Source of the DNA: Candidatus Binataceae bacterium
GTDB taxonomy: Bacteria > Desulfobacterota > Binatia > Binatales > Binataceae
Direction: 5' to 3'
Assembly (NCBI GenBank): GCA_035524375.1
Contig: DATKOZ010000047.1
Location: forward strand, 113,347-177,346
DNA: 64,000 nt
Shown: piece by piece, positions 1 to 64,000 of the stretch
Layout of the letters: each line of letters opens with the position of its first letter
How positions within the stretch are numbered: position 1 is the stretch's first letter
Notes under the pieces: model-generated
The model's input: only the letters and a program-made list of their open reading frames with translations
The model's database searches: none
What the model was told of the DNA's origin: nothing
Made by a program: the position numbers and the translations under genes

Positions 1-243
1 CATATCGAAAAAATCGCGTCCGGCTTTGCAAATCTGTTCGCGGAGCATATCTGGGATCCGGCGGCGCGCTCGGGATTATCCGCGGATCGGATGCGGGAAA
101 TTGCACAGACGCTGGAACGATTGCGGCCCGCTGCGTCGCTTGCGATTCAGGCAATTCTATCTCGCGAGCTGGAAAAGGCTGCCGCGCGCGAGGCAGCCCG
201 CCAAGCGATGCGATTCAGACGCCGCACAAAACCGCGGCATTAG
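1..243 (+). CDS. 3'-partial CDS (C-terminal 80 aa of an upstream gene), hypothetical
   Basis: Frame 1 is open from the window edge to TAG at 241-243 (...RMREIAQTLERLRPAASLAIQAILSRELEKAAAREAARQAMRFRRRTKPRH*). No recognisable domain. Confidence 0.3.
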   Translation, partial: HIEKIASGFANLFAEHIWDPAARSGLSADRMREIAQTLERLRPAASLAIQAILSRELEKAAAREAARQAMRFRRRTKPRH

Positions 244-353
244 CCATTAATCCCGTTAGTTATTGTTAAATTTTCGTTACTCGGTTCATTTCGCGATGCG
301 TCTGCGCTAAATCCGAATCACCGCCGATCTCATTTCCGGATTGCCGGCGGAGG

Positions 354-1064
354 ATGCAGATGAAGAAAAAATCTCGCAGATCGTACTTGATGGCTATTCC
401 GGTTGGCTTGGCGATCCTGAGTTCCGGATGCGCAGGATTCCAGGATTGGTACAACCAGCCGCGCGAATGGGGCAAATGCGCCGTCGGCGGAGCGGCAGTC
501 GGCGCGTTGGCCGGAGCCGGCGCCGGGTTCGGTATTGCGGAATCCAACAGCAACAGTGACGGCGGCCCCTCCCGGCAGGCATCCGGCGCGGTAATCGGAG
601 CCGCCACGGGCGCGTTGGTCGGTGCGATCGTCGGCCATTTCGTATGCGATTCGCCGCCGCCACCACCGCCTCCTCCACCACCCCCGCCGCCGCCACCGCC
701 ACCACCGCCGCCGGCGCCCGCCAAGCAGAAGATAGTCCTGCGTGGCGTCCACTTTGATTTCAACAAGTACAACATCCGCCCCGGCGATGCCGCCGTGCTT
801 GATGAAGCCGTGCCGGTGCTGAAGGCGAACCCAATGGTGATGGTCAACGTGAATGGCTACTGCGACGCAATCGGCAGCGTGAAATACAACCTCAAGTTGT
901 CTGACCGGCGCGCCAACTCCGTGGTGGAATACCTGACTCAGCAGGGGATTCCGTCCAGCCAGTTGATGCCGCACGGCTTCGGCAAGGCCGATTTCGTTGC
1001 AACCAACAAGACGGCCGAGGGCCGCGCGGAGAACCGCCGCGTCGAGCTGATACCTCAGGACTGA
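354..1064 (+). CDS. OmpA-family (Pal-like) outer-membrane lipoprotein with Gly-zipper N-domain and 20-residue poly-Pro linker
   Basis: Lipoprotein-type signal (LAILSSGC). Gly-zipper segment GGAAVGALAGAGAGFG. PPPP(x20) linker. C-terminal OmpA_C-like domain (NVNGYCDAIGSVKYNLKLSDRRANSVVEYL...NRRVEL). Confidence 0.85.
   Translation: MQMKKKSRRSYLMAIPVGLAILSSGCAGFQDWYNQPREWGKCAVGGAAVGALAGAGAGFGIAESNSNSDGGPSRQASGAVIGAATGALVGAIVGHFVCDSPPPPPPPPPPPPPPPPPPPPAPAKQKIVLRGVHFDFNKYNIRPGDAAVLDEAVPVLKANPMVMVNVNGYCDAIGSVKYNLKLSDRRANSVVEYLTQQGIPSSQLMPHGFGKADFVATNKTAEGRAENRRVELIPQD
654..713. repeat. (CCN)20 proline-codon homopolymeric tract inside the ompA-like gene
   Basis: Seen directly: ccg ccg cca cca ccg cct cct cca cca ccc ccg ccg ccg cca ccg cca cca ccg ccg ccg. 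The opposite strand reads poly-Gly. Low-complexity and slippage-prone. Confidence 0.8.
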
Positions 1065-1077
1065 GTGCATATTTGCG

Positions 1078-1110
1078 GCATGGCGCCCGGCCAAATCCGG
1101 ACGCCATGCC
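1078..1110 (+). terminator. Stem-loop after ompA-like gene (candidate intrinsic terminator)
   Basis: GGCATGGCG-cccggccaaatccgga-CGCCATGCC is a perfect 9-bp inverted repeat 14 nt after the stop. The downstream tract gcttcattgacattt is only moderately T-rich. Confidence 0.35.
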
Positions 1111-1164
1111 GCTTCATTGACATTTCCGCCGCGATTCCGAACACTCGAGCCGAGGGCATGCGTC

Positions 1165-1551
1165 ATGCGGCTGTTGCATACAATGATCCGGGTGAACAAC
1201 CTCGACGAGTCGCTCAAGTTTTATTGCGACATGCTAGGGATGAAGCTGCTCCGCAAGAAAGATTACCCTACCGGCGAATTCACCCTGGCCTTCGTCGGCT
1301 ACGGCGGCGAGGATGAGAACACCGTCGTCGAACTAACCTGGAACTGGGGAACCCCGAAGTACGAAATCGGCAACGCATTCGGCCATCTTGCGATTGGCGT
1401 GGACGATATTTACAAAACCTGCGCCGATCTTAAGGCCCAGGGCGTCAAAGTGATGCGCGAGCCGGGCCCGATGAAGCATGGCAGCACGGTGATTGCCTTC
1501 ATCGAGGATCCCAACGGCTACAAGATCGAATTGATCGAGCAGAATCGATAG
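1165..1551 (+). CDS. gloA: Lactoylglutathione lyase (glyoxalase I)
   Basis: MRLLHTMIRVNNLDESLKFYCDMLGMKLLRKKDYPTGEFTLAFVGYG...GHLAIGVDDIYKTCADLKAQGVKVMREPGPMKHGSTVIAFIEDPNGYKIELIE is the classic GloA/VOC pattern. The track ORF (1117) has a 16-aa N-extension, so I placed the start at the Met of MRLLHTM. Confidence 0.85.
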   Translation: MRLLHTMIRVNNLDESLKFYCDMLGMKLLRKKDYPTGEFTLAFVGYGGEDENTVVELTWNWGTPKYEIGNAFGHLAIGVDDIYKTCADLKAQGVKVMREPGPMKHGSTVIAFIEDPNGYKIELIEQNR

Positions 1552-1555
1552 CCAA

Positions 1556-2320
1556 TCAGGTGAGGCAGGTTACGACGATGCGGCCGTGCGCGTTTGCGTC
1601 GGCAAAGAAATCGCGCAGCGCGTGGAATTGATCGATCAGCATATTGATCTCATCGGGCTCCCAGCCGCCGGGATAGAGGCCGAGCGCCTCCATTTTGGCG
1701 GGGTCGAAGCGCGCTCTCATTTCGGCTTCGAGGTCGCCGCGGCTCAGTTCCTTGGTAATGTCGGCGACTGCCTTCGCGTCGAAATAGCGCGCCTCTCCGT
1801 AGCCAAGGTCGTCCTCGCCGATTTCCGTGCCGCCCATGATCACTTGACTAAGCAGCGTGGGCCCCGGCTCCGGCTTGCCGCACATCAGGTAATGAATTGA
1901 GTGCCAGTCCTTTTCCAGGGACAGCGATGCAGCCGGGGCCGTTCCGCCTGCTCCACCGCCAGCACCGCCGCCTCCACCAGCGCCGCCCGCCATTCCACGC
2001 AGCGCGCCCATCCGCGCCTGCATGGCGTTGAGCAGGGCCTCCATTCCCTCCCCGGATTTGAGCTTTTCGAGGCTGACGCCCATCGCTTCGAACTGCTTTG
2101 CCATCCGATCTCGCATCTCCGGCGGCATCCGATCCAACTGCGCCGCCAGCGCTCCCGGCGCCATGCGCTTGGCGCGTTCCCGCATCGCGTCGGCTAGGCC
2201 CGCAAACTTCTCCATTGCGGGCGCCTTCCCCATGAATAGTTCGGTTACCGACTCAGGATTGGAAAGAATTTTCTTGAACTGATCCGGCTCAACTTGCACG
2301 AACTTACCGATCATCGACAT
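1556..2320 (-). CDS. DUF1877/YfbM-like protein with internal Gly-rich linker
   Basis: Motif SLEKDWHSIHYLMCG resembles the YfbM/DUF1877 signature as I recall it. GGAGGGGGAGGGAGG linker. Start placed at ATG 2320-2318, preceded by GGAGGG at 9-nt spacing (track ORF starts at 2365). Confidence 0.5.
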   Translation of the reverse strand: MSMIGKFVQVEPDQFKKILSNPESVTELFMGKAPAMEKFAGLADAMRERAKRMAPGALAAQLDRMPPEMRDRMAKQFEAMGVSLEKLKSGEGMEALLNAMQARMGALRGMAGGAGGGGGAGGGAGGTAPAASLSLEKDWHSIHYLMCGKPEPGPTLLSQVIMGGTEIGEDDLGYGEARYFDAKAVADITKELSRGDLEAEMRARFDPAKMEALGLYPGGWEPDEINMLIDQFHALRDFFADANAHGRIVVTCLT

Positions 2321-2406
2321 GGCGGTATTCCCTCCCCGGGGCCTCAAGCATCTGCCCGTTGTCACGAGCCTGTCAAGCGAATGATTACGGCGGCGCCAGG
2401 ATCTGT

Positions 2407-3273
2407 TTAGTGCGCTGGATTTGAGTTGTCTTCGACGAACGGCGGCGTCTGAGTCACGACCATCACCTGTTCCAGGCCGCGAAATTCCGCAGCCGGCTCG
2501 ATCGCGACGCCGATGAACAGGCCGGGGCCTTCGCGATGGACGCCCTTGACGGTGCCGACCAATAATCCGCGCGGAAAGATTCCATCCAATCCGGAAGTCA
2601 CGATCGTGTCGCCCTTGCGGATATCCTGAGAGCGGTCGACGTACTTCATGATTATTCCGTCATCGGCGGTTCCGGCGACGATTCCGCGTGCGCGGGAACG
2701 CTGGTCGAAACCATCCAGCGCGGAGTTGTGATCGTTAATCAGTAGCACGCGCGCCGCATGCGGGCTGGTCGCGATTATCCGGCCGATCACGCCTTCGTTC
2801 CCGATAACCGCCATCCCGGATTGAATTCCGATTTGCGCGCCGCCGCTAACGATGAGCGTACGATTTAGTCCGGTCGCGTCGCTGCCGATCACATTGGCCG
2901 CAACCGCGTTGAGCCCGAGCGCATCGCGCAGTTCGAGCATCTCGCTCAAATGGCGGTTCTCGGTTTCCAGCTCCGCCAGCTTTGCGCGATCGCTCTTGAC
3001 GTGCGCCAATTCATCGCGCAGGCGGGCGTTCTCCTCGCGCACATGGACCAGCTCAAGATAATCCCGCACTATCGACGCGGTTCCCTCCGACAGCCGCGCA
3101 AAGGCGGCGTCCAAGGGATGCAGAGCCTCAAGGATTGCCGATTGAGGGCGCGCCGCAAGATCGCCCGGCCGCACCCCGGAAGAGATCAAATGAAGTGAAA
3201 GAATCAGCAGCACACCGCCGGTCAGCGGTACGCGATTTCGCCATAGAAAGCCGCCTTTCTCTTTAACGGCCAT
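2407..3273 (-). CDS. mreC: Rod shape-determining protein MreC
   Basis: N-terminal TM, coiled-coil (LRDELAHVKSDRAKLAELETENRHLSEMLELR), and C-terminal beta domain GTVKGV...GLFIGVAIEP are typical of MreC. Lies directly downstream of mreB. Confidence 0.9.
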   Translation of the reverse strand: MAVKEKGGFLWRNRVPLTGGVLLILSLHLISSGVRPGDLAARPQSAILEALHPLDAAFARLSEGTASIVRDYLELVHVREENARLRDELAHVKSDRAKLAELETENRHLSEMLELRDALGLNAVAANVIGSDATGLNRTLIVSGGAQIGIQSGMAVIGNEGVIGRIIATSPHAARVLLINDHNSALDGFDQRSRARGIVAGTADDGIIMKYVDRSQDIRKGDTIVTSGLDGIFPRGLLVGTVKGVHREGPGLFIGVAIEPAAEFRGLEQVMVVTQTPPFVEDNSNPAH

Positions 3274-3305
3274 AAGGCGAAGGATTTATGAATCCGCCGG
3301 GGGCG

Positions 3306-4358
<1,053 letters not shown>

Positions 4359-4453
4359 TTAATGCGCGCGGCTTTTTCGCCAATGCCGACGCTATTACTT
4401 TCCTAGTCCAAGCTTACAGGCGCCAACCCGCACAGGCAAGCGACAGGGTTCAA

Positions 4454-4483
4454 TTGCGCACAGGAAACCCGGTGCAGTAATAG
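4454..4483 (+). promoter_or_regulatory. sigma70-like promoter upstream of TMTC-like gene (TTGCGC-18 bp-TAATAG), spacer shares motif with the ppiD element
   Basis: TTGCGCacaggaaacccggtgcagTAATAG. The spacer GGAAA.CCG.TGCAG recurs at 6715-6744. Confidence 0.3.
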
Positions 4484-4559
4484 ATTAGTTTAGATAGTTC
4501 GGCCCGCGCGCCTAATAATGAAGTAATGCGGCGCAAGAGGAGCTAGTTTTCGCCGGCAC

Positions 4560-6680
4560 ATGACATCTGAAGACCGCGTTATCGCTGCGAAAGAACAGCC
4601 GCCGACAATTCCACCGGTTCCGTTGCAATCGTTCTTCGCAAAACTGGTGGGGGGGGATGCGCGGGCCGGGATCTGGCTAGCGGCGATTCTGATTGTCACG
4701 GCCATCGTATACAGCCGCAGCTTCGACAATGATTTCATGTACGATGAGCGCCCGTTAATCGTTAACAACCAATACATCGGGAATTGGTCCTTTACATGGA
4801 AATCGCTGGCCAACGACGAATTGTACCTTCTCGACCCACTTCATCAGGCCCAGAGTTCCCATTTCCGGGCCCAGAATTTGTATTACCGCCCGATGGTAAG
4901 CCTCTGGATGGCGCTGAACTTCCATCTCTTTGGGAGCCATCCGGCCGGATGGCATGCGGCGACGATTTCGCTCCATCTTTTCGTAGTGTGGCTTGTATTT
5001 TGTATTACGTCGCTTCTGGCCGCCGACCTCTGGACGGCGTTGCTGGCCGCAGCGCTATTCGCATTGATGCCGCTTCATGCCGAGTCCGTAGTTGCCACCT
5101 TCGCGTTGCCGCTGTGCGTCGCATTCGAGTTGGGCTCGTTCGAATTTTACCTGCGTCGCAACGCAAGCCCAGTCTGTGATGGGCGGAGGACTCGCTGGCT
5201 CGCGTTCTCGCTCGTATTGTTTGGCGGTGCGATGCTGACTTATGAAATTGCGGCCACGGTTCCCGTCCTCATTGCGGTCCACGCCTTTATTCTTGGGCCA
5301 AATTGGCACGCTCGGCCAAGGAGGCCGCTGGCGGAAAGAGCGTACGATGCCCTCGCCGTGGTCTGGCCCTATGCACTTGAAGTGGCCGCCTATATGGCAC
5401 TGCGGCATTGGGCGCTGATGGCCGTAAGCGGTAGGACGAAGCCTTTCCTCCCGCCGAATATGATGGAGCACTTGCTGCTGGATGCGGCTCTCTTGGCGCT
5501 GAATCTACCGAGGGTTCTAGCGATCTTCCTGATTATGCTTGTGGTACCGTGGTACGCTGGACCGACACATCGTATCGATTTTTTTGGTTCCGATGCCGTA
5601 TGGAGCGTTACAGCACCCGGGTTCTACCTACCGCTTGCTGGCTTGGCGATGTTTTGCGGCTTGGTGTTCTTTCTGCTCAGGGGCCATCCGCGGCGCCGCC
5701 TCTACTGCTTTTGCGCCGCTTGGATTGTGATAACATTCGCCCCCGTACTCAGTCTGCTCGTATTCTGGGTCGATAGTCTCTTTCAAGATCGCTATCTCTA
5801 CCTGCCCTCGTTCGGATTGTGTGTGATGGCCGCAGACTTGGCGATCGTGTTTGCGCGTGACAGCGAACGGAAAGCTAAAGCGGTTTGGGTTGGGGCGGCC
5901 GTCGCGCTGGTTGCCTATGCTGTCCTGCTCTTCTCCGTGCAGCGTTTCTGGCACGATGACGTCGCACTATTTTCCTACTATGTTGAGAAAAGACCGAATG
6001 ATTCAAATGCGCACTTTCAGTTGGGATATGCTCTCCAGGAGCATGGCGACTTGGCAAACGCGCGCCAAGAGATCCAGACGACCATATCGCTTGAACCCCA
6101 AGCTGGCCCGAATCGGTTCGCTACCTTGGCACGCGTGGACGAGCGGCTCGGTGACCACGCAGCCGCCGCACGCGTGCTGGCGCAATGGGTCAAGAGTCTG
6201 GAGCATCCGGCCGCCGGTGCGTACGCCGAATTGGCATTGGCCGCGGATGCTGCTGGCGATACAAAGGGATCCGAAGCAGCGCTGACAGAGGCGGCGGCGC
6301 TGCCGGGCGGCGCGCAAACCGCGGCGACTGCCGACGCGCAGATTCGTTTCCGGCACGGCGACCGCAAGCGCGCCGAGGAAATCTTGAACGAATTGCTCCA
6401 CCGTCATCCGGACAACGCCGAGGCACTCGATGTGCTCGGCGCAGTCCTGTTGGCCGAGCAGAACTATGGCGAGGCGGTTCAGGCCTACCGGCGCGAGGTT
6501 TCGGTTTTGCCCAATGCGCCGGGCCTTCATTACAAGCTCGCCCTGGCGCTCCATCAGATGGGCAGCGATCATGAGGCCCGCGACACATGCTCAATTGCGC
6601 TGACTGAGGCGCCAAATGATCCCAAGGCGACGGCGCTGATGGCCGCAATCGAGGCGGCCCTGCGGGTCCCCTCGAGGTAA
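4560..6680 (+). CDS. TMTC-like polytopic membrane protein (GT-C/PMT-like N-domain) with C-terminal TPR repeats
   Basis: About 11 predicted TM helices. Motif SRSFDNDFMYDERPLIVNNQYIGN is typical of bacterial TMTC/DUF1736-type proteins. C-terminal TPR-like repeats (NAHFQLGYALQEHGDLANARQEI..., AEALDVLGAVLLAEQNYGEAVQAYRREV..., GLHYKLALALHQMGSDHEAR). Confidence 0.55.
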   Translation: MTSEDRVIAAKEQPPTIPPVPLQSFFAKLVGGDARAGIWLAAILIVTAIVYSRSFDNDFMYDERPLIVNNQYIGNWSFTWKSLANDELYLLDPLHQAQSSHFRAQNLYYRPMVSLWMALNFHLFGSHPAGWHAATISLHLFVVWLVFCITSLLAADLWTALLAAALFALMPLHAESVVATFALPLCVAFELGSFEFYLRRNASPVCDGRRTRWLAFSLVLFGGAMLTYEIAATVPVLIAVHAFILGPNWHARPRRPLAERAYDALAVVWPYALEVAAYMALRHWALMAVSGRTKPFLPPNMMEHLLLDAALLALNLPRVLAIFLIMLVVPWYAGPTHRIDFFGSDAVWSVTAPGFYLPLAGLAMFCGLVFFLLRGHPRRRLYCFCAAWIVITFAPVLSLLVFWVDSLFQDRYLYLPSFGLCVMAADLAIVFARDSERKAKAVWVGAAVALVAYAVLLFSVQRFWHDDVALFSYYVEKRPNDSNAHFQLGYALQEHGDLANARQEIQTTISLEPQAGPNRFATLARVDERLGDHAAAARVLAQWVKSLEHPAAGAYAELALAADAAGDTKGSEAALTEAAALPGGAQTAATADAQIRFRHGDRKRAEEILNELLHRHPDNAEALDVLGAVLLAEQNYGEAVQAYRREVSVLPNAPGLHYKLALALHQMGSDHEARDTCSIALTEAPNDPKATALMAAIEAALRVPSR

Positions 6681-6714
6681 AATCCGCACTGCGCTGACAA
6701 GGCGTCGCTTCAAT

Positions 6715-6744
6715 TGCACATGGGAAAGCCGCTGCAGTAGAATA
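6715..6744 (+). promoter_or_regulatory. sigma70-like promoter (TTGCAC-18 bp-TAGAAT) ending 9 nt before the ppiD ATG (possible leaderless or short-leader transcript)
   Basis: TTGCACatgggaaagccgctgcagTAGAAT. The ATG at 6753 has no room for an SD sequence. Confidence 0.3.
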
Positions 6745-6752
6745 CCCCGACC

Positions 6753-8663
6753 ATGTTAGATGCAATGCGCCGCCACGCGTATTCGTGGTTTACTCGTGCG
6801 GTTCTTATATTTCTGGCCCTAATCCTGACCTTCTGGGGCTTGGGCTCAAGCTTTTTGACCCAGGTAAAGCCGGTTGCCGAAGTCAACGGCCAGCGGATTC
6901 TGGCCGAACAAGTCGAGACTCAGGCGGGGCAAATGCGCGAGCGGCTCTCACGGATGTACGGTGCCAACGCATCGACAATTCTCAAAAACGCTAACCTCCG
7001 ACAACAGGCGCTCGATCAACTGATCGAGCGGCAGTTAATCGCCGACGAGGCGCATCATCTGGGCATCCAAATCAGCACCGAGGCCTTACAGTCGCGTATC
7101 CAGAGCGACACCGTGTTTCAGCAGGACGGCCAGTTCGATTTCACGCGGTACCAAGAGATTCTCGAGAATAACAATTTGACGCCGTCCGAGTACGAATCCG
7201 ACCAACGCGATTCGATGGAAGAAGGGGCGTTGCGCGGAATGATCGACGCTGGCGTCATGGTCAGCGAGGGCGAGGTAAAGCACGCCTTCGATATCGGTCA
7301 TCAGAAGATCGGCCTGCGCTACGCCGAATTCCCTTATGCGGATTTCACCGCAAAAATTTCGCCGTCAGAGAAGGACATTCAGGATTACTACGCCAAACAC
7401 AGCGAGCAGTTCCGCGAGCCGGAACGGGTAAAGATCGTTTTCATCCACTACGAGCCTGAAGCGATGGCTGCGAATTACACGCCGACCGACAAGGAAATCA
7501 AGGACGTTTACGATCGATACGCGAAGACGCGTTTTTCGCATCCCGAAGAGGCGCGGGCGCATCACATTTTGATCGCCGTGCCGGCTGGCGCCAGCGATGC
7601 CGACAAGGCAAAAGCCAAGGCCAAGGCTCAAGATGTACTCAAGCAGGCGCAATCCGGCGGCGATTTTGCCGCTCTCGCGTCCAAATATTCCGACGATCCC
7701 GGCAGCCGCCATCAGGGCGGCGATTTGGGCACGTTCGGTCGCGGCCAGATGGTCAAGCCGTTCGAGAACATGGTGTTCTCGATGAAGCCCGGGCAGATAT
7801 CGTTCGTCGAGACCCAATTCGGATTTCACGTGATCCGCCTCGATGAACTCAAGCCTGCGCATTCGGACACGATCGATGAAGCGCGCCAGGGAATTATCGA
7901 CGAACTGCGTCAGGATGCCGGCAAGCGGCTGGTTAATGCTGCACTGCAAGGGGACGTATCCGCGGCAGCCGGCGGAGCGAACCTGCAGGATCTTGCGAAG
8001 AAGCGCTCGATGGAAGCGGTTGAGACCCCGTTCTTCGGTGCTGACGATCCGAACAAGCCTGCGGACCTTGCTCGTGAGGTAATCAGCCCAGTCTTTGCGA
8101 TGACGCCGGGACAGGTGCGCGCGGTTCCCGCCCAGGAAGCGCCGTACCTGATTAAACTCCTCGATCGCAAAGAGTCGCGAATACCGCCGCTGAAGGAAAT
8201 CGAGCCGCAAGTACGGGAGGCGCTGATCCGCACACTGGCGGAGGATCAGGCACAGGCAGCGGCGCAAAAGATGCTCGCCGGAATAAAGAGCCCCGCTGAT
8301 TTCGACGCGTCCGCCGCCGCAAACCATCTGATTGTGAAATCCATCGATCCGTTTTCTGCCACCACACAAAACGTGCCGGGGATCGGCCCGTTTCCCGAGG
8401 TTTCCGAATTGGCCGGATTGGCGCCGTCGGTTCCCGCGATGCTCGAGCGTACGATGCGCAACGGTGGCAATGCCTACATCTTCGAGTTGACTTCCCGCAC
8501 GGGGCCGACGGACGAAGATTGGCAGAGCGCAAAGCAGTCTTTCACCCAGCAGTATTTGTATCAGCGGCGCTCGCAAGCGTGGTCGCAATTTCTCGATCAG
8601 TTGAAGGATCAGGCCAGCATCAAAATCGATACGGAACAACTCGGCGCCGCATCGTCGATGTAA
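6753..8663 (+). CDS. ppiD: Periplasmic chaperone PpiD (SurA-like, parvulin-type PPIase domain)
   Basis: N-terminal TM anchor (AVLIFLALILTFWGLG), SurA_N-like region, and parvulin domain HHILIAV...GGDLGTFGRGQMVKPFENMVFSMKPGQISFVETQFGFHVIRL. Confidence 0.8.
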   Translation: MLDAMRRHAYSWFTRAVLIFLALILTFWGLGSSFLTQVKPVAEVNGQRILAEQVETQAGQMRERLSRMYGANASTILKNANLRQQALDQLIERQLIADEAHHLGIQISTEALQSRIQSDTVFQQDGQFDFTRYQEILENNNLTPSEYESDQRDSMEEGALRGMIDAGVMVSEGEVKHAFDIGHQKIGLRYAEFPYADFTAKISPSEKDIQDYYAKHSEQFREPERVKIVFIHYEPEAMAANYTPTDKEIKDVYDRYAKTRFSHPEEARAHHILIAVPAGASDADKAKAKAKAQDVLKQAQSGGDFAALASKYSDDPGSRHQGGDLGTFGRGQMVKPFENMVFSMKPGQISFVETQFGFHVIRLDELKPAHSDTIDEARQGIIDELRQDAGKRLVNAALQGDVSAAAGGANLQDLAKKRSMEAVETPFFGADDPNKPADLAREVISPVFAMTPGQVRAVPAQEAPYLIKLLDRKESRIPPLKEIEPQVREALIRTLAEDQAQAAAQKMLAGIKSPADFDASAAANHLIVKSIDPFSATTQNVPGIGPFPEVSELAGLAPSVPAMLERTMRNGGNAYIFELTSRTGPTDEDWQSAKQSFTQQYLYQRRSQAWSQFLDQLKDQASIKIDTEQLGAASSM

Positions 8664-8693
8664 AGGAACTCCGTTCACGCGCGAGCGTTAACT

Positions 8694-9524
8694 GTGAATC
8701 CAACCGGCAGCGATCCGCACCCACCCAGCCTATCGCAGGTTGAAACGGGCGATTTTTTCTTTGCCGGTCAGGGCGTGAGCGTGCTGCTCATCCACGGCCT
8801 TACCGGGACTCCATACGAAATGCGCTACCTTGGCGAGCGACTGGCCGCGCGCGGCCTGCGCGTTCGCGGCATCAAGGTGGCCGGTCATGCCGGAGAGCCC
8901 TGGGAACTGGGTTTGACCAGCTACGATAATTGGTATGAGAGCGCGGTGAGAGGATTCGAGGAATTGCGCGCATACGGCGATCCGATCGTGGTCGTCGGCC
9001 TGTCGATGGGCGCGCTCCTGGCGGCGCGGCTAGCCGCCGATCAACGCGATTCGGTGGCGGGACTGGTGATGCTTTCGCCGTCATTTTTTCTGCCCACGTC
9101 AACGATGATCGCGGTCAAAATCGCGGCGCTTCTGGGCTCGCTGGCCGAAAAAGTTTATCTGTACAACCCAGCCGGCTCGGACATTCACGACGCCGCCGCA
9201 CGCGAGATTCACCCCAGCGCCCGCCTGATGCCGTTGATGGCGCCGATCCGGCTGCTAGAACTGTCTGCGATTGTGAAGCCGCGGCTGGCGCAAATCACGC
9301 AGCCAGCACTCGTCATACATGCGATACACGATCACACGTGCCCGATTCGCAAAAACGTTGATTTCGTGATGAAGCATCTGGGCAGCACGGAGAAGCGCGC
9401 AATTGAGCTTGAGGACAGCTACCACGTAATCACGGTGGACAGTGAAAAGGATCGCGTCGCAAACGAGGTAATCGAATTCGTACTGCGCTTCAGAGTCGCT
9501 CCGCAAAAGCGCGCCACCGGATAG
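8694..9524 (+). CDS. Alpha/beta-hydrolase fold carboxylesterase/lipase
   Basis: LLIHGLTGTPYEM...VVGLSMGALLA (GxSxG nucleophile elbow) with later HD/H motifs. GTG start. Confidence 0.7.
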   Translation: MNPTGSDPHPPSLSQVETGDFFFAGQGVSVLLIHGLTGTPYEMRYLGERLAARGLRVRGIKVAGHAGEPWELGLTSYDNWYESAVRGFEELRAYGDPIVVVGLSMGALLAARLAADQRDSVAGLVMLSPSFFLPTSTMIAVKIAALLGSLAEKVYLYNPAGSDIHDAAAREIHPSARLMPLMAPIRLLELSAIVKPRLAQITQPALVIHAIHDHTCPIRKNVDFVMKHLGSTEKRAIELEDSYHVITVDSEKDRVANEVIEFVLRFRVAPQKRATG

Positions 9525-9537
9525 GGCTCGCGTCTGG

Positions 9538-10293
9538 TTACTTTCCGAGCATTGCCAGAACGTTAACCAGCGGCGCGCTGGAAATCTTGATCAAGCCGGT
9601 GAACGGCTGATCGAGTTCCAGAATCAGAAATATCGCCCCAGACACTGACATCGCGCTGACCAGCATCGTGATTATCACGGTTGCGTTGCGCGGCGCGAAC
9701 AATCCAAAGCTGACGAACAGGATGGTCAGCCAAAAGACCACCACCACCAAAAATGGAGTTGAAATTGAAGAACCGCCCTGCTCGAACAACAGCCATCGCG
9801 TTTGCCAAACTCTAATCGCGATTGATTCGGCTTGCGACTGAATCGAGTGCTGAGACTCGGTGCGCGGCGTCAATTCCTCTATTTTATCGAAGATTATTTC
9901 TTTTGCAGCCGAGGGCGCATTGTTCTCATCCGCCGATGCGCCATCCTTGGGCCAAGTCAAATCGATCAGCCGGGCAAGGCCCGCCTTCAGCATGCCCCGC
10001 ACCTCGGCGGTTTCGGGCCCGTAGTGAGCCAGCAGCCGATCCAGCAGAATCGCGTCGGCCGCCAATTGAGTAAGCTCGTTGCTTCGGGTGTCGTAAGAAC
10101 TCTTGGCCGTAGCCACCATCAGGCCAAGTACCAGGGCGGACATGGTTCCGATCAATCCGACGCCGAGCTTAACCGTGTCCTTGGTGTCGGTGCTCAGATG
10201 ATGCTCCGGAATGATCGTACGCAGCCACACGCCTAGCATCGCACCGCCGAATACACTTGCGAACACGATGGCGGTAATTTCGATTGGGCTCAT
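9538..10293 (-). CDS. DUF4239-like membrane protein (2 TM, soluble core, 2 TM)
   Basis: Topology read from sequence: TM AIVFASVFGGAMLGVWL and GVGLIGTMSALVLGLMVA, about 120-aa soluble domain, then TM PFLVVVVFWLTILFVSFGLFA and VIITMLVSAMSVSGAIFLILEL. Start placed at Met of MSPIEI (the 65-aa N-extension in the track ORF is unsupported). Confidence 0.45.
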   Translation of the reverse strand: MSPIEITAIVFASVFGGAMLGVWLRTIIPEHHLSTDTKDTVKLGVGLIGTMSALVLGLMVATAKSSYDTRSNELTQLAADAILLDRLLAHYGPETAEVRGMLKAGLARLIDLTWPKDGASADENNAPSAAKEIIFDKIEELTPRTESQHSIQSQAESIAIRVWQTRWLLFEQGGSSISTPFLVVVVFWLTILFVSFGLFAPRNATVIITMLVSAMSVSGAIFLILELDQPFTGLIKISSAPLVNVLAMLGK

Positions 10294-10310
10294 GGTCCAG
10301 CTCGCCGGAA

Positions 10311-10631
10311 TCAACCCTCGGGGTGGTAGTGTTCCTCGAGCAAATATTTGATATCGGGCCGGCCCAGCACCTCGATGAAACAGATTTCGCCGGCTTCGTT
10401 CAGATCGATAATCACCTGTCCTTCGATTGCCTGTAGCTCGACGCAGTCGGCAACCTTCACAGTAGGGGACGTGGCAAAGCTGGCGCAATTCTCATCGCCG
10501 CAGTCGCATATCGATTCAATTCGGAGCGTGCGAATTGCGGCTTCAAGCGGATCGGCGCCCTGCTGCTTGAGCAAAAACGCGATTTCTTCAAGCAAGTCGG
10601 GCAGCACGTCGGAAATCATCGGTGCCGGCAT
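10311..10631 (-). CDS. Hypothetical small acidic Cys-containing protein (106 aa)
   Basis: Complete ORF placed 17 nt upstream of the DUF4239-like gene on the same strand. Sequence ...ESICDCGDENCASF...CVELQAIEGQVIIDLNEAGEICFIEVLG. No recognisable family. Confidence 0.4.
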   Translation of the reverse strand: MPAPMISDVLPDLLEEIAFLLKQQGADPLEAAIRTLRIESICDCGDENCASFATSPTVKVADCVELQAIEGQVIIDLNEAGEICFIEVLGRPDIKYLLEEHYHPEG

Positions 10632-10682
10632 AGTTGCACCAGCGTAGTCGAAACTTTGTACCGATCAAGCGATGGCGTTACC

Positions 10683-11336
10683 CTAAACGCCGCGTTTATC
10701 GGCTCCCCAAATTTGCTTATGCAGTTGCAACTGCATCCGCGCGGGGATTCGATCTTCCAGAATCCATCCCGCCAGCTCTGCCGGTTCAAGCCTGCCGAAG
10801 ACCGGGCTTAGCAGCACCGCACCGACGCGATCTGCGAGACGGCGTGAGGCGATCGCCTCGCGCGCCCATTCGTAATCGGTACGGTCGGCAACGACGAACT
10901 TGATTTCATCGCGCGGGGTCAGATATTCGAGATTGCTCCACAGGTTGCGGTCGCATTCTCCGCTGCCGGGACATTTCAGATCCATGATCTTAATTACCCG
11001 CGGATCGAGCCGGCTCACGTCAATTGAGCCGGAGGTCTCGATCATCACGGCTTTTCCCGAATCGAGCAGCGATTGCATAAGGGGATAAACGCCCTCCTGC
11101 AGCAGCGGCTCTCCGCCGGTGATTTCGATCAGATCGCATCGATACTTCGCGATAATCTCGGCGACCTCGGCGGTGCGCATTCTGCGCCCTTCATAAAAGG
11201 CATACTCGGTGTCGCACCATTTGCAGCGCAGATTGCATCCGGTCAGCCGCACGAAGACGCATGGCCGCCCGGCATGGGTCGATTCACCCTGCAAGCTATA
11301 AAATATTTCGTTTATGTGAAGACGCTCAGAATCCAT
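10683..11336 (-). CDS. queE: 7-carboxy-7-deazaguanine synthase QueE (radical SAM)
   Basis: LTGCNLRCKWCDTEY radical-SAM cluster motif, plus IEITGGEPLLQ and the length (217 aa) typical of QueE. Confidence 0.85.
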   Translation of the reverse strand: MDSERLHINEIFYSLQGESTHAGRPCVFVRLTGCNLRCKWCDTEYAFYEGRRMRTAEVAEIIAKYRCDLIEITGGEPLLQEGVYPLMQSLLDSGKAVMIETSGSIDVSRLDPRVIKIMDLKCPGSGECDRNLWSNLEYLTPRDEIKFVVADRTDYEWAREAIASRRLADRVGAVLLSPVFGRLEPAELAGWILEDRIPARMQLQLHKQIWGADKRGV

Positions 11337-11388
11337 GCGAGCCGTGTTTGTGCTGCCGCCATTTAGACGCGCATCGATGCCTTCAATC

Positions 11389-11417
11389 TTTACATGCTAT
11401 CAGGGCGCCTATAGAAT
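11389..11417 (+). promoter_or_regulatory. sigma70-like promoter for dksA-like gene (TTTACA-17 bp-TAGAAT)
   Basis: TTTACAtgctatcagggcgcctaTAGAAT, 35 nt upstream of ATG 11452. Confidence 0.4.
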
Positions 11418-11451
11418 CGGAATCTCGGCTCAATGCCGGGTCATTCACCTG

Positions 11452-11808
11452 ATGAGGCAAAGAGACCTCAAGCTCTTCCGCAAATTGCTCGAAGGCCGCC
11501 GGCGCGACATTCTGGAGGAAGCGGAACGTGCCGTCGGCACGATGAACGGCGTCGAGGAGGCGTATGCCGACCCGACCGACCGCGCGTCGCTGGAATCCGA
11601 CCGCAACTTCCTGCTCCGGATGCGAGATCGCGAGCGCAAGCTGCTGGGCAAAATCGACGAGGCATTCACCCGCCTGGACGACGGTTCCTACGGCCTGTGC
11701 GAGGAATGCGGCGGCGACATCGGCGTCGAGCGGCTGAAGGCGCGACCGGTCACCACGCTCTGCATCGCCTGCAAATCCGCGCAGGAAGCGCGCGAACAGA
11801 AAACCTGA
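11452..11808 (+). CDS. DksA/TraR-family C4 zinc-finger transcription factor
   Basis: Coiled-coil N-part and C-terminal CEECGGDIGVERLKARPVTTLCIACK (C4 finger). Start moved to Met of MRQRDLK (track ORF 11335). Confidence 0.75.
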   Translation: MRQRDLKLFRKLLEGRRRDILEEAERAVGTMNGVEEAYADPTDRASLESDRNFLLRMRDRERKLLGKIDEAFTRLDDGSYGLCEECGGDIGVERLKARPVTTLCIACKSAQEAREQKT

Positions 11809-11837
11809 TCGCGGCCGGGCAAGGCAGTTCGAAAAAT

Positions 11838-12704
11838 ATGAAGGTCAAGAAAGCGGTCATTGTTGCGGCCGGGATGGGCACGCGGATGCTGCCGTCGTCG
11901 AAGGTCATCCCCAAGGAAATTCTGCCGGTGATCGATACGCCGGCAATTCAGGTCGTCGTGGAGGAAGCCGTCGCCTCCGGCATTCAGGAGATCATCATCG
12001 TGATCAGCCCCGGAAAGACGACCGTGGTCGATCACTTCATGCCGGTTGAGGCGCTGGAACGGCATCTCGAAGAGCGTGGAAAGCACGACATCCTGGAGTT
12101 GGTGCGCCGCAGCAATAAGCCGGCGATGATCACCGTCGCCGAGCAGCACAAGCCGCTGGGCCTCGGCCATGCGGTCCTGCAGGCGCGCGAGGCGGTCGGC
12201 GACGAACCGTTCGCGGTGATGCTCCCCGATGACATCTTTGATTGTCCGCGTCCGTGCCTTCGCCAATTAATCGATGCGGCGGAACAGATGGATGCCCCGG
12301 TTGTGGCATTGTGCAAGGTCGCGCGCAGCGAACTGTCAAAGTACGGCATCGTCGATGCGAAGCCGGCCGGTCCGCGGCTGCATGAACTGCGCTCGATGGT
12401 GGAAAAGCCAGCGCCGGAAAAAGCACCGAGCGATTTCGCGATCATGGGCCGCTACGTCCTGACTCCGGACATCTTCGCGCTGCTCGCCGAGGGCAAGCCG
12501 GGGACCGGCGAAGAGATTCAATTGACCGACGGCCTGATGGCGTTGGCGCAGCGGCGCAAGCTGTATGGATATGAATTCGAGGGCGTGCGCTATGACCTGG
12601 GCGATCGCGTTGGGTTCATCTCGGCGCAAATCGGTTTTGGGTTGAAACGGCCGGATTTGGCTGATAAGTTGCGGGCTTACCTGAAGTCGGTCCTCGCACA
12701 ATAA
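11838..12704 (+). CDS. galU: UTP-glucose-1-phosphate uridylyltransferase GalU
   Basis: KAVIVAAGMGTRMLPSSKVIPKEILPVIDTPAIQVVVEEA is the GalU N-terminal signature, with VEKP and a conserved C-terminus. The 135-aa N-extension in the track ORF (11433) is discarded. Confidence 0.9.
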   Translation: MKVKKAVIVAAGMGTRMLPSSKVIPKEILPVIDTPAIQVVVEEAVASGIQEIIIVISPGKTTVVDHFMPVEALERHLEERGKHDILELVRRSNKPAMITVAEQHKPLGLGHAVLQAREAVGDEPFAVMLPDDIFDCPRPCLRQLIDAAEQMDAPVVALCKVARSELSKYGIVDAKPAGPRLHELRSMVEKPAPEKAPSDFAIMGRYVLTPDIFALLAEGKPGTGEEIQLTDGLMALAQRRKLYGYEFEGVRYDLGDRVGFISAQIGFGLKRPDLADKLRAYLKSVLAQ

Positions 12705-12726
12705 GACCCGCATTGACGCCTTGGAT

Positions 12727-12802
12727 GGGGCAGTAGCTCAGTTGGGAGAGCACCACGTTCGCAACGTGGGGGTCGAGGGTTCAAATCCCTTCTGCTCCAC
12801 CA
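12727..12802 (+). tRNA. tRNA-Ala (anticodon CGC)
   Basis: Folded by hand: acceptor GGGGCAG/CTGCTCC with the G3:U70 Ala identity pair, D-stem GCTC/GAGC, anticodon stem CCACG/CGTGG, loop TTCGCAA (anticodon CGC), T-arm GAGGG-TTCAAAT-CCCTT, and 3' ACCA. Confidence 0.9.
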
Positions 12803-12837
12803 AACCCAAATCCAAGAGGGGCAAAGGGCTGCGCGAT

Positions 12838-14166
12838 TTGATCGGCGGCGCTACGGCGGTCAGCCTGGCGGGAGTGGTAGCCTCCGCGGCCACACCGCTG
12901 GTCAGCGTATCGCCGAATGCAGTAAATTTTGGCTCATCGACGGAGGGATCTCCGGCTCCGACTCAGAGCATTACGATTACGAATAATTCAGGTGGTACTA
13001 TGAATATATCCAAGATGACATTTGCGGGTGCGCTTGGTTTTGCGATCGCTTCTTCAACCTGCGGAACACCGATTGCCGACGCAGCGTCGTGCGTGGTCGG
13101 GCTCTCGTTCACGCCGCAGTCGATTTCCGCTTCCGGCACCACCATCAATGGCACGCTGACAATTGCCGACGATGTCGTTAGTAGCCCACAAAAGTTTGTT
13201 AATTTGATCGGGACAGGGACCGCGCCGGTATCGAACGCTATCGCCTCGTATGCCCCGACGCCGGTTACATTCGCGGCCGCGATGGGATACTCAGCACAAC
13301 AGAATCTCACCGTTACAAATACAAGCAGCAACCCATTGTATATGTCGAGCCTCACGCTGTCCGACCCGTCCGATTTCGGGATCGTGAACAACGGATGCCC
13401 GGTGACACCGAACAGCCTAGCGGCAAGTGGCAGTTGCACGATCGCGCTCGATTTCGCACCGCAGTCGAATGAGACGGTCGCGGGTAGCCTGATGATCGCC
13501 GACAATACCAGTTCCAGCCCGGAGACTGTCGCCCTGTCGGGCGCGACGCTTACCTGTCCGATCGGCCAACCCAAGGGTCCTACGCCTCCAATTGTGACTC
13601 CGAGGTTATTCTTCTCTGGTGGGGACACGCAACTTACTGTGACCTCGGTGGTGCCACCCGACCCCAATCTCATAGCGAGTAACGTGACACTTCTGCAGGT
13701 CGATTCGAACGGGAACAATCCGGTAGTGCTGGGGCAGATGTACGACGACGGGACGCATGGCGACGCAGTTGCGGGCGACGGCCAGTACACCGCACAGCCC
13801 ACCGTCAATATTTCTTCGGCTGGGAGGATATATCTCGCGGTGCGCACAAATTATTCGGGACCTCCGGGATGCCGGCAGTCGAATAACAACGAGCGCCCGA
13901 TTGACGTTACTCCGCCACAATCGCAATTCAATCGTGCCCAGTTCGACGCGGAAAACAATGCCCTAACAGCAGGGGAAAAATTCCTTCAAGATGACATCGC
14001 AGGCGGAAAAAGCACCGCGCAAGCGGCACAGGATTTGGTGAATTACATGAAGGCGAATTTTCCCGGAGTCGTTTCTGACGCGGCAGTTGCTGGGACCTTA
14101 AACGATCCCACCGGCGTCTCGGTAACATTCACCAGTGGACGGACGGGAGGCTTTCTTCTCGATTAG
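12838..14166 (+). CDS. Secreted protein with tandem Ig-like ASH/'choice-of-anchor D'-type repeats (start uncertain: TTG 12838)
   Basis: Two repeats of the pattern VNFGSS...TQSITITNNSGG...ISK..F.....F.I.SSTCG.......C.VGLSFTPQS...G.LTIADD..SSPQ.V.L.GTG. The track ORF start (12721) reads through the tRNA and is spurious. TTG at 12838 is in frame, follows AAGGG, and begins a hydrophobic leader. Confidence 0.5.
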   Translation: MIGGATAVSLAGVVASAATPLVSVSPNAVNFGSSTEGSPAPTQSITITNNSGGTMNISKMTFAGALGFAIASSTCGTPIADAASCVVGLSFTPQSISASGTTINGTLTIADDVVSSPQKFVNLIGTGTAPVSNAIASYAPTPVTFAAAMGYSAQQNLTVTNTSSNPLYMSSLTLSDPSDFGIVNNGCPVTPNSLAASGSCTIALDFAPQSNETVAGSLMIADNTSSSPETVALSGATLTCPIGQPKGPTPPIVTPRLFFSGGDTQLTVTSVVPPDPNLIASNVTLLQVDSNGNNPVVLGQMYDDGTHGDAVAGDGQYTAQPTVNISSAGRIYLAVRTNYSGPPGCRQSNNNERPIDVTPPQSQFNRAQFDAENNALTAGEKFLQDDIAGGKSTAQAAQDLVNYMKANFPGVVSDAAVAGTLNDPTGVSVTFTSGRTGGFLLD

Positions 14167-14248
14167 GCACCTGTGGAATATCGCTTCTGTGGTAGGCTCG
14201 CATTGTCTCAACGGGATTGTCAGCCGCGCAAATTCTGAGGAAAACGAT

Positions 14249-15475
14249 ATGAATGTTACAAAGGAGAAAATTGCCGCTTTTGTAAGCCTGATCGTAGTAG
14301 CTATCGTTCCATCATCTATATTCGCACAGGCGGTTACTACTTATACCACAAATTCCAAGAGTATCGTCTTAATGCCATACGTCGATGATTTCGGAATGTA
14401 CGATGCGGGCGGAAATCTGATTAATGACCTTCCAAAGGCGTGCGGCACCTCAGATCCCTTTCCAGTTGTCTACGCAAATGTAGAAGCCTTCAGAGGGATG
14501 GGCAACGATTACGGCGTGATAGGCATATCATCTCATGGATGGGTAAGGCCAGAGACCGGTCAGGTTGAAATTATGACCCGCGAACCAGTCCCACCGCTGG
14601 GCGCGCCTATGGACCAGAAAGATATTAATGATGTCCTCGATAAATACCTTGGTTCTCTTGAGCGTCCTCCAGAAGATAAGGACACTACCCCTTATTTCGC
14701 GATTACGCCGGCGTTTGTCTCTCATTACGCGTCGCCCTATGCGGTTAAGGTAGGTCCTAACAGTTACGGCTACGAACGCCTTAACTATGTGGCCGCATGT
14801 GAGTCCGATGCGAACCCGACGATGGCCGCAGCATTTGTCGGAGACGAAAGCATGGGCGCTTATTTCGGGTACACAGAGAAGGCTAAGGCTTGGCAGGAGG
14901 ATACAACCGCCTTTGACCTTTTTGGAGTCCTAACCAATTTCAAATTGACTGACGATCAGCGAACGACTTCGAAGGCATACGCTCAGGCTGGAACGGACGG
15001 CGGCTTTTCGTTGGATTCAGTTAGCGACCAGAACTTGGCGATCGGAGGCCCGATCGTGAACGGCGGGTTCGAGGACACGGACACCAACGGCAGCCACCTC
15101 GTCGGGTGGACACGGCACTTCGAGCCAAATGCGGGAGCGATGAAGGACGGCCACTTTTGTGGCGATGGTGATACGGTCTGTACGCCGGCAGCCGGCGACG
15201 AGGCCTCGAAGGCCACTCGAGATGAGGCAAAGACTGGAAAATATTCCGCAGAGCTAGGACGGTGGGAAAATTCAAAAGGGCCGCCCGGTACTGATATTTG
15301 CACCGACTCGGTCGATAAGCAGGAGTCGGCTGGAGATGACCAAATATATCAGGATGTTACATTAGGAAAACGCACAGCGAATGGTGGCCCCAAATCGTTC
15401 ACGCTTACTTTCGATTACATTCGTTCTCCACCCCAAAGTTTGACGCTTAGTCCATTGCTCGAGTTGGAATTGTAG
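14249..15475 (+). CDS. Secreted hypothetical protein (409 aa); possible clan-CD (caspase/gingipain-like) His...Cys arrangement
   Basis: ATG at 14249 follows GAGG. Signal peptide MNVTKEKIAAFVSLIVVAIVPSSIFAQA. Motifs VIGISSHGW and LNYVAACESD each follow a hydrophobic strand. GC content by eye is about 45-50%. Confidence 0.5.
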   Translation: MNVTKEKIAAFVSLIVVAIVPSSIFAQAVTTYTTNSKSIVLMPYVDDFGMYDAGGNLINDLPKACGTSDPFPVVYANVEAFRGMGNDYGVIGISSHGWVRPETGQVEIMTREPVPPLGAPMDQKDINDVLDKYLGSLERPPEDKDTTPYFAITPAFVSHYASPYAVKVGPNSYGYERLNYVAACESDANPTMAAAFVGDESMGAYFGYTEKAKAWQEDTTAFDLFGVLTNFKLTDDQRTTSKAYAQAGTDGGFSLDSVSDQNLAIGGPIVNGGFEDTDTNGSHLVGWTRHFEPNAGAMKDGHFCGDGDTVCTPAAGDEASKATRDEAKTGKYSAELGRWENSKGPPGTDICTDSVDKQESAGDDQIYQDVTLGKRTANGGPKSFTLTFDYIRSPPQSLTLSPLLELEL

Positions 15476-15633
15476 AACGAATCCATACGATTGCCCCTCC
15501 TTTAGGCAGCTGTATTCGTGCATGTGTAGTAGCGGCTTAGCTGGGTATTTTATCGGTCGCGGCTCACGTTTCCTTCCTTAGCACATCCGATCCACCACGT
15601 CATTGTTGCAGCTTTCCTAACACGTCCGCTGGT

Positions 15634-15954
15634 TCAAAATTCCCAGGGCAGGTCACGGCGGTTATCCTTGGCTTCGCGGATTTTGGCTTGGGCGTTTCGC
15701 AATTGGGCATCGAGCGGTTCGGTGTCCATCCGCGCAACAATCTGGCCCGCATCGACGGTGTCGCCTTCGTGGGCAAGGATCTCCGCGATTCGGCCCTGAT
15801 ATTTTGTCGCGATATCCACCTGCTTGGCTTCCAGCTGGCCGTTAGCGCCGGCGAAACCGGGAGGCAGCGCGGGCTTGTTCAGGATAAACCACGCAATCGC
15901 TCCACCGCCAACTACGACGATTATTAGCCCTAGGTAAACAAATTTCTTCGACAT
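15634..15954 (-). pseudogene. Truncated N-terminal fragment (106 aa) of an HlyD-family membrane-fusion protein
   Basis: MSKKFVYLGLIIVVVGGGAIAWFIL... (TM), then QLEAKQVDIATKYQGRIAEILAHEGDTVDAGQIVARMDTEPLDAQLRNAQAKIREAK (biotinyl/lipoyl-like hairpin and start of the coiled coil), then a stop. Full-length HlyD proteins are 350-450 aa. Confidence 0.5.
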
Positions 15955-16234
15955 TGGCTTACCCTCGGAGCTATCTTGCGCCTATATTTGGACACGGTGC
16001 AATCATGGCTGTCCCTATTCGAAATTCCAAAAAGCGCGGAAAGCCAAAGGCTCTCTCGTGTCTCTCAAGTCTCGGGGAAGGCTAGCCTTATCTAAAACAG
16101 CGTTCTAGTAGCGTTCCGGCATTCGAGCGCGCTGTCAACCAATCGGGCGTCAACCGCCGCTGATCAACTCGCGTTATAGAGAGCACCTCGCATCAGACTG
16201 TGTCCTCCACCAAAACCAAACCGCACGGCGCGAA

Positions 16235-16261
16235 GGGAAATCGGCACATGGCCGATTTCCC
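16235..16261. promoter_or_regulatory. Perfect palindrome GGGAAATCGGC-acatg-GCCGATTTCCC (half-site recurs at 16575-16586)
   Basis: Seen directly. GCCGGATTTCCC appears again 110 nt upstream of the OMF gene. Confidence 0.3.
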
Positions 16262-16332
16262 GCGCGGGGCGCGTTTCGGCTCTTAGTCAACCCCAATGCA
16301 ACCGAATCGGCCCGATGCCAGCCTGCAAGCGG

Positions 16333-16455
16333 GTTGTGGTCCGCAAAAACGCTTCGCATCCGGTTGAAACCAAATAATTCTTGGGGATCTTGTCAAAATC
16401 CCCAAGAACTATGGAACGTTTAAGCCCATGCAAATTATTTTTGCGGACCACAACC
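16333..16455. repeat. 18-bp perfect inverted repeat GGTTGTGGTCCGCAAAAA...TTTTTGCGGACCACAACC flanking an internal 11-bp-arm palindrome (16378-16408 TTCTTGGGGAT-N9-ATCCCCAAGAA)
   Basis: Seen directly. A nested hairpin architecture of about 120 nt (MITE-like or structured RNA/regulatory site) in the leader of the efflux operon. Confidence 0.35.
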
Positions 16456-16689
16456 GTTCAGCATCTTTTACCGGACACCCAGGATAGCCCTCGTGACGCT
16501 TGGCCGCCACAAGAATATTTTTCGGAGCACTGCGGGAACACGAATGAGCGTTGAGAAGTAAAATCGAGATGTGCCGGATTTCCCTGCGGTTTCGGAAATT
16601 TGATATGGAGAAGATGCTAAATTTCAAGAGCACCGATGCGATTCGGGACGAAACATGGGATGTTCTGCCGCCCCCTGCGGATAATTTGA

Positions 16690-18273
16690 ATGCATTTTCA
16701 CCGCATACTTGAAAGTGTCGTGCTGACGACGGCTTTGGTAACGAGTGGCTGCCTGATCGGACCCAACTTCAAGCGGTCCGCAGCGCCGGTTGCCGCCAAA
16801 TGGTCGGAAACCGGCAGCCAGGGAGTGGATTCCGAACGTCGCGAGTATCGGGATTGGTGGACGTCGTTTAACGATCCGGTGCTGACGCATTTAACTCAGA
16901 TCGCCTACCTGCAGAATCTGACTTTATTGGCTGCCGGTGTCAGGGTCCTTGAGGCGAGGGCACAGCTTGGAGTTGCAATTGGCGAGTTCTACCCGCAACA
17001 ACAAACCGTAGGTGCATCTCTCAGCTACAATCGGATCCCGGATTCGTTGCCGTACAATATTATCAACAACACTTACTGGGCCGATCAATTCGGGGCGCAA
17101 GCGGCTTGGGAACTCGATGTGTGGGGTAAAATCCGCCGTGGCATCGAGTCCGCGGATGAATCATTTTTAGCTTCGGTCGCCGATTATGACGACGTACTCG
17201 TCACTATGACTGGTGATGTGGCAAGTACGTACGTGCAAATTCGCACTCTTCAGGACCAGATTGCCATCGCCAATCAGAATGTTGACCGCCAAAAGATCGC
17301 ATGCCAAATCGCCGAGGCAAAATTTCATGGCGGCACCGCGAGCAAGCGCGATGTATATCAGGCCGAGAATGTTCTGGGTTCCACCGAAGCTGCAATTCCT
17401 GCCCTCAATATTCAGCTGGCAGAAGCGAAGAACTCGCTGTCAGTGTTGCTCGGGGTGCCTCCCGGAATGCTCGATAAGTTACTGGCGGGGTCCAAGGGCA
17501 TCCCGACTGCGCCGGAGCAAATTGCCGCCGGCATTCCGTCAGATTTGCTCGTCCGGCGTCCCGATATCCGTCGCGCGGAACTGCAGGCGGCTGCACAATG
17601 CGCCCAGATCGGCTTCACCAAGGCGGACTTGTTGCCGGCCTTCAACCTGATCGGGAGCGTGGGAACCCTTTCCGGCACTGTAGGTACGTCGACGCTTGCC
17701 ACCGCCTTTTCGGCCAGCGCTCTGGTTTACAACGTCGGCCCATCGCTGCAGTGGAACATTCTGAATTATGGTCAGATAACCAATAACGTGCGCGTTCAGG
17801 ATGCGAAGTTCCAAGAGTTGCAGATTCAGTATCAGAATACCGTGCTCAAGGCGCAGCAGGAGGTCGAAAATGGCCTGGTTGTCTTTGTCGAGTCGCGCAA
17901 TCAGGCCAAATTTTTGACGGAGAGCGTCACAGCCGCAGAGGGTGCGCTCAGCATAGCAATGCTTCAATATCAGCAGGGTATTCTGGACTTCACCACCGTT
18001 CTGACCGCTGAACAGAATCTGTATCAGGCGCAAAACAGCCTGGCCATTGCGCAGGGAAATGTGCCGCAGGGGCTGATCGCAACATACCGGGCGTTGGGGG
18101 GAGGATGGCAGATTCGTATGGGCCATGATTTTGTTCCGCAAGAAACGCGTGACGAGATGTCCGATCGAACCAATTGGGGAACATTGCTGACGCCGAGCCT
18201 GATGAAGCCCAAAGCGCCGGGACTCCCCGGTCCAAAGGATTCATCGCCGGCGCCGGGATTGCCGGAATGGTGA
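16690..18273 (+). CDS. RND efflux outer-membrane factor lipoprotein (NodT/TolC family)
   Basis: Lipobox LVTSGC. Two OEP repeats, with conserved Arg/Asp-rich helices (RRPDIRRAELQAAAQ...). Confidence 0.85.
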   Translation: MHFHRILESVVLTTALVTSGCLIGPNFKRSAAPVAAKWSETGSQGVDSERREYRDWWTSFNDPVLTHLTQIAYLQNLTLLAAGVRVLEARAQLGVAIGEFYPQQQTVGASLSYNRIPDSLPYNIINNTYWADQFGAQAAWELDVWGKIRRGIESADESFLASVADYDDVLVTMTGDVASTYVQIRTLQDQIAIANQNVDRQKIACQIAEAKFHGGTASKRDVYQAENVLGSTEAAIPALNIQLAEAKNSLSVLLGVPPGMLDKLLAGSKGIPTAPEQIAAGIPSDLLVRRPDIRRAELQAAAQCAQIGFTKADLLPAFNLIGSVGTLSGTVGTSTLATAFSASALVYNVGPSLQWNILNYGQITNNVRVQDAKFQELQIQYQNTVLKAQQEVENGLVVFVESRNQAKFLTESVTAAEGALSIAMLQYQQGILDFTTVLTAEQNLYQAQNSLAIAQGNVPQGLIATYRALGGGWQIRMGHDFVPQETRDEMSDRTNWGTLLTPSLMKPKAPGLPGPKDSSPAPGLPEW

Positions 18274-19478
18274 GACGGGAAATGCACGCCGGATATCATT
18301 TTTCTTTCGCAAAAGCATTTAGCCGCATTCTTTTAATCCTGATCGCGGCCGAAGCGCTTGGAACAATCACCGGATGCCACGGCGGTGATGCCACGACCGA
18401 GATTCCTCCTCCGATCGTGACTGTGGCCCACCCCGTCACCCGCTCAGTCAACGACTATTTGGAATTTACCGGCAATCTCGCTTCGATCAATTCCGTTACG
18501 CTGGTCGCCCGCGTTGAAGGTTTCCTCGAGCAGATTCATTTTCAGGATGGAGCGCGGGTAAAAAAAGGCGACCTGCTATTCACGATTCAGCAAGATCAGT
18601 ACATAGCGCAGCTACAACAGGCGAAGGCCCAGGTTGAGGCTCAGAAGGCCGCACTTTGGCACGCGAAGACGGAGTTCGAGCGCTACACGAGACTGCTGAA
18701 GAAGGATGCGGCATCGCAGGTCGACGTTGACCACTGGCACTTTGAGCGGGACAGCTCCGCAGCCGCGCTAATTTCAGCGCAGGCACAGGTCGAAATTGCC
18801 AAACTCAACCTCGACTATACGGAGGTAAGGGCGCCCTTCGACGGCAGGATGGGGCGCCATCTGGTTGACCCGGGCAATTTGGTCGGAGCAATGGGGCAAC
18901 AGACGAAACTGGCCGAAATTGAACAACTCGACCCAATATACGCGTACGTTACGATCAATGAGCGCGAACTCCTGCGCATCATGAAACGAAGGAAGGACCA
19001 GGCGCGAGAAAAAGCTATCGAAGGGACAATTCCGGTGTTTTACGGCCTTGCGAGCGAAGATGGATTTCCACATGAGGGTCGTCTCGACTTCGCATCGCTG
19101 AACGTTACACCGACCACCGGAACTCTGCAGTTGCGCGCCATCTTTCCCAATCACGATCTGATCGTGATGCCGGGTCTTTTCGTGCGCGTGCGCATCCCCG
19201 TCCCGGAAGCTCGCGACGCCTTGCTCGTGCCAGGCGACGCAATCAGCTTCGATCAACAGGGCGAATACGTATTGGTCGCGAATGACAAAAATATCGTGGA
19301 GCGGCGCAGCGTCAAGACCGGGTTTCAAGTCGGAGATATGATGGTCGTCGACCAAGGGCTTAAGCCAGGCGACCGCGTGATCGTGGAAGGTCTGTTGCAG
19401 GCAATCATTGGCCGCCAAGTCAACCCACAGGCAAAAGACTCCGTTTCCCCCGACAAGACGCAAACCGCGGGCGGGTGA
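18267..19478 (+). CDS. RND efflux periplasmic adaptor (membrane-fusion protein, HlyD/AcrA family)
   Basis: ATG overlaps the OMF stop (ATGGTGA). Lipobox ITGC. Biotinyl-lipoyl hairpin (VEGFLEQIHFQDGARVKKGDLLFTIQ), coiled coil, beta-barrel and MP domains. Confidence 0.85.
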   Translation: MVRREMHAGYHFSFAKAFSRILLILIAAEALGTITGCHGGDATTEIPPPIVTVAHPVTRSVNDYLEFTGNLASINSVTLVARVEGFLEQIHFQDGARVKKGDLLFTIQQDQYIAQLQQAKAQVEAQKAALWHAKTEFERYTRLLKKDAASQVDVDHWHFERDSSAAALISAQAQVEIAKLNLDYTEVRAPFDGRMGRHLVDPGNLVGAMGQQTKLAEIEQLDPIYAYVTINERELLRIMKRRKDQAREKAIEGTIPVFYGLASEDGFPHEGRLDFASLNVTPTTGTLQLRAIFPNHDLIVMPGLFVRVRIPVPEARDALLVPGDAISFDQQGEYVLVANDKNIVERRSVKTGFQVGDMMVVDQGLKPGDRVIVEGLLQAIIGRQVNPQAKDSVSPDKTQTAGG

Positions 19479-19505
19479 AGCTGCTGGACCGGGAGAACGA
19501 CTAAC

Positions 19506-22500
19506 GTGTCTCGATTTTTCATCGAACGCCCGATCCTGTCGAATGTAATCGCGATAATCATCGTATTGCTCGGGCTGGTTTGCCTGCTGAACCTGCCTGT
19601 GGCGCAGTATCCTGAAATCGTCCCGCCAACGATACAGGTCCGGACAAACTATCCGGGCGCAAGTGCGGAGATCGTTGCTACGACCGTTGGCATACCGATC
19701 GAACAGGGAGTCAACGGTGTCGAGAACTCCCTCTATATGCAATCGACCAGCGGTAGCGACGGCACCTACACGCTCACCGTGACGTTTAGTGTTGGGACGG
19801 ACCTCGATGCCGCGATTGCACTGGTACAAAACGCCGTCAACGGCGCATTGTCCCAGTTGCCGGACGCGGTCCAAACTCAGGGCGTAACGGTCCAGAAGGT
19901 CAGCACCAATATCCTGCTCATTGGCAGCCTATATTCTGACCACAACCAATTCGACGAAACCTTCCTCAGCAACTATGCGATCATCAATCTGCAGAATCCG
20001 ATCGCCCGCTTGCCGGGAGTCGGACAAGTGCAGGTACTCGGCGCCGGACCGTACAGCATGCGCATTTGGCTCGACCCGATAAAGCTGAAAGCGTTCGGGC
20101 TGACGGTGCTCGACGTTCAACAGGCAATTCAGAATCAGAATGTTCAGGTGGCCGCGGGCCAGCTTGGAGGACCGCCAGTCGCGTCCGATCAGGTATTTCA
20201 GTTGACAGTGAATACGCTTGGACGCCTGACTGACGTATCGCAGTTCGAAAATATTATCCTGAAATCTCAGCCCCCCACCGATCGCACCAGCCAGGACACT
20301 CAGTCGGAAACCTACGCTCAAGCCGCCGCAATTGTCCGGATCAAAGATGTCGCCCGGGTTCAACTCAGCCAGGAGACATTTTCAAATTTTTCCGGCTTAA
20401 GCGGCCGGAAGGCCGCGCAACTCAATGTGTATACGCTGCCGGGTGCAAATGCCTTGAAGGTGTCGCAGGAGGTCTCGGAGCTGATGGCCAAGATGAGCCA
20501 AAAGTTCCCCGTCGGACTCAAATACGCCTCCCTTCTCGACACCTCCTTGTTTATTCGAGATTCGATCCACGGCGTGTATTCCGCGCTGATCGAGGCCGGA
20601 ATTCTGGTGTTGATAGTAATAATGTTGTTCCTGCAGAATTTTCGAGCAACGCTGGTTCCGGCGACTACCGTTCCCGTTACAATCATCGGCGCTTTCGCCG
20701 CGATGGCCCTGCTTGGCTTTACGGTCAATCTGATGACGCTCTTTGCCTTGATTCTGGCGATAGGGATCGTCGTGGATGACGCAATCGTCATTGTCGAAAA
20801 CGCCTCGCGCTACATCGAGAACGGCCTCTCTCCAAAGGATGCCGCCATCAAGGCGATGGAGGAGCTGACCGGGCCGATCCTCGGTATCACATTGGTGCTG
20901 ATATCGGTGTTTCTTCCGGCGTCGTTCCTTCCCGGCATTACCGGTCAGATGTTTCGGCAGTTCGCGCTCGTGATTGCGTCAACCGCGCTGATTAGTGCCC
21001 TAAATGCGCTCACTCTCAAGCCGACGCAATGCGCACTTTACTTGAAACCGCGTCCGAAGGACCAGCCAGTCAACCGGTTTTACCAAGAGTTCAACCGAAT
21101 TTACGGCATTATTGAGGATCGCTACGTCAGCTTGGTTGATTGGATGGCGCATCGACCCGGGCGGATGGTCGGGGTCTTCTTTTCAATCGTTGCTGTAGCT
21201 GGGCTCATGTTTGCATTACACCCGACCTCATTTCTTCCGCTGGAGGATCAAGGTTATTGCATTGTGTCCGCCAGGCTGCCTCCCGGCGCCGCGCAGCCGC
21301 GCGTGCAGGAAGTAGCAAGCGCCATCGACTCGGTACTTAAGGAAACTCCCGGAATCAAAGGTTGGGTGACCAGTGGCGGCGTTTCGGCGCTCGATTCGGC
21401 AAATTTATCCAACGCTGTGACTGTCTATGCCATGTACGAGGATTGGGGCAACCGCCAGGCCGGTCTTGATCAGGACCATATCGTTGCCGACCTTCGCCGG
21501 CGGTTGCAGTCAATCCGAAAGGCTGAATTCGACGTGCTTATTCCGCCGCCGATTCCGGGACTTGGCCAGGCTGGCGGATTCCAGATGATGATTGAGGATC
21601 GGACCGGAGTCGGCCTGGGCGAACTGCAGAAGGGAGTTGAGGAACTGATCCGAAAGGTCCGCGGAAACCCCGGCTTGCGTGGCGTTGCAACCACCTTTAG
21701 TGCAAATAGCCCTCAGCTTGAGCTGGACATCAATCGAACAATGGTCGAATCGCTCGGGGTAACGATTAACGATGTATTTCAGACCGTGCAGACCTATCTT
21801 GGATCTAGCTACATCAACCTTTTCAATAAATTCAATCAGAGTTTTCAGGTGCGCGTGCAGGCCGATGCCGATTATCGCAAGCAACTGGCAGACATCGGAA
21901 ATCTCTATGTCGCGAATCGGACCGGTCAGATGGTACCGCTGGGCGCCGTCCTGAGCATTCATCGAGTGCTCGGCTCGGAGCTTTTGACTCGATACAACAT
22001 GTATCCGGCCGCGATTGTAGTCGGTAATCCCGCTCCGGGTTACAGTTCGGGGCAAGCGCTCGAAACAATGGAGCGCGCCGCCAATACCGATTTACCGCTG
22101 GGAATGGGTTTCGATTGGACGGGACTGTCCTACCAGCAAAAGCTGATCGGAAATCAATCCTATTTCATATTCGCGCTTTCGATAACTTTGGTTTTCCTGG
22201 TCCTTGCAGCGCAATACGAGAGCTGGACGGCGCCTGCCGCGGTGGTGCTGACGGTGCCGATGGCGCTGGTCGGTGTCATTATCGCGCTCATCCTTCGCGG
22301 ATTTGCCACCGACCTTTATACGCAAATCGGACTGGTATTAATGATTGCGATGGCTGCAAAGAACGCGATCCTGGTGGTTGAATTTGCACGCGAGTTGCAA
22401 GCGGAAGGCATGACCGCGACTGAAGCGGCGGTCGAGGCGACGCGCCGGAGATTTCGCCCGATCGTGATGACGTCGATCGCATTCATTTTGGGCGTGGTTC

Positions 22501-22712
22501 CGCTGTTGACCGCAACCGGCGCAGGAGCGGCCAGTCAGCAGGCGCTGGGCACGGTAGTTTTCGGCGGCATGCTCGCCACGACGCTTATCGCCATTCCGTT
22601 TGTCCCCGTGTTCTATATCGTCATGGAAGGTTTCTCCGAGCGGCGAATGCGGCGAACTGGACGAACCCCGGCGCACGGCGAAGCCGTAGCAGTGAAAACG
22701 GACGGGGGATGA
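19506..22712 (+). CDS. RND efflux permease (HAE1/AcrB-MdtB type), copy 1
   Basis: 1068 aa and 12 TM. N-terminus MSRFFIERPILSNVIAIIIVLLG, plus conserved TM4 region (ALILAIGIVVDDAIVIVEN) and TM10 region. Confidence 0.95.
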   Translation: MSRFFIERPILSNVIAIIIVLLGLVCLLNLPVAQYPEIVPPTIQVRTNYPGASAEIVATTVGIPIEQGVNGVENSLYMQSTSGSDGTYTLTVTFSVGTDLDAAIALVQNAVNGALSQLPDAVQTQGVTVQKVSTNILLIGSLYSDHNQFDETFLSNYAIINLQNPIARLPGVGQVQVLGAGPYSMRIWLDPIKLKAFGLTVLDVQQAIQNQNVQVAAGQLGGPPVASDQVFQLTVNTLGRLTDVSQFENIILKSQPPTDRTSQDTQSETYAQAAAIVRIKDVARVQLSQETFSNFSGLSGRKAAQLNVYTLPGANALKVSQEVSELMAKMSQKFPVGLKYASLLDTSLFIRDSIHGVYSALIEAGILVLIVIMLFLQNFRATLVPATTVPVTIIGAFAAMALLGFTVNLMTLFALILAIGIVVDDAIVIVENASRYIENGLSPKDAAIKAMEELTGPILGITLVLISVFLPASFLPGITGQMFRQFALVIASTALISALNALTLKPTQCALYLKPRPKDQPVNRFYQEFNRIYGIIEDRYVSLVDWMAHRPGRMVGVFFSIVAVAGLMFALHPTSFLPLEDQGYCIVSARLPPGAAQPRVQEVASAIDSVLKETPGIKGWVTSGGVSALDSANLSNAVTVYAMYEDWGNRQAGLDQDHIVADLRRRLQSIRKAEFDVLIPPPIPGLGQAGGFQMMIEDRTGVGLGELQKGVEELIRKVRGNPGLRGVATTFSANSPQLELDINRTMVESLGVTINDVFQTVQTYLGSSYINLFNKFNQSFQVRVQADADYRKQLADIGNLYVANRTGQMVPLGAVLSIHRVLGSELLTRYNMYPAAIVVGNPAPGYSSGQALETMERAANTDLPLGMGFDWTGLSYQQKLIGNQSYFIFALSITLVFLVLAAQYESWTAPAAVVLTVPMALVGVIIALILRGFATDLYTQIGLVLMIAMAAKNAILVVEFARELQAEGMTATEAAVEATRRRFRPIVMTSIAFILGVVPLLTATGAGAASQQALGTVVFGGMLATTLIAIPFVPVFYIVMEGFSERRMRRTGRTPAHGEAVAVKTDGG

Positions 22713-22728
22713 TCGGACCGGTTCCCAC

Positions 22729-25700
22729 ATGTCGAAATTCTTCATTGAGCATCCGATCTTTGCCAACGTCATAGCGATAATTACAGTCCTACTTGGCGCG
22801 GTATGCCTCTATAGTCTTCCGGTCGCTCAATATCCTCAAATCGTCCCGCCGACAATTCAGGTAAGCACCAATTATCCGGGCGCGAGCGCCGAAGTGGTAG
22901 CTAATACTGTCGGAATACCAATCGAGCAGGCGGTCAACGGAGTCGAGAATTCCATTTATATGCTGTCCACCAGCGGCAGCGACGGCAGCTACACGCTAAC
23001 CATTACGTTTCAGATTGGCACCGACCTCACTACGTCGCTTGCTCTGGTACAGAACGCCGCCAACGCTGCGTTGCCGCAACTGCCAACCCAAGTGCGAAAA
23101 CAAGGAGTGAATGTCCGAAAGGTCAGTACCAATATTCTGCTAATTGAGAGCCTATACTCCGACGACAATCGCTTCGACGAAACCTTCCTCAGCAATTATG
23201 CGATCATCAATCTGCAGAATCCTATCGCCCGTCTGCCGGGGGTCGGACAGGTAAACGTTCTTGGAGCGGGCCCGTATGCGATGCGCGTGTGGCTCGCTCC
23301 CGACAAGCTCAAGGCTTACGGAATCACTGTCAACGAAGTTCAAAGGGCAATTGAATCCCAAAACGTCCAGGTGGCGGCGGGTCAAATTGGCGGTCCACCA
23401 ACCCCCTCGGATCAAATCTATCAATTCACCGTAAATACCGTGGGGCGGCTGTCGGATGTTAGCCAGTTCGAGAATATCATAATCAAGAGCGCGCCACCGG
23501 CGCCCGAAGGGAACCAATCGCACCCAAACGGCCCAGCCGCTGCGCTGGTACGCATCAAGGATGTTGGCAGTGTTCAACTGAGCCAGCAGGTTTACAGCAT
23601 TTTTTCCGGATTGAGCGGCAGGCCAACGTCGCATCTCGCGATTTATGCGCTGCCGGGCGCCAACGCGCTTCAGGTTGCACAGGAAACCCGCCAGCTGATG
23701 GAACAGATGGCGAAAACGTTCCCCCAAGGGCTCAAGTATGAGTCCTTGTACGACACAACCAAGTTTATCAACCAATCAATCAACGGCGTGTATTCGGCTC
23801 TGATCGAGGCTGGCGTATTAGTGCTAATCGTCATCGTTCTGTTTCTGCAAAATTTCCGCGCTACTTTGGTACCGGCAACCACCGTACCGGTTACGATTAT
23901 CGGCGCGTTTGCCGCGATGGCGATGCTGGGTTTTACCGTCAACCTGATGACATTGTTTGCGCTGATTCTGGCGATCGGAATCGTCGTCGACGATGCGATC
24001 GTGATTGTAGAGAGTGCGTCCCATTACATTGAGACAGGTCTGTCGCCCAAGGACGCCGCAATCAAGGCGATGGAGGAGCTGACCGGACCGGTTTTGGGCA
24101 TTACGCTGGTGCTCACGGCAGTTTTTTTGCCGGCGTCATTCCTGCCCGGCATTACCGGCCAAATGTTCCGGCAATTCGCACTGGTGATCGCCGCGACGGC
24201 GATAATCAGCGCACTTAATGCTTTGACACTCAAGCCAACGCAATGCGCACTTTACCTTAAGGCCATTCCAAAAGATCGACAGGTGAATTGGTTTTTTCGG
24301 GGATTTAATCGCGGATATAAGGCGATCGAGGATCGGTACATCAGCTTGATCGAGCGAATGGTGCATCATCCCAAGGCGATGGTTTGCGCGTTCGTGGTAA
24401 TCGTTGGTTCGGCAGGGTGGTTCTTTTCAGTTTATCCAACGACTTTGATGCCGCTAGAGGATCAGGATTATTGCATTGTGTCTGCGGAGCTTCCGCCGGG
24501 AGCGTCGCAGCCTCGGGCGCGCGCGGTAGCAGCCAATATCGACAAGGTGCTGAAGGGAATTCCGGGTGTGAAGGGGTGGGTCACTATCGGCGGGTATTCC
24601 GCGATCGACTCTGCGAAGTTGTCAAACGTCATCACAACCTTCGTGGTTTTCGACGATTGGGACAAGCGTCCGCCGGGGTTCACGCAGCTTGGTTTGATTA
24701 TGGAGCTCTATCAAAAGTTTCGTTATGTACCCGAAGCGAAATTTGCGGTGCTTCCTCCTTCGCCAATTCCCGGCCTGGGAGTTGCATTCGGATTCCAGAT
24801 GATGGTGGAAGACAGGGCGAATTCAGGGCTTCAGGAACTGGAAAAAGTGGAGCTCGGAATTTTGCGTGAAGCCTACAATCGGCCCGGCTTCTTGCGGCTC
24901 AGCTTCTCGACATTCAGCGCCAGCAGCCCGCAGGTCTTTCTTGATATCGATCGCACAATGGCAAAATCGCTTGGGGTGACAATCAACGATGTCTTCAAAG
25001 CGCTGCAAACATATTTGGGATCGAGCTACGTCAACCTGTTCAACAAATATAACCAGAGCTTTCAGGTTCGGCTTCAAGCCCAAGCCGACTATCGCCGCCA
25101 GACAGCCGACATCGCAACCCTGTACGTCACCAATCAATTCGGGCAGATGGTGCCGCTCGGTTCCATCCTTCATGAGCGCCGAACGCTCGGATCGGAACTG
25201 GTAACCAGGTACAACCTTTATCCCGCTGCGATGATTATCGGCATTCCGAATTTTAGGTACAGCACTGGACAAGCGATCCGCATCATGAAGCAGATTGGCG
25301 CGAACACCATGCCGCCGGGCATGGATTACGAATGGACTGGGCTTTCATATCAGGAACAGCTAATCGGTAATCAGGGAATTTTGATCTTCGCCCTGTCCAT
25401 TACATTGGTCTTCCTGGTGCTTGCCGCGCAATATGAGAGTTGGACAGATCCGGCGGCGGTCGTCCTGACGGTACCGATGGCATTGGTTGGCGTCATTCTG
25501 GCATTGTTCCTCCGGCGATTCCCGGTGAGTCTATACACTCAGATCGGGCTAGTATTGATGATCGCACTCGCTGGGAAAAATGCGATCCTAATCGTCGAAT
25601 TCGCGCGTGAACTCAAAGCGCAAGGCATGAGCGCGACCGAGGCAGCGTTGGAAGCGACGCGAAGGCGCTTCCGTCCGATCGTGATGACGTCAATTGCCTT

Positions 25701-25881
25701 TATTCTGAGCGTCGTACCGCTTGCAACCGCCGATGGTGCCGGCGCGGCGAGCCAACAAGCGATCGGCACGGTAGTACTGGGTGGAATGCTTGCGTCGTCC
25801 CTGCTGGCGATACCGTTCGTACCGGTATTTTATATTGTGATGCAGAATGTCAAGAACGCCTCAACCCGCGGACGTCGATGA
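22729..25881 (+). CDS. RND efflux permease (HAE1 type), copy 2, tandem paralog of copy 1
   Basis: 1050 aa, colinear with copy 1 and with long identical or near-identical stretches (e.g. FDETFLSNYAIINLQNPIARLPGVGQV, ALILAIGIVVDDAIVIV). Separated from copy 1 by 16 nt. Confidence 0.95.
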   Translation: MSKFFIEHPIFANVIAIITVLLGAVCLYSLPVAQYPQIVPPTIQVSTNYPGASAEVVANTVGIPIEQAVNGVENSIYMLSTSGSDGSYTLTITFQIGTDLTTSLALVQNAANAALPQLPTQVRKQGVNVRKVSTNILLIESLYSDDNRFDETFLSNYAIINLQNPIARLPGVGQVNVLGAGPYAMRVWLAPDKLKAYGITVNEVQRAIESQNVQVAAGQIGGPPTPSDQIYQFTVNTVGRLSDVSQFENIIIKSAPPAPEGNQSHPNGPAAALVRIKDVGSVQLSQQVYSIFSGLSGRPTSHLAIYALPGANALQVAQETRQLMEQMAKTFPQGLKYESLYDTTKFINQSINGVYSALIEAGVLVLIVIVLFLQNFRATLVPATTVPVTIIGAFAAMAMLGFTVNLMTLFALILAIGIVVDDAIVIVESASHYIETGLSPKDAAIKAMEELTGPVLGITLVLTAVFLPASFLPGITGQMFRQFALVIAATAIISALNALTLKPTQCALYLKAIPKDRQVNWFFRGFNRGYKAIEDRYISLIERMVHHPKAMVCAFVVIVGSAGWFFSVYPTTLMPLEDQDYCIVSAELPPGASQPRARAVAANIDKVLKGIPGVKGWVTIGGYSAIDSAKLSNVITTFVVFDDWDKRPPGFTQLGLIMELYQKFRYVPEAKFAVLPPSPIPGLGVAFGFQMMVEDRANSGLQELEKVELGILREAYNRPGFLRLSFSTFSASSPQVFLDIDRTMAKSLGVTINDVFKALQTYLGSSYVNLFNKYNQSFQVRLQAQADYRRQTADIATLYVTNQFGQMVPLGSILHERRTLGSELVTRYNLYPAAMIIGIPNFRYSTGQAIRIMKQIGANTMPPGMDYEWTGLSYQEQLIGNQGILIFALSITLVFLVLAAQYESWTDPAAVVLTVPMALVGVILALFLRRFPVSLYTQIGLVLMIALAGKNAILIVEFARELKAQGMSATEAALEATRRRFRPIVMTSIAFILSVVPLATADGAGAASQQAIGTVVLGGMLASSLLAIPFVPVFYIVMQNVKNASTRGRR

Positions 25882-26403
25882 TACACCAACCGTGCCCCTT
25901 GTAGCATCTCAAACTCGATCCACGCGGGGCAATACGCAACTGGCCCGTTCACATTATCGAAAAACCACGACGTTTGTATCTTGGTTGGCCCGTAGCGCTT
26001 GGCGAGGCGTCAGACCCCGCTGATCGCCGCGGAATTTCCGCTCGACTCTGACATTCGATCGATATCCGCGTGTGCGCGCGTCTGATATCGCTGACGGGCT
26101 CACAAAACTTCTCCGGTTGCCCAAGTTCGCGATTTCGCCAAGACCTATCCCGGCGCGAATTGGCGTGGTCCCTCTCCAATCCGTCTCAAGCGCGAAAGTC
26201 TTCTCCAGTGGTAAGTCTGAGAAATTTGTCTGCCAATATTGAGGCAGCGGTGACCTTGCGCGGTTGTTTAAGAAGCCACGCGATGCCCGATGCCACGGTT
26301 GCTTCAAGAAGCGTTGCGGCTCTGAGGCGGACGTAAAGACCGGGAGTTATTGAGAAAGAATCTCATTATCAAAAACGAGATTTCATGCTAGAGTTGTGGA
26401 CCT

Positions 26404-27966
26404 ATGGAAAGGCAGAGAGATTCAGCCGATTTGTGTCGCGCAGGATTGCGCATCGCTAAGACCGCAGTCTTGATCGCAATCGCGTTTATGATGATGGCAG
26501 TTGCCAACCTGGGTGAACTACGAGCACAGTTGGCTGCGGCGCCGTGGCCGATGTTCCTTCACGATCTCGAGCATACGGGCCTTAGTCCTGACACTACCAG
26601 CACCAATACAGGCACTCTAGAATGGAAGTTCGCTACCGGCGATAAGGTGTTCTCCTCGCCTGCAATCGGCGCGGACGGCACTATCTATGTCGGCTCCAAT
26701 GATGGAAATCTCTACGCGATCGCCTCCGGCGGCTCGCAGAAGTGGAAGTTTACGACCGGCAATTTCGTGGAGTCTTCGCCGGCGATCGGGTCTGATGGCA
26801 CGATCTATGTAGGGTCGGAGGACTTCAATCTGTACGCGATCAATCCTGATGGCAGTCAGAAGTGGAAGTTTTTAACCGGCAGTTTGATCCTTAACTCCTC
26901 GCCGGCGATCGGCGCCGACGGAACCGTATACGTTGGCTCGCTTGATTCCAATGTGTACGCAGTCAATCCGGACGGCTCGCAGAAATGGAAATTTGTGACT
27001 CGCGGTCCAGTCACCTCATCGCCGGCAATCGGCGCGGACGGGACGATCTACGTTGGCTCCATCGACCAATATCTGTATGCGATCAATTCCGACGGCTCGC
27101 AGAAGTGGAAATTCCGTACCGGCGCCAGCGTGGATGCCGCGCCGGCAATCGACGCCGACGGAACCATCTACGTTGGATCGGACGATCGCCATCTTTACGC
27201 TCTCAATCCCGACGGCACGGAAAAGTGGGTGTTTGCGGTCGCCTTGGACGGACCATCGTCGCCGGCGATCGGCGGCGATGGCGCCATCTACATTGCCTCG
27301 GCTGATATGAATCTTTACGCGATCAATTCCGACGGGACGCAAAGATGGAAGTTCGCAACCAACGGGTTGGTTAACTCATCACCGGCAATAAGTGCCGACG
27401 GCACGATCTATATTGGCTCAAATGACGCCAATCTTTACGCAATCAACCACGATGGGACACTGAAGTGGATTTTTCCAACCAACGGTGACGTGCAAACTGA
27501 GTCCGCGATCGGGTCCGACGGTACCGTCTATTTCGGATCTTGGGATGGCGATGTTTATGCTGTTGGAGCCGGCGCAGGTCCTCCTCCAACTCGAACCGCG
27601 ACACCGACCGCCACTGTTACGCCTGTCCCGGTGACACTTAAAATCAGCCCGACTACGATTAAGTTTCCGGCCGCAATGGTCAATGCGCCCAGCAAACCAA
27701 AAACCGTCAAAGTCTCCAATCCCAAGGGCAGCAAGAAGAAACCAGGGGCCACAGTGCTGATCGAGATTTCTTCGAGTAATCCGGCGGTATTCGGCGAGAC
27801 CAACACCTGTGCGCCAAGTTTGCCTTCCGGAGATGATTGTACGATTTCAGTGACGTTCACTCCGAACTCGGCGATCTCACAGACCGGATCGCTGACAATT
27901 ACCGACAATGCGAACGGGAGTCCGCAGGAAGTAAGACTGAGCGGTACGGGAAAGGTTTCAAAATAG
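26404..27966 (+). CDS. Secreted PQQ-like 8-bladed beta-propeller protein with Pro/Thr linker and C-terminal Ig-like (choice-of-anchor-D-like) module
   Basis: Eight repeats of about 40 aa (SSPAIGADGTIYVGS.D.NLYAIN.DGSQKWKF.TG). Linker PPPTRTATPTATVTPVP. C-terminal VTLKISP..KFP...SKPK.VKVSNPKGSKKKPG...CTISVTFTP....G.LTITDNANGSPQ.V.LSGTGK. Confidence 0.75.
   Translation: MERQRDSADLCRAGLRIAKTAVLIAIAFMMMAVANLGELRAQLAAAPWPMFLHDLEHTGLSPDTTSTNTGTLEWKFATGDKVFSSPAIGADGTIYVGSNDGNLYAIASGGSQKWKFTTGNFVESSPAIGSDGTIYVGSEDFNLYAINPDGSQKWKFLTGSLILNSSPAIGADGTVYVGSLDSNVYAVNPDGSQKWKFVTRGPVTSSPAIGADGTIYVGSIDQYLYAINSDGSQKWKFRTGASVDAAPAIDADGTIYVGSDDRHLYALNPDGTEKWVFAVALDGPSSPAIGGDGAIYIASADMNLYAINSDGTQRWKFATNGLVNSSPAISADGTIYIGSNDANLYAINHDGTLKWIFPTNGDVQTESAIGSDGTVYFGSWDGDVYAVGAGAGPPPTRTATPTATVTPVPVTLKISPTTIKFPAAMVNAPSKPKTVKVSNPKGSKKKPGATVLIEISSSNPAVFGETNTCAPSLPSGDDCTISVTFTPNSAISQTGSLTITDNANGSPQEVRLSGTGKVSK
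26600..27550. repeat. Tandem approximately 120-nt DNA repeats encoding the propeller blades
   Basis: Recurring strings such as ggctcgcagaagtggaagtt, tcgccggcgatcgg and atctacgttggctc. These generate many spurious alternative-frame ORFs in the track. Confidence 0.6.
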
Positions 27967-28271
27967 GACCAGCGCAGCGACCTTCCCGGCTAGGTCACTC
28001 AATTCTCGCTCCTCTATAAGGGCTTGAAATGCACGCGTGTGCTTGCGATTTGCGATCGCGCAATGACCCCGAAGATTTGCCCAATGGCGCGAATCGCAAG
28101 AAATCGGCGAACTTGATCGAAGTGCGGATTGACTGCGTACATCCGCGAGCCGGTCGATAATCCGCCTGGATCCGGCAATAAACTGACCGAAGCAGGCGCA
28201 TTTTCAGTCGCGTCCAAACGTAAGCTGGGCGCGGACGGATGCGTAGCACCTTCTCCGCCCCAGCGGTGCCG

Positions 28272-37447: not shown

Positions 37448-38587
37448 GTGCGCGAAGTCGTAATCGTTGATGGCGTCCGGACTCCACTCGGCAAGGCCGG
37501 CAAGGACAAGGGCTATTACAAGGACATCCGGGCCGATGAGTTGGGCGCGATTTGCGTTCGCCGCCTTTTGGAGAAGAATCCCAAACTCGATCCCAAGGAA
37601 ATCGAAGACGTCGTATGGGGATGCGCCAACCAGAGCGGAGAGCAGGGACTCAACGTCGGCCGCATGATCGGACTGTTGGCGGAGCTTCCAGTCGAGGTCG
37701 CTGGTACTACCGTCGATCGTCAGTGTGGGTCCAGTTTGCAGGCGGTCAATTTCGCCGCGATGGAAATAATCGCGAACACCGGTGATGTGATGATCGCCGG
37801 CGGCGTCGAGCACATGACGCACGTCGCGATGGGCTCCGGCATCCAGCCTAACCCCAAGCTGCTCACCATGTTCCCCCAGGACATGTTCTTCATGGGGCTG
37901 ACAGCCGAGCGGCTGGCCAAGATGCATAACATCACGCGCGAGCAGGCCGATGCCTTCTCGCTGCGCTCAAACATGCGGGCGGTGGCGGCGCGCGATCGTT
38001 TCAAGGAAGAGATCGTCCCGGTCAAGCTGCCCGACGGCGCCACAGTGGATGTCGATCAGGGACCGCGCGCCGAAACCACGATGGAAAAGCTGGCGGGATT
38101 GAAGCCTTCCTTCAAACCGGACGGCCAAGTCACAGCGGGAAATTCTTCGCAGATTAGCGATGGCGCGGCTGCCGTTCTGCTGATGAGCGCCGAGCGTGCG
38201 AAATCGCTTGGCTTGAAGCCGATGGCGAAGATTCGCGCAATGGCGGTGGCCGGAGTGCGTCCGGAAATCATGGGCTGGGGCCCGGTGCCGTCCACCCGCA
38301 AGGCACTTGGCCGCGCGGGCCTGAAAATCGACGATATCAACCTGTTCGAGATCAATGAAGCATTCGCCGCGCAGGTCCTTGCCTGCAACACCGACCTCAA
38401 GATCAACGAGGAGAAGCTCGATGTTAACGGCGGCGCGGTTGCGCTGGGCCATCCGCTGGGATGCTCGGGTGCGCGCCTGGTGGTCACGCTGACACATGAG
38501 ATGCGCCGGCGCGGCGCCGCATTGGGCGTCGCAACGATGTGCATCGGAATCGGCCAGGGAATCGCGACTGTGATCGAGCAGGTGTGA
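37448..38587 (+). CDS. Acetyl-CoA C-acyltransferase (thiolase)
   Basis: VVIVDGVRTPLGKAG...NQSGEQGLNVGR...DRQCGSSLQAVNFAA...NGGAVALGHPLGCSGARL are the thiolase signatures. GTG start at 37448, 8 nt after GGAGGA. Confidence 0.9.
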   Translation: MREVVIVDGVRTPLGKAGKDKGYYKDIRADELGAICVRRLLEKNPKLDPKEIEDVVWGCANQSGEQGLNVGRMIGLLAELPVEVAGTTVDRQCGSSLQAVNFAAMEIIANTGDVMIAGGVEHMTHVAMGSGIQPNPKLLTMFPQDMFFMGLTAERLAKMHNITREQADAFSLRSNMRAVAARDRFKEEIVPVKLPDGATVDVDQGPRAETTMEKLAGLKPSFKPDGQVTAGNSSQISDGAAAVLLMSAERAKSLGLKPMAKIRAMAVAGVRPEIMGWGPVPSTRKALGRAGLKIDDINLFEINEAFAAQVLACNTDLKINEEKLDVNGGAVALGHPLGCSGARLVVTLTHEMRRRGAALGVATMCIGIGQGIATVIEQV

Positions 38588-39174
38588 TGGCACGAATTCT
38601 CGGTTGCCGAATCGATAGTGCCAGGCCGGCCATCGCCTCTCTGGTGTTCGTTATGATGGCCGCAACGCTCGGGCCATTTATCGGCGCGCAGAGTATGCGG
38701 ATGGCGCAGGCGGCCGAGCCGCTCGATGCAACTGATTTCACCGCGCGCGCGCTTGCAGGCGGCAAGATCAGGTTGAGCGACTATCGCGGCCACCCCGTGA
38801 TCGTCGATTTCTGGGCTACTTGGTGCGGGCCATGCCGTCGCCAGCTACCGGAGCTCAATGCGCTTTATAAGAAATACGGGAAGTCGCGCGGATTGGTCGT
38901 GATTGGGGTTGCGTGCGACACGGTTCAGGGCGATAGCGAGGGCGCGATCGCCCCGTTCGTACACGAGCTAAAGATCGAATATCCGATCGCGATCGCGGAT
39001 GATTCCTTGACGGATCGGCTCGGTATCGACGCGATTCCAACCACCTTATTCATCGACGCTGACGGAAGAGAGGCTAAGCGGCTTATCGGCGCGAGCCGGC
39101 AGGGCGGCGACCTAACCGAGAGTGCGCGCCAGTGGCTCGAACCCATTCCAAATGGGAAATTAATGGCATTATAG
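38587..39174 (+). CDS. TlpA/ResA-like thiol-disulfide oxidoreductase (thioredoxin fold)
   Basis: Signal/TM sequence then DFWATWCGPCRRQLPEL (WCxPC). The ATG overlaps the thiolase stop (GTGATGG). Confidence 0.8.
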   Translation: MARILGCRIDSARPAIASLVFVMMAATLGPFIGAQSMRMAQAAEPLDATDFTARALAGGKIRLSDYRGHPVIVDFWATWCGPCRRQLPELNALYKKYGKSRGLVVIGVACDTVQGDSEGAIAPFVHELKIEYPIAIADDSLTDRLGIDAIPTTLFIDADGREAKRLIGASRQGGDLTESARQWLEPIPNGKLMAL

Positions 39175-39233
39175 GCGATCGTGGATTCGAAGCGGGTCGC
39201 CGCGCTATAAGTAATCTTTACCGGAACGGGAGC

Positions 39234-39482
39234 ATGGAACCAGGCGAAATTGAAGAATTGATCGCGCGCGGGATACCCGACGCGCGAGTCGAAGTGCGGG
39301 ACTACACCGGCGGCGGCGATCATTTCGAGGCAACCGTGGTGAGCGCCGCCTTCGAGGGGAAATCGCTCGTCGAGCGGCATCAGCTTGTCTACCAAGCGCT
39401 TGGCGACGCGATGCGCGCACGCGTACATGCGCTTACACTCAAAACGCTCACCCCCGCACAAGACCAAACCCGGAGGCAATGA
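39234..39482 (+). CDS. BolA-family protein
   Basis: 82 aa; IEELIARGIPDARVEVRDYTGGGDHFEATVVSAAFEGKSLVERHQLVYQAL matches the BolA fold motif. Start at ATG 39234 after GGAACGGGAG. Confidence 0.8.
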   Translation: MEPGEIEELIARGIPDARVEVRDYTGGGDHFEATVVSAAFEGKSLVERHQLVYQALGDAMRARVHALTLKTLTPAQDQTRRQ

Positions 39483-39817
39483 CAATGGCGGATGTCACGA
39501 AGCAAATCGAATCATCGATCAAAAACAACAAGATCATGATTTTCATGAAGGGCACGCGCAATTTTCCGCAATGCGGATTCTCCGCGGCCACGGTCGAGAT
39601 CTTCGAGCAACTGGGCGTGCCGTTTGAGACGGCGGACGTTCTGTCCGACCCCGAATTGCGCGACGCTATCAAACGCTACAGCAACTGGCCGACGATTCCG
39701 CAGGTATTTATCGGCGGCAAGTTTATCGGCGGATGCGACATCGTCCGCGAGCTGCACGAGAATGGTGAGCTCGAGCCGATGGTCAAGGCGGCGATTTCAG
39801 CCGCAGCACCTAACTAG
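39479..39817 (+). CDS. grxD: Grx4-type monothiol glutaredoxin
   Basis: IMIFMKGTRNFPQCGFS (CGFS active site) ...WPTIPQVFIGGKFIGGCD. Overlaps the bolA stop. Confidence 0.9.
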   Translation: MTMADVTKQIESSIKNNKIMIFMKGTRNFPQCGFSAATVEIFEQLGVPFETADVLSDPELRDAIKRYSNWPTIPQVFIGGKFIGGCDIVRELHENGELEPMVKAAISAAAPN

Positions 39818-39843
39818 GCGCTGTTCCACCAGCACGGACGTCA

Positions 39844-40413
39844 CTACCAGCTGATCGTTCCCGTCGAGTTGGTCTGTTCCACCCCGAACTTTCCGGAGTC
39901 GGGACTCGCGGGTTCGGCGAGGACTTGGCCCTTAATCACCTCGGTGCCTGAGCCGGTAGCGTTCTTGAATCGCCCGGTTCCACCCGTGATGGTCCAGTTT
40001 TCGGTCTTTTCGTAAACGCTGGTGGTGTTGCTGATGCATTCGACGCCACTGTCCGAGGAGGAGATGATTTGAGACCCGTCCTTGGTGGACGTCGTGACGG
40101 CGATTCGGTTCAGCAGATCATATTTCGTACCTGCCGTGCCGTCACGCGCAGTGCAACTGCCGGAGGACACCGTTACGTTCTGCGAAAGCCCTGACTTGAG
40201 CCCCGGCCCATCGATGTTTGTAGTGCATTCAGCGGTATATTGTCCCGCCGAGCCGGAGCCGTCGAAACTGAAACTGGCGGTGGAGAAGGCGCCGGAGCAA
40301 ACCTCCTTAAAAATCCGGGTTTGGCCAGCAAGCGCCTCTTGTTTCGGTGCGGACATGACGCATGCGATTACGGCCGCGGATACCGCAACCCGTCGAATCG
40401 CACTTGGTCTCAC
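39844..40413 (-). CDS. Secreted Ser/Thr/Gly-rich hypothetical protein (possible dirigent-like beta-barrel)
   Basis: Signal peptide MRPSAIRRVAVSAAVIACVMSA and 4 Cys. The motif WTITGGTGRFKNATG resembles the GGTG.F..A.G motif of dirigent-like barrels (recollection only). Confidence 0.45.
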   Translation of the reverse strand: MRPSAIRRVAVSAAVIACVMSAPKQEALAGQTRIFKEVCSGAFSTASFSFDGSGSAGQYTAECTTNIDGPGLKSGLSQNVTVSSGSCTARDGTAGTKYDLLNRIAVTTSTKDGSQIISSSDSGVECISNTTSVYEKTENWTITGGTGRFKNATGSGTEVIKGQVLAEPASPDSGKFGVEQTNSTGTISW

Positions 40414-40473
40414 GTACCGTCCTCGGAGAGAGCTTGGATTAATCGCTGAATTCCCGGTGATTTGGACGCAGTC

Positions 40474-41061
40474 TTACGCGCCGTTCCACGATCGCGGGCG
40501 GCCCGTATCGACGTGGACGAATTCGCTGCGCGGATAATAGCCCACGCCTCCGCGATGTATCGTCATGGCCGCTGTGCGCAAATTCGTAAGGCTGCGCCCC
40601 GGTACACGGATGTCGATTGCCCGTCCGTCGACATGCAGACTATGGACTGCAACCCCCTCGCTCCTTGCATGAAGCATCGCGTTGGTAATCGGCGACCGGT
40701 ATCCCGAAATCACGTGGAACGATTCCGAAGTATCCAGCCGCTTCTGAATCACTGTCAGCAAATCCAGCAACGCGGGGTCGATTGCTTTGACCTCATTGAC
40801 GCGGAAATCGCGCAGGACGTAATTGATCCGCGCGAGTTCTTCATTTACGTATTTGCCGTTCTCCCAATAGACCGAGTGCAGGCTCTCGCCGGTATGGAGA
40901 TTGTAGAATTTCAATGAGCGGCTCCGCTCCCGGACAAAATACCCTGCAGATGCAAGTCCCGGGATTGCAAGTTGAGCTGCGCCAAGCACGCCCAACTGCA
41001 GAAGGCGCCGACGCGATATCAGCCCGGCCGGCATTCCATTTCGAGTCGCTTCTTCGCTCAT
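40474..41061 (-). CDS. DUF882/YcbK(MepK)-like Tat-secreted peptidase M15-family protein
   Basis: Tat motif SRRRLLQLGVLGAA. FHVISGYRSPITNAMLHARSEGVAVHSLHVDGRAIDIRV is the DUF882/M15A-like metal-binding pattern. Confidence 0.75.
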   Translation of the reverse strand: MSEEATRNGMPAGLISRRRLLQLGVLGAAQLAIPGLASAGYFVRERSRSLKFYNLHTGESLHSVYWENGKYVNEELARINYVLRDFRVNEVKAIDPALLDLLTVIQKRLDTSESFHVISGYRSPITNAMLHARSEGVAVHSLHVDGRAIDIRVPGRSLTNLRTAAMTIHRGGVGYYPRSEFVHVDTGRPRSWNGA

Positions 41062-41083
41062 CTAATCGCTTCCCCGGCGCGAG

Positions 41084-42013
41084 CTACCGCTTGAGCGAAA
41101 CCTCGCGCGCGATGCCGTCAGAGTCATTGATGACATCCGCAGCAAGTTTCCAATCTATCAGATTTCCAATCCGGTTTGCATCAGCAAGAGCCTTGACCGC
41201 ATCGATGCCGCCTGTTCTCCGGGTGTAGATATCCCGGTTACTTTCGATAAATATTCGCCCGTCGCCAAGGCGCGCGAGCATCAGCGGTTGGTAGACGATT
41301 TCACCGGGCAGGCCGATATCGACTGCGTGAAAAAGCGTGTTGGCATCTTCGGGATGCAATCTGATGCATCCATGAGTGCGATTACTGTAAATGCTAAGTG
41401 GCGCATTGGTCGCATGGACCCCGATGCCGTGGATGCTGAGTCCGATCCAATAATCGCCGAGCGGATTGTCAGGGCCGGGCGGAACCTCTTCCAGCACCTC
41501 ATCGCCTTTCTCCTCCATTTCGGCCTGAATCGACGGTGGCACGTGCCAAGTGGGATGCTCCCTTAGTTCGGCGACTTCGAACGCACCCATCGGCGTGTGC
41601 CATTTGGGATTCGCCTTCCCCGCCGCGACCGGATAGGCGCTCGCCAGCTTGCCGCCCTTGAAATAATAAAGCATCCGCTGCGGGACGTTGATTATAATCC
41701 CTTCGGCGATTTGCATCGGAACGATGTGCCGGTTGTTGATGCGCAGCTGGGTTCCAACCTTCAACCGCGCATTGTTCTTCATCCCATTTTCTCGCGCCAT
41801 CAGGTTTGGCCCTTCGCCGTAGCGCGAGCCGAGACTCGAGAAATCGTCGCCCTGCTTCACCGTGTATTCGAACGCGGAGCCCGAAATCAGCGTTGCCACC
41901 GCCATTGGAGTAGCGCGCGGCGCGGGTCCCGATGCTGCGTCAACGAATGTCCCTGCGCGTAAAATCGCGGCGGCGAAAACGGCAACTGCGAGCGAATGGG
42001 TCGGGCGAATCAA
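41084..42013 (-). CDS. L,D-transpeptidase (YkuD domain) with N-terminal LysM
   Basis: LysM (YTVKQGDDFSSLGSRYGEGPNLMARENGMKNNARLKVGTQLRI). YkuD core HGIGVHATNAPLSIYSNRTHGCIRLHPEDANTLF (catalytic His...Cys). The track ORF reads antisense through tRNA-Leu. Start placed at TTG 42013 (after AGGACAGG), giving signal-like MIRPTHSLAVAVFAAAILRAG. Confidence 0.75.
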   Translation of the reverse strand: MIRPTHSLAVAVFAAAILRAGTFVDAASGPAPRATPMAVATLISGSAFEYTVKQGDDFSSLGSRYGEGPNLMARENGMKNNARLKVGTQLRINNRHIVPMQIAEGIIINVPQRMLYYFKGGKLASAYPVAAGKANPKWHTPMGAFEVAELREHPTWHVPPSIQAEMEEKGDEVLEEVPPGPDNPLGDYWIGLSIHGIGVHATNAPLSIYSNRTHGCIRLHPEDANTLFHAVDIGLPGEIVYQPLMLARLGDGRIFIESNRDIYTRRTGGIDAVKALADANRIGNLIDWKLAADVINDSDGIAREVSLKR

Positions 42014-42145
42014 GGCCTGTCCTGAGCGAAGCCGAAGGAAAGCGGCGTGCGGAGAAATAGAGCATAACCGGACTGCGTGTGCGAGCCGAAACGGTTGCCG
42101 CGCGTGATGGCATTGCCTAAGATCGACAGACTCGACTCCTCGAGT

Positions 42146-42231
42146 GCCGAGGTGGCGAAACGGCAGACGCAGTGGACTCAAAATCCACCGTGGGCAACCA
42201 CATGGGGGTTCAAGTCCCCCCCTCGGCACCA
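42146..42231 (+). tRNA. tRNA-Leu (anticodon CAA), type II with long variable arm
   Basis: Folded by hand: acceptor GCCGAGG/CCTCGGC, D-stem GCG/CGC, anticodon stem GTGGA/TCCAC with loop CTCAAAA (CAA), variable arm CGTGGGCAACCACAT, T-arm GGGGG-TTCAAGT-CCCCC, and 3' ACCA. Confidence 0.9.
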
Positions 42232-42493
42232 TCCATATCCAGGTCCATCTGACCGTATAGGCGGGATGCTAGGCAGCCGCCTCAGTCCCATAAAACCGAA
42301 CCCAGACCCGAGAAATCCGGCCTGCAAAAGAAACTGGCACGCGAATAGAGTGAATGACGTCAGGTCCTCGAAAGACGCAAAAGGACCCGCATCGGCATTG
42401 GCGGGTGCTGCCGTTGGAGACAAAGGCTGCCGTCTGTTACGATCCGGCCCCGAAGGTGCGATAGCCCGGCCGGCATAATTCTACTCGCGATAA

Positions 42494-44695
<2,202 letters not shown>

Positions 44696-44777
44696 TCTCT
44701 GCGGAAAGGTCTTGCGGGGCAGGATAGGGTTCAAGTACCGCCCCCCGGCATTCAGCACTCTGCGTAGCGGGATCGCT

Positions 44778-45461
44778 ATGAAGCTGACGGAGATATGGAG
44801 ATATCCGGTCAAGACCATGGCCGGTGAGAAGCTGCAACGGGTACGCCTCGGGCCGCTTGGTATTGAAGGCGACCGTATCGTCCACGTCGAGGACGCCCAC
44901 CTGCGGGTGATCACCTCACGGACCCATCCGCGATTCCTGGCCCATCATGGGACACTCAATTCTGATGGCGAACCGCTGGTGGACGGACGCCCTTGGCGCA
45001 GCCCGGAGGTCGCGGCCGAAGTGGTGAGCATTGCCGGACCGGGCGCGAAGCTGGTGCGCTACGACGGCATTGAGCGCTTCGACGTGCTGCCGCTGCTGGT
45101 GGCCACCGACAGCGCCATCGCTGCTTTCGGCCACGATTATCGGCGCTTGCGCCCCAACCTCATAATCGGCGGTGTGGAAAGCTTGGCCGAGCGCGAGTGG
45201 CCGGGCTCTTGCCTGCGCATCGGCCCAGTGCTCATCGGTGTCCAGGATCTGCGACTGCGCTGCATCATGACGTCATACGATCCCGACACGCTGATCCAGG
45301 ACAAGAATATCACCCGTGAAATTTACCGGCGTTTCGATGGCAAGCTTGCGCTCAACTGTTTTGTGATCGAAGGAGGCGATATTACTGTGGGAGAGGAGGT
45401 TCGGTTGGTGCGCGGTCGTGCCTGCGCAGCGTCCACCGCGGCCAAGCTCTTTGCCGAGTAA
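44778..45461 (+). CDS. MOSC domain-containing protein
   Basis: MKLTEIWRYPVKTMAGE... (MOSC_N-like beta-barrel), plus the size and C-terminal region typical of YcbX/MOSC proteins. Confidence 0.7.
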   Translation: MKLTEIWRYPVKTMAGEKLQRVRLGPLGIEGDRIVHVEDAHLRVITSRTHPRFLAHHGTLNSDGEPLVDGRPWRSPEVAAEVVSIAGPGAKLVRYDGIERFDVLPLLVATDSAIAAFGHDYRRLRPNLIIGGVESLAEREWPGSCLRIGPVLIGVQDLRLRCIMTSYDPDTLIQDKNITREIYRRFDGKLALNCFVIEGGDITVGEEVRLVRGRACAASTAAKLFAE

Positions 45462-45530
45462 TCCACGATGTCCGACAAGCACTTTCATTAGAACGATTCA
45501 GCGTGCGATTTGCACGGAGGTGGTAATTAT

Positions 45531-46472
45531 ATGAGTAATGCCGACGGCCTTCGTTACACAAAGATTCCGCTCAACAACGGCGCTGATGAGATTCCGGCAC
45601 TGGGCTTTGGCACACTGATTCCGGATCCGAACGCGACAAAAGAGGCCGTCCGGATCTCTCTGGAGGCAGGCTTTCGTCAATTCGATTGCGCCGAACGCTA
45701 CCGAAATGAAGAACAGGTTGGCGAAGCAATGCGAGCGGTGTTCAGGGATGGCAAGGTCAAACGGAAGGACGTGTTTGTAGGTACGAAGCTCTGGAACAAC
45801 AACCACCGTCCCGAACGCGTCAGACCCGCCTTCGACGCAAGCCTGAGAAGACTGCAACTAGACTATGTCGATTTATACTGCATCCATACTCCATTCGCCT
45901 TCAAACCCGGCGACGAGCAGGACCCAAGGGATACGAACGGCAATGTGATTTATGATGATGCTACGACCCTGACGGATACGTGGAAGGCTTTGGAGAGCCT
46001 AGTCGACGAACGCCGGTGCAAGGTTATCGGTTTATCGAACGTCAACTTGGCACAACTGAAAGAGGTGTTTGAATCCGCGCGAATAAAACCTGCCATTCTT
46101 CAAGTCGAATCCCATCCATATCTCCCTCAATGGGATCTGCTCGACTATTGCAAGAGAAATGGCATTGTAATGCAGGCCTTCGCCGCTTTGGGTCACGGTA
46201 TTGAACCGAAGCTGACCGAGGATCCAGTGATCGCCGTCATTGCAAAGCGCGCCAACAAAACCCCTGCTCAGGTTCTGCTGGCTTGGGCGATCCAGCGCGG
46301 CACAGCTCCCCTCACCACAGCCACTAACCCCCGCTATATCGAGGAAAATTTTGATATCTCCGCTCTTCCCGATGACGCGATCAAGGAAATCAGTGAAGGG
46401 ATCATTAGACGAGTCAGGCTCAATCCGGTTGTTGACACGGGTGTCCCCGGGTTCATTCCCAGGACACGCTGA
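45531..46472 (+). CDS. Aldo/keto reductase
   Basis: IPALGFGT...FDCAERYRNE...VFVGTKLWNN...IGLSNV...ESHPYL are AKR catalytic tetrad regions. ATG after GGAGGTGG. Confidence 0.85.
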   Translation: MSNADGLRYTKIPLNNGADEIPALGFGTLIPDPNATKEAVRISLEAGFRQFDCAERYRNEEQVGEAMRAVFRDGKVKRKDVFVGTKLWNNNHRPERVRPAFDASLRRLQLDYVDLYCIHTPFAFKPGDEQDPRDTNGNVIYDDATTLTDTWKALESLVDERRCKVIGLSNVNLAQLKEVFESARIKPAILQVESHPYLPQWDLLDYCKRNGIVMQAFAALGHGIEPKLTEDPVIAVIAKRANKTPAQVLLAWAIQRGTAPLTTATNPRYIEENFDISALPDDAIKEISEGIIRRVRLNPVVDTGVPGFIPRTR

Positions 46473-46504
46473 AAGCCGACGCCGGAATTTCCGCTGAGCT
46501 GGGT

Positions 46505-47371
46505 ATGCCGCGATTTGGCGTTACAACATTCCCGACGGACTATGGTCCTTCGGTCGTGGACTTGGCCAGGGGGGTGGAAGAGCGTGGTCTTGACTCGATG
46601 TTTTTCAATGAACACACGCATATTCCAGCCAGCCGGCGGACTGCATTTCCGGGCGGTGGCGAACTGCCAGAGGAATACTCGCACACACACGACCCCTTCG
46701 TGGCGCTTGCGGCGGCCGCAGCCGTAACGAAACGAATCATGCTGGGCACAGGAATCTGCTTGGTGATCGAGCGCGATCCAATAGTGCTGGCAAAAGAAGT
46801 CGCCTCACTAGACTTCATCTCGGGCGGCCGGGTCATCCTCGGCGTAGGCGCCGGGTGGAATGTAGAGGAGATGGAAAATCACGGCACGTCATACAAGCAG
46901 CGTTGGAAAATCCTGCGCGAACGGGTGCTGGCGATGCGCGAGATGTGGACGCGGGATGTTGCTCAGTTTCACGGCGAGTTCGTCGACTTTGAACCGCTGT
47001 GGTCCTGGCCCAAGCCGATCCAAAAACCTGGTCCGAAGATTCTTCTTGGATCGCGAAGTGAACGATGCTTTGAGCGCGTTGTGGATTACTGCGACGGGTG
47101 GATGCCAATTGGCCGGCCCGGTGAACAGAATGATCTGGCTGAGGGCCTGGGGAAACTGCGCGTCGTCTGCGAGCGTGCCGGACGGTCCTTCGATTTGCTG
47201 GAATTGGCGGCTATCGGCTTGCCCCCGTCGCAGGAGTTAGCCAAGCGACTGCTCGGGATTGGGTTTAAACATCTGATCTTTAGCCTTCCGTCCGGCAAAC
47301 CTAAAGAAACAATGCATGACCTCGATGCCTGTGCGGAGCTTGCAGGAAAGCTTCGTTCGATTGGGGTATAA
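46505..47371 (+). CDS. LLM-class (luciferase-like) F420/flavin-dependent oxidoreductase
   Basis: TIM-barrel LLM pattern (FFNEHTH..., ILGVGAGW...EE...G, ...WMPIG). Confidence 0.7.
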   Translation: MPRFGVTTFPTDYGPSVVDLARGVEERGLDSMFFNEHTHIPASRRTAFPGGGELPEEYSHTHDPFVALAAAAAVTKRIMLGTGICLVIERDPIVLAKEVASLDFISGGRVILGVGAGWNVEEMENHGTSYKQRWKILRERVLAMREMWTRDVAQFHGEFVDFEPLWSWPKPIQKPGPKILLGSRSERCFERVVDYCDGWMPIGRPGEQNDLAEGLGKLRVVCERAGRSFDLLELAAIGLPPSQELAKRLLGIGFKHLIFSLPSGKPKETMHDLDACAELAGKLRSIGV

Positions 47372-47510
47372 GCGGCTTTTGGCGCCTCGACGCGACCGCA
47401 CCAGCATTTCGGCAACTCCGAGCCGGCAAGCCGGATTCAAACTATCGCGGCGTCGAAGCGATCTCCGCTGAGATATGCCATGGTCGCGTCGGCCAACCCG
47501 CGATTGTCTG

Positions 47511-47975
47511 TCAGTCTCGAAGATCGGGGAACCTGCTCTGAACCAAACGCTGTATGACAGTAAAGATCATCGCGGTCGATATGCCGAACATTAGGAGTCC
47601 ATCGGCGGCTTCGAGCGGCCCCAATAGCTTCCAAGACGGCGACATAATCAGATCGCCATAGCCTAGCGACGTGTAATTCATAGCCGAGTGATAAAAGGCC
47701 GTCGCGAAATAAGGAAATTCACCGCACAGCCTTATCGCGATCGCCCAACACGTTATCTCGATCAGATGGGCCGCGAGCGCGACCAAGCTGGTTCTGGCAA
47801 TGATGGACACATCGATCCAAAATCCGGCGCCCGCACGGCCAAGCCTGGTCTCATAGCGAACGAAATGGATGATCGTTAGGAGTGCAAGCGCGTGGATGAC
47901 GATGGTGAGAATTGTCAGCGCCACGCCCAGAGCCAGCGGCCGAAAAATTGCGACATCAATAGCTGACGGGTTCAT
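47511..47975 (-). CDS. Two-TM potassium-channel-type pore protein
   Basis: TM1, pore helix and selectivity-filter-like NYTSLGYGD, then TM2. 154 aa. Confidence 0.7.
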   Translation of the reverse strand: MNPSAIDVAIFRPLALGVALTILTIVIHALALLTIIHFVRYETRLGRAGAGFWIDVSIIARTSLVALAAHLIEITCWAIAIRLCGEFPYFATAFYHSAMNYTSLGYGDLIMSPSWKLLGPLEAADGLLMFGISTAMIFTVIQRLVQSRFPDLRD

Positions 47976-48654
47976 GCGCTTCTCATTCTCCGAGCCATCG
48001 TACAGCGTCGATCAATTGCCAGTCCACGCGCTTGCCTCTGTGCCGATAGGAAGGCATCTTACTATTGCGCGAGGCACGGCAATGCATCCGAACAACGCGC
48101 GCGAAGGTCGTATCGATTTTCTCTGTCGAATGGCGCCGCTCGCTATTGGGTTGGCACTAGCCTCAATCGGATGCCGGAGCCCGGCGGCGCCGCCGTAGGT
48201 TTGCTCGCTCTGTTGCGTAACGAGGGCGACGGCGTGGGTACTACTGTCGCGCAAATCATTCAGGAACGACGCGGGCAGTTTCATACCCTCCGCCTCAACG
48301 AGGGCCTCGATCCGTTGAATCCTCAGGTAAACACTCTGTTGACACGGGGCCAGGCGTATTTCCTCCAGCACAACGGCGACGCTATCTTATCGCACCACAT
48401 GGCGCTAAGAATTCTCGACCAATCGAGAGGCCAGCAGGCGTTGTCGCTAGCCTATTTCGACGTCTTTTCATTTTCGGCAGCCGTGGGTTCAACGTTGGTA
48501 CTTTTTATCTTTCTCATGCGTCGGTCAGTTGCCGAGAAGGGAGCCCACATTGGCGGTGAGTAATGCAGGACAGGTTGGGAATAAATCCGTCGGCCTGAGG
48601 GACAAATGGGTTCAGGCCCCTCCCCGGCGCCAAAGTCTCCGAAATAGATGCGCG

Positions 48655-49863
48655 TTAAGGTTTGGCGTCGTAGACGTCGGGGCCGAATTCCTTCAATCCT
48701 TTTTGGCCGGCGTAACCCAGAGGTTTCAGGTCGAATAGGACCTCGATGCTCTTAAGCAGCGAGTAGTGATTATACGGCGTCGAATCGGCGGGCGGCCCCG
48801 GCTTGACGAACGGCGACATGATGACTGCTCCGATTCTGCCACCTCCCGGCCCGCCCTGCCCGGGACTTGCGCTATTTGGACCGGGTTTCTCGCCGCAGCA
48901 CGATGCGAAATCTTGCTGATTATCGCCGAGGTCGGCCTCATCGAAGGTGATTATCAGCATTCCATCATCCTGATATGCCGGCGACTTCATGATTTCGGGC
49001 ACCCACTTCTGGAGAAACCGATCGGCTGCCGCTAGTCCGTCCGTTTCACCGGCTGGAGCGCCCGCGCAATGATCGTCGTGGCCGTCGTCGCACAGGTTCG
49101 GCGAAATGAAGGCCAGATTCGGTGTGGTTTTGGCCGACTTCAGATCATTTGTAAGATCTGTCAGCGGAACATCGCTGGCGCAAACCTTCGGGTCGTCGAT
49201 GATCGAATGAAAATAGACGAACGGATTGTGCTTCGCCGCGTATTGATGGCCCGGCACTGCGCCTGAGCTGTCATCCCGATCGCCAATGTGCGGATGCTCG
49301 CATTTGCCGTTGTCATCCAGCATGTTTTTGTAGCCATGCTCCATGCTTTCCATGTAGCCGCGCCAGGTAAGATGCGCATTGTCCAGCTGGTTGGCGACGG
49401 TCTTGACGCTGGCCGGGTACACGCATCCATTGCCTGCTACCTGCCCGTCCGCGTCCGGCGGTGCCGGATCGGCGCGGAAATCGAAATAGACTGAACAATC
49501 GGATTGGGTGTTTGTATCTGGCGCCTGGCCGCTAACCATCGCGATGTAATTGTCCAGGCTGTTGTGTCCAATCGCGTAATATTGATCGAGCAGCTTTCCG
49601 CGTTGCTGCGCGAGGCAATTCAGATATGGCGCCTGCGAAGTTTTGCCGAACGTCGCGTCAAAGCTCTCGTTTTCCAAAACTATTATGAAGACATGCTTGG
49701 GCTGCTTTCCTTCAGGACTATGCGGCTTCGCCGGCGGAGTGTCGGCCAGCAGGCTGGTACAATCCGGGCCGCTCGCATCCGAGCGTTTTACCGGCCCGGC
49801 AATACAAATGAAACAGACTAGAAACAGGAACATGCGCGACACGCGCGAAAACTTCGAATCCAT
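48655..49863 (-). CDS. Secreted phosphoesterase-family protein (AcpA/PlcN-like acid phosphatase/phospholipase C family)
   Basis: Signal peptide. HVFIIVLENESFDATFG (ENxSFD motif) and later GHQYAAKHNPFVYF, typical of PF04185-like phosphoesterases. Confidence 0.7.
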   Translation of the reverse strand: MDSKFSRVSRMFLFLVCFICIAGPVKRSDASGPDCTSLLADTPPAKPHSPEGKQPKHVFIIVLENESFDATFGKTSQAPYLNCLAQQRGKLLDQYYAIGHNSLDNYIAMVSGQAPDTNTQSDCSVYFDFRADPAPPDADGQVAGNGCVYPASVKTVANQLDNAHLTWRGYMESMEHGYKNMLDDNGKCEHPHIGDRDDSSGAVPGHQYAAKHNPFVYFHSIIDDPKVCASDVPLTDLTNDLKSAKTTPNLAFISPNLCDDGHDDHCAGAPAGETDGLAAADRFLQKWVPEIMKSPAYQDDGMLIITFDEADLGDNQQDFASCCGEKPGPNSASPGQGGPGGGRIGAVIMSPFVKPGPPADSTPYNHYSLLKSIEVLFDLKPLGYAGQKGLKEFGPDVYDAKP

Positions 49864-50014
49864 GCTTTCCTCCGGTGGCGATTCAAATTTACCCCGATGA
49901 CAACCCGCGCCTCAAGTTGGCGGTCATCCCGTAGAGGCAGGCCAGTCTGTCGCTATCTAGCCAACTTGGCGGCCCGGTTGTCGGCGTCGTTTGCGCGATG
50001 GTAACCTGCCGCCG

Positions 50015-50698
50015 ATGAAAGCCTGCGTCCTGATGATCACGATGAACGAGGAGGCGGCGATTGCGCCCCAAATCGAGGCGATCAGGAAATCCGCCGGTGC
50101 GGATATCCCGATTGTGATCGTCGATTCCTCGGCCGATCGCACTCCGGAAATTGCCACCAGCCTCGGTGCAAAGGTGATCCGGCAATTTCCACCTCTTGGG
50201 TACGGCAAGGCGATGCTGCTCGGACAGCGCGAGGCCGCCAAAATCGCCGACGCTATCGTGACACTGGACTGCGACATGACCTACCCCGCCGAGCGCATCC
50301 CGGAGTTCATCGGACTAATCGAACAGGGCTACGATTGCGTGTCCGGAAGCAGAATCGCCGCGGCGGGAGAGGCGATGCCGATGCTCAACCAGCTCGGTAA
50401 CCGCGCCTTCGCGATGCTCGTGCGGGTTCTTTTCGGGTTCCCGATCACCGATTTGACGACCGGGATGCGCGCACTGCGGTCGTCGGCGGTCACGAGCATC
50501 GAATGGGTTCCACTGCGTTTTTTTCCAGCCGAGCAGGGGATTCGGTTTCATCAGGCGGGATGCCGCGTGATCGAGAAACCGATCGAGTACCGCATCCGGG
50601 TCGGCGACGTGAAGATGCAGAAGGTACGCGACACAATCCGGCTCCTGAAGGCCATCTATTATTGCTGGCGCGTGCCAGTCCGCCGGGTAGCGGCCTGA
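50015..50698 (+). CDS. GT2-family glycosyltransferase (polyprenol-phosphate sugar synthase-like)
   Basis: VLMITMNEE...IVIVDSSADRT...TLDCDMTYP...GSR (DxD-like DCD) is the GT-A fold pattern. Confidence 0.75.
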   Translation: MKACVLMITMNEEAAIAPQIEAIRKSAGADIPIVIVDSSADRTPEIATSLGAKVIRQFPPLGYGKAMLLGQREAAKIADAIVTLDCDMTYPAERIPEFIGLIEQGYDCVSGSRIAAAGEAMPMLNQLGNRAFAMLVRVLFGFPITDLTTGMRALRSSAVTSIEWVPLRFFPAEQGIRFHQAGCRVIEKPIEYRIRVGDVKMQKVRDTIRLLKAIYYCWRVPVRRVAA

Positions 50699-51495
50699 TG
50701 GGCCAAAGTTCCGCGCGTCCGCCTGAATTGATCATCGTCACCGGCGCGGGCCGGGGGATCGGGCATGCGATCGCTATCGAGATGGCGCGAATCGGTGCCG
50801 CGGTCGTATGCATCTCACGCACCAAAAGCTGCCATAAGACCGCAGCGATGATTCGCGCCCGCGGCGGGACCGCCGATGCGATCGTCGCCGACCTGGCCGA
50901 TTACTCAAAAACAGAGAAAGCGGTTGCGCGATTCCTAAAAGGGCGTCGCGAGCGGCGAATCGGGATTGTGCTCGCGGCGGGATCGCTGGGACCGTCGGGT
51001 CCGTTGTGGAAGACGCCGCTTGCGGACTGGGATGCAGCTTGGCGAACCAACGTGCTCGGAAATCTCGCGGTGGTCAGGGCATGCCTTCCTAAGATACGTG
51101 CGAATCGTTTCGGACGCATCTTGTTCTTTGCCGGCGGCGGTGCCGCCTACGCATATCCGCTCTTCCCGGCCTATGCGATCGCCAAGACCGCGCTCGTTCG
51201 CGAGGTTGAGAATCTGCACGAGGATTTGAAGGATGCCGGCGATTTTGCGGTGGCAATCGTAGCGCCCGGCGCGGTGGAAACCAGAATGCTCGCAGCGGTG
51301 CGGAAAAAGGGCGGAGAAGTTCGTACCACGGTCGGAATCGAAGAGCCGGTCACATTCGCGAGAGTGTTCTTATCCGCGCGGCACTGCGGCTTTTCCGGCC
51401 ACTTTGTCCATGTCCGAGACAACTGGCGTCCGCTGCTTGAGCCGGGCGCGACGCCGTCCAAAAATGAACTATGGAAGCTCAGGCGAATCGAATGA
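50698..51495 (+). CDS. SDR-family oxidoreductase
   Basis: IIVTGAGRGIGHAIA (TGxxxGxG) ...YAYPLFPAYAIAK (YxxxK). The ATG overlaps the GT2 stop (TGATG). Confidence 0.8.
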   Translation: MGQSSARPPELIIVTGAGRGIGHAIAIEMARIGAAVVCISRTKSCHKTAAMIRARGGTADAIVADLADYSKTEKAVARFLKGRRERRIGIVLAAGSLGPSGPLWKTPLADWDAAWRTNVLGNLAVVRACLPKIRANRFGRILFFAGGGAAYAYPLFPAYAIAKTALVREVENLHEDLKDAGDFAVAIVAPGAVETRMLAAVRKKGGEVRTTVGIEEPVTFARVFLSARHCGFSGHFVHVRDNWRPLLEPGATPSKNELWKLRRIE

Positions 51496-52517
51496 CTCGC
51501 ATCGCGGTAATTGGCGCCGGATTGATCGGCCGCGAACGGCTGACGGCGGTAAAACGGCTCATCGCCGAGAATCTGCCGGTTGAGATCGCTGGAATCTTCG
51601 ATGCAAACCGCGCGCTGTGCGAGAAATCCGCGGCGGAATTCGGCGCACCGGCATTCAACAGCATCGACGAACTGCTCGCGACCAATCCCGATCTGGTGAC
51701 GATCGCGCTGCCACACGATACCGCAGTCGACGTAACGCTCGACGTGCTCAAGCGCGGTCATCGGGTGTTGCTCGAAAAGCCGATGGGCCGCGATTTGGGT
51801 GAGGCCCGCCGATTGCTCGAAGCGGGCGGTGAGCGGCTGTCGATTGGATTCAATTATCGCTATTTCGCGGGAATCAGGCGCGCCATACAGGATGCTCGCC
51901 GGGGCGCATTCGGACGCTTGGTCGCGGTCAATTTCATCCTCGGCCACGGATGTAGCCCCGGCCAGGAAAACACTTGGAAGCTCGATCCGATTCGCGCGGG
52001 CGGCGGATGCTTAATCGATCCGGGAGTGCATATCCTCGACCTGTGCCTGCTTCTCGCACCAGAAAAGATCGAGATCGCGGGCGGTACTTCATGGTCTGGA
52101 TTCTGGAAGACCGGCATCGAAGAAGATGTCCAACTTCTAATGCGAACGGCGGATGGAGTTTCATTCTCGGTCCAGATATCGATTGTGCGATGGCGCAGCA
52201 CGTTCAACTTGATCGTACACGGTACTGAGGCATACGGCGAAGTTACCGGTCGAAATCGCAGTTACGGAGCGCAGGCCTATCGACTCGGTCCACGATGGGG
52301 CTGGCAACGCGCAGCCAATCAGGCGGCTTCGGAGACCGTCGTCGTCGAGTCGGACGGGTTGGATGTCTTCGCCGGCGAAATGCGGGCGCTCCTGTTCCCG
52401 GAGTCGGCGCAAGGCGAGGCATGGCCGGGTCCGGCGACGGCGCGTGAGGCCTTCGCCGTGATGGAACTCCTTGATCGCATCCGCGAGGGGCTGAACCTGC
52501 GGCGGAACTATTCCTGA
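51492..52517 (+). CDS. Gfo/Idh/MocA-family NAD(P)-dependent oxidoreductase
   Basis: RIAVIGAGLIGRERL Rossmann motif, ...EKPM... catalytic region. The ATG overlaps the SDR stop (ATGA). Confidence 0.8.
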   Translation: MTRIAVIGAGLIGRERLTAVKRLIAENLPVEIAGIFDANRALCEKSAAEFGAPAFNSIDELLATNPDLVTIALPHDTAVDVTLDVLKRGHRVLLEKPMGRDLGEARRLLEAGGERLSIGFNYRYFAGIRRAIQDARRGAFGRLVAVNFILGHGCSPGQENTWKLDPIRAGGGCLIDPGVHILDLCLLLAPEKIEIAGGTSWSGFWKTGIEEDVQLLMRTADGVSFSVQISIVRWRSTFNLIVHGTEAYGEVTGRNRSYGAQAYRLGPRWGWQRAANQAASETVVVESDGLDVFAGEMRALLFPESAQGEAWPGPATAREAFAVMELLDRIREGLNLRRNYS

Positions 52518-52879
52518 CAAATAGATGGCCCAAAAAGAAGGGCCGAGCTACTTAAACGAACCGTGGTGGGGGGGACCGACGGTTCAAGTAGCCCGGCCAG
52601 GCTTGGGATCGTGCGCTTTATCTCGGGGGAGGAGATTGTTAGCGCACGATTAGGTGTAGCAATACACGTGCCTGATAAAAACCGTAGGAAAACCAAAGCT
52701 GGAATTCGTCGGTTCCTTCTCAATGTGCAATTAGATACACACTGGATGCCCCAAAATGGTGCATATTACAGGGATATGTCACCGTTCGCATTTTGCAAGA
52801 AGAATGCGGTTTGAGCAAGATTTTCGCGGCATCCGCGCAGCCGTCCGGCTGCATGAGCCTAATGCACGTTAGGCGGGCA

Positions 52880-53785
52880 TCACCCGCGCCGAATGAAGTC
52901 GATCACGACTTTGGCAAGCTCCTCGCCCTTGTCCTCCTGCAGGAAATGGCCGCCACCCTTGATCGTCGTATGCGGTTGACCCTTCGCGCCGGGAATTTGC
53001 GCCTGCAAAACCATCTCGCCGCCGCGCGTGATCGGATCCATATCGCTAAACGCCGTTAAAAATGGTTTGGTCCATTTGCTTAGGACTTCCCACGCTTTGC
53101 GGTTTGCCGGCGTGGCGGGATCGTTTGGGGTCGTTGGCACCAAGATGGGAAACTGGCGGGCGCCTTCCTTGTAGCTCTCATCCGGAAACGGCGCATCGTA
53201 AGCGGCAATGACTTCTTCCTTGAGCGGAGTCGCGCACCCGCCCTGGATAATCCGGCCGGTTGGTAAAGTCGGTGTCTCCTGTGAGAATTTCTGCCACATG
53301 GTGAACGCGTCACTGATCTGGGCATCGCCAGTGGGAAGACCGGTATTGGCCGCCACGATACGCGCGAATCGTTCCGGATGTTCGGCGGCAATTCTCAATC
53401 CAATCAACCCGCCCCAATCCTGGCAAACCAGCGTGATGTTGCGCAGATCCAGCCGTTCGAGCACCGCCGCGATCCAATCGACGTGGCGCTGATAGGTGTA
53501 ATCGGTCCGCTTGGATGGTTTGTCCGAACGGCCGAACCCCACCAGATCCGGTGCAACCGCGCGATAGCCGGCGGTCACGATTGGCGGGATCATCTTTCGA
53601 TAGAGAAACGACCACGAGGGTTCGCCATGCATCAGCAGCACGGGTGCGGCGCCCGCCGGCCCTTCGTCAACGTAATGAATCCGCACATCGCCGATTTGCA
53701 CGTAATGCGGCGCGAACGGATATCCGGGCAGGTTGGCAAAGCGGTCGTCGGGGGTTCGTAGGATCTCCATCGCAATATCCTCCAA
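52880..53785 (-). CDS. Haloalkane dehalogenase-type alpha/beta hydrolase
   Basis: [18 protein letters not shown]...[13 protein letters not shown]...VCQDWGG (nucleophile Asp elbow) ...GGHFLQED matches DhaA/DhmA-type signatures. Confidence 0.8.
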
Positions 53786-53845
53786 TGTCCTGAGTGAGCC
53801 TCCGCAACCTTACCCGAATGCGGCCAATCCTGCTAAGGTTGAAGG

Positions 53846-54931
53846 ATGCGCGCAGCAGTAATGCGAAAACATAAGCTCGTGGTCGACGACCTTCCAACGC
53901 CGGAACCCGGTCCCGGCGAAGTGCTCGTCAAAACTCTCGCATGCGGAATATGCGGATCCGATCTGCATGCGCTCAAACATGCCGAGAAGCTGGTTGACAG
54001 CGCACGGCGGGCGGGCGCCCGGTTCGTCATGGACCTAAGCCGCGACGTCGTGATGGGCCATGAGTTCTGCGCAGAAGTCCTCGACTTCGGTCCGGGTACC
54101 CAGCGGCATCTGAAGGCGGGCAGCCGGGTTTGCTCGATGCCCGTGCTGGTTCGCGCCGCCGGAATCGATCCGGTCGGATACTCGAACGAAAATCCCGGCG
54201 GCTACGGCGAGTTGATGCGCCTGACCGAAATGATTTTGCTGCAAGTCCCAAACGGGCTATCCACGGAACGCGCCGCGCTAACCGAACCGATGGCGGTCGG
54301 CTATCACGCGGTCCAGAAGGCGCATTTGAAGCCGGACGATTGTCCGCTCGTGATTGGATGCGGCCCCGTGGGACTTGCGGTAATTGCCGCACTCAAGCTG
54401 GCGGGCTGCAGCCCGATTGTCGCCGCCGATTTCTCGCCGCGCCGCCGCGAGCTTGCAACGCTGATGGGCGCCGACGCGGTAATCGATCCAAAGGAAAAAT
54501 CGCCCTATCAGAGCTGGCAGGAACTCGCCGTCTATTCCGATCCCGCAACCGCGCCGCCTCAGATGCCTTGGATGACGGGTCCGCCGGTCCGGCCCGCCGT
54601 GATCTTCGAATGCGTCGGCGTACCCGGCGTCATCGATTCGATAATGGTATCGGCTCCCGGCGGCGCACGCGTGGTCGTAGTGGGCGTATGCATGGAACAC
54701 GATAAGATCGAGCCGTTCTTCGGCATCTCCAAGGAGCTGAACATTCAATTCGTGCTCGGCTACGCGCCCAACGAATTTGCCGCGACGCTGTTCAATATCG
54801 CGGAGGGGAAAATCAACGTCGATCCGCTGATTACCGGCAAGGTCGGAATTGAAGGCGTGGCCAAGGCATTCGACGACCTCGCTTCGCCCGAAACTCACGC
54901 CAAGATTCTGGTCGAACCCTGGCGCCGTTAA
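53846..54931 (+). CDS. Zn-dependent alcohol dehydrogenase (MDR family)
   Basis: LACGICGSDLH (structural/catalytic Zn), GHEF..., and the GCGPVGL Rossmann motif. Confidence 0.85.
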   Translation: MRAAVMRKHKLVVDDLPTPEPGPGEVLVKTLACGICGSDLHALKHAEKLVDSARRAGARFVMDLSRDVVMGHEFCAEVLDFGPGTQRHLKAGSRVCSMPVLVRAAGIDPVGYSNENPGGYGELMRLTEMILLQVPNGLSTERAALTEPMAVGYHAVQKAHLKPDDCPLVIGCGPVGLAVIAALKLAGCSPIVAADFSPRRRELATLMGADAVIDPKEKSPYQSWQELAVYSDPATAPPQMPWMTGPPVRPAVIFECVGVPGVIDSIMVSAPGGARVVVVGVCMEHDKIEPFFGISKELNIQFVLGYAPNEFAATLFNIAEGKINVDPLITGKVGIEGVAKAFDDLASPETHAKILVEPWRR

Positions 54932-55122
54932 TAAGCTAGTCCTTCGACTAATTCCTTACTTGGGGCAACTTTGCATGACCTGCTCGCGCCGCTTGAAGTT
55001 CCCTCTCCCGCCGGGAGAGGGCAATCATGGGCGATGAGCATGCGGCGCAGGGTTTTAACCGGCTGGCCGCTTTGCCACGTTCGCACCGTACTGGGTGAGG
55101 GTGCTGCCTCCCCAATTTCGCG

Positions 55123-56619
55123 ATGAAGCGGCGGCTTAAGAAGGTCCTGATTGCAAATCGCGGCGAGATCGCGCTGCGAATTATTCGCACTGCCCGCCTG
55201 ATGGGTCTGGCCACGGTCGCCGTCTATTCCGAAGCCGACGCGGCATGCGCACATGTGGCCGCCGCCGATGAGGCGCGCCCGATCGGGCCGGCCGAGGCGG
55301 CAAAGAGCTATCTAAACATCGCGGCGATCATCTGTGCGGCACAAACGTCGGGCGCCGATGCGATCCATCCGGGCTACGGGTTTCTTTCCGAGCGGGCCGA
55401 GTTTGCGCAGGCAGCTGCAAAGGCCGGGCTGACTTTTGTCGGGCCGCGGCCCAGCGTGATGGCCGCGCTGGGCGACAAAATTGCCGCCCGCGCGATAGCC
55501 GGCAAAGCCGGCGTACCGATCGTGCCGGGGATCGAAACCGCCGAACCGGCCGCCGCGCGCAAGTTCGCCGCTAAAGCCGGCTTTCCAATCGTCGTAAAGG
55601 CGGCGGCCGGCGGCGGCGGACGCGGGATGCGCGTGGTTGCGGATGCTTGCGCGCTTGACCGCGCAATCGAGGCAGCCGCGCGTGAAGCGACCGCGGCGTT
55701 CGGCGACGGCCGTCTGTTCATCGAGAAATATCTTGCACGCCCCCGCCATGTCGAAATCCAGATTCTGGGTGACGAGTACGGCGGCGCGATCGCGATGGGC
55801 GAGCGCGAATGCTCGATCCAGCGGCGCCATCAGAAGATTATCGAGGAATCGCCTGCTCCCGGATTAACCGATCGAACCCGCGCGAAGATGATCGAAGCGG
55901 CAATTCGAATTGCGCGCGCAGCCGGCTACACCGGAGCGGGCACCGCGGAATTTCTCCTCGACGGCGAGGATTTCTACTTTCTCGAAGTCAACGCGCGCCT
56001 GCAGGTTGAGCATCCCGTCACCGAAATGCGCTTCGAATCCGATCTGGTGCGCGAGCAGTTCCGAATCGCGGCGGGGGAGCACGTCACGGAGCCGCCCGCG
56101 GCTCACGGCGTGGCAATTGAGTGCAGAATCAACGCTGAGGAGCCGGAGCATGGTTTTCGTCCGGCGACCGGGACGGTACTGCATTTGAATGTTCCCGCCG
56201 GCCCGGGCGTGCGCGTCGATTCTCATCTCACACCCGGCTCGGAGGTGACGGCCTATTACGACGGACTGCTCGGCAAGTTCATTTGTTTCGGCAATGATCG
56301 CGAGGAGGCGCGCCGCCGAATGGTTTCCGCGCTTGACGAATTTTCGCTGCTCGGCGTGGCAAACAATGCTGCCTACCTTCGCGACATTATCGCGAGCGAA
56401 CCGTTCCGGAAGGCGGAGCTTTCAACCAACTTCATCGGAGAATTCTTTCCGGACTGGCATCCAAGCGACATGATCGTAAAGGCCGCGCTGATCGCGGCGG
56501 CGGCCGGCCTTAACCGGCCGGCTACTGTTCAATCTTCCACTGGAACCACGATTCGCGCTGGCGGCGGCAATTCGCCGTGGGATCGGATGAAGAATTTCGA
56601 GTTGTGGAGGCCCCGGTGA
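55123..56619 (+). CDS. Biotin carboxylase domain protein of an acyl-CoA carboxylase alpha subunit (frame breaks before the BCCP part)
   Basis: KVLIANRGEIALRIIRTA...GYGFLSE...IEKYL..PRHVEIQILGD...EVNARLQVEHPVTE are canonical ATP-grasp biotin-carboxylase motifs. Ends ...GGNSPWDRMKNFELWRPR* while the BCCP-encoding ORF continues in the +2 frame from 56577. Confidence 0.85.
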   Translation: MKRRLKKVLIANRGEIALRIIRTARLMGLATVAVYSEADAACAHVAAADEARPIGPAEAAKSYLNIAAIICAAQTSGADAIHPGYGFLSERAEFAQAAAKAGLTFVGPRPSVMAALGDKIAARAIAGKAGVPIVPGIETAEPAAARKFAAKAGFPIVVKAAAGGGGRGMRVVADACALDRAIEAAAREATAAFGDGRLFIEKYLARPRHVEIQILGDEYGGAIAMGERECSIQRRHQKIIEESPAPGLTDRTRAKMIEAAIRIARAAGYTGAGTAEFLLDGEDFYFLEVNARLQVEHPVTEMRFESDLVREQFRIAAGEHVTEPPAAHGVAIECRINAEEPEHGFRPATGTVLHLNVPAGPGVRVDSHLTPGSEVTAYYDGLLGKFICFGNDREEARRRMVSALDEFSLLGVANNAAYLRDIIASEPFRKAELSTNFIGEFFPDWHPSDMIVKAALIAAAAGLNRPATVQSSTGTTIRAGGGNSPWDRMKNFELWRPR

Positions 56620-57197
56620 AACTGACGCGCACCGGCGATCCGGGTGAATTCGATATCGAACTTCTCGCGCGCGAGGGCGACAGCGTCCGCATGCGAGTGG
56701 GGGGTGAGGAAATCGAAGCCCGGCTGGCGATGCACGGCGACGGCGTTGGCGTCCTCGCTATCGGTGCGCGGCGGTATCGCGTTGCGACAGTGCGGCGCGG
56801 CGATTCAATTTTTGTCGGCATCGGGCCGGCATCGTTCGAATTCAAGCCGGCGGCGGCTGCAATCGGCGCCGCCACCGCACGGCGCTCGTCACGCGGTCTG
56901 GCGGCATCTGATGTTACCGCCCCGATGCCCGGCAAGGTGCTGAACATATTGGTGAAAGTTGGTGATCGCGTTTCAGCCGGACAACCGCTGGCGGTAATCG
57001 AAGCGATGAAGATGGAAACGACGCTTACCGCGGAGGGAGACGCCATAGTTAAACGCGTATGCGTCCATCCGGGCCAGATGATCGATCACGGTATGATAAT
57101 GATCGAGCTTAGTCCGGCACCCGATTCATCAATTCCTGAATCTGCGTCGCCAGCCCCGAGAGCCATTGCCCGAAGTCGTCGTCGCGCTCGACGATAA
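56577..57197 (+). CDS. BT-like linker + biotinyl (BCCP) domain; probable downstream half of a frameshifted acyl-CoA carboxylase alpha gene
   Basis: Biotinyl domain APMPGKVLNILVKVGDRVSAGQPLAVIEAMKMETTLTAEGDA (AMKM motif), preceded by about 120 aa. No ATG-plus-RBS of its own (the track uses GTG 56577 inside the upstream ORF). Confidence 0.55.
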   Translation: MGSDEEFRVVEAPVKLTRTGDPGEFDIELLAREGDSVRMRVGGEEIEARLAMHGDGVGVLAIGARRYRVATVRRGDSIFVGIGPASFEFKPAAAAIGAATARRSSRGLAASDVTAPMPGKVLNILVKVGDRVSAGQPLAVIEAMKMETTLTAEGDAIVKRVCVHPGQMIDHGMIMIELSPAPDSSIPESASPAPRAIARSRRRARR

Positions 57198-57342
57198 TTT
57201 CGAGCTTTCCGTTCTTGAGAATCGAAACTTGCCCGGGATGGCCGGTGCGCAGCGGGATAACGATTGCTTCGCGCGAAATGCCCATCGGATCGGTGATCGC
57301 GAAAATCTGTTCGATCTCTTTTAATGTGACTGCCTTTAGCAT
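57109..57342 (-). CDS. Hypothetical small protein (77 aa)
   Basis: ORF MLKAVTLKEIEQIFAITDPMGISREAIVIPLRTGHPGQVSILKNGKLEIIVERDDDF.... No known family recognised, and its 3' end overlaps the tail of the BCCP ORF. Weak call. Confidence 0.25.
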   Translation of the reverse strand: MLKAVTLKEIEQIFAITDPMGISREAIVIPLRTGHPGQVSILKNGKLEIIVERDDDFGQWLSGLATQIQELMNRVPD

Positions 57343-57433
57343 GAGCGCAAATCTTCCCGCCGGTTCATTATTTAAGGCCGCTTTGCCATAATCGCAAGCG
57401 GGGTCACGTCTTAATTGGGGAGGTAAATTTCGC

Positions 57434-57637
57434 GTGTACGGAACGATCAAGAAAATCATCAAGGACAAGGGCTTCGGCTTTATCATCCCGGACGATGGGA
57501 CCGATGAGGTATTTTTTCATCGCTCCAAACTTGCGCCGAAGGTTCAGTTTGACGACCTGCGGGAGGGTAACGAAGTCCAGTTCGACGTGAAGCCGGGCGA
57601 GAAAGGTCCGCAGGCGTTCAATTTGCGCCTGCGCTGA
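57434..57637 (+). CDS. cspA: Cold-shock protein (CspA family)
   Basis: GTIKKIIKDKGFGFIIPDDGTDEVFFHRS (RNP1/RNP2 motifs). GTG start after GGGGAGG. Confidence 0.9.
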   Translation: MYGTIKKIIKDKGFGFIIPDDGTDEVFFHRSKLAPKVQFDDLREGNEVQFDVKPGEKGPQAFNLRLR

Positions 57638-57646
57638 GCGGCGATA

Positions 57647-64000: not shown

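Follow-up and report, generated by a model that had tools for sequence, protein, structure and literature searches.

Background

tRNA-linked genomic islands arise by integrase-mediated insertion at the 3' ends of tRNA genes, and an intact tRNA gene is the usual outcome of integration at such a site. Islands of this kind code for an integrase or recombinase, in most cases beside the tRNA, have direct repeats comprising the tRNA 3' end (attL/attR) at their borders and deviate in composition from their host. The gene products encoded next to the tRNA gene considered here resemble several described groups of proteins: the YbhG/HlyD MFPs of ABC-2 efflux (PRK03598; YbhGFSR-like operons), which at full length (about 330 aa) consist of a TM helix, a lipoyl domain, a coiled-coil hairpin and a beta-barrel; the choice-of-anchor D or ASH proteins (NF012200; PF15780, PF22073); and the clan CD peptidases, comprising gingipains (C25), CHAT, metacaspases and caspases (C14) and legumain (C13). 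The locus belongs to the Binataceae; the Binatota have been described from MAGs only (PMC8262859).

The window, i.e. the whole stretch of 64 kb that was analysed, harbors a tRNA-Ala(CGC) gene downstream of galU. The sequence from position 12803 to approximately 16700 is probably a mosaic of gene remnants that is not mobile and has no recombinase gene, lying in the hypervariable 3' flank of this tRNA gene. The following features were assigned (position, strand, description and basis):

12727-12802, plus strand: tRNA-Ala(CGC), intact (ARAGORN; Rfam RF00005, 68.6 bits)
12803-12837, plus strand: junction of 35 nt separating the tRNA from the earliest possible start codon of ORF1 (sequence reading)
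12838-14166, plus strand: ORF1, encoding a pair of choice-of-anchor D domains (ASH/Ig-like) with a choice-of-anchor X domain at the C-terminus (Pfam, NCBIfam)
14249-15475, plus strand: ORF2, putative secreted caspase-fold (clan CD) peptidase-like protein, 408 aa (signal peptide, fold model, family alignment)
15419-15654, no strand: unique filler of about 235 nt between convergent truncation points (similarity searches)
15634-15954, minus strand: 5' fragment of a YbhG-type HlyD/MFP gene, 106 aa (PRK03598 profile, homolog alignment)
15955-16689, no strand: non-coding stretch of 735 nt separating the HlyD fragment from the divergently oriented OMF gene (repeat search)
16205-16220, plus strand: degenerate sequence that may be a direct repeat of the tRNA 3' end and its flank (repeat search, BLAST)
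16690-25881, plus strand: efflux operon OMF-MFP-RND-RND (Pfam OEP, HlyD_D23 and two ACR_tran)

The tRNA-Ala(CGC) gene and its flank in Binataceae

The tRNA-Ala(CGC) named in an earlier note on this DNA was recovered by both tRNA searches. The gene order queE-dksA-galU-tRNA-Ala is kept across 80 Binataceae relatives (GalU identity 63–88%; the closest relative has 88%, so that neither an empty site nor an intact precursor of the same species was among them), and the tRNA found after galU in about 75 of them is 95–100% identical to that of the window. The tRNA is also the last syntenic element. Similarity in tblastx between the window and the 80 relatives ends at approx. 12800-12813, and sequence without a counterpart in any relative starts at 12803. 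Neither ORF1 and ORF2 nor the HlyD fragment and the efflux genes were found by tblastn in any of the 80 galU-tRNA-Ala loci, searched up to 10 kb downstream of galU. Conversely, the window nowhere contains the post-tRNA sequences conserved in relatives (flanks of types A and B), not even in the junction at 12803-12837, where neither a terminator hairpin nor, by promoter scan, a promoter-like site was detected. The tRNA 3' end is thus a true synteny breakpoint, in line with the insertion or replacement at this end that the earlier note had supposed.

In the relatives, the same site is a family-wide integration hotspot. Gene content of the flank is almost wholly different from genome to genome in the 60 relatives whose flank extends over 2.5 kb or more, and a large serine recombinase or tyrosine integrase is encoded within about 10 kb of galU in 27 of the 80 loci. 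Three loci have an integrase gene beginning directly at the tRNA end, and in four others the tRNA is duplicated. At a further locus (L081), att-type repeats of approximately 100 nt, composed of 27 nt of the tRNA and about 75 nt beyond it, surround a 6.4-kb insert. Two or more types of recombinase and unambiguous att duplications are present at this hotspot, which should help in the search for mobile elements in Binataceae.

No such enzyme was found here. Tyrosine integrases of the family and a serine recombinase, used as tblastn queries, gave no match within the 64-kb window, the ORFs between 12.8 and 16.7 kb contain no recombinase domain according to Pfam, and no remnants of integrase, excisionase or transposase genes were seen in or near the stretch, which agrees with the absence of an integrase stated earlier. 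Regarding a direct repeat of the tRNA end, for which the region around 15500-16000 had been proposed, a short candidate does exist, but its significance is marginal: CTCCACCAAACCCAAA at 12795-12810 matches CTCCACCAAAACCAAA at 16205-16220 in 15 of 16 positions, with 0.04 chance matches expected for this 16-mer and a BLAST E value of 0.19 for a 70-nt query of the tRNA end. Of the tRNA it includes no more than the final 8 nt, compared to 27 nt in the proven repeat of L081, and it is a possible att repeat barely above chance. If it were real, the HlyD fragment would lie within the inserted segment.

ORF1 and ORF2

The reading frame of ORF1 is open from 12721 to 14166; its reading through the tRNA is an artefact, as noted earlier. 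Identification of the product as an ASH-repeat protein was confirmed by Pfam matches to ASH, Cep192_D4 and HYDIN Ig models and by the NCBIfam model choice_anch_D (NF012200), which matches in two stretches (77.3 bits, curated cutoff 45), in addition to choice_anch_X. The best homologs are all from Binataceae (55–61% identity), and the C-terminus is colinear with that of the closest one, encoded in another MAG (locus L168). The N-terminus is less clear. TTG 12838, which had been proposed as the start, is indeed the first possible start codon after the tRNA, but it is not convincing. No promoter precedes it, and the N-terminus that it gives is without charged residues ahead of its hydrophobic stretch; ATG 13000 was chosen by the gene caller. 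A clear signal peptide is not present. The residues GGATAVSLAGV of ORF1 align to the interior (residue 234) of a multi-domain homolog (P0079). ORF1, which begins 35 nt past the tRNA, may be 5'-truncated at the tRNA junction, or it could be intact, with TTG 12838 as its start and a signal peptide that is weak.

ORF2 starts at ATG 14249, not at 14250, and carries an N-terminal Sec signal that is clear by eye (MNVTKEKIAAFVSLIVVAIVPSSIFA/QA). Its designation as a secreted protein thus stands, but its truncation had been overlooked: ORF2 breaks off after residue 390 (nt 15418), from where 18 unrelated residues lead to a stop codon. The missing part of approx. 70–100 aa comprises the end of a MAM-like beta-sandwich and the most conserved C-terminal block of the family. 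Both the signal peptide and the catalytic-type domain are complete. The candidate residues His96 and Cys184 follow strands 90–94 and 177–182 of the structural model; His96-Gly97 is conserved in all 22 family members compared and Cys184 in 20 of the 22. The fold is confidently predicted to be of the caspase/gingipain type, a caspase-like alpha/beta fold, and the succession of His and Cys after central beta strands is seen in conservation and model. Identity to the structural matches is about 10%. ORF2 matches no NCBIfam and no Pfam model, and none of the 23 ORF2-family sequences was matched by the Pfam models C11, C13, C14, C25 or CHAT. The family is rare, with 23 clusters among 1.84 billion representatives, and its C-terminal domain is weakly MAM/InhA-like. 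Judged from the models, it would constitute an undescribed sequence family of secreted, caspase-like putative proteases, lying outside the Pfam and NCBIfam models and always paired with a choice-of-anchor D protein.

The two genes form a module present in several copies in Binataceae, to which all close homologs belong; by their sequence relationships, ORF1 and ORF2 are not alien to this lineage. Two further paralogous pairs are encoded in the same assembly, one beside fabD-plsX and one directly upstream of a T2SS cluster, so the window copy could also be an old duplicate rather than the cargo of an island. In L168, the module is colinear with that of the window and is followed by genes for SSB, a sigma-54 activator, an HTH_17 (Xis-like) protein and a Phage_integrase ORF (E = 3.8e-28) abutting a tRNA-Lys; no att repeat was found between module and integrase at this locus. 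The window copy is closer to that of L168 (61% for ORF1, 43–47% for ORF2), with which it shares a sub-branch, than to the paralogs of its own assembly (approx. 45% and 35–38%). Relative to the tRNA, the module has opposite orientations in the window and in the L168 island. Tentatively, ORF1 and ORF2 may represent an undescribed, translationally coupled and T2SS-exported module of Binataceae, with a few relatives in Terriglobales, in which a choice-of-anchor D/X surface protein is paired with new clan CD (gingipain/CHAT-like) cysteine peptidases carrying a MAM-like domain; one sub-branch would be mobile among tRNA islands (tRNA-Ala, tRNA-Lys), and the window copy would be decaying.

Both genes had been described as markedly poorer in GC than galU and queE, for which a baseline of approximately 64% was given. 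This baseline was too high, since galU has 61.8%, queE 57.0% and the whole window 57.9% GC. The low GC holds for ORF2 (51.6%), where GC3 is 0.54, about 2 sd lower than the gene mean of the window (0.66 ± 0.057). Per 1 kb, GC is lowest in the window at ORF2 (0.506), and tetranucleotide usage has a deviation peak there as well (z = 2.4). Low GC does not hold for ORF1, which is average (57% GC, GC3 0.63), as is the HlyD fragment (GC3 0.64). Genes of the ORF2 type are lower in GC than their neighbours also beside the housekeeping genes fabD-plsX and in another MAG. The low GC thus seems to be characteristic of the ORF2 family rather than a sign that the DNA was imported recently.

The junction between ORF2 and the HlyD fragment

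The 106-aa HlyD/MFP remnant proved to be a true truncation, as the earlier note had claimed. Codons 1–101 are homologous to YbhG-type adaptors and cover the TM helix, the start of the lipoyl-like domain and the start of the coiled coil; after residue 101 (DNRR) the sequence diverges from its homologs and ends with six unrelated codons and a stop. The fragment corresponds to positions 4–96 of 332 in the PRK03598 profile and scores 44 bits (cutoff 393); intact adaptors of this type have about 335 aa. Identity to Binataceae homologs is 65–82%. A naturally short HlyD family was considered and rejected: the homologs of 74–182 aa stop raggedly or at frameshifts and reach further into the coiled coil, and the missing long matches appear to reflect the length limit of the search. 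At one related locus, the HlyD gene, read across a frameshift, encodes approx. 340 aa and is followed by genes for an ABC ATPase/permease, an ABC-2 permease and an OEP; ABC transporter genes follow the HlyD gene at a second locus as well. No such partner genes of the fragment are encoded in the window.

The filler at 15419-15654 resembles nothing else in the window and nothing in 163 related loci, and no remnant of the missing parts of ORF2 and HlyD was found in any frame. An inverted repeat (15419-15430 and 15471-15482; 11 of 12 positions match) begins precisely where ORF2 breaks off. Since both genes are cut, convergently, across about 235 nt of unique DNA, the junction indicates a deletion and not a clean insertion; it suggests that DNA was deleted or illegitimately recombined once the segment had arrived. 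In annotations, the 408-aa and 106-aa ORFs are best treated as truncated genes.

In the non-coding stretch beyond the fragment there are a hairpin of 11 bp at 16235-16261 and, at 16332-16455, a nested palindrome of 124 nt, the core of which resembles an orphan terminator on the minus strand (terminator-like site at 16412-16374). No Rfam family and no convincing protein-level similarity to related loci was detected in it. The OMF-MFP-RND operon that follows likewise has no tblastn match in the galU loci of the relatives. Since it is thus missing from all of their tRNA-Ala flanks, the right limit of the variable region cannot be set at 15954. Homologous OMF operons (60–70% identical) found elsewhere lack an HlyD neighbour, which leaves HlyD unsupported as a backbone gene.

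Origin of the stretch

An origin of the junctions by chimeric assembly of unrelated metagenome contigs is very improbable. In its favour, the DNA comes from a metagenome contig assembled from short reads (named in the k141 style), and the repeated Ig domains of ORF1-type genes break assemblies; contigs begin inside such genes at three loci including L168. Against this, an independent Logan assembly of SRR8879131 has the identical arrangement, starting within ORF1 and continuing over ORF2 and the HlyD fragment to the OMF, MFP and RND genes, and identical 408-aa and 106-aa proteins are annotated under consecutive accessions in an NCBI MAG (HUO05677.1, HUO05678.1), the longest contig carrying each being 284,298 nt; the same junctions are also present in an ENA assembly. 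The earlier note had interpreted the stretch as the footprint of an insertion or replacement at the tRNA 3' end that removed the rest of the MFP gene. In such a model, a discrete islet of ORF1 and ORF2 would have been inserted or exchanged at the tRNA-Ala in one event that clipped a resident backbone HlyD/MFP gene, and the fragment at 15634-15954 would mark the far edge of the islet. The synteny break exactly at the tRNA end, the use of this tRNA as a hotspot in relatives and the genuine truncation of the HlyD gene on its tRNA-facing side all agree with it. However, ORF2 is cut at the same junction, so that the islet was not intact on arrival or has not remained so, and unrelated filler separates the two breakpoints. 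Moreover, no relative has an HlyD-ABC or OMF-RND operon in the tRNA-Ala flank, the backbone status of the fragment is unsupported by the OMF operons elsewhere, and the sole candidate att repeat lies beyond the fragment. This course of events is considered unlikely.

Rather less likely still is a history without any mobility, in which the two genes would be one of several native paralogs of a Binataceae secreted-protein operon, situated in a chromosomal region that evolves fast and still functional with a shortened ORF2 C-terminus, and the HlyD fragment an unrelated local pseudogene. The close homologs, all of them from Binataceae, the chromosomal paralogous pairs in the same assembly, one of them upstream of the T2SS cluster, the retention of signal peptide, His96 and Cys184 in ORF2, the host-like composition of ORF1 and the family-wide low GC of ORF2 would all fit. 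Such a history is opposed by the location in a demonstrated integration hotspot, the position of the closest module copy beside an integrase at another tRNA, the loss of the most conserved C-terminal block of ORF2, the lack of room for a promoter in front of ORF1, whose N-terminus from TTG 12838 has no charged residues, and the adjacency of two convergent truncations. For the mosaic of remnants favoured here, the following order of events is proposed. The module copy would most likely have come as cargo of an integrative element like that at the tRNA-Lys of L168, and integrase and att sites would have been lost later through deletions or illegitimate recombination. ORF1 would have been left butted on the tRNA without start signals of its own; ORF2, cut at codon 390, would have been joined via the unrelated filler to the first 101 codons of the HlyD/YbhG gene, the transporter partners of which would be lost, and the genes affected have presumably lost their function.

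Comparison with known systems

The HlyD fragment shares its N-terminal 101 residues with the YbhG/HlyD MFPs of ABC-2 efflux but not their full architecture. ORF1 resembles the choice-of-anchor D proteins in its two domains above the cutoff and in the choice-of-anchor X motif; it differs from its paralogs, which exceed 617 aa, in having fewer repeats and neither a clear signal peptide nor a clear start codon. ORF2, a putative peptidase by its model, differs from the clan CD peptidases in matching none of their sequence models, and its copy in the window is without the end of the MAM/InhA-like C-terminal domain. As a genomic feature, the stretch would be a routine scar, a degraded accessory segment that shows how truncated genes gather at hotspots in an uncultured soil phylum. 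Whereas it differs from tRNA-linked genomic islands by the absence of an integrase, of a convincing att repeat and of a clearly foreign composition, and by its truncated cargo, it resembles them in its position 3' of an intact tRNA gene, its absence in relatives, its accessory secreted cargo and the integrases, recombinases and att duplications that relatives carry at the same tRNA.

Gene content downstream of tRNA-Ala

On balance, the 3′ flank of tRNA-Ala(CGC) appears to be a decayed mosaic that lacks a recombinase and lies in a variable region linked to the tRNA. An earlier note had described it as an islet inserted at the tRNA 3′ end, and the anatomy reported there is real. It comprises the following features:

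12727–12802, + strand: tRNA-Ala(cgc) (ARAGORN; Rfam 68.6 bits)
12721–14166, + strand: ORF1, frame open throughout; two choice-of-anchor D / ASH Ig-like domains and a choice-of-anchor X motif
14249 (ATG) to 15475, + strand: ORF2; good ribosome-binding site and typical Sec signal peptide, read from sequence
15634–15954, − strand: HlyD fragment, 106 aa; best NCBIfam match the YbhG-type HlyD model PRK03598, positions 4–96 of 332
the 735 nt following the HlyD fragment: non-coding stretch before the divergent OMF-MFP-RND-RND efflux operon

The part of the six-frame ORF crossing the tRNA from 12721 is an artefact, as the earlier note held. Past the tRNA, the first possible starts of ORF1 are CTG 12829 and TTG 12838, and the public gene call is ATG 13000. 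The peptide encoded directly behind the tRNA (KPKSKRGKGLRDLIGGATAVSLAGVVASAA) resembles a signal peptide without a start codon; alternatively, it aligns to where an upstream Ig domain ends in P0079, a multi-domain ORF1 homolog. On either reading, ORF1 would have lost its 5′ end. ORF1 may also be intact, with TTG 12838 as its start and a weak signal peptide; the tRNA and this codon are 35 nt apart, too close for a promoter, and none was detected.

An Rfam scan of 12500–16900 returned nothing besides the tRNA, and promoter and terminator predictions did not exceed those in shuffled sequence. A nested palindrome of 124 nt (16332–16455, core 16374–16412) has outer arms of 37 nt (78% complementary) and inner arms of 19 nt (89% complementary); its core scores as a minus-strand terminator, with no gene upstream of it. 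A separate, perfect 11-bp hairpin is located nearby (16235–16261). Neither structure matched an Rfam family, and both may be orphan regulatory or terminator remnants. In the efflux operon, OMF and MFP are followed by two RND pumps in tandem (1068 and 1050 aa; 19506–25881), a two-pump layout resembling the MdtABC-like arrangement.

The window sequence originates from the soil metagenome assembly ENA ERZ27256510 (135-kb contig). Misassembly is unlikely, since the arrangement ORF1 (part)-ORF2-HlyD fragment-OMF-MFP-RND recurs in the Logan assembly of run SRR8879131, and an NCBI Candidatus Binataceae MAG lists identical proteins of 408 and 106 aa under the consecutive accessions HUO05677.1 and HUO05678.1.

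Truncation of the HlyD fragment and ORF2

All database matches of the HlyD fragment (53/53) are 182 aa or shorter. The longest matches obtained in the protein search with three queries were at most about 1.75 times the query (106 to 182, 453 to 790 and 408 to 535 aa); judged from these maximum lengths, the dearth of long HlyD matches seems to stem from the search tool, and such a ceiling makes the family of a truncated query look naturally short. A naturally short family is ruled out by the alignment past residue 101 and by the gene context in relatives. The matches share residues 1–101 with the HlyD fragment and then run on into the coiled coil (TAQAEVAVKQAEL...), their ends being ragged or frameshifted, whereas the window protein turns to DLPWEF and a stop. 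In the related locus L083, on a contig whose name suggests a long-read assembly, the HlyD gene has a length of ~340 aa when read across a frameshift and is followed by genes for an ABC ATPase/permease, an ABC-2 permease and OEP; L084 is similar. Neither the remainder of the HlyD gene nor the ABC genes were found in the window. The HlyD ORF is a real truncation, as had been proposed, with the breakpoint at about nt 15651–15657.

ORF2 is truncated as well. Its closest relatives are 458–549 aa long and reach 70–100 aa past ORF2 residue 390, an extension which spans the most conserved block of the family (...VRI.FGVH.DGWGD.TA.YVDNV.I.C). All ORF2 homolog alignments stop at nt 15418, where the DNA and protein colinearity with the related locus L168 stops likewise. 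The missing C-terminal parts of ORF2 and HlyD were not found in any frame near the junction, and blastn and tblastx searches with the filler between them (15400–15660) and the 735-nt intergenic stretch gave nothing meaningful in the window and 163 related loci. The two 3′-truncated genes converge across ~235 nt of unique DNA. A clean insertion would not be expected to produce two facing truncations with a unique filler, whereas one or more deletions or illegitimate joins would. The picture of a single clean insertion clipping a backbone MFP gene is unsupported.

The tRNA-Ala locus in related genomes

A GalU-based scan, in which each species was represented by a single genome, identified 80 loci in Binataceae (63–88% identity), nearly all of which have kept queE-dksA-galU-tRNA-Ala. 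The tblastx similarity of these relatives to the window ends at 12800–12813. None of the 80 loci carries the genes of the window at the same place, ORF1, ORF2, the HlyD fragment, OMF and MFP being absent within 10 kb downstream. The gene content after the tRNA varies genome by genome in the 60 relatives with sufficient flank. Two elements recur: a large serine recombinase with Resolvase and Recombinase domains, and a tyrosine integrase of ~445 aa that has an arm-binding domain and begins directly at the tRNA-Ala end; one or the other is located within ~10 kb of galU in 27 of the 80 loci. In L081, a 6.4-kb insert is surrounded by ~100-nt imperfect direct repeats, each made up of the last 27 nt of tRNA-Ala and ~75 nt of flank. 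Furthermore, the tRNA is duplicated in four loci (L032, L034, L035 and L067). With variable flanks, recombinases, att-type repeats and duplicated tRNAs in relatives, the idea of a tRNA hotspot was right.

Most Binataceae (L003–L082) share ~40–100 nt of conserved sequence after tRNA-Ala (e.g. L081:10975–11044), in the order hairpin, GGAGAATCG and GC-rich palindrome GCGCGCATGCGCGC. Since the 6.4-kb insert of L081 is flanked by duplicates of this sequence joined to the tRNA 3′ end, the sequence probably belongs to the attachment site. The conserved flanks, types A and B, are absent throughout the window. No recombinase homolog is found in the window either, in agreement with the earlier observation that no integrase is retained. 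The search for a direct repeat of the tRNA end gave one att-like candidate, a marginal 15/16 match of CTCCACCAAACCCAAA at 16205–16220 that takes in only 8 nt of the tRNA. It would gain weight if the att core of the tRNA-Ala integrase (c9 family) includes CTCCACCA and downstream bases.

The right limit of the variable region is not at 15954, since the OMF-RND operon is absent from the flanks of relatives and OMF homologs are without an HlyD neighbour (0/80 metagenome loci; at 60–70% identity, these are too distant for OMF to serve as a backbone marker). The GC content is ~0.53–0.57 up to ~37 kb, except for a rise to ~0.59–0.60 near 28–30 kb. Further ASH-domain surface proteins and unknown ORFs are encoded in this stretch; beyond it, the first recognised gene of housekeeping type encodes a thiolase (37403). 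The variable region may span about 24 kb, a candidate extent.

Two large, probably secreted proteins (26404–27966 and 28272–31703), a PQQ-like beta-propeller and an NHL-repeat protein of 1143 aa, have ASH / choice-of-anchor D-type Ig domains at their ends. The beta-propeller gene (26.4 kb) was rejected as the point of synteny resumption: its homologs near tRNA-Ala in L014, L026 and L055 lie on the opposite strand, share no neighbours and are treated as paralogs. A second tRNA, tRNA-Leu(caa) (42146–42231), adjoins an L,D-transpeptidase/LysM gene and is overlapped by a mechanical minus-strand ORF (41084–42232).

Base composition and distribution of the ORF1-ORF2 module

The GC content of the window is 57.9%, not the ~64% taken as baseline in the earlier note. 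Compared to a GC3 baseline of 0.66 ± 0.057 (56 long ORFs in the window), GC3 is ordinary in ORF1 (0.63), the HlyD fragment (0.64) and the OMF gene (0.63), and about 2 sd low in ORF2 (0.54). ORF2 is also where the minimum 1-kb GC of the window (0.506, at 14001–15000) and a peak in tetranucleotide deviation (z = 2.4 at 13501–16000, equalled elsewhere in the window) are located. ORF2-type genes are below their neighbours in GC and GC3 at two other loci as well, one adjoining fabD-plsX; low GC is therefore a trait of this gene family and no evidence for recent import of the segment. Of the two genes proposed to be low in GC, only ORF2 is so, ORF1 being average, and the composition argument is unsupported. 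The strongest tetranucleotide deviation of the window (z = 2.87) is located at 34001–36000 and is spanned by 33168–36862, where ORFs of 945 and 286 aa without a Pfam match are found.

Close homologs of ORF1 are all from Binataceae. In L168 (MAG GCA_050736615.1), an ORF1 homolog (61% identity) is directly followed by a full-length ORF2 homolog (535 aa as called), a pair colinear with window 13252–15408. Downstream are an IS3-like remnant, SSB, a sigma-54 activator, an HTH_17 protein and a 430-aa Phage_integrase ORF (E = 3.8e−28) abutting the 3′ end of tRNA-Lys. No direct repeat of this tRNA was found in L168, nor an att repeat between module and integrase. The IS3-like remnant (L168:2239–3006, − strand), a transposase N-terminus (HTH_21/HTH_32), abuts the 3′ end of the ORF2 homolog, which places the L168 module in mobile-element-rich DNA.

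Two further ORF1-like/ORF2-like pairs are encoded in ERZ27256510 (L170:2–3228 and L172:2–3312), each with a 4-nt gene overlap. One adjoins fabD-plsX-yceD. The second pair lies just upstream of a type II secretion cluster that looks complete (gspE, F, G, pseudopilins, K and M), a position that hints at the module products being substrates of this system. The window copy is nearer to the island-linked L168 copy than to the paralogs of its own assembly, which fits lateral movement of one module sub-branch within Binataceae. The distribution also shows that ORF1 and ORF2, a conserved module in this lineage, are not foreign to it.

Predicted fold of ORF2

Across 1.84 billion representatives, an exhaustive HMMER search with ORF2 identified just 23 related clusters. 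ORF2 matched none of the models in Pfam and NCBIfam, and no match was obtained in plasmid and phage collections. AlphaFold2 with an 8-sequence alignment gave a pLDDT of 30, while the 23-sequence alignment gave a model usable for the N-terminal domain only (pLDDT 85–94, residues about 30–265), the C-terminal part being poor. The C-terminal domain shows weak similarity to the InhA MAM domain. His96-Gly97 is conserved in 22/22 and Cys184 in 20/22 family members, and ORF2 is predicted to be a caspase-fold, peptidase-like protein.

Degraded mosaics of this kind beside a tRNA are familiar, and this one is of modest interest. The chief side result of the analysis is a rare, secreted clan CD peptidase-like family, outside Pfam/NCBIfam models and paired with choice-of-anchor D proteins, in which the predicted order of His96 and then Cys184, each after a central strand, is the canonical one for clan CD.

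Follow-up and report, generated by a model that had tools for sequence, protein, structure and literature searches.

Peptidase clan CD includes the caspases, the gingipains, separase and the CRISPR-associated CHAT proteases, and in its topology the catalytic His follows the third β-strand and the catalytic Cys follows the fourth. The CHAT proteases are established enzymes of this clan, and the known examples are cytoplasmic or membrane-tethered signalling or defence enzymes that carry TPR, SAVED or anti-sigma modules. For comparison with the locus described here, we considered the CHAT (PF12770) systems SAVED-CHAT of type III CRISPR (8TL0), the TPR-CHAT/Csx29 Craspase (7Y85 and 7Y83), HetF, and the anti-sigma factor DdvA (8ROT). 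HetF cuts after Arg residues and no longer functions when its catalytic Cys is mutated (PMC9457339); Csx29 is a CHAT endopeptidase (PMC10028731). The locus studied here encodes a protein of a family that differs from these CHAT proteases in bearing signal peptides together with Ig-like, choice-of-anchor and jelly-roll domains.

The gene occupies positions 14249–15475 on the forward strand of the window, a stretch of 64,000 nucleotides from a Candidatus Binataceae metagenome-assembled genome (MAG), and its product is identical to the NCBI hypothetical protein VMU16_10825 of a Candidatus Binataceae MAG. The earlier note gave the product 409 residues; because the 1227 nt of the open reading frame include the stop codon, the correct length is 408 (408 codons plus stop). 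A Shine-Dalgarno-like GAGGA lies 8 nt 5' of the ATG at 14249. A GTG at 14135, which would extend the product to 446 aa, was rejected as the start, given that the alignments of full-length relatives begin at the ATG at 14249, as does the signal peptide. Read by eye, the N-terminus (MNVTKEKIAAFVSLIVVAIVPSSIFAQA, followed by V) indicates a Sec-type signal peptide over aa 1–27 (14249–14329): its n-region is charged, its hydrophobic core spans 13 residues, and it ends in AQA, with predicted cleavage between AQA and V. Equivalent signal peptides were present in five close standalone relatives (P0004, P0005, P0006, P0008 and P0009), and those of the close standalone relatives, paralogues and close homologues alike, end in AQQ, AQT or AQP. 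The Sec signal peptide proposed in the earlier note was thereby upheld, and the 408-aa protein would be exported. Promoter and terminator scans around the target locus returned background levels.

The proposal to be evaluated was that a His and, 88 residues later, a Cys, each preceded by a hydrophobic strand, form a catalytic pair. His96 (codon CAT, 14534–14536), the predicted catalytic His in S-H-G, lies in GVIGISSHGW (SSHGW), and Cys184 (codon TGT, 14798–14800), the predicted nucleophile in A-A-C, lies in LNYVAACESD (AACE), at the spacing claimed. The order of clan CD was found in VIGISS-H96-G and LNYVAA-C184, with His before Cys, Gly after the His and a small residue before the Cys. In the predicted model, whose numbering is that of the protein minus 27, the strands at 63–67 and 151–155 precede the His and the Cys, respectively, as had been anticipated.

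Relatives were collected by an exhaustive HMMER search, in which a profile of aa 28–268 built from two sequences was run against 1.84 billion representatives. This search matched 119 proteins (clusters at 50% identity) at E≤1e-3, 18 of them also at E≤1e-10, and 81 of the 119 span nearly the whole domain. When these near-full-length homologous domains were aligned locally with MAFFT, both His96 and Cys184 were found in all 81 and Gly97 in 79, and the two residues were likewise invariant or nearly so in the tool-made alignments A3, A4 and A5. Because it is invariant across 81 near-full-length homologous domains, the His96/Cys184 pair is not a chance co-occurrence. The same 81-sequence alignment revealed other conserved positions (P43, Y88, T110, P154, F156, A195, F196, G201 and G207) and a family motif behind the Cys, C-x-S-x-x-N-x-T-M-A-x-A-F...G-A-x-x-Y-x-G; of the 12 positions conserved at ≥80%, the target keeps 11, the sole departure being G201S.

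The two dyad residues are separated in the family by 63–116 residues (median 74), a spacing much longer than in the canonical clan-CD families, in line with the earlier note, and longer than the 33 residues between the dyad residues of RgpB, His211 and Cys244. According to the model and the alignment, the long insert of the target (aa 97–183, 14537–14797) is predicted to comprise a β-hairpin, a helix, two strands and a further helix, and it contains the family-conserved motifs T110-x-E112, D125 and I-T-P154-x-F156. Four acidic positions, D52, E112, D125 and D250, are conserved in the 81-sequence alignment, and one may speculate that they line a pocket which, like that of gingipains, metacaspases and HetF, accepts basic P1 residues.

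The fold of the N-terminal part was predicted with AF2. The model obtained from the 81-sequence alignment A5 had a pTM of 0.74 and pLDDT values of ~85–97 over most of aa 28–268, falling to ~60–75 in parts of the insert between His and Cys; it supersedes a model from a two-sequence alignment that was unusable (pLDDT 28.7). In the A5 model, β1 (11–15), helices, β2 (41–45), a helix and β3 (63–67) precede the His at 69; the insert and β4 (151–155) lead to the Cys at 157; and a helix, β5 (177–181), two helices and β6 (226–228) complete the domain. The predicted fold is the α/β/α sandwich of clan CD, and the caspase/gingipain/CHAT-like α/β domain lies at aa ~35–268 (14351–15052). The best Foldseek matches in the PDB were CHAT proteins, caspase-7 and caspase-6, the Craspase TPR-CHAT protein, separase and RgpB. 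A confident N-terminal domain with clan-CD topology and with CHAT, caspase, separase and RgpB structures as its top PDB matches thus bears out the caspase-like fold that the earlier note had proposed to check with AlphaFold and Foldseek. The topology of the model also suggests that His96 and Cys184 are juxtaposed.

The sequence relationship to known families is more distant. None of the peptidase families named in the earlier note (C11, C13, C14, C25 and C80) was significantly matched by the target in Pfam, in NCBIfam or in PDB sequence and profile searches. Pfam and NCBIfam gave no match over the core and no curated peptidase family at threshold, phmmer of the target against PDB sequences gave no match, and PDB searches with the family profile and with the relative P0018 gave no clan-CD match. 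The target did not match CHAT (PF12770) at E≤1 with the full protein or at E≤10 with the domain, and did not match Peptidase_C25 (PF01364). A permissive Pfam scan of 28 domain sequences detected CHAT in eight (best E 2.8e-6) and Peptidase_C25 in three (best E 0.005). P0018 reached 23.7 bits against CHAT, for which the gathering threshold is 24 (E 3.7e-5), over residues 321–482, a segment that includes His370 and Cys441. When the family was compared by hhalign with human caspase-3, the probability was 0.2 and the S-H-G segment only was aligned. Because the sequence matches are sub-threshold and the caspase-3 comparison is not significant, the family is best described as an uncurated clan-CD lineage that is nearest CHAT and C25 and a member of neither. 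The clan-CD reading of the earlier note is nevertheless supported by the predicted fold, by the dyad that is invariant in 81 relatives and by the sub-threshold CHAT matches.

The family is also set apart from the better-known members of the clan by its context. The gingipains RgpB and Kgp (MEROPS C25, PF01364) have no threshold-level sequence match to the family, no type IX secretion C-terminal domain was detected in it, and the few members that could be placed come from Binataceae and Acidobacteriota MAGs, whereas the gingipains belong to Bacteroidota. The C14 metacaspases and caspases, C13 legumain and GPI8, C50 separase and C11 clostripain show no sequence-level match to the target, and the family differs from them in its domain context and in the large insert between the dyad residues.

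The family is a rare, uncurated clan-CD lineage of environmental metagenomes. A word-indexed search of 5.8 billion clusters returned the target itself and P0002 only, the latter being a 535-aa Binataceae protein that is 43% identical to the target and keeps both the His and the Cys; when this search was repeated with a 28-sequence profile, nothing beyond the target itself was found, and a scan of genome contigs with the narrow alignment recovered only the contig of P0002. All 20 members that we looked up came from metagenomic assemblies or MAGs, and four of them carried organism names (Binataceae, Terriglobales and Pyrinomonadaceae MAGs). The few names borne by these members read "hypothetical protein", "choice-of-anchor X domain-containing protein" and "LRR protein".

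Upstream of the target lies the ASH-repeat gene with which the earlier note had paired it (12838–14166, forward strand; start placed at 13000 by the gene caller), and this pairing proved to be well founded, in that the two genes are adjacent at five loci and, in other lineages, the C-terminal part of the partner and the His/Cys domain are joined in one polypeptide. The partner combines Ig-like repeats of the choice-of-anchor D/ASH type with a choice-of-anchor X motif and, at its C-terminus, an α/β module; it scored 81.3 bits against choice_anch_D (NF012200; cut-off 45) and 35 bits against choice_anch_X (NF041940; cut-off 25) in NCBIfam, and ASH and Cep192_D4 were above cut-off in Pfam. A literature search on "choice-of-anchor" returned nothing on the choice-of-anchor domain. 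The part that is joined N-terminally to the His/Cys domain in single-chain relatives (13609–14157) was defined by BLASTP, tblastn and phmmer. The C-terminal ~180 residues of the partner matched P0007 by BLASTP with an E of 2e-17; in tblastn, P0007 residues 41–213 aligned with window positions 13609–14157 and residues 254–561 with 14345–15418; and phmmer with the last 135 aa of the partner matched 15 single-chain family members, directly preceding the His/Cys domain wherever the position of that domain was known. Choice-of-anchor X was carried by 25 of 65 family members.

The two-gene form was found in the window and at L001 (with P0002, whose called N-terminus is longer and whose true start is uncertain), L002/L003 (with P0004), L006 (with P0005) and L007 (with P0008). 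The partner gene next to P0004 is 44% identical to that of the window, the complete partner at L006 is 747 aa long and carries a signal peptide, and the two genes overlap by 4 nt at three of the five loci. As judged from these sequences, the two-gene arrangement is a conserved gene fission (or, in reverse, a fusion). A simple frameshift split of one gene was rejected, since the split occurs at five loci and the second gene carries a ribosome-binding site and a signal peptide of its own. The family usually has the order choice-of-anchor X region, small α/β module, His/Cys domain and jelly-roll domain. Two adjacent genes share this polypeptide between them in Binataceae and some relatives; of these, the first encodes a secreted ASH/choice-of-anchor D+X protein ending in the α/β module, and the second a His/Cys and jelly-roll protein with its own signal peptide.

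That the upstream gene is a genuine partner, that the target is truncated at its 3' end and that the partner is cut at its 5' end at a tRNA-Ala gene are additions to the earlier note. In relatives, the jelly-roll type domain runs from NGxFE..GW to FGVHxDGWGDxTxxYVDNVxIxC and has weak sub-threshold matches to InhA-like_MAM, CBM_4_9, choice-of-anchor J and NTTRR-F1. The target has the first half of this domain (aa 269–390, 15053–15418), which reads NGGFED...GWT...IYQDV...TFDY; every relative aligns with the window up to 15418 (...TFDY) and no further. What follows (15419–15475) is a non-homologous tail of 18 codons (IRSPPQSLTLSPLLELEL) plus a stop, read through past the truncation point. The target has thus lost the remaining 86–100 residues of most relatives, and more when compared with P0006 and P0009. 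The missing segment was sought in all frames across the window and was absent, the conserved end motif is absent from the target, and pLDDT was low over aa 269–408 of the A5 model.

The partner in the window has no signal peptide and lacks repeats of the complete 747-aa partner. It begins inside a repeat, its first residues, GGATAVSLAG, matching the final part of a repeat that lies farther upstream in the paralogous partner. A mechanical open reading frame at 12721–14166 reads through a tRNA-Ala(CGC) with an encoded CCA end (12727–12802, forward strand; ARAGORN; Rfam tRNA, 68.6 bits), giving the typical pseudo-peptide 'AQLGEH...GSNPF'. Because partner homology starts only ~40 nt past it, the tRNA gene marks the 5' break of the partner. 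On the other side, a 106-aa N-terminal fragment of an HlyD/membrane-fusion protein (15634–15954, reverse strand; sub-threshold Biotin_lipoyl and HlyD_D23) is convergent with the target; within it, a TM helix and the opening part of a biotin-lipoyl/HlyD barrel-sandwich domain can be recognized, and it looks cut at its 3' end; we infer that one deletion between the convergent genes removed the 3' ends of both. GC content is 49% at 14000–14499, compared with ~57–63% in the preceding 2.5 kb and ~52–57% in the following 4.5 kb, a pattern that fits a separate history of the DNA 3' of the tRNA gene. A chimeric contig is unlikely, because the same truncated arrangement recurs in one ENA and one Logan assembly.

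Taken as a whole, we consider it likely that the target is a Sec-exported protein of a peptidase family with a clan-CD fold, split from its partner, and that the copy in the window is probably a decaying paralogue, because the end of its jelly-roll domain and the 5' part of its partner are both lost. The N-terminal ~235-residue domain belongs to a rare, uncurated family with the predicted clan-CD (caspase-hemoglobinase) fold, whose nearest kin are CHAT domains and gingipains. If the analogy with clan CD is carried over, Cys184 would attack as a thiolate nucleophile, with His96 acting as general base/acid, and peptide bonds would be cleaved after a P1 residue seated in a pocket beside the dyad. 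The function of the family is most likely that of a secreted or periplasmic cysteine endopeptidase using the Cys184/His96 dyad in the manner of CHAT proteases and gingipains. In the window copy, the catalytic domain and the signal peptide are intact, approximately the last 90–100 jelly-roll residues are gone, and the partner has lost its 5' part including the signal peptide. The truncated jelly-roll domain may block folding or secretion, so the window copy may be inactive, and with half of its C-terminal domain and a functional partner lost, reduced or no function is plausible.

The strongest rival goes one step further and holds that the window copy is a non-functional remnant, a pseudogene that makes no working enzyme, of a family that is itself a clan-CD peptidase. 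It agrees with the preferred reading at the family level and differs only on whether the window copy works, and we give it a little less than an even chance. Both truncations, the HlyD fragment nearby and the GC dip speak for it, as does the presence of two intact paralogues annotated in the same MAG (VMU16_01450 and VMU16_03840). Against it, neither the signal peptide nor the Shine-Dalgarno-like motif nor any part of the catalytic domain is damaged, the frame is free of internal stops and frameshifts, and nearly all family-conserved positions are kept; moreover, clan-CD catalytic domains can work without accessory domains.

A more elaborate view of the preferred clan-CD reading, which we regard as doubtful, is that the gene pair specifies a zymogen split naturally in two, or else a two-component protease; this would be a clan-CD family new at the MEROPS level, with an unusual mode of activation regulated in trans. 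The α/β module and linker of the partner might then serve the separately exported protease in trans, whether as prodomain, inhibitor, chaperone or docking site, the 4-nt gene overlaps might keep the two products balanced, and export might proceed via the type II secretion-like genes beside one paralogous pair.

Rather unlikely is a further alternative in which the domain acts as a transpeptidase, a ligase or a single-turnover autoprocessing module that would process or attach the partner or itself. Such roles have precedents in PorU (a C25-like type IX secretion sortase), the GPI8 transamidase, asparaginyl ligases and the MARTX cysteine protease domain; however, apart from the fold in common there is no specific similarity to them, the highest scores belong to CHAT and gingipain endopeptidases, and inspection of the partner C-terminus by eye revealed no sorting-signal-like motif. 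Finally, a chance His...Cys resemblance on some other fold, or a dead caspase-like scaffold such as Raptor or c-FLIP, might be suspected from the lack of a curated family match in Pfam and NCBIfam, the failure of the two-sequence AF2 run and the unusually long His–Cys spacing, but is essentially excluded by the invariance of the dyad and the fold matches and is very improbable.

On the preferred reading, a family so far labelled "hypothetical" is now assigned a fold and a candidate active site, and it could yield a curated model and a MEROPS family. New clan-CD lineages show uses of the fold outside cell-death and defence signalling, and the conserved fission offers a natural experiment on the N-terminal region versus the catalytic domain. 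Biochemistry is better done on the intact paralogues, because the window copy is truncated.

Several further observations were made at the loci of the two-gene form. At L006, the 747-aa partner ends in a Lys/Arg-rich low-complexity tail (KGGASKRKTKEGKTFHTQVKEANHAGRNAKPTPPR...; 4100–4326), which is the counterpart of the linker between domains in single-chain relatives and is missing from the partner in the window; this tail might be a processing site. Directly 3' of the same intact pair (L006, 6420–10726) lie genes for a T2SSE ATPase, T2SSF, a T2SSG pseudopilin and further N_methyl proteins, and these type II secretion/type IV pilus-like genes are a possible dedicated export route for the pair. 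At L007, the region 3' of P0008 (2519–7300) contains a cluster with T5orf172, M78 peptidase, Multi_ubiq and ThiF domains, which resembles a ubiquitin-like conjugation or defence-type island.

In the window itself, the genes 5' of the tRNA gene (10683–12704) encode a QueE-like radical-SAM protein (reverse strand), a DksA/TraR zinc-finger protein (forward strand) and a GalU-type NTP-transferase (forward strand), with Pfam labels taken from the L004 annotation. Farther 3', a complete-looking RND efflux operon (16690–22712, forward strand) encodes an outer-membrane factor of 527 aa (Pfam OEP, from the L004 annotation), a membrane-fusion protein of ~398–434 aa and a 1068-aa pump. The 730-bp non-coding gap 5' of the OEP gene contains a 124-bp nested palindrome (16332–16455), single-copy in the window, in which 37-nt imperfect inverted arms surround a 19-nt hairpin; the arms are 78% complementary with a perfect match over the outer 18 nt, and the palindrome might represent what is left of a MITE-like element or a hairpin with a regulatory role.

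Follow-up and report, generated by a model that had tools for sequence, protein, structure and literature searches.

A probable miniature derivative of an rve-type insertion sequence in the palindrome-dense spacer before a Binataceae RND efflux operon

What is the palindrome-dense 735-bp spacer that precedes an efflux operon in this Binataceae genome: a regulatory leader, a set of operators, or a mobile insert? The spacer (15955-16689) lies within a 64-kb stretch of a metagenome-assembled contig, referred to here as the window. It is bounded on the right by a plus-strand operon of OMF (NodT), adaptor, RND, and RND genes (16690-25881), whose OMF gene (16690-18273) specifies a protein found in identical form on ENA contig ERZ27256510:k141_2501535 and on a Logan contig. 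The two RND transporter genes are full-length and follow the adaptor gene in tandem (19506-22712 and 22729-25881), in what we take to be an MdtBC-like layout (19506-25881). This tandem arrangement is kept, at least for the first RND gene, in the loci of all relatives. On the left, the spacer ends at a minus-strand ORF of 106 amino acids (15634-15954), an N-terminal fragment of an HlyD/RND-type periplasmic adaptor that matches NF002939 only at positions 4-96 of 332 (the N-terminal third) and TIGR01730 only at positions 18-78 of 322. No frame continuation was seen downstream of this ORF for the rest of the gene, and a six-frame reading of 15441-16700 for pseudogenes revealed nothing besides the fragment itself, whose presence at the left edge suggests that the region was rearranged. 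The end of a convergent gene lies 158 bp from the truncated ORF.

The spacer carries little that resembles a gene. Its longest ORF (74 amino acids, minus strand) runs into an 18-bp repeat described below, and the public gene calls for this contig are empty over the 735 bp, in agreement with the original prediction that no convincing ORF is present. The same prediction named the region a leader, a label that is unproven. No convincing promoter was located: a sigma-70 promoter scan returned one weak plus-strand site at 15948-15977 and none nearer the operon. Neither similarity to the spacer nor comparable palindromes could be found in the spacers of six orthologous operon loci (OMF 68-73% identical), which range from 0 to 700 bp and follow different upstream genes. 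Outside the 124-bp element discussed next, the 735 bp is best described as a lineage-specific, non-conserved patchwork. Inverted repeats are concentrated here. Perfect ones with arms of 10 bp or more and loops no longer than 120 nt number 24 in the window, versus about 10 in Markov shuffles, and three of the 24, including the sole one longer than 11 bp, fall within 230 bp in this spacer. A chance origin of the spacer's inverted repeats is excluded.

The 124-bp element (16332-16455) sits 235 bp upstream of the operon and begins and ends with terminal inverted repeats that match at 18 of 18 positions. The left repeat, GGTTGTGGTCCGCAAAAA (16332-16349, plus strand), is followed by a C, and the right repeat is the same 18-mer on the minus strand (16438-16455; TTTTTGCGGACCACAACC on the plus strand) with a T on its inward side. 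When up to three mismatches are allowed, the 18-mer occurs in the 64 kb only as these two arms, compared to an expectation of 0.03. The original prediction had recognized this pair, with the left arm placed 1 nt off, and had described a second hairpin nested inside it. That inner structure, a perfect 11-bp hairpin (TTCTTGGGGAT-N9-ATCCCCAAGAA, 16378-16408) that extends to 19 nt at 89% (16374-16412), is present where it was predicted, but it is not a separate hairpin. Both structures share a symmetry center at 16393, and the 62-nt halves are about 74% alike throughout; 16332-16455 is therefore one long imperfect palindrome rather than two independent nested hairpins. A very stable structure of about 120 nt had also been expected, and a 151-nt stretch that includes the element has predicted folding energies of −61.7 kcal/mol (z = −7.5) on the plus strand and −72.1 kcal/mol (z = −8.8) on the minus strand. 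ORFs that cross the element (29-74 amino acids) are reading-frame artefacts only.

Clues to the identity of the element come from its ends. An exact-match scan for GGTTGTGGTCCGCAAAAA across 185,579 species genomes (one per species, GTDB collection) yielded 38 loci, with several genomes matched two or three times, where about 17 loci would be expected by chance according to our own estimate from database size. In at least 14 of the 38 loci, mostly from Acidobacteriota, the 18-mer is the terminus of a repeated element. Four of these are full-length insertion sequence (IS) units of 1.08-1.41 kb (L040 2809-4068, L026 5623-6828, L038 1207-2620, and L014 5543-6622) that carry the 18-mer at one end and an imperfect inverted copy at the other, and each encodes one ORF with HTH_32 and rve_3 domains, as in a DDE transposase. 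Similarity among copies within a genome begins exactly at GGTTGTGG, and the inverted repeat in the window stops exactly at this IS-family terminus. The inner bases of the window termini likewise follow the pattern of the family: the left one resembles the left, transposase-upstream ends of full-length copies (AAAAAC), and the right one resembles most full-length right ends (AAAAAT).

This correspondence was quantified with an end matrix, which was built from the 16 partner arms only, since the query had fixed one arm per locus and its inclusion would have been circular. The two window termini score 23.7 and 22.8 bits, compared with 13.0 bits for the runner-up site in the 64 kb and a best score of 17.1 bits in 20 shuffled windows. 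The conserved end core of the family reads TGTG(G/C)TCCGCAAAAA. A third, degenerate transposon end was considered at 16511-16534 and rejected, as its score of 23 falls short of significance against a 95th percentile of 24 in shuffles.

The same family also generates short units. Non-coding units with the same ends are present in Marinacidobacterales as three copies of 62-64 bp and three of 99-100 bp. In an acidobacterial MAG, a 324-bp unit (L036 7418-7741) corresponds to the opening 94 bp of the 1414-bp IS of L038 joined to its final 231 bp, with 87.5% and 92.7% identity in the two parts, and can be read as a clean internal-deletion derivative. Comparison of these loci thus shows the same ends bounding deletion derivatives of 62-324 bp in other genomes. 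On this evidence, 16332-16455 is probably a miniature non-coding derivative (MITE) of an rve-transposase IS family. The MITE-like insert offered among the original suggestions is therefore supported for this part of the spacer, whose termini are the terminal repeats of an IS family that spawns short derivatives elsewhere. Similarity between the element and all IS copies compared covers 18-27 nt at the ends only, and because the likeness is confined to the ends, the element would be classed as a type II MITE in the usage of PMC10969869.

Some marks of a MITE are missing. Multiple copies had been proposed as the sign of a MITE, and this sign did not appear: the element occurs once in about 71 kb of this genome, comprising the 64-kb window and 7.4 kb of the same contig to the right. 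Neither the window nor the adjoining 7.4 kb holds a transposase gene of this kind, and no IS-family ends were found in the loci of Binataceae relatives plus further stretches of this genome (158 kb summed, 15 overlapping loci). A sibling with the same interior was not found either, with zero matches to the inner-hairpin pattern in JGI metagenome contigs. The flanks of the element (...CAAGCG | GTTCAG...; CTGCAAGCG on the left and GTTCAGCATC on the right) contain no direct repeat at any offset of 0-3 nt that could represent a target-site duplication. Among 11 related elements, none shows such a duplication, save one possible 3-bp case at the L038 copy. Because the full-length copies show none either, its absence here is uninformative rather than contradictory, and the feature may not apply to this IS family. 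An empty site for comparison is lacking, because even the closest relatives reach just 73% identity in the OMF protein.

Several routes could have brought the element to its present position. A DDE transposase recognizes the terminal repeats through its HTH domain and carries out their cutting and joining with its rve core. The element might have transposed into the site with transposase supplied in trans, and with both ends kept, it would be movable in trans. Alternatively, it could be the remnant of a full IS copy that suffered an internal deletion in situ, or its DNA could have arrived together with its surroundings. Whichever route applies, the element would now be a passenger in front of the efflux operon, at a distance of 235 bp.

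The parent family is abundant and poorly classified. With NCBIfam models, its transposases reach 99.9 and 99.3 bits for IS481, where the cut-off is 224, and 89 and 93 bits for IS3, where it is 160. As both cut-offs are missed, the parent is an rve-type DDE family near IS481 and IS3 that is assignable to neither. At E ≤ 1e-20, more than 6,000 transposase clusters were recovered; most lie on contigs 1.3-1.7 kb long, a short length that is expected of repeats. Source databases name the homologues 'transposase InsO family' or 'integrase core domain-containing protein', and the latter is the only name used in the PLSDB gene table (RefSeq plasmid records). A Paraburkholderia plasmid copy with 50% amino-acid identity retains the left end TGTCCTCCGCAAAAACTCGA.

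The sole IS copy labelled Binataceae (L039) must be treated with care. It terminates a stretch of 5,062 bp that is 99.9% identical to one in L024, which is labelled Bryobacteraceae and thus belongs to another phylum, and both loci are MAG bins from one study. This sharing looks like a binning conflict at a repeat, and the host of that IS copy is uncertain. Five further loci matched by the 18-mer scan are from DPANN archaea (L003, L011, L016, L022, and L032; Woese-, Nano-, and Pacearchaeota), where the 18-mer lies inside a shared motif that, judged by eye, is presumably part of a tRNA gene. These five were not adjacent to any IS-like repeat and were taken as unrelated to the IS family.

Stable predicted folds upstream of an operon naturally raise the question of regulatory RNA. 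An sRNA or attenuator had been suggested, and a structured RNA of this kind, or one resembling a riboswitch, might regulate the pump from the 124-nt hairpin or from the whole 735 bp; a larger portion of the spacer (16190-16689) is also predicted to fold strongly (−184 kcal/mol, z = −4.9). Such stability stems from transposon ends, which are inverted repeats by construction. No Rfam match was obtained at E ≤ 10 that could be credited: across 15400-17200 the best matches, to a miRNA model and to Dictyoglomi-1, had E = 3-4 and fell far short of their gathering scores, and at gathering scores the whole window returned two tRNAs only. The lack of an Rfam match and of spacer conservation argues against a conserved sRNA, attenuator, or leader RNA. 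With no homologous sequence or comparable structure before the six orthologous operons, no covariation is demonstrable, and neither hairpin is followed by a U-tract on the plus strand. We therefore regard a structured regulatory RNA as extremely improbable.

The hairpins might instead act on transcription directly. On the plus (operon) strand, no intrinsic terminator site was flagged, with hairpin tails reading CTATGGAA, CGTTCAGC, and GCGCGGGG; because no U-tract follows either hairpin, termination of plus-strand transcription by these structures appears unlikely. The central hairpin (16378-16408) is terminator-like on the minus strand only. Three minus-strand sites could in principle be Rho-independent terminators of leftward transcription, either as relics of lost genes or as insulators before the truncated adaptor ORF: 16412 to 16374 followed by TTATTTGGTTT, 16233 to 16221 followed by TTTGGTTTTG, and 16055 to 16039 followed by TTTTT. 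The last of these (16039-16055) is a consensus match only (z = −2.5) located about 85 nt upstream of the truncated ORF. A count of three is within the shuffle expectation of 2.1 ± 1.6. As the original prediction had remarked, there is no minus-strand gene to the right that such terminators could serve: the OMF gene is on the plus strand, and the 74-amino-acid minus-strand ORF runs into the transposon end. This explanation also fails to account for outer arms that are identical to IS termini, and it is very unlikely to be correct. An integron attC site was also considered and dismissed, as inspection revealed no fit of the ends to RYYYAAC / GTTRRRY and the surroundings are not those of an integron.

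A second feature of the spacer requires separate treatment. To the left of the element lies a perfect 27-bp palindrome, GGGAAATCGGC-ACATG-GCCGATTTCCC (GGGAAATCGGCACATGGCCGATTTCCC; 16235-16261), exactly where it was predicted, which forms the core of an imperfect palindrome at about 16218-16279 and has a predicted hairpin of −28.1 kcal/mol (z = −4.3). The half-site GCCGGATTTCCC does recur as claimed, at 16573-16584 rather than 16575-16586, where it is part of a degenerate copy, some 30-40 nt long, of the whole palindrome unit (16555-16592; 98-135 bp upstream of the OMF start codon). Local alignment of the two copies scores 31 in inverted and 28 in direct orientation, compared to 15.2 ± 2.2 (maximum 23) for 300 shuffles. 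The degenerate copy is poorly palindromic (7 of 11 arm positions matching, counted by hand), and alone it folds no better than shuffles. A third copy is absent from the 64-kb window, the relatives' loci, and JGI metagenome contigs, where the pattern shared by the copies had zero matches. With two copies and none elsewhere in the sequences searched, the palindrome is not a dispersed repeat. Together with its degenerate copy, it is a feature separate from the element.

One explanation is that the two copies are an operator pair for a dimeric regulator that is encoded elsewhere and controls the efflux operon, which would be in keeping with the multiple operators envisaged by the original prediction. 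A perfect inverted repeat of 11-N5-11, a significantly similar second copy close to the OMF start, and the confinement of the motif to this spacer among the sequences searched are all consistent with this proposal. It is also compatible with a MITE at 16332-16455, whose insertion would have moved the sites from about 199 bp to 323 bp apart. The two related copies are real, but none of the ORFs annotated in the roughly 10 kb flanking the spacer on each side has a regulator domain. Also weighing against the proposal are the poor symmetry of the second copy and the absence of the motif, or of any comparable palindrome, upstream of the six orthologous operons. The only other similar palindrome in the window, at 50084, was considered as a possible regulon member and taken as a chance occurrence, since it falls inside a GT2 glycosyltransferase gene. 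An operator pair is thus a tentative idea that is somewhat unlikely to hold.

The palindrome might alternatively owe its position to events at a nearby tRNA gene. A tRNA-Ala(CGC) gene is located after galU (12727-12802), and an imperfect direct repeat of its 3′ end and downstream DNA (12795-12828) is found on the plus strand at 16205-16237. The repeat starts in the last 8 nt of the tRNA, and its copy lies 3.4 kb away, directly to the left of the palindrome; 27 of 33 positions are identical, and the score of 28 was reached in none of 500 shuffles. It could be an att-like scar, a suggestive sign only. Between the repeats are an ASH-domain gene, a 408-amino-acid gene without a Pfam match, the truncated adaptor fragment, and a low-GC patch (14100-14500; 42-49% GC). 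A mechanically derived ORF of 481 amino acids (12721-14166) overlaps the tRNA, and the public call for it starts at 13000 and spans 388 amino acids, so the longer ORF is an artefact. In relatives (L052-L057; galU 83-84% identical), the radical-SAM, DksA, galU, and tRNA-Ala genes are kept in all, and the genes just after the tRNA vary (sulfatase, cupin, SnoaL, and a 503-amino-acid unknown). By this variability, tRNA-Ala is a hot spot for insertions in Binataceae, and the segment 12803-16204 could be an island in decay that lacks an integrase.

If so, the left palindrome could be the native terminator of tRNA-Ala, displaced when the 3.4-kb segment 12803-16204 was inserted in the 3′ end of the tRNA such that the original 3′ fragment and its downstream hairpin were left at 16205-16279. 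The start of the direct repeat within the tRNA, the gene fragment and low-GC patch in the segment, and the arrangement in relatives, one of which (L056/L057) has a second tRNA-Ala(CGC) copy at 8698-8770 flanking an extra gene, are all in line with such an event. The repeat, however, is short, of low complexity, and found post hoc, and no integrase is encoded in 12803-16204. Moreover, the spacer is unlike the DNA downstream of tRNA-Ala in five relatives, and the hairpin has no adjacent U-tract. A displaced terminator is accordingly judged unlikely.

For the 124-bp element, identification as a probable IS derivative has mostly practical consequences. In soil bacteria, an rve-type IS group that is abundant but poorly classified proves to have a conserved end and to spawn miniature derivatives repeatedly, one of which would lie before an efflux operon in a Binataceae genome. 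Knowledge of these ends can be used for repeat masking, and they serve as a caution against taking transposon ends for regulatory RNA. The element is an ordinary kind of feature that matters little beyond annotation. Its effect on the operon would depend on where the promoter is located. With a promoter to the right, the element would just shift upstream DNA 124 bp further off. With a promoter to the left, a hairpin of about −62 kcal/mol that lacks a U-tract would be part of the mRNA.

How does this locus compare with known systems? The 27-bp palindrome resembles REP, BIME, and REPIN sequences in being short, GC-rich, intergenic, and present twice, but those families comprise tens to hundreds of copies, in contrast to two in 64 kb and none elsewhere in the sequences searched. 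The ends of IS481 and IS3 elements begin with TG or TGT in ISfinder descriptions. The parent IS is similar to both groups in that it is 1.1-1.4 kb long, carries one ORF for a protein with an HTH and an rve core, and is bounded by inverted repeats with TGTG...CACA ends, and it differs from them in a transposase that scores under both curated cut-offs and in showing no visible target-site duplication. It also lacks the frameshifted two-ORF layout of IS3. Prokaryotic type II MITEs are defined as being like an IS only in their terminal inverted repeats (PMC10969869). The element fits this group in its length (124 bp, within the 50-500 bp range), its perfect terminal repeats in common with autonomous IS copies, its lack of coding capacity, its long hairpin fold, and its intergenic position. 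It departs from the group in lacking a target-site duplication, in occurring as one copy in about 71 kb, and in having no partner IS there.

In setting, the locus recalls Neisseria, where a Correia element (CREE) precedes the RND operon mtrCDE (Rouquette-Loughlin et al. 2004, via PMC10969869; PMC2649163). In both cases, a miniature inverted-repeat element is found upstream of an RND efflux operon, and its transcript would form a long hairpin. The two elements are unrelated in sequence. Correia elements occur many times per genome, and both their binding by IHF and their cleavage by RNase III are demonstrated (PMC10969869, PMC2649163). By analogy, a hairpin in the efflux operon mRNA might undergo processing or impede the progress of ribosomes or RNA polymerase, and processing of a 5′ UTR in the Correia manner would need a promoter to the left of 16332, where none was located. 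A more speculative proposal, which we strongly doubt, is that the co-opted relic and the two flanking palindrome copies form a regulatory module for the RND pump, either through a 5′-UTR hairpin that RNase III cuts or by acting as a spacer to define the distance over which the two operators loop. Should the element simply be shown to alter pump expression, it would add one more case to the known theme of MITEs upstream of RND operons. If the full module were real, it would be a Binatota counterpart of the Correia/mtrCDE case that arose from an unrelated IS family.
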